A stretch of DNA of 17,875 nucleotides from Rhodosorus marinus CCMP1338. Its lineage: Eukaryota; Plantae; Rhodophyta. A model generated the notes under the pieces. That model did no database searches. It was given only the letters and a program-made list of their open reading frames with translations, and was not told the DNA's origin. Both the position numbers and the translations under genes were made by a program. Of the stretch, positions 1-17,875 are shown one piece after another. The stretch spans positions 1-17,875 of the forward strand of contig JAMWBK010000017.1 in the NCBI GenBank assembly GCA_029953675.1, read 5' to 3'. How positions within the stretch are numbered: the first letter of the stretch is position 1; each line of letters opens with the position of its first letter.

Positions 1-7
1 CGACACC

Positions 8-720
8 ATGGTTTCCTCCTTGGGGGTCGCCCCGTCTGAATTCCTATATGTGGACTTCACGGGCCCTCATGCCTGTTTTTTCTTGTTACTGACTCGGCTT
101 ACCAGTTCCTTCAATCGCTTGTAACCACTCCCTTCGCGCCCCAGCGCTCTGGCTCTGGCCAACATGATACTGAACTCGTCCTCATGTCTCTTTGTTTGTC
201 GAGTTCGATCGTTTTGACGCCGGCTGGGTTCCTCCGTCGGCCTTGCAAAACCTGGTTGCCTCGCAGGCTTCGGTTGTCGCGCTACACACTCATGCGGCGC
301 GGCTCTCGCGCATACAGGCGAGCCTCTTTCGCGTGTTTTCCTCCCTCGCGGGGTCCTCCGCACCGCGCTAGAGGCCTTCCTCTCCACTGAGGCCACCCTG
401 CTGGAAGCAAGCCCAATTCCTGCGTTTGACCCCTTCTGCCGCCGACTCCTGAGCACCCTTTTCCCTCCCCTCGCCCTGTCTCCGAGGCTCGTGACACCGA
501 CATGGCAGAAGCACCATCGGCCTCTCCGAATCCGCTGGCTCTGGACACCCTCAGCTCAAGACTCCGCTGCTGAAACCCTGTGTCTACTTTCTTCAGGTCT
601 TTTAGTTCCTTCCAAAAGTGCGCCCCCCACGTAAGCGTCGTGCGGCTCCTGAGCCTCCCTCCGAGGCACTCCCCTCCTCCGGATATTTGATCTGCCTTCC
701 CGGACTGAGGGGGAGGCCCG
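8..720 (+). pseudogene. Frameshifted ORF1 homolog of element 1
   Basis: From ATG at 8: MVSSLGVAPSEFLYVDFTGPHACF aligns by eye to ORF1 of element 7 (ALGIPSSYVAHVDFIASHACL). Frameshift in the T run near 77-83. A later PPRKRRAAPEP segment resembles the basic motif near the C-terminus of lineage B ORF1. The end coordinate is approximate. Confidence 0.6.
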
Positions 721-819
721 ATGTCTGGAGTCTTCCCTCCTCCGCGTGTGCGTATCGTCCCGGTTAACTCCCTCGTTTACCAGTGACCGCTCAGCCTGGC
801 ACATGAGCGTGTTCTCTCG

Positions 820-3800
820 TGGTTTTCGCACCTTGTCGCCTCCTACCCGGATTCCGGTTCCCTTCCCCTTTGTCGTCAGAGCACGGCTGTAACGGCTCCT
901 TCGTCGACTTCATAAGCTCCTCTAGGATTGGTGTTGATTTTCTCTGGCAGCAGGTCGCCGCGAACCCTTTCGCTGCTCTCTTCTTCGCTGGGAACTCTTG
1001 TTCTTTTTTTTCCCCGCCTCGTGCTCACCTCCTCTACCGTCCCCGGCAACCCACATCCTCGCCGGGTCCACCCTCGCCGAAAACTGCAAATGTTCCTTTT
1101 CCGGCGACTTTGAGGACCTCGAACGTCTTTATTTCGCTTCTTCTCTCCTCTTTTTTCTCCTAGTGCTCCTCAGCATTTAGGTCTTCTCGACAGAATCGGG
1201 CGATATGTCACGCGGTGGTAGCAGGCGGTAATCTGCGGCGGGCAGCCGGGATCCTCCAGCAGCGGCAACCTGTGGTTCCATACTCCGATGATCTTTCTTC
1301 ACCGCTCCGTTTGCTCTTTCCCTCGGAAGGCTCCCTTGGGACTCCTCGTTTGAATCAGTGTTGGAAGAGTACCGCGCCGCGCCACATCCCAGTGCGCGGT
1401 TAGTGGTCAATCTGGAGGCGGTGCGTGAGTTGGTTCATTATGCTCCGAAGGGCCGTTCTCCAGGGCCCTCGGGGCTGCGGGTGGAATATCTCCGTTTCTT
1501 AAGTGATGAAGGTTTGAAGGCGTTGGCGTTGGTGGTCGAAGCGCTTGTGAATGGTGATCCCCTGTGTGAGTGTGCGTGGTTCTTGGTCGGGCGTTCGCAG
1601 TTGTGTCTGCTTTCGAAGCCCAGCCACACGGCCTCGAGCCCTGCTATTCGCCCTATTGGCCTGGTTGAGGTGGTCCGCAAATTGGCGGCGCGATGGTTAG
1701 TGAAAATCCTGGTTCCCGAATCCCGCCGTTTCTTTGGGCACGTGCAGTTAGGCGTGGGCTATCGTGGTGGCTGTGAGTTGTTGTCTGTTTTACTCCGTTC
1801 CGGAAATGGCGTACTCCCCAGATGCTGGGCTCCTCTCTGTAGATTTTACCAATGCGTTCAACCGCGTCTCTCGTCCGGCTCTCATGCACGTGCTGCGCGA
1901 AGTCTATCCTGTAGGCTTTCCCTTTGTTAGTAGACTTTATTCTCCGCTTGGCCGTGGGGCTACCTATGACACCCTTGGCGCTTCCTCACACACGTTTGCG
2001 GCGCGCACTTTTAGGGTACAACAGGGTGATCCCTTGTCCCCTTTCCTACATGCCTGTGGACTACAACTCGTCTTGCTTTGTCTTCGCTCTGAATTCCCGC
2101 AGGTTCGTACGGTTGCATACCACGACGACGTGTGCCTCCTGGGGCCCCCCGATACTCTAGCGCTCGCTTATGATCGTCTCCGCTCCTTGGCTTCGCGGGT
2201 TGACTTGGAGGTTAATCATCACAAATCGTTCTACTGGGGAGGTGTAGCTGCACAAGAGCAGCAGGTACCTGCGTCGTTCCAGGATATTTGGAGACCGGAT
2301 GGTTTTGTCCACTTAGGCATCCCCTACGGGTCGCCGTCCTTCGTTGAAGGCGAGTTGCTGCAGCTCCTCGGTAAGCACAGACAGCTGGTTGCAGAGCTTC
2401 GACGGCTACCTCCGGGCTTTCTCCAGTGCTCGTTGTTGCTGTTTCGGTATTGTTGCAGTCAGCGGTTAACCTATTGGCTTCGCTCACTTCCAACTCATTG
2501 GGGCCGGTGGTTGGCCACTCGTGCGGATGCTGAAAGTTTCCGTGACCTGGGGTATTTTCTCGATGAAGAGCTGAGCGCTCTGTCAGGTAGGCCTCCCATT
2601 GCGATTGGGGGGACTGGGCCTCTGCAATCGTGTTGTGGTCCAACCTGCAGCCGCAGTAGGGGCCTGGGGAACCGCACTTCCCACTTTGAGCAGCTTGGGT
2701 ATCTCGAAGTTCCGCAATTTGATGGCGAGCCTCTCGCGGGGTGTCTTGCTTCCCAGCGTACCGGAAAGCGCCCAAGACTTGTTTCTGGAGCTCCAAACCG
2801 CCCTGAATTCCTGTACTAGTCTCCCCGAAACCGTTCAACCCCGTCTTCCTGACTGGCGAGCTGTATTTGACCGCTCTCGAGGCTCCGCCCCGGGGATTCG
2901 TCCTGCGCCTGAACCTGTTCTAGGGGAGATTGACCCAGTGGTTGCCGCAGAAGAAGAAGTTCCAGTTGATCCTCCTGATGATTCCCAGCGCGCTGGGAGC
3001 AGAGCTCAAGCACGCACGGATGCGCTGCAAAATATCCTTTCTTGGGACTTGCACCGTGCTGCATATGGCCGACTCCTCGCGCAGATGGTCTCATCTTCTC
3101 GCGCTCGCGCCCGCCTACGTAGTCTTGGAGGGGTTCTTAGCTCTCAGTGGCTCATGACCGTACCAGCCTTTCCGCCACTCACACTGTCGGATTTCGAAGT
3201 GCGTACTTCACTGCGCTTATACCTCGGCTTACATCAGCCCCCTTGGCCGTACGAGATGGGTTCGTCGTGCCCTCTCTGCTCTCAGACTGAAGACAACGCA
3301 GATTTTGGCGCCCAGCTGCTCGCTAGTTGCCCGGTGGTGAAAGGTGCTCGAACCCGCCGCCATACACGGATCTTGAACCTGTTATACCGGGAACTTCGGC
3401 CTATAGTCCGGCAAGCCGGTCTGGAAATCGAACGTGAGAAACCTTTACCCGTCGCGGACTTTCAAAATGATGAACGCCGTGTAGCCGACCTGGTGATCAC
3501 CTGTGACGACAGCCGCCGTACCACATACGTTGATCTTGCTGTTCCTAACCCTCAAGCTAGTCGTTATCTCCCGGCTGCGGGGGAGCGCCGTGGATCTGTC
3601 GCCGCCAGCATGAGACGCCGCAAAGAGATCAAATACGCGGGGGCTTTGTCTTCCCCTGGTGTTCGTGCTTCGGCACTAGCACATCGCTTGGTACCCCTGA
3701 TCATTGAGTGCTTTGGGTTCATAGACTCTGTTGGTTCTCGCTGGCTTCGGGAGTTGTTCCGCGAACGCCCTGACCGTCTTCAATCGTTGTTTACCCGCTT

Positions 3801-3867
3801 AAGTTTCCTGCTGTGGCGCATGAATGCCGCTTTGATGTTGGAGGCGCGAGTTCTTCGCCGCACTTAG
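820..3867 (+). pseudogene. ORF2 of element 1 (RT + zinc knuckle + RLE endonuclease), split by frameshifts
   Basis: Track ORFs 1358-1930, 1764-2819 and 2599-3867 join into one RT-RLE polyprotein with shifts near 1800 and near 2590 (the latter includes a short deletion relative to element 2). YHDD at 2118-2129. The start is uncertain. Confidence 0.9.
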
Positions 3868-3958
3868 TCTTTTTTTCCCCTCGGGGGTTTTGTTTTTTTT
3901 TTTCAACCTCCGATTAAACGATTCGTTTCGCAGTAAGCAGCTGCCCTGTAAAGCTTAC

Positions 3959-3976
3959 GGTTACGTTAGCCTGGGG
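3959..3976 (+). repeat. Junction/target motif, variant GGTTACGTTAGCCTGGGG
   Basis: One mismatch to the motif at 9228, 10168, 14102, 14601, 14907; sits immediately after the element 1 3' UTR. Confidence 0.9.
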
Positions 3977-4013
3977 TTTTCACGCCTTGCGTAGCGCTTC
4001 AGGCTTTGCAAAT
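3977..4013 (+). repeat. 37-bp near-direct repeat, copy 1 (copy 2 at 7727-7763); probable retroelement 3' UTR fragment
   Basis: TTTTCACGCCTTGCGTAGCGCTTCAGGCT is identical over 29 nt in both copies; 2 mismatches over 37 nt. Confidence 0.85.
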
Positions 4014-4110
4014 GAAGAAGAAGAAGAAATAAAGCCAAAGCGAATAAAGCCAATAAAATGATGACGGGCGAAATAAAAAATGAAAGTTTTCATGTGAAAA
4101 CAAGAAAAAC

Positions 4111-4235
4111 CAGAAAAACCGTTGGTGAAGACAAACCCCAGAAAAACCGTTGGTGAAGACAAACCTCAGAAAAACCGTTGGTGAGGACAAACCCCAGAAA
4201 AACCGTTGGTGAAGACAAACCCGAGAAAAACCGTT
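4111..4235. repeat. Minisatellite, 28-bp unit CAGAAAAACCGTTGGTGAAGACAAACCC, about 4.5 copies
   Basis: Units start at 4111, 4139, 4167, 4195, 4223 with single-base variants and no spacers. Confidence 0.95.
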
Positions 4236-4323
4236 CAAGTCTCTCTAAAGTCATGAAAACCCAAAACGGGTCTTTTAGGAGCAAAGCGTTTCTGAGGCAA
4301 AAAGAGTAAAAACCAGAATATCG

Positions 4324-4608
4324 TTAGAATCTTAGTAGATTGCTGGCTTCAATTTGTTGATTAGTAAAGTCCAGTTGAATAGGCCGGGCTCTTGGAGACC
4401 AGGCTGTCGAAGGCCGACTCGCATCCTGGCTTCGTGGCGGTATGAAAACGGGTATATGAACTACGGTTGGTGCTTTTGAGTGGCTATGGTGGCGAAGGAG
4501 CACGCTGAAGGCCCGCGCGAGATTGTTGTGAAGAGTGTTCGTACACGTTGAGGGGAAGGTGTCGTGGCCGGGAAGGGGTTGGGGTCGACATATTAGGTGA
4601 GCACTCAC
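4324..4608 (-). pseudogene. Possible highly decayed RLE retroelement remnant (post-zinc-knuckle and endonuclease region)
   Basis: The minus ORF contains LHNNLARAFSVLL (compare RHNMVRDALATVL in element 3) followed by SRPSTAWSPRARPIQLDFT (compare the RLE RPD...D motif). Similarity judged by eye only. Confidence 0.35.
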
Positions 4609-4701
4609 GAGGATTGAACAAATTTGGTTAAATCAAGACTGAAAAAAAGAAGAGTCCGACGCTTGAAGTGTTCTCGTCGAAGATTTCGAACTATAGTAGC
4701 C

Positions 4702-6113
4702 ATGTTCGCCATGGGTAGAATCATCACGTTCCTTCTGTTAAGTCTGACGCTGCTGGTGACGGTGAGATCTACCGGAGCGGATTCTGCGGATTCAACGTGC
4801 TCTGATGAGCCGCAGTTTACACGCTTTGCTCCTGCTTCCAATCGCTTTATAGCGAATTTGCAAACCAAAAAAGGTTCTGTCGTCGCGACGATCACTATGG
4901 ATGTCGTGGCGAGGAACAACACAAACTGCTTTCTTGCGACGTTTACAGCTGCGGCATCGTCGAGCAGTCTGCTGAAGCTCAGGGCAGGAATCTTCACGAC
5001 AGCAGGGGATCTTCCCACCGGTATGAATAGGGTCACAAGGAGGAAGCTCGTTCCTCAACTCGACCCTTTGAGCAACCCCAGGAGCGAAATGTTCATCTGT
5101 CCCATGAATATGGTGCGGCGGAATACAGATTCTTGCTGTGGACTGCTTGAATTTTTAGCATTTGTCCAAATCCGTGTTGCTCGTTCGAGCGGTACCAAAA
5201 TTGTAACGGGGTATCTAACGCCGACTGGACGTACAAATCGGCCATGCCGAGTCCAAGACCCGGCGAACCCTTTCCGCTACGTCTGTACATTGGAAACCGT
5301 CTGTACACCGGAACCCACCTGCGAGTGTGCCCCGGGCACCTGCCGAGGAGAGGATGGGAGTTGCATTCTTATTAGTGACTTTTCTGCAAACTGTGCAAAT
5401 AATCAGGTGTGCCCACCTGCCCTTCTCCGTGCTCTCCCGTCGACCTTTTGGCGAAGCAGAAACAAGTCTGACCATGTCTCCCTGATTCGTTCCCCTCTGC
5501 TCATGTTTCGTATAGTTTGCTGCGGCGAACCCCGAGAACGAAGCGTGTGAATGCGCGGATCTTGAGTGCTCAGGATCGGAATGCATCGAAGACGGACAAT
5601 GCGTCGGAGCTAGAGGGTGGGGCCAGCAATGCCCTTCTGGCGAGGTATGTCCGTGGACTCTCAACCACAAGTAAACCGAACGGTAATTTACGTTCGTAGA
5701 TGTGGCTCAGAACAAATCTTTCTGTGTCCCGTTTTTGTATCAAGTTTGGAGCAGCGGATGATGCGGGGATATGTAGTTGCCAAGACACTTGTCCGCCCGG
5801 GAGATGTCTTGACGTCGTCAGCAAAGTTTGTGTGGGTCCTAATCCCGGCAATTGTCGCCAGAGTTCCGCGGTATGAGAGATTTGCAACTGGGTCATATTG
5901 CACAAATCGAATTACTCACAATAACTTGGGTATTCACACGGTTCACGCACATAGTTCCAATTCTTGGATCCAGATACGGGCTTTTGTCTTTGTTTGCAAG
6001 GCTGTAATAACTGTGCGCCGGGATCTGTACGTTTGTTTCCCCATTCTGACATCACGCGTGTTCGCCTTTCGAATTGCGATGGACTGCGTCAGTGTTCCTG
6101 TCACGAAAACTGA
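4702..6113 (+). CDS. Four-exon host gene for a putative secreted cysteine-rich protein (exons 4702-5406, 5516-5644, 5745-5870, 5955-6113)
   Basis: N-terminal hydrophobic stretch (MFAMGRIITFLLLSLTLLVTVRS) looks like a signal peptide. Three GT..AG phase-0 introns (donors GTGTGC, GTATGT, GTATGA) join Cys-rich exons in frame (129, 126, 159 nt), ending CSCHEN-TGA. Alternative in-frame acceptor at 5699; alternative start at 4711. Confidence 0.75.
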
Positions 6114-6404
6114 GAAAAAAAAACTAACATGTAATATGGATCTAATTGTCGTCATGTAGGTGCCCACACCGACGGCGGATAAGAGCCGGTGTGAATGTGT
6201 TTCCCAGATTGACCCGTGACCTGATCGTACTAGCCAATTTTCGCGAGAAAGTAAGAGCATGAATTTTCCTCAACGCAGAACGCGAATCTCTCCTGGACTT
6301 TACACATAGTCTGTAACACCCCACCGAGCTAGAAAAGTAAAGGAAAAGCTACACACGCTGCCGCTCACGCAAGGTTACTCAGCTCTCCCTTCACACCGCC
6401 TCCA

Positions 6405-7023
6405 TCACCGCCGCCTTGACGTCGATGGCCTACTACTTATCTATGCGGTGATGACGAACGGTAATGACGGGGCGAAGACGACTCCCTCAAAAACCATAAG
6501 ACTCGATCTGAACATCAGGGAGGTGTCACAGGGGACAGTGGCGCGCGAGTTCATCACGAATGCGATTATGGCGCAGAGTCCAATTCCCGCCCAAGGTAGA
6601 ACAGTGAAATAGTCCCATCCGATGCGTGAGGCTTGGCACAGACGTTGCATTCAGGGGGATTGATGGAGGCAGCAGCTGCATCGCCTGCGGGAAGCGCCTT
6701 AGACCAAAGAGCGAGCTTTCGAATACGAGCAAAAGTGCGGGAGTTGAGGCGGGAAGTTGTCCATCGCCTAGCCAGCGAGAGCTGCAGTTCCAGTTGATCC
6801 GTTGAGCTGGCGAGATCCTCAAGATGTTCGGCATTAGGCCCCGGGACACGCAGTATCCAGACGGCTCATAAAAGGGATTGCCAGCGGCATTATTCCGAAG
6901 CCCGCGGAGCCACGCGGCATAAGAAGCAATCGGGTGAATGCGAACGCTCGTAGCCAGGCCAAGCCCTCCCCACTTGCCAGGTAATCGAATTTGGGTTTTC
7001 ACTGTATTAGGTGAGAGGAGCAT
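6405..7023 (-). pseudogene. Decayed, internally deleted lineage-B-like retroelement fragment in inverted orientation
   Basis: QIRLPGKWGGLGLATSVRIHPIASYAAW matches QISLPCRWGGLGFATRARIQPIAFFSAW of element 4. CNVCAKPH (alternate frame) and FHCSTLGGNWTLRHNRIRDEL match the zinc knuckle. GSRLRPVI...AIDVK with stops matches the RLE of element 3. Confidence 0.85.
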
Positions 7024-7566
7024 TGGGGTTTTGTTTCTTTTTCGGTCACGAGCGTGTTCGTTTACGGGAAGCGCTTCCTTTGGTACGCCTTCCCCCCGTT
7101 TTTCAGGGGTGCGTCGTTTGCAATTGCAACTACTTCTGTCTTCCGGGTGAGAGTGTTGCGGGGCCTTTCCTATTTGGGTTGGGTGTGTCGATTATTCTCT
7201 CGTTGAGGTCTCATATTGGTGGTGCAACGTTTCCTTTGCGCTTTCCCTCAGGATGGTAGGGATATCTCCGCGCTCGACGGAGCCTCATCCCAAGGAGGCA
7301 CTGCCAGGTGGGGGACTCCGTGTTCGCCTCAGCTGCGGCACCTTTTCTTCCGAGGTTGACTTGGAGACCGCTTCTGGCACCCAGGCGCGTGCACTTATCT
7401 TCGTTGTCACCAGCCTGATAACGGCTGCGAGTGATCGTGGAGTGCTTCCTCAGCTCACCCAGAAGCTAGGTGGGCTGGAATCGGGGCCGCTGGCCAGGCC
7501 AAATTCAAATTCGGACGAGAATTTGAATTGCACCAGAGTGGCAGCGTTGGCTGAAGGCAGTCGGGT

Positions 7567-7767
7567 TTGGAGTGGCTGCGGAAATGTTTTGCTGAGCATC
7601 CTGTTGAATATTTGGAACTTTTGCGTCGTTTAAGCGTGTCTCTGTGGCGCTACTCGAGCAGCATGCTTGGTCAGGCGCGCCATAGGCGCCTGGGTTTGCA
7701 CGCTTCCCTACCTAGTTCTTAGTCCCTTTTCACGCCTTGCGTAGCGCTTCAGGCTATGCTAATAAAG
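7567..7767 (+). pseudogene. 3' remnant of another lineage-A-like element (C-terminus, stop 7720-7722, 3' UTR ending in AATAAAG)
   Basis: LEWLRKCFAEHPVEYLELLRRLSVSLWRYSSSMLGQAR aligns with element 1 SRWLRELFRERPDRLQSLFTRLSFLLWRMNAALMLEAR. Confidence 0.7.
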
Positions 7768-7994
7768 TCCACCCACTCTGCGACTAATCAGCGAACGTGA
7801 AGGGTTCGAACACCACGGCGTCGGATTGGGGACTGACAACTTTGTCCAAGCATCCTGCGAGCGAGTTTTGGCACGGCACAAGTCCACCCACTCTGCGACT
7901 AATCAGCGAACGTGAAGGGTTCGAACACCACGGCGTCGGATTGGGGACTGACAACTTTGTCCAAGCATCCTGCGAGCGAATTTTGGCACGGCAC
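7765..7994 (+). repeat. 115-bp tandem duplication at the 5' truncated end of element 2
   Basis: 7765-7879 equals 7880-7994 except one base (CGAGTTTT vs CGAATTTT); AAG begins both copies and the following sequence. Confidence 0.95.
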
Positions 7995-9222
7995 AAGCAA
8001 CTCACCGACGCCATTGAGCACCTACCCGACAGCATGCTGCAATCGGCCTGCTTGCTTTCCCGCTTTTGTGCCGGTCCCAGACTCAACTACTGGTTGCGCA
8101 GCCTGCCTCCAGCTTGGGGCTCGTGGATCGCGGCTAAAGCCGACGAAATGACCCTGCAACACTGGGGAACGCTCTTGGATGAGCCCCTCGATCTTGAAGC
8201 TGCTCCCGACAGGGACTTTATTCGTGCACAGATCGCTCTACCGTTGCGATTAGGGGGATTCGGCGTCGCTGACCGTGGGCTGGTATGCTCGCCAGCGGCG
8301 GTTGCCTCCTGGGCTACCACGCTGCGAACGTTGGTGACCTTCCAGATGCGAAGTGCCTGCCTCTTGGCTCGAGCTTTGACCAACGAGGATCCAGTGACCC
8401 TGCCGCCCCCGCTTTTGACAATTTATGATGGTCTTCAACACGCGTTCAGGAGGTGCAACGCCGTGCCGGACGCAAATCGGTCCCGCTTTCGTTCCTGGAG
8501 GGAGCTGTTATGGGGACGAGCTGAAGCGATTGAGGATTGTCCCCTCGACCGAGTTCTTGCCGATGACGGAGAGGCCAGCCCCGGGTCACCTGTTGCAGAC
8601 TACCCGTGTTTGAGCCGATTGTGGAGCTCCCGCACTGATGTGATTCAACATAGCCTCACCTGGGGCCAACACAGTGCCGCTCACACAGTCATGCTCAATT
8701 CTCCTCTCACGCCGCCTACCACTGCCGCTCGTCTCCGCGGCATGGGAGGCCACCTCTCGCACTTGTGTTTAACCACTCTACCGTCGTCATTGAGTCATCG
8801 TCTCGATGCTTTCCAGTTCCGTTCTGCCGCACGGATCTATCTCGGTTTGCCACAGGCTCCGTGGCACTCTAATCGGCCGTCTTTCTGTCAGGGATGTGAG
8901 AGCCGGATTGACGCTAGTGGCTACCACTTCCTGGGTTCCTGCGGACTGTTACGAGGTCTCCGTACGAGGCGTCACACTCGCCTCAAGTACATCCTCAGCG
9001 AATCTTTGACTCGGATAGGGCATACGGTTGAGGTTGAGTCGGAACTGCCCAGATCCATCTCGGACTCTGCACCGCCCCGTTGTATAGCCGATCTCCTCGT
9101 CTCCGACGCTGCTGCCAGACGCTCAACATATGTGGACCTTGCGATTACCTGCCCCGTGGCCAGCGCCCACCTCACCGCAGCCGCCCGCCGCCGGGGGGCC
9201 GCGGCTTCAGCCCTTCGAAGAG
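7765..9222 (+). mobile_element. Element 2: lineage A subfamily, truncated at both ends (late RT region, linker, zinc knuckle, first half of RLE)
   Basis: Open frame from about 7880: EGFEHHGVGLG, RLNYWLRSLP, QIALPLRLGGFG, CQGC...HFLGSC...RTRRH, IADLLV...YVDLAI; homology stops at ASALRR before the RLE lysine motif. Confidence 0.92.
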
Positions 9223-9248
9223 TCTGGGGTTACGTTAGTCTGGGGTAC
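9221..9248 (+). repeat. Junction motif in tandem: AGTCTGGGG TTACGTTAGTCTGGGG TAC
   Basis: About 1.5 contiguous units define a 16-nt period; fused directly to coding sequence of element 2. Confidence 0.93.
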
Positions 9249-10089
9249 CCAAAAACTCCTCTCCAACTGGAGTCACCGACGGGCATTCGAGGAAATGGTG
9301 GAGAACGCGGAGATCAGCGAGACGGCACGTGCGCGAATACGCTCCTGCAAGGGATCAGGAGGCGGTACTTGGCTGCGAGACTTGCCAATGAAACACGGAC
9401 GCGGCCTAAGTAGCGGAGAACTGAACCTGAGCCTTCGACAACTGTTGGGATTGCCCCTGCCGGGTGTACGAATACTTAGTACGTGTACGATATGTTCCCA
9501 ACCACACGACGCTGCAGGCATTCAACGCCTTCACCACTGCACCAGCTCTACCGGCAGTTGGACAATTCGGCATAACATGGTCAGGGACGCCCTGGCGACA
9601 GTGCTGAGACAATGGCGACTAGAAGTGACAATAGAACCGACCGGACACTACCAAGGCAGTCGGCTTCGGCCTGACATTCTAGCCCGACACCCACGAACAG
9701 GCAAGCTCTACGTGATCGATGTGAAGGTGACCTCGCCTTTGCAAAGAACACACCTCCACAAAGCGTCTTGGGAGACCGGGTATGCGGCACGGAAAGCGGA
9801 AAAGTTTAAAGAGTCCAAATACCGTGACAGTATCGGAGAACATAACGACGACATCTTCGTCCCCTTCTGCCTGGAAACATTTGGGCAGATGGGACAACAA
9901 GCGAGTGAGTTCCTCAAGGAAGCGACTATACACCTGGATCAGCGGGCAACGCAAGTAAGTGAGGCTCGGGCGATCTTGAACCGCACTTTGTGGAAAGGAA
10001 ACGCTATCCTTGCCACCCAGGCTCGTCGTGTCGACGAAGCAGACTATGACATCGTCCCTATCTTCGAACGTAGCCACACAACCCATTAG
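9247..10089 (+). CDS. C-terminal part of ORF2 (zinc knuckle + RLE), 5'-truncated
   Basis: CTICSQPH...HHC...RHN; RLRPDILARHP...YVIDVKVTSP...AEKFKESKY; FVPFCLETFG; stop TAG at 10087-10089. Confidence 0.85.
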   Translation, partial: TQKLLSNWSHRRAFEEMVENAEISETARARIRSCKGSGGGTWLRDLPMKHGRGLSSGELNLSLRQLLGLPLPGVRILSTCTICSQPHDAAGIQRLHHCTSSTGSWTIRHNMVRDALATVLRQWRLEVTIEPTGHYQGSRLRPDILARHPRTGKLYVIDVKVTSPLQRTHLHKASWETGYAARKAEKFKESKYRDSIGEHNDDIFVPFCLETFGQMGQQASEFLKEATIHLDQRATQVSEARAILNRTLWKGNAILATQARRVDEADYDIVPIFERSHTTH

Positions 10090-10167
10090 GGGTTTCTTTG
10101 CTGACCAATAGGATCCTTATTGCTTCTTAATGGGCTCCAATAGGGAGTTCTTCAGTAAAGTGTACGC
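9249..10167 (+). mobile_element. Element 3: 5'-truncated lineage B (subfamily B1) copy with intact 3' end
   Basis: Begins directly after the motif in mid-ORF2, ends with the 3' UTR ...CAGTAAAGTGTACGC before the next motif. Confidence 0.93.
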
Positions 10168-10185
10168 GGTTACGTTAGTCTGGGG
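10168..10185 (+). repeat. Junction/target motif GGTTACGTTAGTCTGGGG
   Basis: Exact motif between the 3' end of element 3 and the truncated 5' end of element 4. Confidence 0.95.
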
Positions 10186-10187
10186 CA

Positions 10188-10883
10188 ATTCCTCTTCTCC
10201 AAAGCGCAATCAGCCGGGGTGTGTTCCGGACTGGGATTTTCGGATCCTTTACCATGCGACACCCCGATCGACAGGTGAGCCTGTACACCGGGCACGGTTT
10301 AGAGGCGGATAACCTGCTGGGGTTCAACGAGCGGCAACGACTCGCCGGCGGAGATGTCAGGGCTCAAACGCTGAGACGAGCGATCGAGCAGATCATACGC
10401 ATCCGCGCGCGGCTGAGCCGTCGACATCTCTCGTTTACAACTCTCGCCCGAGTGCACGAGATGCTGGACCAACGGCTTGAAAAGTTACAAGCCCTTCAAC
10501 AGCAACCTGCGGTATCCAGGGAGAGCGCGGAACCCCTAACGACTGCAGCCGCACCAAACGCAGCCGCTGAAGCCTCGTCGTCTCCGGACGATGCACAGGC
10601 AGCCTGTGGGACTGTTGCCACTCAGGGTGACTCCGGTGGAACATCCCAAGTACCGCAGGATGTGGAAGAAGAGGACAATCCCCATGCGGAACTCTCGTGC
10701 AACTTGCCGGAACCTCCTCAACTTAAGCGCTCGCGCCGGTCTGCCAACGGATCTAGCACGGATGCAGAAATGACACCAGCTCCCCTCGACCCCACACCGA
10801 GCGAGAATGGACTACAACCTGAAACTGCAGCCAATACAAACCCGTCGGTTCAGCAGGAAGCGCAGGACAACGAGCAATCATAA
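10188..10883 (+). CDS. ORF1 C-terminal portion (5'-truncated) of element 4
   Basis: IPLLQSAISRGVFRTGIFGSFTMRHPDRQV is nearly identical to element 7 ORF1; acidic/Pro-rich tail; TAA at 10881-10883. Confidence 0.85.
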   Translation: MPLLQSAISRGVFRTGIFGSFTMRHPDRQVSLYTGHGLEADNLLGFNERQRLAGGDVRAQTLRRAIEQIIRIRARLSRRHLSFTTLARVHEMLDQRLEKLQALQQQPAVSRESAEPLTTAAAPNAAAEASSSPDDAQAACGTVATQGDSGGTSQVPQDVEEEDNPHAELSCNLPEPPQLKRSRRSANGSSTDAEMTPAPLDPTPSENGLQPETAANTNPSVQQEAQDNEQS

Positions 10884-13800
10884 TGCCGTCCAGACGCAGG
10901 GGACGTAAACGCCCACGAGAAGAGCCTCTGTTCTTCTCTGACCGGGAGGCCTGGATTTGCCGCTGGAACGCTTTCGTAGCTGAGATCACGGAGGAGGGGA
11001 GGCATTGGACGCGCATCACACATTGCCCGGTGCCCACACGACACTTCGTGCCCCGAGCACACGTTTCTACATGGAGCCGGCTTCTTCGGGCTGCCCTCGA
11101 GCTTTCTCTGGACGCGACAGCACCTCCATTAGCGAGCCTGCTTCTCGTCGGCCTTCCGGGTCTGGTCCTGGGCCACTCCACCCTTGACACAGGGGTACAG
11201 GTCGCACATGTACTAGAAGGAGAGTTCCAGCGGGTCTGGACGGCCCTTGAGGAGAAAGCCGCCTCAATGAAACCCCCACCTACACCACACGGTGCCGAAG
11301 ACGTTCGTCGACGAGTCGATGGCCGCCGCAAACAAGCACTTAAACTAGCACGACTCGGCCGCCTCTCGGATGCTGCAAGAAGACTCGAGGCCACCGAAAT
11401 GGCGCCTTTCACAGCGGCTACCTGGCGGCAACTACAACAGCTCTTTCCGAGCCCCGCCAGTGTGGATTCACCGGTGGAGATTGTGGAAGCCCTCCAAGGC
11501 CTACTCACGACGGACAACGACACACTGAAGAGGCGGTGGGATCCAAAAATGGCTGCCGACGAAGGCCTCCTCTCAATCGTGGCACGACTACCTCAAGGGA
11601 CGAGCCCTGGACCGAGTGGAATGCGCGCGGAACATTTGCAAGGGGCGAACCAACAGACTCAGGTAGCACTGATTCGGGTCTTGCGCCAACTCGCCACCGC
11701 GCCCGGGCGATTCTCACCCCTTCTGCTACGAGCCTTGCGTAGCAGTAGACTTCTGCCTTTCTCGAAGCCAGCACAGGGGGGTAACTCCCAGGCCAAGGCA
11801 GGGATCCGCCCAATAGGCGTGCCGGAGGTCCTACGCAAAGTGGCAACTCAGTGGGCGCTGCGAGCGGTGATGGACCGGGTCCGCGAGCTGTTGGTGCCGT
11901 TGCAGCTGGGAATCGGGGTCAGCGGTGGCTGTGAACGGTCACTGCACGCCATCCAGGCCCACCTGTCATGTGAACCAGACTCGGTTGCACTTCGACTGGA
12001 CCTCGAGAACGCCTTTAACCGCATTGACAGGCGAATTGCCAAGAAACTGGTGGCCCAGCACTTCCCTGAGCTCACAGCGGTGTATAGGCTCGGATATGGA
12101 GGCGATGGGGAAACACCGACGCTTTGTGGATGGCGGACGACGCAAGAAGACAACCACCTGCACAAGGACAGACTGACGCTGCAAGCAGAAACCGGAGTAC
12201 AACAAGGCGACCCTTTAGGTCCGGTGCTACATGCGCTCTCCCTGGCCCCTTTTCTCAAGGCACTCAGCAACAAGTTTCAGGGAGTCACGATCGTCGCCAT
12301 CCATGACGACATCACTCTGGTCGGCGCATTGCCTATATTGAAGGAGGCTCTCCAATGGGGACAGACCCTGCTACCGTGCCTTGGAGCCCGCCTGCAGCTC
12401 AGCAAATGCAGCCTTTATGGTCGATCCCTCACCACTACACGCTTGGTGAACCGTGCGATTCCCGGCGTGCAAGTGACTAGGGAAGGCCTCACAATCCACT
12501 CCATCCCCATCGGCACTCGGCAGTACATCGAGCACGAGTGTAGACGGCTGCAGAACAAACACGAGACGCTGTTCAAGGAGATTTCGAGCCTGCCAACCGA
12601 TGAACTGCCTATCCAGCTTGCGCTTTACAGGTATTGCGCTGAAACGAGGTTGGATTACACCTTGCGATGCCTTGCCTACCCGTTTGGACGAGCTCTGGCC
12701 AGGGAAGCGGACAGTATGAGCCGATACCACTTAGAGGTCTTGTTTGGTGGCCTCTGCACGACGGCCTTGGTCGAGGATGAGCTGATACACCCGGTCAACG
12801 AGCAGATTTCGTTGCCCTGCCGATGGGGCGGATTGGGGTTCGCGACCCGTGCAAGAATACAGCCGATTGCGTTCTTCTCGGCCTGGGCGCAGACCCTGAG
12901 AGACCATGCGGGTCAGTGGCCCTATATAACGGAGGTGGAGCGACAGGTCAGGCAAGGTGGCGACATACACATCAGCCACCTAGGCCGACTGCAGGTGTCA
13001 ACGGAGACGATCGGTGAGCAAATCCGCGCGTCTAGTCGTGCTATAGAGCGGAGACTGTGCCCAGACACGGCGCCGCGGATCCGGAGACTGGCCAAGCTGC
13101 CCGAATTGAGAGACGAAGCCGCACCTGAAGTAGCGGACTCCCCTCGCGATTGGAACCATGGTTCAATACAACAAACCCTCTCTAGGGAGGCACACCATCG
13201 CGCGTTCCAACGTTTGGTCGGCAACGAGGGCGTTTCGCATGAACACCGTGCAAGAATCCGATCGGCGGCCGGCTCGGGTTCGGGGGTATGGCTGCGGGAA
13301 CTACCGTTGCTAGAGCCGAGAAAGCTGGACTCACAGGAATTGCAGGTAAATGTTCGACAACTGCTGGGGCTGCCGATTCCGGGGTTGCGGACAACGGAGC
13401 AGTGCACCAGTTGCCGTAGGAAACATGGCCCAAATGGGGTGCAACGATTTCAACACTGTCCAACATCGACGGGACTATGGCAGAGACGGCACGACGAGCT
13501 CTGTACGGAGCTAGGGAGATGGCTCAACCGATGGAATTTTCTTGACATACAGCAAGAACCGCAGAGGTATTTTGAGAATTACCAGCTGCGACCAGATATC
13601 GTGGCGACCCATCCAAAGACCTTTCAAAAAGTACGCGATCGATGTGACGGTGATTTCACCGCTACAGGAAAAGTACATAAGGCGTGGCAGTGCAGAAAAC
13701 GGGTATGCAGCGAAACTGGCGGAGAACTACAAGCTCGCGCACTATAAAGAGGCGATGAGTGTGGAAAAGCCCGAGGAGAAGTTCATCCCGATCGCGATAG

Positions 13801-14021
13801 AGACCTTTGGGCGGAGCGGGAGGTTGACGCAAGACTTTTTGCGGGACAGTTGTAAACACTTGTTGCATCGAGATGAGGAGCTGAGGGATGCACGATCCCA
13901 GTTAAACAGGATCCTATGGCAGGGCAACGCGGCGATTGCGCTTGGCGCTCTACGTGCGGACCAGTTGGAGAACCCACTGGTTCCTGTTTTTTCTTTTGAA
14001 CGTAGCATGAGACCCCGGTAG
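10883..14021 (+). CDS. ORF2 of element 4: reverse transcriptase + zinc knuckle + RLE endonuclease, one +1 frameshift near 13626
   Basis: Track ORF 10883-13747 continues in 13542-14021 after an extra A in CAAAAAG. Motifs: GTSPGPSG, IRPIGVPE, LDLENAFN, GVQQGDPLGP, AIHDD (12296-12310), CTSC...HC...RH, RPDI...YAIDVTV...AENYKLAHY. Confidence 0.95.
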
Positions 14022-14101
14022 CGGGGTTGTTGTGAGTGATTCCCTAGATAGCAATCGGCTTAGTGTTACGTCGCATTAGGCGACTGCCCAATAAAGCTCA
14101 C

Positions 14102-14118
14102 GGTTACGTTAGTCTGGG
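14102..14118 (+). repeat. Junction/target motif GGTTACGTTAGTCTGGG followed by T and 13 A
   Basis: Motif directly after the element 4 3' UTR; A run at 14120-14132. Confidence 0.93.
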
Positions 14119-14119
14119 T

Positions 14120-14600
14120 AAAAAAAAAAAAATGCGCTGGATGTGACGGTGGTGTCACCATTACAGGGAAAATATTTGCGGCGGAGCCAAGATGATAGCG
14201 GATACGCGGCGAGAGCTGCGGAGAAGTGGAAAATCGCTCACTACAAAGAAGCGATGGTGATCGAGAAACCGGATGATAAGTTCATCCCGATAGCAATAGA
14301 GACGTTTGGGCGTACGGGGCAAATGGCACAGGAGTTCCTCCGGGACAGCTGCAAGCACTTACTGCATAGGAGTGAGGAGCTGAGAGACGTGAGATCCCAG
14401 ATAAACCGGCAACTATGGCGAGGTAACGCAGAGATAGCATTAGGCGCTTTGCGCGTGGACCAGCTGGAGAATCCGCTGGTACCTGTTTTTTCTTTTGAAC
14501 GTAGCATGAGACCCCGGTAGCGGGGTTCCAGTAAGTTTTTCCCTAGATAGGATTAGACGTAGTGTTGCGCTGCAGTAGGCAGCTGCCCAGTAAAGCTTAC
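14120..14600 (+). mobile_element. Element 5: short 5'-truncated B2-related copy (RLE C-terminal half + 3' UTR)
   Basis: LDVTVVSPLQ...FIPIAIETFG...FSFERSMRPR is a diverged paralog of the element 4 C-terminus; stop at 14520. Confidence 0.93.
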
Positions 14601-14618
14601 GGTTACGTTAGTCTGGGG
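14601..14618 (+). repeat. Junction/target motif GGTTACGTTAGTCTGGGG
   Basis: Exact motif between elements 5 and 6. Confidence 0.95.
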
Positions 14619-14906
14619 TTTGGGCAGATGGGACAACAAGCGAGTGAGTTCCTCAAGGAAGCGACTATACACCTGGATCAGCGGGCAACGCAAGTAAGTG
14701 AGGCTCGGGCGATCTTGAACCGCACTTTGTGGAAAGGAAACGCTATCCTTGCCACCCAGGCACGTCGTGTCGACGAAGCAGACTATGACATCGTCCCTAT
14801 CTTAGAACGTAGCCACACAACCCATTAGGGGTTTCTTTGCTGACCAATAGGATCCTTATTGCTTCTTAATGGGCTCCAATAGGGAGTTCTTCAGTAAAGT
14901 GTACGC
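14619..14906 (+). mobile_element. Element 6: 288-bp 5'-truncated copy of subfamily B1
   Basis: Matches 9880-10167 with two substitutions seen by eye. Confidence 0.95.
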
Positions 14907-14957
14907 GGTTACGTTAGTCTGGGGTTAGTCTGGGGGTACAGTTACGTTAGTCTGGGG
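14907..14957 (+). repeat. Irregular tract of junction-motif units (telomere-like)
   Basis: GG TTACGTTAGTCTGGGG TTAGTCTGGGGG TACA GTTACGTTAGTCTGGGG. Confidence 0.92.
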
Positions 14958-15020
14958 TGACGGGTTTGGACGGCTTTGTTTGTGAAAAACGACGGAAAAA
15001 GGTGATAAAAAGTTACAAGT

Positions 15021-16612
15021 ATGATTGTGAAGGAGGTACGCGGGCCGTACCCCGAGCCTCTTGTGATCGCGGGCCCACACACCTCGGGTACCCGCGAAAT
15101 GGAGAGGGCGAAAGAGCTGCTACAAGAGCAGCAGCAGCAGCAGCAGCAACAGCACCAGTATAGGGGAGCAGAACAGGAGGCAGAGAGGAATGCAGAACAG
15201 GGTGCAGCGGAGCAGGCCACAGCAGACCCAGCTGTCGCCTTTCTCCACCAACTGCAGAGCTACGACCACTGCTATACCGCCCTGGGAATCGGCCAGTCGG
15301 ACATCGCCGACTTCTACCAGGCCGCCTTCAACCTCTATTCCCGCATCAACTGCTCAAAAGAACTTCAATCAGTGACAGGACGTCTGAATGAGCTCGCCAA
15401 AAAACCGCATATGTGGCAAGACGGACGAGCCACTACGACCCCGCCTCAACCCCCGCAGCAGCACCCGCGGACGGCGGCGGTCAATCAACATGCGGCAGAA
15501 CCCATCATCAATCAACTTGCGGAGGGGACAGGTGTCCTTGCCTCACTGGACTATGCCACGGCCTTCCCGGTTGCCGGTATCAGCAGCACACGGCCAACGT
15601 ACGCTCAGAGGACTGCCCAAAGTACTCCAGCTCGAGAATCAGAGGCTCAACTCCGACCAGCCGGGCGCCCGGGCCCACAGAGCCAGCAGGCAGCGCTACG
15701 ACAGTTGCACGCCACTGTGGGAGGGTCCTCCTGGGGACCTGAGACCAAGCCGGTACTGGCGACCCTGAGGAATGTAAGACCGCCACGGATGGACGAGGTA
15801 GCCCCATCGGATTTCACCACGGTCCTTTGCAGAGCCTTGGGGATTCCGAGCTCTTATGTGGCGCACGTGGACTTCATCGCTTCCCATGCGTGCTTACTCT
15901 GCCATCCGGACGCGATTCCGATTCTACAAAGCGCCATCTCTCGGGGCGTTTTCAGGACGGGCATCTTCGGTTCGTTCACCCAGAGACACCCCGATCGGCA
16001 AGTGACTCTCTACACGGGCCAGGCACTGGATACAGACAACCTGTTGGGCTACAATGAACGTCAGCTCATTGCCCCAGCGAATATCGGGGCTCAGACCCTG
16101 AAACGGGCGATTGAACAGACTATCCGGATCCGCGCGAGACTCCGCAGAAGGCAACTCTCGTTCAACACACTCGCAGCGATACACGAGTACCTGGAGAGCA
16201 GACTCGGAGCCCTACAAGCCACACAACGTACTCCAACGGTACCCGGGGAGAGCGCGGAACCCCCAGCGCCTGCAGCCGCCACGAACGCAGACCCTGAAGC
16301 CTCGTCCCTTCCAGGGGATGTACAGGCAGACCGTGGGAGAGTTGACGCCTCGGTTGAGACCAGTGCGACTTCCCAAGTACCTGAGAACGCAGCACACGAA
16401 GACAATCCCCATGCGGAGCTCCTCTGTGCAACCTTCCGGAGCCACCTCAACAGAAGCGCTCGCGAGTGGCCGCCGATGGCACCGGACCGGATACTGAGAT
16501 GACTCCGGCAGCCGTGGAGACTCCACAGGATACCACTGGGACACAGGTTGCCGTTGACGGCAACCATCACGCGATGGACACGCAGGAGAGCCAGGAAAAC
16601 CCAGCGCAATAA
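15021..16612 (+). CDS. ORF1 of element 7 (about 530 aa, unknown family), one frameshift near 16420
   Basis: Track ORF 15021-16502; after the shift the alternate frame reads CNLPEPPQQKRSR (as in element 4) and ends at TAA 16610-16612. PolyQ, central conserved block, disordered tail. Confidence 0.85.
15129..15152 (+). repeat. (CAG)6CAACAG polyglutamine tract in ORF1
   Basis: Read directly; encodes Q8. Confidence 0.9.
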
Positions 16613-17875
16613 TGCCGAGCAGACGTAGGGGAATCAAACGACGCCGCGAAGAGCCTCTTTTCTTCTCGGATCGTCAAGACTGGATCAGGCGGTGGAGCGT
16701 CTTCGTCGACGACGTCACGGAAGGAGGCAGGCAGTGGACGCGCCTTACACACTGCCCGGTTCCCACACGGCGATTTGTGCCACGCGCCCAGGTTCACACA
16801 TGGAGCTGCCTCTTCCGTGCTGCATTAGAGCTCTCTATGGACAGCACCGCACCAGCAAACGCCAGCCTGCTTCTTGTCGGACTTCCAGGCCTTGTCCTCG
16901 GACACTCTGCACTTGATGTTGGCATTCAGGTATCGCATGTGCTTGAAGGAGAATTCTCTACGGTCTGGAGCGCTCTAGAGGACAAGGCGTCTATGCTGTC
17001 GCGTACTACCGCACCGCAAGGAGCTGAAGCGGTTCGACGCAAACATCTCGGGCGCCACAAGCGAGCGCTGAAACTAGCACACCTTGGCCGCCTTTCAGAC
17101 GCAGCTCGGAGCCTACAGGCCACCGAAATGGCACCTTTTACCGCGGCTACGTGGAGACAACTACAAGCGCTCTTTCCCAACCCGGCGGAAGGTGACTTAC
17201 CAGACGAGATTGCACACGCACTGCAATCTTTGCTCGCTCTGAATACCGAAACACTAAAGCGGCGGTGGGATTCAAGAAAAGCGGCCGACGAGGGCCTCAT
17301 GTCGATCGTGGCACGTCTTCCTCAGGGCAAGAGCCCAGGCCCTAGCGGTCTCCGAGCGGAACACCTCCAAGGTGCAACCCAACAGACGCAAGTGGCGTTG
17401 ATTCGTGTATTGCGACAACTGGCGACCGCTCCTGAGAAATTTTCCCCGGCTCTGACCCGCGCCCTTCGCAGTAGTCGACTCCTGCCGTTCACGAAGCCTA
17501 ACAAGGGTTCAGTGCCGCAGGAGCATCCCGGAGTTCGCCCTATCGGAGTGCCAGAAGTTTTGCGCAAGGTAGCAACGCAATGGACTCTTCACGCGGTTAT
17601 GGACAGGGTGCATGAGCTCCTGGTGCCCTTACAACTGGGTATAGGAGTAAGTGGCGGGTGCGAACGCTCGCTTCACGCGATCCAGGCCCATTTGTCATGC
17701 GAACCCGATTCGGTGGTCCTTCGCTTAGACCTTGAGAATGCCTTTAATCGCATCGACCGACGCCTTGCCAAGCAACTGGTGGACGAACACTTGCCGGAGC
17801 TTGCACCAGTGTATAGACTTGGCTATGGAAGCGACAACGCGGACTCACCGACGCTCTGTGGCTGGCGATCTTCCT
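16612..17875 (+). CDS. ORF2 N-terminal part of element 7 (to RT motif LDLENAFN), partial; frameshift in T run near 16660
   Basis: MPSRRRGIKRRREEPL, then open to the window end after a one-base shift: GKSPGPSG, VRPIGVPEV, QLGIGVSGGCE, LDLENAFN. Missing from the ORF track, probably because it has no stop inside the window. Confidence 0.9.
   Translation, partial: MPSRRRGIKRRREEPLFFSDRQDWIRRWSVFVDDVTEGGRQWTRLTHCPVPTRRFVPRAQVHTWSCLFRAALELSMDSTAPANASLLLVGLPGLVLGHSALDVGIQVSHVLEGEFSTVWSALEDKASMLSRTTAPQGAEAVRRKHLGRHKRALKLAHLGRLSDAARSLQATEMAPFTAATWRQLQALFPNPAEGDLPDEIAHALQSLLALNTETLKRRWDSRKAADEGLMSIVARLPQGKSPGPSGLRAEHLQGATQQTQVALIRVLRQLATAPEKFSPALTRALRSSRLLPFTKPNKGSVPQEHPGVRPIGVPEVLRKVATQWTLHAVMDRVHELLVPLQLGIGVSGGCERSLHAIQAHLSCEPDSVVLRLDLENAFNRIDRRLAKQLVDEHLPELAPVYRLGYGSDNADSPTLCGWRSS

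Follow-up and report, generated by a model that had tools for sequence, protein, structure and literature searches.

A probable subtelomere-type array of diverged R2/CRE-like retrotransposons at a 16-nt T/G-rich unit in the red alga Rhodosorus marinus

Telomere-associated retrotransposons with a restriction-like endonuclease (RLE) have so far been described from a few fungi (MoTeR, FoTeR and Cnl1). MoTeR1 and MoTeR2 of Pyricularia (Magnaporthe) oryzae and the FoTeRs of Fusarium oxysporum encode a reverse transcriptase (RT) with a C-terminal CCHC/RLE domain and form head-to-tail arrays at chromosome ends, with very short repeat tracts between the copies. They are accompanied by 5′-truncated copies, tiny relics, a companion element that is shortened internally, and rearranged or internalised copies beside host genes. 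Cnl1 of Cryptococcus neoformans, a CRE-clade element, builds large subtelomeric arrays at many chromosome ends, made up of both full-length and truncated copies, and related CRE-clade elements are telomere-targeting.

Here, we analysed a window of 17,875 nt from the red alga Rhodosorus marinus. It is the whole of JAMWBK010000017.1, one of four small unplaced contigs. We consider that it is probably a subtelomere-type array, in which several diverged lineages of R2/CRE-like RLE retrotransposons have inserted by target-primed reverse transcription (TPRT) into a 16-nt T/G-rich unit. The properties of MoTeR and FoTeR listed above recur here, the place at chromosome ends being a putative one. The differences are that ORF1 is separate, that three or more diverged lineages use one site, that the host is a red alga, and that the target is a proven TTAGGG telomere in the fungi and an unproven 16-mer here. 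The strand relation also differs. In MoTeR and FoTeR, the sense strand runs on into the C-rich strand, with (CCCTAA)n or, in FoTeR, (TAACCC)n beyond the 3′ end, so that the terminus is on the 5′ side of the elements; here, the 3′ end borders on the T/G-rich strand and lies toward the contig end. Cnl1, in contrast to the multi-lineage array, is a single family that is also able to hit ordinary genes.

Other known elements share only some of these features. SLACS, CZAR, CRE1 and CRE2 of trypanosomatids share strict site specificity with the present elements, and belong to the class LINE/CRE to which the pipeline of the genome authors assigned the R. marinus families, but they insert into the spliced-leader RNA gene. 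Rfam and tRNA scans of the window gave no match, and a spliced-leader, snRNA or tRNA target was therefore rejected. TRAS1 and SART1 of Bombyx mori are LINEs specific for telomere repeats, in which they occur in both orientations, and SART1 has the ORF1-ORF2 link UAAUG found in lineage B; they carry an APE-type endonuclease and poly(A) tails, whereas no APE domain was found here. R2 has the same nuclease domain, precise 3′ and variable 5′ junctions and an RNA 3′ end related to its target, as here, but its one ORF carries zinc-finger and Myb domains at the N-terminus, and it targets 28S rDNA. The HTT elements of Drosophila have 3′ ends toward the centromere and need no element-encoded endonuclease; neither property fits.

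An initial annotation of the window had proposed two-ORF retrotransposons with an RLE, and domain searches confirmed this. Pfam RVT_1 matched the copies E4 (E = 4.5e-9) and E1 (E = 2.3e-7), with profile matches in all copies, and was the only Pfam match. When a profile of the C-termini of ORF2 was compared with the PDB, a CCHC/PD-(D/E)XK domain was recognised by its match to the R2 nuclease domain (E = 5e-8). The alignment covers CCHC, RH(D/N), (K/R)PD and D, and C22, C25, C40, R50-H51, D86 and D101 are near-invariant. The published CRE REL motif is C-x1-3-C-x7-8-H-x3-4-C-x9-10-RH(D/N)-x19-33-E-x9-21-(R/K)PD-x12-14-(D/E). In lineages B and C, the spacing from RH(D/N) onward (x9, x19-20, x10, x14) is an exact fit, and the motif order is that of SLACS, CZAR and CRE (C..C..H..C-x9-RH(D/N)-x19-20-E-x10-RPD-x14-D), while the CCHC spacing departs from the published motif (C-x2-C-x13-HC in B and C; C-x2-C-x9-H-x4-C in A2). 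The REL motif fits R2 as well and, therefore, does not discriminate between the clades. The best profile matches were almost only unnamed metagenome proteins, none of eight window ORFs had an exact match in the protein collection, and the annotation of the R. marinus genome lacks the retrotransposon ORFs. The RepeatMasker table of the genome paper assigns 9.04% of the genome (24 families, 2.82 Mb) to LINE/CRE by automatic label. We infer that the elements in the window belong to these 24 families, their CRE name resting on that label. Thus, the suggestion of an undescribed group needs qualification: such repeats had been tabulated, with no description given.

The first copy, E1 (lineage A1, 1-3960), has lost its 5′ end at the contig start. 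Its ORF2 (RT and RLE; tblastn and profile matches at 1385-3855) is split over three frames, the upstream part is rich in stops, and the 3′ end reads ...AGTAAAGCTTACGG. This copy and the features below lie on the + strand, except for one fragment. E1 is followed by a variant of the unit, TTACGTTAGCCTGGGG (3961-3976). The interval 3977-7768 had been taken for one element but is composite. It begins with a 5′-truncated, 41-nt copy of the A2 3′ UTR (3977-4017, ...GCAAATGAAG) and an A-rich reiterated tail (to 4120; (GAA)5, (AAAGCCAAT)2.3 and (AAAACCAGA)2.7 by TRF), matching 18496-18579 of a second locus, L036. It also holds a 28-nt tandem repeat, the host gene NDN08_000999 (4702-6221), for which our gene model has five exons, four phase-0 GT..AG introns and a product of 363 amino acids that has a signal peptide and contains 31 Cys, and a degenerate, inverted fragment of the ORF2 linker and N-terminal RLE region (6415-7008, - strand). 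The last component is an internally deleted A2 element (7029-7768), in which the 5′ UTR and the start of ORF1 (~534 nt) are fused to the C-terminus of ORF2, with a stop codon and a 46-nt 3′ UTR ending GCTAATAAAG. It is 93% identical to L036 13172-13706 and 84% to L036 17747-17956 (89% for the ORF1 N-terminus). The A2 matches in L036 replaced our earlier explanation of 3977-7768, which had invoked an insertion and a 41-bp duplication.

E2 (lineage A2, 7769-9222) begins with a 115-nt tandem duplication and is truncated at the 5′ end and, inside the RLE domain, at the 3′ end; its relatives in L036 extend beyond this point (...GAAGAG|TTAAGGAACG). It is capped by TCTGGGG and a full unit (9223-9245, 1.44 units). 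E3 (lineage C, 9246-10169) is a 5′-truncated copy of the RLE domain and 3′ UTR followed by a unit (10170-10185). E4 (lineage B, 10186-14103) is truncated within ORF1, whose stop overlaps the ORF2 start as TAATG at 10881; its ORF2 has 954 amino acids, and a single frameshift falls within an A5 run near 13626, ahead of the last 130 codons. The unit variant TTACGTTAGTCTGGGT and A13 follow (14104-14132). Next are E5 (lineage B, C-terminal RLE and 3′ UTR, 5′-truncated, 14133-14602), a unit (14603-14618), and the 290-nt E6 (lineage C, 14619-14908). The spacer at 14909-14957 contains a unit, TTAGTCTGGGG(G), TACAG and another unit, that is, irregular 11/16-nt units. E7 (lineage B, 14958-17875) has a 63-nt leader and an apparently complete 5′ end. 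Its ORF1 (15021-16611) has a 2-nt insertion near 16425 and is linked by TAATG at 16610 to an ORF2 that is open up to the contig end (421 codons). Of the claim of at least seven same-strand copies, the existence of the copies held, with RT and nuclease pieces mapping to all of them. The count rose to nine or ten + strand pieces and one inverted piece, and the array is neither purely same-strand nor purely made of retrotransposons.

The junctions follow simple rules in three of the lineages. The 3′ ends of A1, B and C all lie against GG|TTACGTTAGTCTGGGG, as was read directly for E1 (...GCTTACGG|TTACGTTAGCCTGGGG, 3961-3976), E3 (...GTGTACGCGG|unit, 10170-10185), E4 (...GCTCACGG|TTACGTTAGTCTGGGT, 14104-14119), E5 (...GCTTACGG|unit, 14603-14618) and E6 (...GTGTACGCGG|unit, 14909-14924). 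Every variably 5′-truncated start is preceded by TCTGGG(G): TCTGGGG for E3 (9246), E4 (10186), E6 (14619) and E7 (14958), and TCTGGG-T-A13 for E5. Both junction rules agree with the initial annotation, as does the use of one insertion point by deeply diverged lineages, the amino-acid identity being 27-37% between A1 and B and 46% between B and C. The truncation point is different in every copy (E4 is ~950 nt shorter than E7; E5 keeps ~470 nt and E6 290 nt). Fixed 3′ ends, variable 5′ truncation and the absence of LTRs constitute a TPRT footprint.

A duplication origin, segmental or tandem, or misassembly of this short Nanopore contig, which is rich in repeats, would be another source of such a pattern. 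The unplaced status of the contig, the near-identity of E3 and E6 (99%; two differences in 306 compared positions), the 115-nt tandem duplication and frameshifts in homopolymer runs, which may be sequencing errors, are in its favour. We regard this explanation as very improbable, because adjacent copies differ in lineage, truncation point and flanks, and because the same junction rules are seen in a 2.2-Mb contig.

The unit TTACGTTAG occurs seven times in the window, always on the + strand, against a mean of 0.02 expected (none of 200 shuffles reached seven). With up to one mismatch, TTAGTCTGGG occurs nine times against 0.95 expected. Motif-like strings are found only on the + strand in both the window and L036. 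A 16-mer scan of metagenome contigs gave 32 contigs with a single match each, none related to the window, which is the chance level; a 23-mer (1.4 units) had no match in prokaryote genomes; and unrelated primers were the only matches to the motif strings in the full-text literature. The introns and a resemblance of the unit to the Yarrowia repeat TTAGTCAGGG would have suited a fungal source, but the host is a red alga.

No tandem TTAGGG, TTTAGGG or AATGGGGGG repeats were found in the window or L036. The unit is most likely the chromosome-end repeat of this species or a derivative of it, and the arrays would then lie at chromosome ends with their 3′ ends outward. The irregular 11/16-nt units at 14909-14957, the unusual character of red-algal telomere repeats and the telomere targeting of related CRE-clade elements speak for this reading. 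Other observations speak against it. The longest tract in the 39 kb covered by the two loci has ~2.7 units, and in four of the six spacers the length is that of one unit exactly; a 16-bp target-site duplication or a unit carried by RNA explains these facts at least as well.

A possible but less likely alternative is that the 16-mer is a self-propagating target or tail and not a telomere repeat. New copies would recreate the site and nest at each other's 3′ ends at any place that the first copy had reached, either because strand cuts 16 bp apart duplicate the unit or because a read-through RNA brings the donor's downstream unit, and the subtelomeric place would reflect tolerance only. Besides the single-unit spacers, this could explain AATAAA/AGTAAA 8-10 nt upstream of the unit and the A13 after the unit of E4, which resembles polyadenylated RNA, although an A-run is present in only one of six copies and E5 itself has A5 there. 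The partial TTAGTCTGGGG could be an abortive cDNA, and 20-bp target-site duplications have been published for RLE elements.

The fourth lineage, A2, points in the same direction. E2 and its relatives have no 16-mer at the 3′ end, contrary to the proposal that all elements use it; instead, they have a reiterated A-rich tail made of their own last 9-10 nt, and A2 copies insert straight after the 3′ ends of older A2 copies. Further points against the chromosome-end reading are that A2 shares the arrays without the unit and that the window array includes a host gene and an inverted fragment.

Evidence on position came from the second locus. The families of the window recur in L036, starting 15.8 kb before the end of contig 7 (2,212,799 bp), directly after housekeeping genes; the sequence covered stops 4.8 kb short of the contig end. 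All its RT/RLE matches and unit-like strings are on the strand running 5′ to 3′ to the contig end, so that the 3′ ends and the G-rich motif strand are directed there. This is the polarity of a telomeric G-strand, which argues against a merely self-propagating unit. At the border with unique DNA are two tandem unit-like 12-mers, TTACGTCCGGGG TTACGTGCGGG, with no element 3′ end upstream, and the units on either side of the first L036 fragment are too dissimilar for a simple duplication. The link of the array to a chromosome end thus gained real support. The earlier claim of a chromosome-end array with outward 3′ ends is supported by this array in the last 16 kb of contig 7; the window itself is unplaced.

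The orientation of L036 also bears on end attachment as in Drosophila HeT-A/TART, 3′ end first and without an endonuclease, with truncation by terminal erosion and the unit as a 3′ tail. A head-to-tail array with variable 5′ truncation would be expected from it. However, it needs 3′ ends toward the centromere and is contradicted by L036, where unique genes lie 5′ and the contig end 3′ of the array; moreover, the elements encode a conserved RLE nuclease. We consider this the least probable explanation.

Under our preferred reading, insertion into a putative end repeat, TPRT would place A1, B and C at ...TCTGGGG^TTACGTTAG.... The nuclease would nick the C-rich strand (5′-CCCCAGACTAACGTAA^-3′), and the freed 3′-OH could prime cDNA synthesis on an RNA 3′ end carrying a conserved module. 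Early stops of reverse transcription would give the variable 5′ truncations. Since a unit flanks both sides of each insertion, the target would be regenerated and head-to-tail arrays could grow. The 1.44 units after ...AG of the 3′-truncated E2 are as expected from healing of an eroded end, but can also have arisen by deletion via AGT microhomology.

Red-algal telomere repeats are unusual, mostly unknown, and have been called recalcitrant to standard analysis. A bolder and rather unlikely extension is that R. marinus chromosome ends essentially consist of these arrays with single 16-nt units between copies, and that retrotransposition, with or without a telomerase making an irregular 11-16-nt repeat, is a main route of their maintenance; the resistance that red-algal telomeres have shown to TRAP and hybridisation assays would thereby be explained. 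Against the chromosome-end reading itself, the CRE elements amount to 2.8 Mb. This exceeds what the ends would have to accommodate, and many copies may therefore be located elsewhere.

The chromosome-end reading would make this the first case of telomere-associated RLE retrotransposons in a red alga. Several anciently diverged lineages would converge on one site, with a strand relation opposite to the fungal one, in families making up ~9% of the genome. Should the 16-mer prove to be the end repeat, it would provide a motif for the whole class Stylonematophyceae, and a culturable unicell whose assembly is near-complete would allow the interplay of telomerase and retrotransposons to be tested directly.

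The conserved 3′ module consists of a small hairpin, A(A/G)TAAAG and then N2-4-ACG(C)GG, which resembles TTACG of the target, and it appears to have been exchanged between lineages. In the 3′ UTR hairpin, three of five pairs are changed on both sides; because 51 of 500 shuffles gave the same result, this is only a hint. The TACAG in the spacer before E7 equals the last 5 nt of the 3′ end of a B sublineage (...AGTAAAGGATACAG in L036), and TACAG with its unit fits a micro-insertion of that 3′ end.

The 16-nt, telomere-like motif between elements (the unit) is real and repeated on one strand, as the initial annotation had proposed: TTACGTTAG occurred seven times in the window, only on the + strand, with 0.02 expected from shuffles, and the longer core TTAGTCTGGG, with at most one mismatch, occurred nine times against 0.95 expected. 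Direct reading of the junctions bore out the claim that elements 1, 3, 4, 5 and 6 abut the motif, and made it a strict rule. The 3′ ends of E1, E3, E4, E5 and E6 (copies numbered from left to right) have the form ...A(A/G)TAAAG-N2-4-ACG(C)GG and are followed immediately by TTACGTTAGTCTGGGG, with only two point variants of the unit, a C after E1 and, after E4, a T as the last base. As had also been noted, TCTGGGG immediately precedes the start of the next element, with E5 the exception (TCTGGG-T-A13), and this start is at a different internal position every time. Such constant 3′ ends combined with variably truncated 5′ ends are what target-primed reverse transcription leaves behind. The best reading of TACAG plus a unit at 14937-14957 is an insertion in which just the five terminal bases of a B-sublineage element were copied.

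The long ORF (ORF2) contained Pfam RVT_1 as the sole domain found. An alignment of its C-terminal 220 residues, taken from four copies in the window and seven relatives in databases, had C..C..C, RH, D and D as near-invariant residues. Used as a profile, this alignment matched the nuclease domain of the R2 protein in PDB (E=5e-8), residue for residue at CCHC, RH(D/N), (K/R)PD and D. From RH(D/N) on, lineages B and C fitted the SLACS/CRE spacing given in the FoTeR paper. The separate upstream ORF1 had no Pfam match and was weakly similar (E=4e-6) to ORF1 of a relative with two ORFs from a metagenome contig. In lineage B, the stop codon of ORF1 overlaps the start codon of ORF2 in the string TAATG (10881-10885 and 16610-16614), an arrangement of the type known for SART1.

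The copies fall into four lineages: A1 (E1; 41% amino acid identity to A2 in the reverse transcriptase, RT), A2 (E2 and relatives; about 31% to B), B (E4, E5 and E7; 76% between E4 and E7) and C (E3 and E6; 46% to B). Overall, A and B are 27-37% identical. Every window copy is truncated or frameshifted; two frameshifts, in short runs, could be Nanopore assembly errors. The family combining RT with a restriction-like endonuclease (RLE) is huge: a profile search with a cutoff of E<=1e-30 retrieved 10,042 representative proteins, mostly unnamed algal or metagenomic ones, and the protein closest to the window ORF2 was only 27% identical. The lineages also differ in sense-strand AT skew (window 1-3960 compared with 9246-17875), A1 and A2 being T-rich (-0.2 to -0.35) and B and C A-rich (+0.1 to +0.2).

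The final 50 nt of A1 and B, including the unit, were 94% identical (3930-3960 compared with 14572-14602) although their proteins were just about 30% identical. This likeness suggests that a 3′ terminal module has been exchanged or is strongly constrained, and such a module might define the target and be exchangeable between lineages. In all three unit-using lineages, a 5-bp hairpin with an ANTAG loop precedes A(A/G)TAAAG (14058-14103, 14557-14602, 10125-10169 and 3915-3960). Three of its five pairs are changed on both sides with pairing kept, but the statistical support is weak: there are just four distinct sequences, and 51 of 500 shuffles gave an equal result. In the mechanism we propose, the nuclease would nick the C-rich strand opposite GGGG^TTACG, and the freed 3′-OH (...CTAACGTAA) would prime reverse transcription of an RNA whose 3′ end (...CTTACGG, ...GTACGCGG or ...GATACAG) resembles TTACG of the target. 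This RNA may run on into the donor's downstream unit, because AATAAA or AGTAAA lies just 8-10 nt before the unit.

The single annotated R. marinus protein matched by an ORF1 query, NDN08_004843, lies on contig 7 (2,212,799 bp), where we analyzed a 21-kb locus (L036; positions 2,186,696-2,207,983, forward orientation). Three housekeeping genes, the last ending at 9060 of the locus, are followed by two tandem unit-like 12-mers, TTACGTCCGGGG TTACGTGCGGG, adjoining unique DNA at 10236-10258. After these come a B-lineage 3′ fragment of approximately 85 nt ending AGTAAAGGATACAG, a canonical unit, then a 5′-truncated B element, and then a full-length A2 element and more A2 copies. All RT and RLE matches and unit-like strings there are on the + strand without exception. 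The cluster starts 15.8 kb from the end of contig 7, and both the 3′ ends and the G-rich strand of the unit face that end, a polarity that the G-strand of a telomere would be expected to have. HeT-A-like end attachment was excluded because it requires the opposite orientation. Close to the contig end, A2 copies are separated by about 2 kb of unrelated DNA (18620-20688) that contains several short annotated ORFs.

The claim that all families insert into the 16-mer did not hold for A2 (window 3977-4120 and 7029-9222; L036 13172-18620 and 20689-21288), which ends GCTA(A/G)TAAAG without the 16-mer. On its 3′ side is either a tail reiterating its own last 9-10 nt, such as (TCCAGTAAAG)2 and (CCAATAAAG)2, or a directly adjoining 5′-truncated A2 copy; therefore, A2 seems to use its own tail as an insertion site. 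The stretch at window 7029-7768 is an A2 element that keeps both ends intact but has an internal deletion, by which the 5′ UTR and ORF1 start are fused to the ORF2 C-terminus and 3′ UTR (about 740 nt, compared with 4.8 kb for a full element); by analogy with MoTeR2 and MoTeR1, it may be a non-autonomous derivative. Comparison with L036 identified the 41-nt repeat at window 3977 and 7727 as the A2 3′ UTR. In the L036 A2 element, 31 nt separate ORF1 and ORF2, unlike the overlap in lineage B. The truncated 5′ end of E2 carries a 115-nt tandem duplication (7765-7997, 99% identical), both repeats of which are matched by one L036 copy.

Nor is the array all same-strand or purely made of retrotransposons, as first described: it contains an inverted nuclease fragment (7008->6415) and a single non-transposon gene, NDN08_000999 (4702-6221), which has five exons and encodes a secreted protein rich in Cys; its first exon matched the R. 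marinus gene at 99% identity. Our model predicts 363 amino acids that include a signal peptide, 31 Cys and one F(A/G)AA..C.C module per exon; the annotated version has 329 amino acids, spans to 6262 and covers just 60% of exon 1. The product matched nothing in Pfam, and 5.8 billion clusters contained neither a paralogue nor a homologue of it. Between the A2 tail and this gene, a 28-nt tandem repeat, CCAGAAAAACCGTTGGTGAAGACAAACC, is present in 4.5 copies with 94% match (4110-4235).

We consider it fairly probable that the unit is telomere-derived. Its position and polarity at L036, its T/G-rich TTAG...GGGG form, and its irregular 11-, 12- and 16-nt variants, with TTACG and TTAG included or omitted, point this way, as do the tandem 12-mers that adjoin unique DNA without an element end upstream. 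Long odd repeats are known in red algae (AATGGGGGG, TTTATT(T)AGGG) and in Yarrowia (TTAGTCAGGG), and related fungal elements target telomeres. Against this reading, no long unit tract was seen in the window or L036. The 3′ truncation of E2 is real (...GAAGAG|TCTGGGG followed by the unit, with ...GAAGAG|TTAAGG in the L036 copies), and the truncated copy is capped by 1.44 units after AG, the dinucleotide that also precedes TCTGGGG within the unit. This cap supports a telomeric origin, but it could also be a microhomology deletion. A self-propagated target that is not telomere-derived, which we find somewhat unlikely, would simply explain why four of the six spacers measure exactly one unit, by a 16-bp target-site duplication (one of 20 bp is known for Utopia) or an RNA-borne unit; A2, whose tail is clearly its own, behaves analogously.

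The window is the whole of JAMWBK010000017.1, one of four small contigs in a Nanopore assembly of 31.2 Mb. According to the genome paper, the 13 large contigs extend for the most part to telomeres; the paper makes no statement of the telomere motif. Its supplementary RepeatMasker output lists 24 LINE/CRE families (2.82 Mb, 9.04% of the genome; divergence 0.9-30%) without further description, and our literature search beyond that paper found no mention of these families or of the motif.

The system resembles MoTeR, FoTeR and Cnl1, RLE elements whose arrays have short spacers and tiny relics, a companion element shortened by deletion and rearrangements nearby, and lie at chromosome ends, as the algal arrays probably do. 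In the red alga, however, the strands are related in the opposite way, the motif is another one and only putatively telomeric, ORF1 is separate with a TAATG junction, and one site is common to at least three old lineages. The nearest database relative, a two-ORF element on a 5-kb metagenome contig (L001), lacks the 16-mer. Its own 3′ end recurs as an inverted copy a short way upstream of its 5′ end (1-114 compared with 4909-5022; ..CCCGCCCACTTGG..GAGTCAATAAAT..TGTTGTTGTT), so that a second copy adjoins, and the upstream copy has its 3′ end turned toward the 5′ end of the downstream copy.

Follow-up and report, generated by a model that had tools for sequence, protein, structure and literature searches.

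The junction at positions 9221-9245 of the window, where a truncated non-LTR retrotransposon of family C runs into the tail motif of a second family, T, resembles a routine by-product of retrotransposition more than it does a healed chromosome break. We tentatively favor a microhomology joint formed during retrotransposition without telomerase; telomerase healing, which the initial annotation had proposed, is possible but not favored. The window is the whole 17,875-bp contig of Rhodosorus marinus, taken from an ONT assembly (NextDenovo/Pilon), and the junction was read from the assembly sequence. It was compared with two further R. marinus loci: L048, an internal TE cluster, and L050, which lies near the end of the 2.2-Mb contig JAMWBK010000007.1 and stops 4.8 kb before the contig end. 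Window and comparison loci together comprise about 60 kb.

The family-C copy (7768..9223, + strand; element 2 of the initial annotation) is young and truncated at both ends. It is 98.8% identical to L048 5496-6260 over 765 nt without gaps, and 97.8% identical to L050 16302-17640 over 1340 nt. Six intact paralogs at the two other loci (95-99% identity) run past the break point. They read ...CTTCGAAGAGT|TAAGGAACG, where the window reads ...CTTCGAAGAGT|CTGGGGTTACG. Beyond the break (...CTTCGAAGAGT|TAAGGAACGACGG...), the paralogs continue with 89 more codons, a TAG stop and a 3' UTR of ~45 nt, so about 315 nt, starting TAAGGAACGACGGTATGC, are missing from the window copy, which has neither stop codon nor UTR. 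The first 115 nt of this copy stand in tandem duplicate (7765-7997), exactly at its 5' end, as seen by TRF and by comparison with L050; the duplication looks like template re-copying.

We identified three CRE-like families with REL endonucleases in the window, B, C, and T, whose placement in the CRE clade is putative. Pfam RVT_1 matches were obtained in 1764-2819 (E 2e-7) and in the ORF2 at 10883-13747 (E 5e-9), and a PDB sequence search gave reverse transcriptase matches to the L1 and R2 enzymes. The reverse transcriptase is followed by a C-terminal CCHC motif and a PD-(D/E)xK endonuclease, with C82, C85, C100, R110-H111, D145, D160, and Y194 conserved in the C-terminal alignment. A PDB sequence search with the endonuclease region gave no match; a fold search of the PDB with an AlphaFold (AF2) model of the T C-terminus (pLDDT 76, core 85-96) instead returned R2 proteins as all of its top seven matches (E 4e-8 to 3e-4), followed by restriction-endonuclease-like folds. 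In the alignment, the C copy breaks off once both conserved Asp residues have been passed, immediately ahead of the conserved K..KY motif and the final core strand of the C-terminal domain. Given the R2/REL fold matches of the modeled domain, the element was rightly described as broken in the middle of its endonuclease. A protein search with T ORF2 found just unnamed metagenome proteins at ≤27% identity, with uninformative context. In the RepeatMasker table of the R. marinus genome paper, LINE/CRE makes up 9% of the genome, a class-level, genome-wide figure for REL-endonuclease retrotransposons in a small genome.

The sequence of 9205-9262 is CTTCAGCCCTTCGAAGAGTCTGGGGTTACGTTAGTCTGGGGTACCCAAAAACTCC. 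Intact copies have AGAGT|TAAGG, the window has AGAGT|CTGGGG, and the motif is TT-AGT-CTGGGG. Identity to family C extends to 9223, so the overlap with the motif unit is the 3-nt AGT at 9221..9223 (+), one nucleotide more than the AG first proposed, and the true breakpoint lies somewhere inside it. The next bases, CTGGGG (9224..9229, +), complete a partial motif unit and are the sole bases that could be pure repeat addition. They are followed by GTTACGTTAGTCTGGGG (9229..9245, +), the 17-nt block with which every T copy ends, and a 5'-truncated T copy begins at 9246. The initial description of an element that runs without a 3' UTR into a repeat starting mid-unit (AGT|CTGGGG, in register with a short seed), with another element behind it, is borne out by these comparisons. 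Non-T sequence stops abruptly, and the 3'-ending strand continues G-rich and in register with the 3-nt seed AGT, as in a healing scar. The one-way T array has its inner edge at this junction, with ordinary TE and gene DNA of mixed orientation to the left.

All T pieces in the window are on the + strand. The first copy (9246..10185; element 3 of the initial annotation) is 5'-truncated and retains, by translation and structure model, an intact endonuclease C-terminus, stop codon, 3' UTR, and tail block; it shows 47% amino acid identity to 13169-13534 and following. The second (10186..14119) is 5'-truncated, lacking ~955 nt that are present in the last copy, and carries ORF1 (10221-10883) and ORF2 (10883-13747), the latter with one frameshift in the endonuclease; an A-run (14120-14132) follows its tail block. 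Two T-family 3' fragments come next, 14133..14618 (76% identical to the 3' end of the preceding T copy) and 14619..14924 (99% identical to 9880-10185). At 14925..14957, we detected one free 11-nt unit, TTAGTCTGGGG, and then a 22-nt tail piece of another T subfamily, GTACAGTTACGTTAGTCTGGGG (14936-14957), which matches the TACAGTTACG... tail of the T fragment at L050 10330-10360. The last copy (14958..17875; 70% identical to 10185-12135) has the longest 5' end and runs off the contig end; its ORF1 (15021-16502, 493 aa) is 82% identical to R. marinus NDN08_004843.

The 17-mer GTTACGTTAGTCTGGGG occurs seven times in the window, always on the + strand, against 0.01 expected. It is invariant at T 3' ends across four T subfamilies with differing neighboring UTRs; the tails show GGG/GGGG differences. 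T copies are not flanked by repeat tracts: no free unit follows six of the seven complete T 3' ends in the window, eight of the 11 T pieces stand directly after a T block with no free unit between, and no run of more than two motif units was found in the window, L048, or L050. Scanning the window with Rfam and for tRNAs gave no match, so the tail block is not recognizable as part of an RNA gene such as rRNA, snRNA, or a spliced leader.

Short T-tail pieces also occur at other junctions. The family-B CRE-like element at the left end (1..3927, +; element 1 of the initial annotation), identified from Pfam RVT_1 and paralogs as carrying a reverse transcriptase and a REL endonuclease, has its 5' end cut by the contig start. 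Its ORF stops at 3865-3867, and its canonical 3' end is ...GATTAAACGATTCGTTTC; five B paralogs in L048 (96-97% identity) share the same end base and have different flanks. A 49-nt 5'-truncated T tail piece ending GTTACGTTAGCCTGGGG (3928..3976, +; 94% to 14572-14621) sits on this intact B 3' end, outside the T array. We considered the GCAG...CCTGGGG stretch at 3928-3976 as a family-B tail and ruled this out, since the five B paralogs end 49 nt earlier. A T-tail piece of ~100 nt lies at the inner edge of the T region in L050. All three pieces (49 nt at 3928, 22 nt at 14936, and ~100 nt in L050) carry T-specific UTR, and the piece at 3928-3976 is for this reason not a telomerase product. Copies that are 3'-truncated and bear no motif cap also exist, one of family T (L050 13174) and one of family B (L048 7606).

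Family C reiterates a non-telomeric tail in a similar manner, with AGTAAAGTCC x3, AATAAAGCC repeats, and a 41-nt tail piece. A family-C 3' tail piece (TTTTCACGCC...AATGAAG) with degenerate AATAAAGCC tail repeats occupies 3977..4060 (+; 93% to 7727-7767); it is homologous to L050 18496-18579, and TRF reports a unit of AAAGCCAAT. A 5' end was considered for the 41-nt block TTTTCACGCC... and ruled out, because paralogs place it in the family-C 3' tail. An older family-C-related unit (7029..7767, +) has a defined 5' end, TTTCTTTTTCGG, which recurs in L050 at 13172 (93% identical), and a C tail ending AATAAAG; it is 83-87% identical to C tails in L048 and L050.

For R2-type REL-endonuclease reverse transcriptases, template jumping is established, as are variable 5' junctions and short 5'-truncated copies. 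T RNA would end ...GTTACGTTAGTCTGGGG(T), ~20 nt past an AATAAA/AGTAAA signal, and T copies would insert straight after an existing T tail block, which would produce one-way head-to-tail arrays. The T reverse transcriptase may often make very short 5'-truncated tail copies or switch templates. Positions 9221-9245 could then be two tail pieces, of 9 nt and 16-17 nt, ahead of the 940-nt T copy, with the outermost piece joined via the AGT overlap to an internal site of the young C copy, either as DNA or as an RNA template. Three routes may lead to such a joint. One is an off-target or nested insertion, in which the other half of the C copy would lie past the end of the contig; in a second, the 5' end was joined and upstream target DNA was lost; and in a third, the enzyme switched templates to C-family RNA. 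Both the sequence of events and the identity of the joining enzyme are what we infer from the arrangement.

This retrotransposition account draws on a breakpoint and overlap defined by intact paralogs, on a block after the partial unit that is found in every T tail, and on T-tail pieces with T-specific UTR at other junctions. The abutting T pieces, the lack of longer repeat runs, the like behavior of family C, the 115-nt duplication, and the uncapped truncated copies point the same way. Against it, retrotransposition predicts either polarity, and the one observed is exactly that needed for telomerase extension of a broken top strand. The motif is telomere-like (TTAG...GGGG; cf. Yarrowia TTAGTCAGGG), the strict block invariance could reflect a host target, and the CRE clade has several telomere-targeting lineages (PMC12857005). 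The L050 T copy, at one of the two loci examined in all, lies 13-16 kb from the end of the 2.2-Mb contig with its sense strand toward that end. A switch into an internal RNA site is also less typical of R2-type enzymes than end-to-end jumps. Finally, the missing 315 nt of the C copy were not found in the window, because its contig end (17875) falls inside the T array.

Chromosome healing is the strongest of the alternatives, although we consider it rather unlikely. A break or erosion inside the C copy would have been followed by telomerase priming on AGT and the addition of TTAGTCTGGGG-type repeats or a 16-nt variant, GTTACGTTAGTCTGGG; repeat-specific T elements would later have inserted and pushed the tract outward. 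Several parts of this proposal stand: a young copy is truncated with about 315 nt gone, the G-rich strand prolongs the 3' end, and the 3-nt seed is inside the 1-4 nt range of Magnaporthe de novo telomere additions (19 of 24; PMC7367193). The junction is the inner edge of the one-way array, with ordinary TE and gene DNA leftward, and family T is absent from the internal cluster L048 and present near a contig end, sense strand outward, in L050. With the 16-nt block as the unit, and only then, 9221-9245 consists of perfect repeats (1.5 units). The mechanism itself fares less well in this context. Just 6 nt lie between the seed and a block that T tails share in identical form, and no tract exceeds two units in about 60 kb. 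The six T 3' ends without a free unit differ from MoTeR and FoTeR copies, which have 0.5 to >20 units. Elsewhere T-tail pieces meet non-T DNA with T-specific UTR, which telomerase cannot make, tail reiteration also occurs in the non-telomeric family C, and the T copy of L050 lies inward of family-C copies.

The wider proposition, that TTAGTCTGGGG or the 16-nt GTTACGTTAGTCTGGG is the R. marinus telomere repeat, that T is a telomere-specific CRE-clade element, and that 9221-9229 records telomerase healing inside a transposon, is in our view unlikely. Literature string searches with all rotations of the motif found only primer coincidences, and the nearest known telomere repeat, in yeast telomere papers, is Yarrowia TTAGTCAGGG. 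Twelve contigs of the assembly GCA_029953675.1 bear telomeres; the R. marinus genome paper does not state a telomere motif. Red-algal telomere motifs are unusual, a point in favor of healing, and mostly undescribed, and standard assays failed in three rhodophyte classes (PMC3622300).

The T array resembles those of MoTeR1/MoTeR2 of Magnaporthe oryzae and the FoTeRs of Fusarium oxysporum, which are likewise REL-endonuclease non-LTR elements in one-way head-to-tail arrays with many 5'-truncated copies; those arrays lie near chromosome ends, comparable to the L050 T copy. The CRE clade comprises site-specific or telomeric elements (PMC12857005), and for MoTeRs, de novo telomere repeats are documented on truncated copies, starting from 1-4-nt seeds (PMC7367193). 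However, MoTeR and FoTeR are embedded in repeats proven to be those of the host telomere, and 0.5 to >20 free units lie between or after their copies (PMC7367193, PMC12857005), whereas T copies abut without free units. The polarity also differs: in MoTeR and FoTeR the sense strand is C-rich and 5' ends face the chromosome end, while the T sense strand is G-rich and its 3' ends would face the end.

R2, CRE, SLACS, and CZAR share with the elements described here a reverse transcriptase followed by CCHC and a PD-(D/E)xK endonuclease, and the T C-terminal model matches R2 structures. Their targets are rRNA or spliced-leader genes, whereas the recurrent target of T is its own 17-nt tail block, and sequence identity to any database protein is ≤27%. 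In SART1 of Bombyx mori, the sense strand is on the G-rich TTAGG strand and the 3' end of the RNA primes precisely on the repeat. T likewise carries the G-rich repeat on its sense strand; the two differ in that SART1 encodes an AP-type endonuclease, ends in a poly(A) tail, and is flanked by long TTAGG tracts. The I factor, with (TAA)n, and CR1-type elements, with 8-nt repeats, have a variable count of a short 3' unit made by their own reverse transcriptase. The counterparts here are (AGTAAAGTCC)n in family C and one to two copies of TTAGTCTGGGG in family T, although the T unit, unlike those tails, is G-rich, telomere-like, and placed after a fixed GTTACG.

A plain deletion by microhomology-mediated end joining, between AGT in the C endonuclease gene and AGT in a tail unit downstream, would have removed the C copy 3' end and the intervening DNA in double-strand-break repair. 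Such repair typically leaves an overlap like the 3-nt one seen here, the left side is visibly rearranged (with the fragment at 6415-7010 inverted and further copies truncated), and C and T tails adjoin elsewhere (3928-4017). One end must nevertheless land by chance in a tail unit of 11-17 nt, and the pre-deletion arrangement left no independent trace; we regard this origin as improbable. An assembly artefact, in which reads from different repeat copies were joined in an unplaced 17.9-kb contig, is very improbable: the contig is one of four <40 kb in the assembly and nearly all repeats of a kind filling 9% of the genome, with one frameshifted ORF2 and tails that vary between GGG and GGGG, but the joint is a unique change from C to T sequence that includes a partial unit in register, outside any long shared repeat where assemblers collapse, and its flanks are 98-99% identical to genuine family members.

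If the motif is not telomeric, the retrotransposition reading makes the locus a clear case of REL-endonuclease retrotransposons that target their own tails, leave very short abortive copies, and make chimeric tails. This would help annotation and help explain why such regions break assemblies, and would not surprise specialists. If the motif is the Rhodosorus telomere repeat, the contig would show the building and repair of red-algal chromosome ends, T would have a polarity opposite to that of MoTeR, FoTeR, and HeT-A, with its 3' end toward the chromosome end, and the locus would represent the first telomeric retrotransposon and the first documented chromosome healing in red algae.

A metagenome scan for two motif units 0-6 nt apart yielded 45 matches, none of them related: most were hairpin-like sites in bacterial sequence, and two were short arrays of a 12-mer in unrelated contigs. 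TTAGTC in the B and C UTRs was considered as a sign that the T motif arose from an ancestral UTR; this was rejected, as TAG there is the ORF stop codon. Between the B element and the C copies, the window contains the host gene NDN08_000999 (4702..6262, +), a hypothetical membrane-associated protein that gave a 99% match to P0044, an R. marinus protein at NCBI, and has a gene model on this contig. A 28-bp tandem repeat (4083-4250; TRF) lies upstream of it. The inverted fragment (6415..7010, -) was identified as part of a REL-endonuclease element by tblastn with T ORF2 and the E4 C-terminus, and contains an ORF at 6526-7023 (-).

The window is one of the four small contigs in the ONT-based CCMP1338 assembly; the genome is 31 Mb, and LINE/CRE elements account for 9% of it (PMC10250338). 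Element families were resolved by self-comparison, translation, and comparison to two other R. marinus loci reached through protein look-ups: L048, an internal transposable element cluster (352–373 kb in the 1.16-Mb contig 12), and L050 (2,186,696–2,207,983 in the 2,212,799-bp contig 7), which stops 4.8 kb before the contig end. A reverse transcriptase and a C-terminal endonuclease were present in each of the three non-LTR families, B, C, and T. Left of 9223, the window is ordinary mixed transposon and gene DNA: a family B element (1–3927) is separated from family C by a 49-nt T-tail piece (3928–3976), a C-tail piece (3977–4060), a host gene with a 28-bp repeat upstream, and an inverted element fragment (6415–7010, minus strand). 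Family C comprises an older unit (7029–7767) and a young copy (7768–9223). To the right is a one-way T array, with T sequence throughout from 9246 to the contig end, which falls inside the array. The plus-strand T copies at 9246–10185, 10186–14119, 14133–14618, and 14619–14924 are clearly 5'-truncated; only that at 14958–17875 is not.

The young C copy breaks off within the REL endonuclease domain and lacks a 3' UTR, as the initial annotation had recognized. Up to base 9223, it is 98.8% identical to one intact paralog over 765 nt without gaps. L048 and L050 together contain six intact C copies (95–99% identity), all of which read ...GCCCTTCGAAGAGT|TAAGGAACGACGGTATGC... across the break position and continue for the ~315 nt missing from the 3' side of the young copy. 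Their ORF runs for 89 more codons (VKERRYAES...LPSY*), followed by a ~45-nt UTR with an AATAAAG end. The break lies past both catalytic-type Asp residues, immediately preceding the conserved K..KY and the final core strand. Beyond 9223, the window reads CTGGGGTTACGTTAGTCTGGGG. The C copy overlaps the G-rich, telomere-like motif by AGT (9221–9223), one base longer than the AG microhomology first proposed. Seven plus-strand occurrences of the 17-mer GTTACGTTAGTCTGGGG lie in the window, versus 0.01 expected. The first 115 nt of the young copy are tandemly doubled (7765–7997; 99%), beginning exactly where the copy joins the preceding C tail at its 5' end, and are single-copy in the L050 paralog (16302–16415). 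The doubling suggests either that reverse transcriptase copied the template again or that the assembly duplicated the segment.

All T copies end in one block, GTTACGTTAG(T/C)CTGGG(G), located about 20 nt past a signal, AATAAA or AGTAAA. Across four T subfamilies, the sequence varies until the G of GTTACG is reached (CTTACG, CTCACG, GTACGCG, and, in L050, GATACA), while the block is invariant. The copies directly adjoin: in the window, six of the seven complete 3' ends are followed by no free unit and the other by a single free 11-nt unit (14925–14935). Short tail pieces are also common: the 49-nt piece at 3928 is joined to an intact B-copy 3' end (five B paralogs stop 49 nt earlier, with unrelated flanks), a 22-nt piece at 14936 matches the L050 subfamily tail, and a ~100-nt piece lies at the inner edge of the L050 T region. 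Since these pieces contain T-specific UTR, they are not telomerase products. Family C, whose tail is non-telomeric, behaves likewise, with a 41-nt tail piece at 3977 and with AGTAAAGTCC x3 and AATAAAGCC reiterated after its tail. At L050 18528–18616, a C tail precedes AGTAAAGTCC x3, AATAAAGCC x2, and AAAAACCAG-type repeats, a variable-number, non-telomeric tail repeat. Positions 3928–4060 form a chimeric stack, from the intact B 3' end through the T tail and the C tail with its AATAAAGCC repeats into host DNA, which fits serial template jumps in a single event or serial abortive insertions.

We tentatively favor a retrotransposition-coupled microhomology junction. T-family tail pieces, 9 nt and then 16–17 nt and similar to those at other junctions, would have been joined via AGT to an internal C-copy position by an insertion, nested or off-target (with the remainder of C past 17875), by 5'-end joining that removed upstream DNA, or by a template switch into C-family RNA. 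The left-hand fragment could not have been healed by the T reverse transcriptase working from sense RNA, because G-rich sense extension of the broken top strand needs a C-rich template; without telomerase, the joint must be a 5'-junction, template switch, or repair event. The favored reading fits the 115-nt duplication with which this C copy begins, the chimeric stack, and the 3'-truncated copies at L050 13174 and L048 7606, which carry no cap.

The initial annotation had instead proposed that telomerase healed a break inside the C copy by de novo repeat addition, which we consider less likely. Its strand polarity holds, as the strand ending 3' at the break is continued by the G-rich strand, and a seed of 3 nt agrees with the lengths reported when telomeres form de novo in Magnaporthe, which has documented cases of truncated MoTeRs capped with newly added telomere repeats (PMC7367193). 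T is absent from the internal cluster L048, and in L050 it lies just past the last housekeeping genes, 13–16 kb from the contig end, with its sense strand toward that end; telomere repeats of red algae are unusual and largely undescribed. However, the seed is only six bases away from a block that matches the T tail exactly, and motif runs never exceed two units across the roughly 60 kb of R. marinus sequence examined (the motif has no copy in L048 and one in L050). The T array looks similar to MoTeR, FoTeR, and SART arrays, but its copies abut, whereas MoTeR arrays carry 0.5 to >20 free units and FoTeRs 3–7 units after each 3' end; flanking telomere-repeat tracts, a defining trait of telomere-inserted elements, are not seen. 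The UTR-bearing T-tail pieces, the like behavior of family C with its non-telomeric tail, and C copies farther out than the T copy in L050 also argue against healing. If borne out, healing would have moderate to high interest for the telomere biology of red algae. For choosing between these readings, the most informative single fact is the terminal repeat of the chromosomes, which the genome paper (PMC10250338) does not state. A plain microhomology-mediated deletion across the AGT overlap is improbable, and an assembly artefact at the junction still more so.

Structural modeling indicates that the T C-terminal domain is a REL endonuclease. When the T C-terminus is aligned to family B plus eight distant homologues, C82, C85, C100, R110-H111, D145, D160, and Y194 are conserved. 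The AlphaFold model (pLDDT 76; core 85–96) significantly matched only R2 retrotransposon proteins in the PDB (E 4e-8 to 3e-4), followed by restriction-endonuclease-like folds. The elements would work like R2/CRE-type site-specific retrotransposons, their putative CRE-clade placement following the genome authors' RepeatMasker labels. The longest internal T copy has one ORF2 frameshift within the endonuclease (13640–13660), which could be either a true mutation or a homopolymer error of ONT sequencing, and its tail (14119–14132) is GGGT then 13 A, a run that is partly the next copy's 5' end. T ORF1 (15021–16502) encodes 493 aa with a polyglutamine run and no Pfam domain. GenBank lists a spliced gene model of a paralog, NDN08_004843, as a host protein, so masking for the published annotation missed some transposon ORFs.

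The host ORF (4624–5547) is 99% identical to the R. marinus protein NDN08_000999; its L048 paralog, NDN08_004883 (44% identity), is likewise the sole called gene of its cluster. Upstream, the 28-bp tandem repeat (4083–4250, 4.5 copies) contains TCTGGGGTTTGTCT on the minus strand, a 13/14 match to the two-motif-unit junction TCTGGGGTTAGTCT. This likeness may be chance, as AAAAACCAG repeats are common to this region and the A-rich stretch behind a C tail in L050 (18589–18616). Where the L050 T region has its inner edge, close to the end of contig 7 and just before the T tail fragment, 10236–10275 reads TTACGTCCGGGG TTACGTGCGGGA GCCGGGGTTGAG, which could be decayed motif-like units or a portion of the T 3' UTR hairpin region. 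The fragment at 6415–7010 derives from a REL-endonuclease element (ORF 6526–7023, minus strand), and no tail block lies near it; the contig is therefore not arranged head-to-tail throughout. A ~740-nt unit at window 7029–7767 and L050 13172–13706, sharing the 5' end TTTCTTTTTCGGTC, contains only the C-family endonuclease C-terminus and tail and is perhaps a non-autonomous derivative; its L050 copy comes immediately after a T copy that is truncated in the reverse transcriptase. B and C copies of both orientations make up the 20-kb L048 cluster, in which a 5'-truncated B copy directly follows a C tail, implying that insertion beside existing tails is general in the R. marinus genome.

Follow-up and report, generated by a model that had tools for sequence, protein, structure and literature searches.

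How does a non-LTR retrotransposon that lies among many copies of its kind choose its own RNA as the template for reverse transcription? The question is raised by the window, the whole stretch of 17,875 nt analyzed here, which full reading and repeat mapping resolve into a head-to-tail array of such elements, with all copies on the plus strand, most of them decayed or 5'-truncated, and with an 18-nt motif, GGTTACGTTAGTCTGGGG (here called T), at the joins. The original prediction was that a small stem-loop close to the 3' terminus of these elements is the signal by which the ORF2 protein recognizes its RNA in target-primed reverse transcription. The features given below all lie on the plus strand unless the minus strand is named.

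The array and the proteins of its elements

The copies comprise, in order along the window, E1 (1 to ~3958), which is decayed; C1 (3977-4017), a remnant of 41 nt; C2 (~7253-7767), likewise a remnant; E2b (7765 to ~9220), which is truncated at both ends; E3 (9246-10167), a B-type element; E4 (10186-14101), an A-type element with the tail of ORF1 and with ORF2; E5 (14133-14600), also of A-type and 5'-truncated; E6 (14619-14906), a twin of E3 at 99% identity; and E7 (14958 onward), which has a complete 5' end, ORF1, and the start of ORF2. A unique region of 3 kb, which contains a gene with an intron, splits this array. The end of E1 is composite in that its ORF is of C-type and its last 29 nt, GCAGTAAGCAGCTGCCCTGTAAAGCTTAC (3930-3958), form an A-type 3' tail that is 94% identical to E5 (repeat family D7), with the similarity to E5 beginning at 3930, inside the 5' arm of the hairpin described below. 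This tail represents either a UTR of chimeric origin or an A-type copy cut down to 29 nt by 5' truncation, and its start point is probably a 5' truncation. The 3' ends of C-type elements directly abut a 5'-truncated element, with no T between them, at 7767/7768 and perhaps at 3929/3930. These T-less joins fit end-to-end template jumping, an activity known for the R2 reverse transcriptase.

The elements encode two ORFs, ORF1 and then ORF2, which overlap at UAAUG and are followed by a UTR of 80 nt. ORF2 contains a reverse transcriptase domain (Pfam RVT_1, E value of 4e-9, above the cutoff), and PF00078 is present in all ORF2 homologues found. A Pfam search for the AP endonuclease (Exo_endo_phos) in ORF2 was negative. 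The translations instead contain, toward the C terminus, the motifs CxxC...HHC, RHN/RHD, RPDI, and IDVKV/IDVTV, which take the form CTICSQPHDAAGIQRLHHC, RHN, RPDI, and IDVKV in E3 and CTSC...QHC, RHD, RPDIV, and IDVTV in E4 and E5. These motifs suggest the layout of a CCHC zinc knuckle and a PD-(D/E)xK restriction-like endonuclease, as in elements of the R2/NeSL/CRE/Utopia grade, the assignment being made by motifs since Pfam holds no profile for this endonuclease. In the PDB, sequence matches are weak, and only two reverse transcriptases, those of L1 ORF2p and R2, are among them, with the similarity to R2 being marginal (E values of 0.003 to 0.005).

A transcript in the MMETSP collection is 83% identical to the ORF2 of E7, and relatives of the E3 C terminus occur there at 75% and 48% identity; these transcript matches imply that the retrotransposon family is expressed and that its host is a marine protist. 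When the ORF2 body and the C-terminal domain were used as queries, close relatives were returned among MMETSP proteins only, save one MAG-contaminant contig that ends before the 3' UTR, and the other ORF2 homologues are all at most 29% identical. No contigs were returned when the window ORF2 and the MMETSP match were looked up exactly, and a protein-guided scan of viral contigs yielded no further copies. Among the distant relatives with ORF2 proteins of ~29% identity, a hairpin scan found no 3' motif in L001 and L005, and a covariance model of the 3' module had no match in L001 and L005 to L007. No Rfam family matches anywhere in the window.

A hairpin ahead of the 3' terminus

In the A-type elements the 3'-terminal hairpin is GCTGC-AGTAG-GCAGC in E5 (14569-14583), where the centroid structure computed for the last 96 nt includes it, and GTCGC-ATTAG-GCGAC in E4 (14070-14084), with a local minimum free energy (MFE) of -7.5 kcal/mol. 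In the B-type element E3 it is GGGCTCC-AATAG-GGAGTTC (10132-10150; -9.2 kcal/mol), and E6, as a 99% copy of E3, carries an identical hairpin (14871-14889). The hairpins claimed by the original prediction for E5, E4, and E3/E6 were thus all found in place; further, the sequence bears out the two compensated pairs that it reported between E4 and E5 (C-G to U-A and U-A to C-G) and the two G-U pairs in the E3/E6 stem. All A- and B-type copies have the loop A-N-U-A-G closed by a C-G pair, which gives the motif C-A-N-U-A-G-G, and in both the A-type (E4 and E5) and the B-type (E3/E6) elements the hairpin ends 3 to 5 nt before a heptamer, A(A/G)TAAAG. The A- and B-type stems have no common sequence; position, loop, and closing pair are common to both. 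The downstream layout proposed earlier holds as well, with TGCCC or TTC followed by the heptamer, then 5 to 7 nt, and then the motif T.

The C-type elements, too, form a hairpin immediately ahead of the heptamer, though without the ANUAG design, and hence the ANUAG motif is not family-wide. In the C2 remnant this hairpin, GCGTAGC-GCTTCAG-GCTATGC (7739-7759), ends 1 nt before AATAAAG and just ahead of TAATAAAG, and C1 has a copy of it (3989-4009). For this remnant (7727-7767) the earlier proposal was a GCG-TAG-CGC hairpin; that string is indeed present (7739-7747), but it is not the favored fold, as the 7-bp stem wins at -10.6 kcal/mol. The favored fold has a 7-nt loop, accounts for 65% of the ensemble, and places TAG in the stem, outside the loop.

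We scanned both strands of the 17.9 kb for a 5-bp stem with at most two G-U pairs around an A.TAG pentaloop. Such hairpins occur six times on the plus strand, in every case in an element 3' region, and never on the minus strand, as against a mean of 0.22 and a maximum of 3 in 1000 dinucleotide shuffles. The six are not independent, given that E6 duplicates E3 and that E4 and E5 are homologous, and the motif was defined post hoc; despite this, the enrichment and the strand bias are far beyond chance. Between E4 and E5, the UTR differs at 19 of 72 columns (26%) and the hairpin at 5 of 15 nt (four in the stem plus the loop N), so that sequence conservation of the hairpin is no higher than that of the UTR; all four stem differences fall in the two fully compensated pairs. 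Of the runs of a neutral simulation at 26% divergence, only 0.3% retained all five pairs while accumulating two or more double changes (P ~0.003), and the stem survived in 2.4% of the runs with at least four stem substitutions. When the four distinct 3' ends (E5, E4, E3, and E1) are aligned, pairing holds in 90% of cells, with double changes at three of the pairs, and sliding the register by 1 to 3 columns lowers the pairing from 90% to 20 to 60%; the covariation of these four is not significant, in that 39 of 500 column shuffles do equally well. RNAalifold, which had been suggested as a check, was run on E4, E5, and E3 only and returned the claimed helix with three double-changed pairs.

Relative to shuffles, the 3' region of E3 has a folding z-score of -2.7 on the sense strand and +0.17 on the antisense strand, and for the whole regions of E4, E5, E1, and C2 the scores reach no more than -1.0 to -1.3. 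The E3 scores and the G-U pairs of the E3 stem together argue for a structure of the sense-strand RNA, as G-U pairs would become C-A mismatches on the antisense strand, and a sense-only hairpin with such pairs fits a cis-acting RNA element. Taking these findings together, the hairpin is real: in two subfamilies it is strand-specific and keeps a constant place at the 3' end, with an unchanging loop on a stem whose sequence varies.

Upstream, at the stop codon of ORF2, lies another hairpin built in a similar way. In E4 it is ACCCCG-GTAG-CGGGGT (14012-14027), with the stop codon TAG (14019-14021) in its loop, and the same hairpin is found in E5 (14511-14526; stop codon, 14518-14520). In E3 it is AACCC-ATTAG-GGGTT (10080-10094; stop codon, 10087-10089), with a twin in E6 (14819-14833). 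Hence, a hairpin with an xUAG loop is present at the ORF2 stop in both the A- and the B-type elements, with stem sequences that differ between the subfamilies. In the A-type pair it is embedded in a 46-nt block (13983-14028 in E4 and 14482-14527 in E5) that runs from the last codons through the hairpin into the UTR and that is identical between the two elements, against ~70% identity in the ORF around it; this identity points to either a constraint at the nucleotide level or gene conversion.

Proposed template recognition and its alternatives

Based on these observations, we propose, at a probability of about one-half, that the hairpin is part of a 3'-terminal cis-acting RNA module that would serve stringent-type template recognition in these putatively site-specific non-LTR elements. 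From 5' to 3', the module would be composed of the stop-codon hairpin, a spacer of ~45 nt, the ANUAG hairpin of 5 to 7 bp, 3 to 5 pyrimidine-rich nt, A(A/G)UAAAG, a subfamily-specific linker of 5 to 7 nt, and the 18-nt T. Most likely, the element's own protein would recognize the hairpin or hairpins that present the loop and would thereby select its own RNA as the template, with the ORF2 reverse transcriptase as the leading candidate for the binder and the ORF1 protein as a possible one. A nick within T or next to it might then prime cDNA synthesis. Both the role of the ORF2 protein as the binder and a need for the hairpin in target-primed reverse transcription, as the original prediction had them, are suggested purely by analogy.

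The alternative that survives best, which we nevertheless consider unlikely, is that the module is mainly a signal for 3'-end formation. The A(A/G)UAAA hexamer would then be the poly(A) signal, the 3' end of T would be the cleavage site, and the hairpin would be auxiliary or incidental, with the template being chosen via a poly(A) tail or T and without its involvement. The heptamer containing this hexamer is found in E5 (14589-14595), E4 (14090-14096), E3 (10154-10160), E6 (14893-14899), C2 (7761-7767), and the C1 tail (4028/4043), and as a variant, TGTAAAG, in E1 (3947-3953). In line with a general processing signal, ARTAAAG is over-represented in the window (12 matches versus 2.3 expected; 7 of the 9 on the plus strand are at element 3' ends) and also occurs beyond the intron-bearing host gene, ~118 nt past its stop codon (6336-6342). 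Moreover, T ends 23 to 26 nt past the hexamer in E3, E4, and E5, which falls within the spacing of a canonical poly(A) signal (AAUAAA/AGUAAA, 10 to 30 nt before cleavage), the hexamer variants match those of such a signal, and beyond the T of E4, at 24 nt from AATAAA, there is an A13 run (14120-14132). The same alternative finds support in a distant relative that ends in ...AATAAAT(A/G)TGTTGTTGTT and in the linkers after the heptamer, namely, CTTAC in E5 and the E1 tail, CTCAC in E4, and TGTACGC in E3 and E6. These track the subfamily and not the insertion site, which implies that at least the linker, and hence sequence past the heptamer, belongs to the template. Against this stands the general lack of A tails: no A-run follows T in E1, E3, E5, or E6, and the A13 run is itself ambiguous, since E4 has CAAAAAG at the homologous position and some of the As may be native to E5. 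In all nine plus-strand copies the hexamer is followed by a G, a constancy for which a poly(A) signal has no need, and a helix can mask the heptamer in E3 and E5. Further, an adjacent hairpin with compensated pairs and a fixed loop motif is not a feature of the canonical signal and would be left unexplained. The poly(A)-signal and recognition-hairpin readings are not mutually exclusive, and A(A/G)UAAA probably has the second role of directing polyadenylation; that the two roles are compatible is indicated by SART1, which is of the stringent type and yet polyadenylated (PMC3747384).

Still less likely is the alternative that the functional unit is a linear C-A-N-U-A-G-G or a repeated UAG, bound in single-stranded form by the ORF1 protein or by a host UAG-binding protein, with the stems being secondary or the true fold being a different one, such as a shifted register or a larger domain. 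The string CA.TAGG does occur 12 times on the plus strand (8 of them in 3' regions) versus 3 times on the minus strand, and E3 has a third copy at 10106, within an imperfect hairpin. TAG is likewise enriched in the E4 and E5 UTRs, with 5 to 6 copies versus ~1.5 under mononucleotide shuffling, but under dinucleotide shuffles the enrichment is gone for E5 and E3. The folds are similarly divided. In E5, the GCAGCTGC palindrome permits a shifted hairpin, GCAGT-AGGCA-GCTGC (14572-14586), which is practically isoenergetic with the claimed one (-11.0 versus -10.8 kcal/mol), such that over the 96-nt region the centroid has the claimed hairpin and the MFE structure has the shifted one. The MFE structure of the whole 96-nt region of E4 has a competing pairing, from which the claimed hairpin is absent. 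In E1 the claimed stem is paired at three of five positions and only the shifted hairpin is kept, but this tail is uninformative about the stem because the part that resembles E5 lacks the beginning of the 5' arm, probably owing to a 5' truncation. What weighs against the shifted register is that the compensated pairs of E4 and E5 belong to the claimed one; the shifted register pairs four of five positions in E4 and three of five in E3 and, with 85% pairing over the four sequences, has one double change only.

Three further pairings were considered for the same region and dropped: a long-range TGAG/CTCA helix closing the whole UTR, which clashes with the stop-codon hairpin of E3; a pairing of CCCUAGA with the UCUGGGG of T, which is seen in E4 and E5 and is absent in E3; and a loop-to-linker pseudoknot, UAG/UUA, of 3 bp only.

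The weakest alternative is that the hairpins are functionless, the stems being short, rich in GC, and derived from an ancestor shared by related 3' tails, with compensation arising by chance in a tiny post hoc sample; the small set of four sequences, the nonsignificant shuffles, the modest z-scores, and the definition of the motif after the sequences had been seen all lend it something, but it is improbable in view of the agreement of the A- and B-type hairpins in position, loop, and closing pair despite stems of unrelated sequence, the strand-specific excess over shuffles and the low neutral P value given above, and the recurrence of the same design at the stop codon in both subfamilies.

Known systems and the junction motif T

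In design, these 3' ends conform to the stringent-type recognition hairpins already known from other elements, with the loop motif, the stop-codon hairpin, and T as new details. The background on which the original prediction drew is correct both for the 3' stem-loops of stringent LINEs (PMC3747384) and for binding of the R2 3' UTR (PMC11194090). Stem-loops with compensatory changes are common in the 3' tails of stringent-type LINEs and SINEs (PMC3747384, section 4.3). As in the present elements, the tails of UnaL2 (eel, L2 clade), SART1 (silkworm, R1 clade), and the plant L1 lineage have a 3' stem-loop with a varying, compensated stem and a fixed loop, followed by a short terminal sequence or repeat, and the pentaloop and its distance to the terminus in the window match the description of the UnaL2/SART1-type tails (PMC3747384). 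These elements differ in having an AP-type endonuclease and other loop sequences and in belonging to other clades; the elements studied here have, in addition, the hairpin that embeds the stop codon.

Another parallel is offered by R2, whose protein binds its own 3' UTR with two stem-loops governing the affinity (PMC11194090), and for which a structure of the protein initiating target-primed reverse transcription on that UTR is available (PMC10499050). A C-terminal restriction-like endonuclease and a choice of template via the 3' UTR, both features of R2 (PMC11194090; PMC10499050), would be shared by the present elements, the latter by analogy. R2 is site-specific, and the recurrence of T may reflect site specificity here too. 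R2 differs in having a single ORF, a structured 3' UTR of ~250 nt, and a target in the 28S rDNA, as against two ORFs, an 80-nt UTR, and the 18-nt T. If confirmed, the recognition module would provide a compact RNA handle of 15 to 19 nt with a defined loop for a deep-branching, uncharacterized retrotransposon family, and it is small template-recognition signals together with short targets that make R2-type systems biochemically tractable. The general picture would be unchanged, as recognition of 3' stem-loops by non-LTR reverse transcriptases is well established.

T itself has seven matches in the window versus 0.01 expected. It lies at six 3' junctions, those of E1 (3959-3976), E3 (10168-10185), E4 (14102-14119), E5 (14601-14618), and E6 (14907-14924) and that between E2b and E3 (9228-9245); the seventh copy lies in an irregular T-like tract (14925-14957) before E7. 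Searches of metagenome and genome collections with the exact 18-mer, made for empty sites and a native T locus, gave chance matches only, and a literature search with T and its sub-strings gave unrelated primers only. To our knowledge, T has no convincing match in U2, U6, 5S, 7SL, spliced leader, tRNA, or rRNA sequences. The E2b/E3 junction reads GTCTGGGG followed by TTACGTTAGTCTGGGG, which amounts to 1.5 tandem units of 16 nt (9221-9245), positions 14907-14957 form an irregular T-like stretch, and from its sequence T looks like a short tandem repeat that is possibly telomere-like.

The arrangement of the array recalls several other arrays of elements with a restriction-like endonuclease, in which copies, 5'-truncated ones among them, lie head to tail with short tracts of target between them. 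Utopia elements, which target U2 snRNA genes, form tandem arrays with U2 fragments, and some families have 20-bp target-site duplications (PMC4640811). MoTeR copies lie head to tail with half to >20 telomere repeat units between them (PMC7367193), and FoTeR, which has asymmetric junctions, likewise forms head-to-tail arrays with short tracts of telomere repeat (PMC12857005). Unlike the targets of Utopia and of MoTeR/FoTeR, T matches neither U2 nor a canonical telomere repeat, and if it were the G strand of a telomere-like repeat, the orientation of the elements would be opposite to that of MoTeR and like that of SART1.

A more speculative idea, to which we give little credence, is that the two xUAG-loop hairpins constitute a bipartite recognition signal, in which the stop-codon loop would cause the ribosome to release the ORF2 protein onto its binding site and thus give rise to cis-preference, and that T is a repeat of 16 nt (TTACGTTAGTCTGGGG) that is telomere-like but unusual. 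If true, these would be the first known elements with a restriction-like endonuclease to target a telomere-type repeat, with a SART1-like orientation and in a protist. The layout with the stop codon in the loop offers a testable idea of how cis-preference might be enforced. T may, on the other hand, belong to the transcribed 3' tail rather than be purely a target.

Coding capacity of the longer copies and the stop-codon hairpin

In the A-type (E4 and E5) and B-type (E3 and its 99% copy E6) elements alike, a hairpin of 5-6 bp carries the ORF2 stop codon, TAG, in its loop, and its stem sequence differs between the two types (14012-14027, 14511-14526, 10080-10094 and 14819-14833). E4 and E5 further share a block of 46 identical nucleotides (13983-14028 and 14482-14527, respectively), with the adjoining ORF being only ~70% identical; this could reflect either constraint at the nucleotide level or gene conversion. 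At the upstream end of ORF2, the pentamer TAATG (10881-10885 and 16610-16614) forms an overlap with ORF1, in which the A is common to the stop and start codons. Stop-start translational coupling has been reported for SART1, and the overlap suggests, at the sequence level, that ORF1 and ORF2 might be coupled likewise. The long copies in the window are not intact, because ORF2 of E4 carries a frameshift at about 13640, directly upstream of the IDVTV endonuclease motif, and ORF1 of E7 has a premature stop at 16500-16502 (region 16440-16502), upstream of its TAATG overlap.

Junctions between copies and the T motif

The junction motif T, which follows element 3' ends, appears as 1.5 tandem 16-nt units at 9221-9245, where the 3'-truncated E2b meets E3, and as an irregular tract upstream of E7 (14907-14957; TTAGTCTGGGGG TACAG TTACGTTAGTCTGGGG). 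Judging from these arrangements, T is possibly a telomere-like repeat arranged in tandem; the E2b-E3 junction resembles a healed break. T is absent where the 3' ends of C-type copies directly abut a 5'-truncated element (7767/7768 and perhaps 3929/3930), and these T-less junctions are consistent with end-to-end template jumping in the course of reverse transcription. The T of E4 is separated from the 5' end of E5 by a run of 13 A residues (14120-14132), which could be either a poly(A) tail belonging to E4 or an expanded version of the AAAAA native to E5.

Element ends, repeats and neighboring sequences

In the UTR of E1 itself (3881-3919), a stem of 9 bp (TCGGGGGTT/AACCTCCGA) encloses a U-rich loop and is followed directly by ATTAAAC; the hairpin-plus-hexamer layout is that of the other element 3' ends, but the sequence differs. 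The sequence downstream of the C-type remnant C1 (4011-4250) consists first of an (AAG)n tract and multiple AATAAAGCC units, possibly products of 3'-end slippage, and then of a 28-nt sequence, CAGAAAAACCGTTGGTGAAGACAAACCC, in five tandem copies. In the truncated E2b, a 115-nt segment at the 5' end is duplicated in tandem (7765-7994; copies 99% identical). An intron-bearing gene on the forward strand (about 4702-6219; GT...TAG introns) codes for a signal-peptide-containing, cysteine-rich repeat protein with no Pfam match, and AGTAAAG occurs ~118 nt past its stop codon. A fragment of a fourth subfamily occupies the reverse strand at 6410-7023; among relatives for which DNA is available, the closest is contig JBCBSL010000655.1 from a metagenome-assembled genome labelled 'Cyanobacteria bacterium J06638_22', in which this contig is evidently eukaryotic contamination.

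What the first reader, a model, noticed from the sequence alone, without database searches (positions are those of the whole stretch)
14907..14964. Candidate novel telomeric repeat TTACGTTAGTCTGGGG with telomerase-like stutter
Seen: full 16-nt units, an 11-12 nt unit lacking TTACG, variable G runs (3-5) and a short TACA insert, all with strict G-strand bias. Established: the Yarrowia lipolytica repeat is TTAGTCAGGG (one change from TTAGTCTGGG) and the Schizosaccharomyces pombe core is GGTTAC with heterogeneous repeats. Inference: these units were made by a telomerase whose template can realign at the internal GTTA duplication (GTTAC/GTTAG), which would give the short unit. I do not recognise this 16-mer as a described telomere repeat.
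Basis: partly seen in the sequence, partly recalled or inferred. Interest (0 to 1): 0.85.

Follow-up and report, generated by a model that had tools for sequence, protein, structure and literature searches.

The report
Telomere-like repeat between red-alga LINEs
The 58-base tract is real and consists of copies of a 16-base repeat (TTACGTTAGTCTGGGG) lying at the joint between two copies of a site-specific retrotransposon in the red alga Rhodosorus marinus; the repeat is a good but unproven candidate for this alga's telomere repeat, in a phylum whose telomeres are poorly known.

Summary
The tract at 14907-14964 holds two full 16-nt units, one 12-nt unit lacking TTACG, a TACAG insert and G-runs of 3-5, all G-rich on the + strand. 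The window is a whole 17,875-bp contig of the Rhodosorus marinus nuclear assembly. It is mostly a same-orientation array of 5'-truncated non-LTR retrotransposons that encode a reverse transcriptase and an R2-type restriction-like endonuclease. GGTTACGTTAGTCTGGGG forms the last 18 nt of every complete 3' end, about 20 nt after an AATAAA-type signal, and once it is followed by A13. So the first unit of the finding belongs to the retrotransposon, not to telomerase. Free-standing units also exist. A 3'-truncated copy in the window is capped by 1.5 units. An R. marinus transcriptome contig has a second capped 3'-truncated fragment and a perfect 12-unit tandem array. Best reading (confidence about 0.6): the 16-mer is the R. 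marinus telomere repeat, and the LINE carries one unit at its 3' end and inserts right after ...CTGGGG. That makes this tract an interstitial telomere remnant. Terminal position, a telomerase RNA template and the "stutter" mechanism remain untested. No searchable paper gives this motif.

The parts
14907..14924 (+). GG + full 16-nt unit. This is the 3' terminal 18 nt of LINE copy E7.
   Evidence: Identical to the tails at 10168-10185 and 14601-14618 and preceded by the conserved ...CAGTAAAGTGTACGC 3' UTR. 14619-14924 is 99% identical to 9880-10185.
14925..14936 (+). Free-standing short unit TTAGTCTGGGGG (lacks TTACG; G5).
   Evidence: Its origin is unresolved: telomerase or replication slippage at the GTTA repeat, or a LINE copy truncated to its last 11-12 nt.
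14937..14941 (+). TACAG spacer.
   Evidence: Together with the preceding G it resembles the GTAC(GCG)G segment that lies just before TTACG in the E4/E7 3' UTR. A similar GTACGAGGAG|TTACG lies before the L009 array.
14942..14957 (+). Free-standing full 16-nt unit TTACGTTAGTCTGGGG.
14958..17875 (+). LINE copy E8, the longest 5' region in the window. It starts with TGACGGG..., has ORF1 at 15021-16502 and ORF2 from about 16612, and runs off the contig end.
   Evidence: ORF2 76% aa identity to 10883-13747; ORF1 66% to 10185-10700.
14619..14924 (+). LINE copy E7, 5'-truncated to 306 nt.
   Evidence: 99.3% identical to 9880-10185. It starts directly after ...CTGGGG of E6.
14133..14618 (+). LINE copy E6, a 5'-truncated 3' end with its tail at 14601-14618.
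   Evidence: 76% identical to 13626-14118.
10186..14132 (+). LINE copy E5. It has the C-terminal part of ORF1, ORF2 at 10883-13747 (RT + CCHC + restriction-like endonuclease, frameshifted at the end), an AATAAA signal, the tail at 14102-14119 and then A13 at 14120-14132.
   Evidence: Pfam RVT_1 4.5e-9. Best PDB sequence matches are LINE-1 ORF2p and R2. The poly(A) is seen.
9246..10185 (+). LINE copy E4, 5'-truncated, with an intact C-terminal endonuclease domain (motif at 9568-9720) and its tail at 10168-10185.
   Evidence: The RLE consensus is met. The AF2 model's top seven Foldseek matches are all R2 proteins.
9221..9245 (+). Free-standing 1.56 units (AGTCTGGGG + TTACGTTAGTCTGGGG) capping the 3'-truncated copy E3.
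   Evidence: It is not preceded by any LINE 3' UTR (row E3_J2).
7727..9220 (+). LINE copy E3. It covers ORF2 from about aa 512 onward and is truncated at its 3' side inside the endonuclease domain.
   Evidence: tblastn; translation.
1..3976 (+). LINE copy E1 of a diverged family, running off the contig start, with variant tail GGTTACGTTAGCCTGGGG at 3959-3976.
6411..7008 (-). Inverted LINE ORF2 fragment without a tail.
   Evidence: 85% nt identity to L008.
4702..6259 (+). Host gene NDN08_000999 (membrane-associated protein). It identifies the contig and the organism.
   Evidence: P0186 (KAJ8900690.1) is 99-100% identical over its exons, and its contig length is 17875.

Best explanation
The tract is an interstitial remnant of the telomere repeat of Rhodosorus marinus, trapped between two copies of a retrotransposon that targets that repeat. 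The window is a whole small contig of the R. marinus assembly. It is probably a near-duplicate of a chromosome-end region. It carries a same-orientation array of 5'-truncated non-LTR retrotransposons with ORF1 and an ORF2 made of RT, a CCHC motif and an R2-type restriction-like endonuclease. The LINE mRNA ends about 20 nt after an AATAAA/AGTAAA signal, and its last 18 nt are GG + one unit (TTACGTTAGTCTGGGG). Inferred mechanism: the endonuclease nicks the C-rich strand at the unit boundary (...CTGGGG^TTACG...). The nicked strand pairs with the terminal unit of the RNA and primes reverse transcription. The copy therefore lands between two units with its sense strand continuous with the G-rich strand and its 3' end pointing toward the chromosome end, the same polarity as SART1 of Bombyx. 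Repeated insertion splits a tract into the 1-3-unit pieces seen at each junction. The free-standing units are most simply telomerase products. This includes the units capping elements eroded from their 3' side. Shown here: the element anatomy, the tail, the junction rule, the tandem array in the same species and the organism. Inferred: the nick site, the pairing step, the telomerase origin and the terminal location.
For: (1) All 7 core motifs are on the + strand, which is the sense strand of seven LINE copies. (2) Every complete 3' end finishes ...A(A/G)TAAAG...GGTTACGTTAGTCTGGGG, across families that share no other nucleotide similarity, and one copy continues with A13. (3) Every LINE 5' junction follows ...CTGGGG, or the poly(A) in one case. 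The same holds in R. marinus RNA contigs L007/L010/L011 and L009. (4) The RT is of non-LTR type. The RLE motif C-X2-C..HHC-X9-RHN-X19-E-X10-RPD-X14-D is present (consensus taken from PMC12857005). The fold of the C-terminus matches R2 proteins at E 3e-5. (5) The unit exists apart from LINE 3' UTRs. L009 2874-3067 has 12.1 perfect copies, on a contig whose host gene is R. marinus UniRef A0A7S2ZJP1. (6) Two LINE fragments truncated at the 3' side are capped by G-strand units starting in different phases: window ...CGAAG|AGTCTGGGG and L009 ...GGTGGAG|GGGTTACG. This is the polarity expected if the end lies 3' of the G-rich strand, and it parallels seed-primed de novo telomere formation on truncated MoTeRs (PMC7367193). 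(7) The window's only host gene has a near-identical twin, NDN08_000998, on a 2.47-Mb contig. The consecutive locus tags suggest the twin is the last gene of that contig. (8) A precedent for this polarity exists: SART and TRAS insert into (TTAGG)n in opposite orientations (PMC7265360).
Against: No chromosome end was examined. The contig begins and ends inside LINE copies, and no tool could read the ends of the large R. marinus contigs. The assembly paper marks telomeres but does not give their sequence. No telomerase RNA template (CCCCAGACUAACGUAA) was found or could be searched for outside the window. The 12-unit array comes from a short-read transcriptome assembly, so its copy number and its flanks across a 194-nt perfect repeat may be unreliable. 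E1's tail abuts non-LINE DNA next to a host gene (3976|3977), so not every insertion is inside a repeat tract. Some related transcript contigs (L008, L013, L014) end ...AATAAAGCTCAC|AGTCTCCCCC with no full unit. The MoTeR/FoTeR relatives have the opposite polarity.
Confidence: 0.6

Rival explanations
1. The 16-mer is only the retrotransposon's own 3' tail. Tandem tracts and 'free' units are made by the LINE reverse transcriptase, through slippage or re-priming on the terminal unit or through copies truncated to their last 9-22 nt. This would be like the short tandem 3' tails of CR1- or I-type LINEs. The real telomere of R. marinus would then be some other sequence, and the array need not be subtelomeric.
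For: The unit is the last 16 nt of every complete copy, and a family-specific variant (TTAGCC) recurs in E1 and in L007, so it is inherited with the element. 5' truncation is extreme in this array (306, 486, 940 nt). The TACAG piece resembles the GTACGCGG segment upstream of the tail in E4/E7. E1's tail abuts unique DNA.
Against: The 12-unit array and both 1.5-unit caps are not attached to a LINE 3' UTR, and the caps follow 3'-truncated fragments. The units begin in different phases (AGTCTGGGG..., GGGGTTACG...), as expected for seed-primed addition. The array is perfectly regular. Five of the six complete LINE 3' ends carry exactly one unit and the sixth (E7) is followed only by irregular pieces, so no clean slippage-made ladder is seen.
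Confidence: 0.22
2. A Drosophila-like terminal array. The chromosome end lies to the left of the window, each LINE was added by priming on the bare end, and the unit is simply the RNA's 3' end copied at each addition. No telomerase repeat is involved.
For: The arrangement is head-to-tail and same-orientation, with 5'-truncated copies. There is exactly one tail per junction, and one junction has a poly(A). This is the general layout of HeT-A/TART arrays (PMC5537684, listed).
Against: The elements keep an apparently functional endonuclease domain. Two fragments are truncated on the 3' side and then capped, which erosion from the left cannot produce. A 12-unit array exists. The strand running 3' toward that supposed end would be C-rich. 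In L009 the unique host gene lies 5' of the array.
Confidence: 0.05
3. The tract is a chance low-complexity stretch or an assembly artefact.
For: The contig is a small unplaced piece made largely of repeats.
Against: There are 7 exact 11-mers on one strand against 0.0045 expected. The same tail and junction occur in independent R. marinus transcriptome assemblies.
Confidence: 0.01

Closest known systems
SART1 / TRAS1 of Bombyx mori (telomere-repeat-specific LINEs, R1 clade)
   Same: They insert into the telomere repeat at a fixed nucleotide and in a fixed orientation. SART1 has the same polarity as here: its sense strand is the G-strand and its 3' end is joined to the repeat. Telomere-like bits of its 3' UTR are thought to pair with the nicked bottom strand (PMC7265360).
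   Different: The SART/TRAS endonuclease is APE-type and N-terminal, whereas here it is a C-terminal restriction-like endonuclease. SART1 joins through a long poly(A), whereas here reverse transcription usually starts at the unit and poly(A) is kept in only one of six copies. The target is 16 nt rather than 5 nt.
MoTeR (Magnaporthe), FoTeR (Fusarium), Cnl1 (Cryptococcus): CRE-clade telomere LINEs with REL endonuclease
   Same: They have an RT plus a C-terminal CCHC and RHD/N...E...R/KPD...D/E endonuclease. They form head-to-tail arrays of mostly truncated copies separated by 1 to a few telomere units, and truncated copies are healed by de novo telomere addition (PMC12857005; PMC7367193).
   Different: Their 5' ends face the chromosome end and the sense strand carries the C-strand repeat (TAACCC), the opposite polarity to this case. 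Sequence relatedness to them was not tested; the nearest named relatives found are only uncharacterised proteins of R. marinus and Closterium. These elements also have an ORF1.
R2 (28S rDNA-specific LINE)
   Same: R2 is the best structural match of the C-terminal domain (Foldseek E 3e-5, probability 1.00). It is site-specific, and initiation at the RNA 3' end is precise.
   Different: The target and copy organisation differ. R2 has a single ORF with N-terminal zinc-finger and Myb motifs, and none were detected here.
Long or irregular telomerase repeats of yeasts
   Different: The organism is a red alga, not a fungus, so the resemblance must be convergent. The only long array seen is perfectly regular.
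Athena/Coprina endonuclease-less Penelope-like elements
   Same: They are telomere-associated retroelements with short telomere-repeat stretches at copy junctions (my own knowledge; also touched on in 10.1101/2021.04.23.441226, listed).
   Different: The RT here matches LINE-1 and R2, not the PLE/TERT type. An endonuclease is present. No hammerhead ribozyme was found. The repeat polarity is opposite.

Membership tests
Telomerase-made telomere repeat | Head-to-tail tandem array of the unit | tested here: met
   L009 2874-3067 has 12.1 copies at 100% match, in R. marinus. Within the window there are only 1-3 irregular units. Caveat: the array comes from a short-read RNA assembly.
Telomerase-made telomere repeat | Located at the physical chromosome ends, with the G-rich strand running 5'->3' outward | not testable with these tools
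   The contig starts and ends inside LINE copies. The ends of the large contigs could not be fetched. The paper marks telomeres without giving a sequence.
Telomerase-made telomere repeat | Strand asymmetry: one G-rich strand, with a TxAyGz-like unit end | tested here: met
   There are 7 core motifs on the + strand and 0 on the - strand, and each unit ends in G4.
Telomerase-made telomere repeat | Complementary template in a telomerase RNA | not testable with these tools
   The window has no reverse-strand copy and no Rfam telomerase RNA match. The genome and transcriptome could not be searched by DNA.
Telomerase-made telomere repeat | Added de novo to broken ends from short seeds | tested here: inconclusive
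   Two 3'-truncated LINE fragments are capped in different phases of the unit. This is compatible with healing, but these are static sequences only.
Telomere-repeat-specific non-LTR retrotransposon | Non-LTR-type reverse transcriptase | tested here: met
   Pfam RVT_1 above its cutoff. The best PDB sequence matches are LINE-1 ORF2p and R2.
Telomere-repeat-specific non-LTR retrotransposon | Endonuclease domain (here restriction-enzyme-like: CCHC, RHD/N, E, R/KPD, D/E) | tested here: met
   The regex match is at 9568-9720, and also at 13487-13639, where the downstream I-D-V motif lies out of frame. The key residues are invariant in alignment A2. The top Foldseek matches are R2 proteins (the model has only moderate confidence, pLDDT 55.6).
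Telomere-repeat-specific non-LTR retrotransposon | Fixed insertion point and orientation relative to the repeat | tested here: met
   All copies that have a tail are on the + strand. The 5' junctions follow ...CTGGGG in the window and in L007, L009, L010 and L011. Exceptions: E5|E6 is joined through poly(A), and the E3 5' side is unclear.
Telomere-repeat-specific non-LTR retrotransposon | The target repeat is the host's telomere | not testable with these tools
   See the rows above.
CRE clade (MoTeR/FoTeR/Cnl1/SLACS/CZAR) | Phylogenetic placement of the RT within the clade | not tested
   No named CRE-clade sequence was available. The database neighbours are unnamed.
CRE clade (MoTeR/FoTeR/Cnl1/SLACS/CZAR) | 5' end toward the chromosome terminus, with the C-strand repeat on the sense strand (MoTeR/FoTeR) | tested here: not met
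   The sense strand carries the G-rich unit (versus PMC12857005).
Penelope-like Athena/Coprina | PLE/TERT-like RT, no endonuclease, hammerhead ribozyme motifs | tested here: not met
   The RT matches L1 and R2. An RLE is present. No Rfam hit has E<=1 except a spurious malK-III match.

The most novel reading that the evidence does not exclude
The 16-mer arrays might not be made by a conventional telomerase at all. The LINE's own reverse transcriptase could be copying just the terminal unit of its RNA over and over onto chromosome ends. A retrotransposon would then be acting as the telomere-repeat synthase in a red alga, a living intermediate between LINE-type TPRT and telomerase. The evidence does not exclude this. 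The unit is the RNA's 3' end, tail-only pieces are plausible, and neither TERT nor a telomerase RNA was examined.
Probability: 0.06. Interest if true: 0.95.

Novelty: new member of a known kind. Interest (0 to 1): 0.55.

Why it matters
Telomere sequences of red algae are described as "mostly missing or fragmentary" (PMC7046594). If confirmed, a 16-nt unit would be unusually long for a non-fungal eukaryote. It would also give the template needed to find the red-algal telomerase RNA. The accompanying element would be a telomere-repeat-targeting LINE from a phylum absent from the survey of such elements read here. It combines a restriction-like endonuclease (as in MoTeR/FoTeR) with the opposite, SART1-like polarity, so it could show how target and strand choice evolve. 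Confirmation is cheap, because a near telomere-to-telomere assembly and long reads of this species are already public.

Tried and rejected
(1) Penelope-like or Athena-type element. Rejected because the RT is L1/R2-like, an endonuclease is present and there is no hammerhead.
(2) Fungal (Yarrowia- or S. pombe-like) origin. Rejected because the contig is from R. marinus.
(3) A conserved 3'-terminal hairpin that includes the unit. MFE z-scores were -0.2 to -2.0 and the stem is not kept in L007, so the idea was dropped.
(4) Tandem 16-mer in public collections. There were 0 hits in JGI metagenome contigs with two patterns and 0 in viral contigs. GTDB genomes gave 2 single, evidently chance hits of the 18-mer in bacterial MAGs. 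The first collection evidently lacks the MMETSP-type samples that hold L009.
(5) Literature search for the 10-, 11-, 12-, 16- and 18-nt forms on both strands. Only unrelated primer-type hits turned up.
(6) The first word-indexed protein search found only homologues of 29% identity or less. The exhaustive HMMER search was needed to reach R. marinus.
(7) Distant relatives L001-L004 show no telomere-like ends.
(8) DNA-binding domains in ORF1 or the ORF2 N-terminus. No Pfam hit appeared even at E<=5.
(9) Microhomology at 5'-truncation points. None was convincing except the A-run at E5|E6.
(10) L012-L014 gave no further arrays.

Full report
OBSERVATION. The sequence at 14907-14964 reads GG TTACGTTAGTCTGGGG | TTAGTCTGGGGG | TACAG | TTACGTTAGTCTGGGG | TGACGGG. 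That gives two full 16-nt units, one 12-nt unit lacking TTACG, a 5-nt insert and G-runs of 4, 5, 4 and 3. The G-rich strand is always the + strand. The tract cannot be chance: the 11-mer core GTTAGTCTGGG occurs 7 times exactly on the + strand and never on the - strand, against about 0.0045 expected per strand.

The 18-mer GGTTACGTTAG(T/C)CTGGG(G/T) also occurs at 3959, 9228, 10168, 14102 and 14601. Self-comparison and translated searches show that the window is mostly a same-orientation array of non-LTR retrotransposon copies. These are E1 (1-3976), E3 (7727-9220), E4 (9246-10185), E5 (10186-14119 plus A13), E6 (14133-14618), E7 (14619-14924) and E8 (14958 to the end). There is also one inverted fragment (6411-7008) and one host gene (4702-6259). 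ORF2 (10883-13747) has a Pfam RVT_1 domain, and its best matches among solved structures are LINE-1 ORF2p and R2.

The ORF2 C-terminus carries C-X2-C...HHC-X9-RHN-X19-E-X10-RPD-X14-D. This is the restriction-enzyme-like endonuclease consensus quoted for SLACS/CRE/MoTeR/FoTeR (PMC12857005). The key residues are invariant among homologues. An AlphaFold model of moderate quality (pLDDT 55.6, pTM 0.60) finds R2 retrotransposon proteins as its top seven PDB matches, with E from 3e-5 to 1.6e-3. There is no hammerhead ribozyme and no telomerase RNA match in Rfam.

THE UNIT IS THE ELEMENT'S 3' END. An alignment of the five complete 3' ends shows that families sharing no other nucleotide similarity all finish ...CCC(A/T)(A/G)TAAAG(C/T)(T/G)(T/C)AC(G/GC)GGTTACGTTAGTCTGGGG. 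An AATAAA, AGTAAA or TGTAAA signal lies about 20 nt before the end. In E5 the tail is followed by T + A13, a polyadenylated RNA end captured in DNA. So the first unit of the finding (14909-14924) belongs to E7, whose 306 nt are 99.3% identical to the end of E4. It is not a telomerase product.

Every 5' junction of a copy sits directly after ...CTGGGG (3976|3977, 9245|9246, 10185|10186, 14618|14619, 14957|14958). The exception is E5|E6, where an A-run of the truncated E6 probably paired with the poly(A).

ORGANISM. A word-indexed protein search found only distant, unnamed relatives. An exhaustive HMMER search found proteins 67-81% identical, one of which is Rhodosorus marinus UniRef A0A7S0BF83 from the MMETSP transcriptome. 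The ORF at 4624-5550 then matched KAJ8900690.1 (NDN08_000999, R. marinus) at 99% identity, on a contig of exactly 17,875 bp. The window is therefore one of the four small contigs of the CCMP1338 assembly of Lee et al. 2023 (PMC10250338). Its near-identical twin, NDN08_000998, lies on a 2,472,615-bp contig. The consecutive locus tags suggest that the twin is the last gene of that contig, so the window may duplicate a chromosome-end region; this is inference only. The paper reports telomeres on 12 contigs but gives no repeat sequence in the text or in the held supplements.

THE UNIT ALSO EXISTS ON ITS OWN. In the window, E3 is cut off on its 3' side inside the endonuclease domain, and AGTCTGGGG + TTACGTTAGTCTGGGG follows directly with no LINE 3' UTR. 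R. marinus transcriptome contigs show the same architecture. L007, L010 and L011 have ...AATAAAGCTTACCGTTACGTTAGTCTGGGG followed at once by a 5'-truncated copy. L009's host gene is R. marinus A0A7S2ZJP1. In L009 an ORF2 fragment cut off on its 3' side is followed by GGGG TTACGTTAGTCTGGGG TTACGTTAG, then 32 unrelated nt, then a perfect (TTACGTTAGTCTGGGG)x12 array (TRF: 12.1 copies, 100% match), and then a 5'-truncated copy that again starts right after GGGG.

There is a caveat: a 194-nt perfect repeat in a short-read RNA assembly cannot be trusted for copy number or for the linkage of its flanks.

MECHANISM. The most economical model is a telomere repeat plus a LINE specialised on it. The endonuclease would nick the C-rich strand at ...CTGGGG^TTACG.... 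The 3' end of the nicked strand pairs with the terminal unit of the LINE RNA, so reverse transcription starts at the unit rather than in the poly(A). The copy lands between two units, and incomplete reverse transcription gives 5' truncation. Successive insertions chop a tract into the 1-3-unit remnants seen at the junctions. The same pattern holds for MoTeR arrays, whose stable interstitial tracts are two repeats or fewer (PMC7367193).

The polarity (sense strand = G-rich strand, 3' end toward the terminus) is that of SART1 and is the opposite of TRAS, MoTeR and FoTeR. With this polarity, erosion of a chromosome end removes element 3' ends, and healing adds G-strand repeats from a short seed. 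The two capped 3'-truncated fragments look exactly like that. They begin in different phases of the unit (after ...GAAG and after ...GGAG), like the 1-4-nt seeds documented for MoTeR. The nick site, the pairing step, the telomerase origin and the terminal position are all inferences.

THE IRREGULAR PIECES. That is possible. Replication slippage at the same 4-nt repeat, or a LINE copy truncated to its last 11-12 nt, would give the same sequence. (G)TACAG+unit resembles the GTACGCGG+unit end of the E4/E7 family, and GTACGAGGAG+unit precedes the L009 array, so a tail-only LINE copy is a real alternative. The only long array seen is perfectly regular. "Stutter" is therefore not supported, and not excluded either.

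RIVALS. (a) The unit is only a LINE tail expanded by the LINE's own RT, and the true telomere is something else (0.22). This is favoured by the family-specific TTAGCC variant and by E1's tail abutting unique DNA. It is disfavoured by arrays and caps that are not attached to any 3' UTR. (b) A Drosophila-like end-addition array with the terminus to the left (0.05). This is contradicted by the retained endonuclease, by the capped 3'-truncated fragments and by the C-rich outward strand it would imply. (c) Artefact or chance (0.01).

COMPARISON AND NOVELTY. Neither the 16-mer nor its sub-strings on either strand occur in the searchable literature except as unrelated primers. Reviews state that red-algal telomere data are fragmentary: AATGGGGGG in C. 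merolae, TTATT(T)AGGG in Galdieria, and TTAGGG in Porphyra reads (PMC7046594). A 2025 review of telomerase RNAs mentions rhodophytes only in passing. Known telomere-associated LINEs are listed for insects, Giardia, Chlorella, Magnaporthe and Anolis (PMC10088271) and now Fusarium, with none in red algae. I file the finding as a new member of known kinds: an unusual telomerase-type repeat, and a telomere-repeat-specific LINE that pairs a restriction-like endonuclease with SART1-type polarity.

VERDICT. Confidence is 0.6 that the tract is an interstitial telomere-repeat remnant at a LINE junction. Interest is 0.55: a specialist would find a 16-nt red-algal telomere and its dedicated LINE noteworthy, but confirmation only needs a look at the ends of an already public assembly, whose authors evidently recognised the telomeres.

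Noticed in passing
window 4110-4235 (and 4083-4250): A 28-nt tandem repeat (CCAGAAAAACCGTTGGTGAAGACAAACC, 4.5 copies, 94% match) sits in an A-rich, low-GC stretch (GC 0.43) just upstream of host gene NDN08_000999.
   Followed up: no
window 3977-4017 and 7727-7767: A 41-nt segment (TTTTCACGCCTTGCGTAGCGCTTCAGGC...) is repeated at 93% identity. One copy follows E1's tail (..TTAGCCTGGGG) and the other follows TTAGTCCC, just before E3. It may be a duplicated 'unit + flank' or the true 5' end of one LINE family.
   Followed up: partly
window 7765-7997: A 115-nt tandem duplication (2.0 copies, 99% match) lies inside LINE copy E3 and duplicates part of its ORF2.
   Followed up: no
window 4702-6259: The annotated gene models NDN08_000999 and NDN08_000998 differ only at the C-terminus although the underlying DNA fits both. 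Paralogue NDN08_004883 aligns collinearly over 4837-5445 without introns, so the annotated introns may be wrong.
   Followed up: partly
window 15127-15158: A (CAG/CAA)n run encodes a poly-glutamine stretch near the N-terminus of LINE ORF1.
   Followed up: no
L009 2250-2330: A tRNA-Lys(CUU)-like 3' half (anticodon arm, T arm, GGTTCGAGCCCCAC) is preceded by TTTAGTCTGGGTTAC, which matches the telomere-like unit junction in 14 nt. ARAGORN calls no tRNA. It could be a truncated tRNA or SINE-like piece, and the resemblance may be coincidence.
   Followed up: partly
L009 2841-2872: A 32-nt sequence of unknown origin (ATCTGTGGACAACCCCCATGACGTACGAGGAG) interrupts the repeat tract, breaking a unit after TTACGTTAG. 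This does not fit the ...CTGGGG^ junction rule.
   Followed up: no
window 3959-3976; L007/L010/L011 152-171: A variant unit with TTAGCC instead of TTAGTC recurs in the window (E1 tail) and in R. marinus transcripts (GGGGTAACGTTAGCCTGGGG). This suggests a family-specific tail variant.
   Followed up: partly
L008 4100-4125; L013 and L014 3' ends: Some transcript contigs read ...AATAAAGCTCAC|AGTCTCCCCCGAGG. The 3' UTR is joined to AGTCT and then unrelated sequence without the full unit, so the tail has a deletion or an alternative junction.
   Followed up: no
proteins P0016 (MEO1413535.1) and P0185 (GCA_039819145.1 JBCBSL010000655.1, L012): Relatives of this eukaryotic LINE are deposited as proteins of bacterial MAGs (Bacteroidota; Cyanobacteria bacterium J06638_22). 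These are probably eukaryotic contigs mis-binned into MAGs.
   Followed up: no
proteins P0036, P0039 (Closterium sp. NIES-65, CAI5968655.1, CAI5969758.1): Very long 'unnamed protein products' (5900 and 4213 aa) contain 4-6 separate stretches matching this RT. They are probably fused gene models across LINE arrays in a charophyte alga.
   Followed up: no
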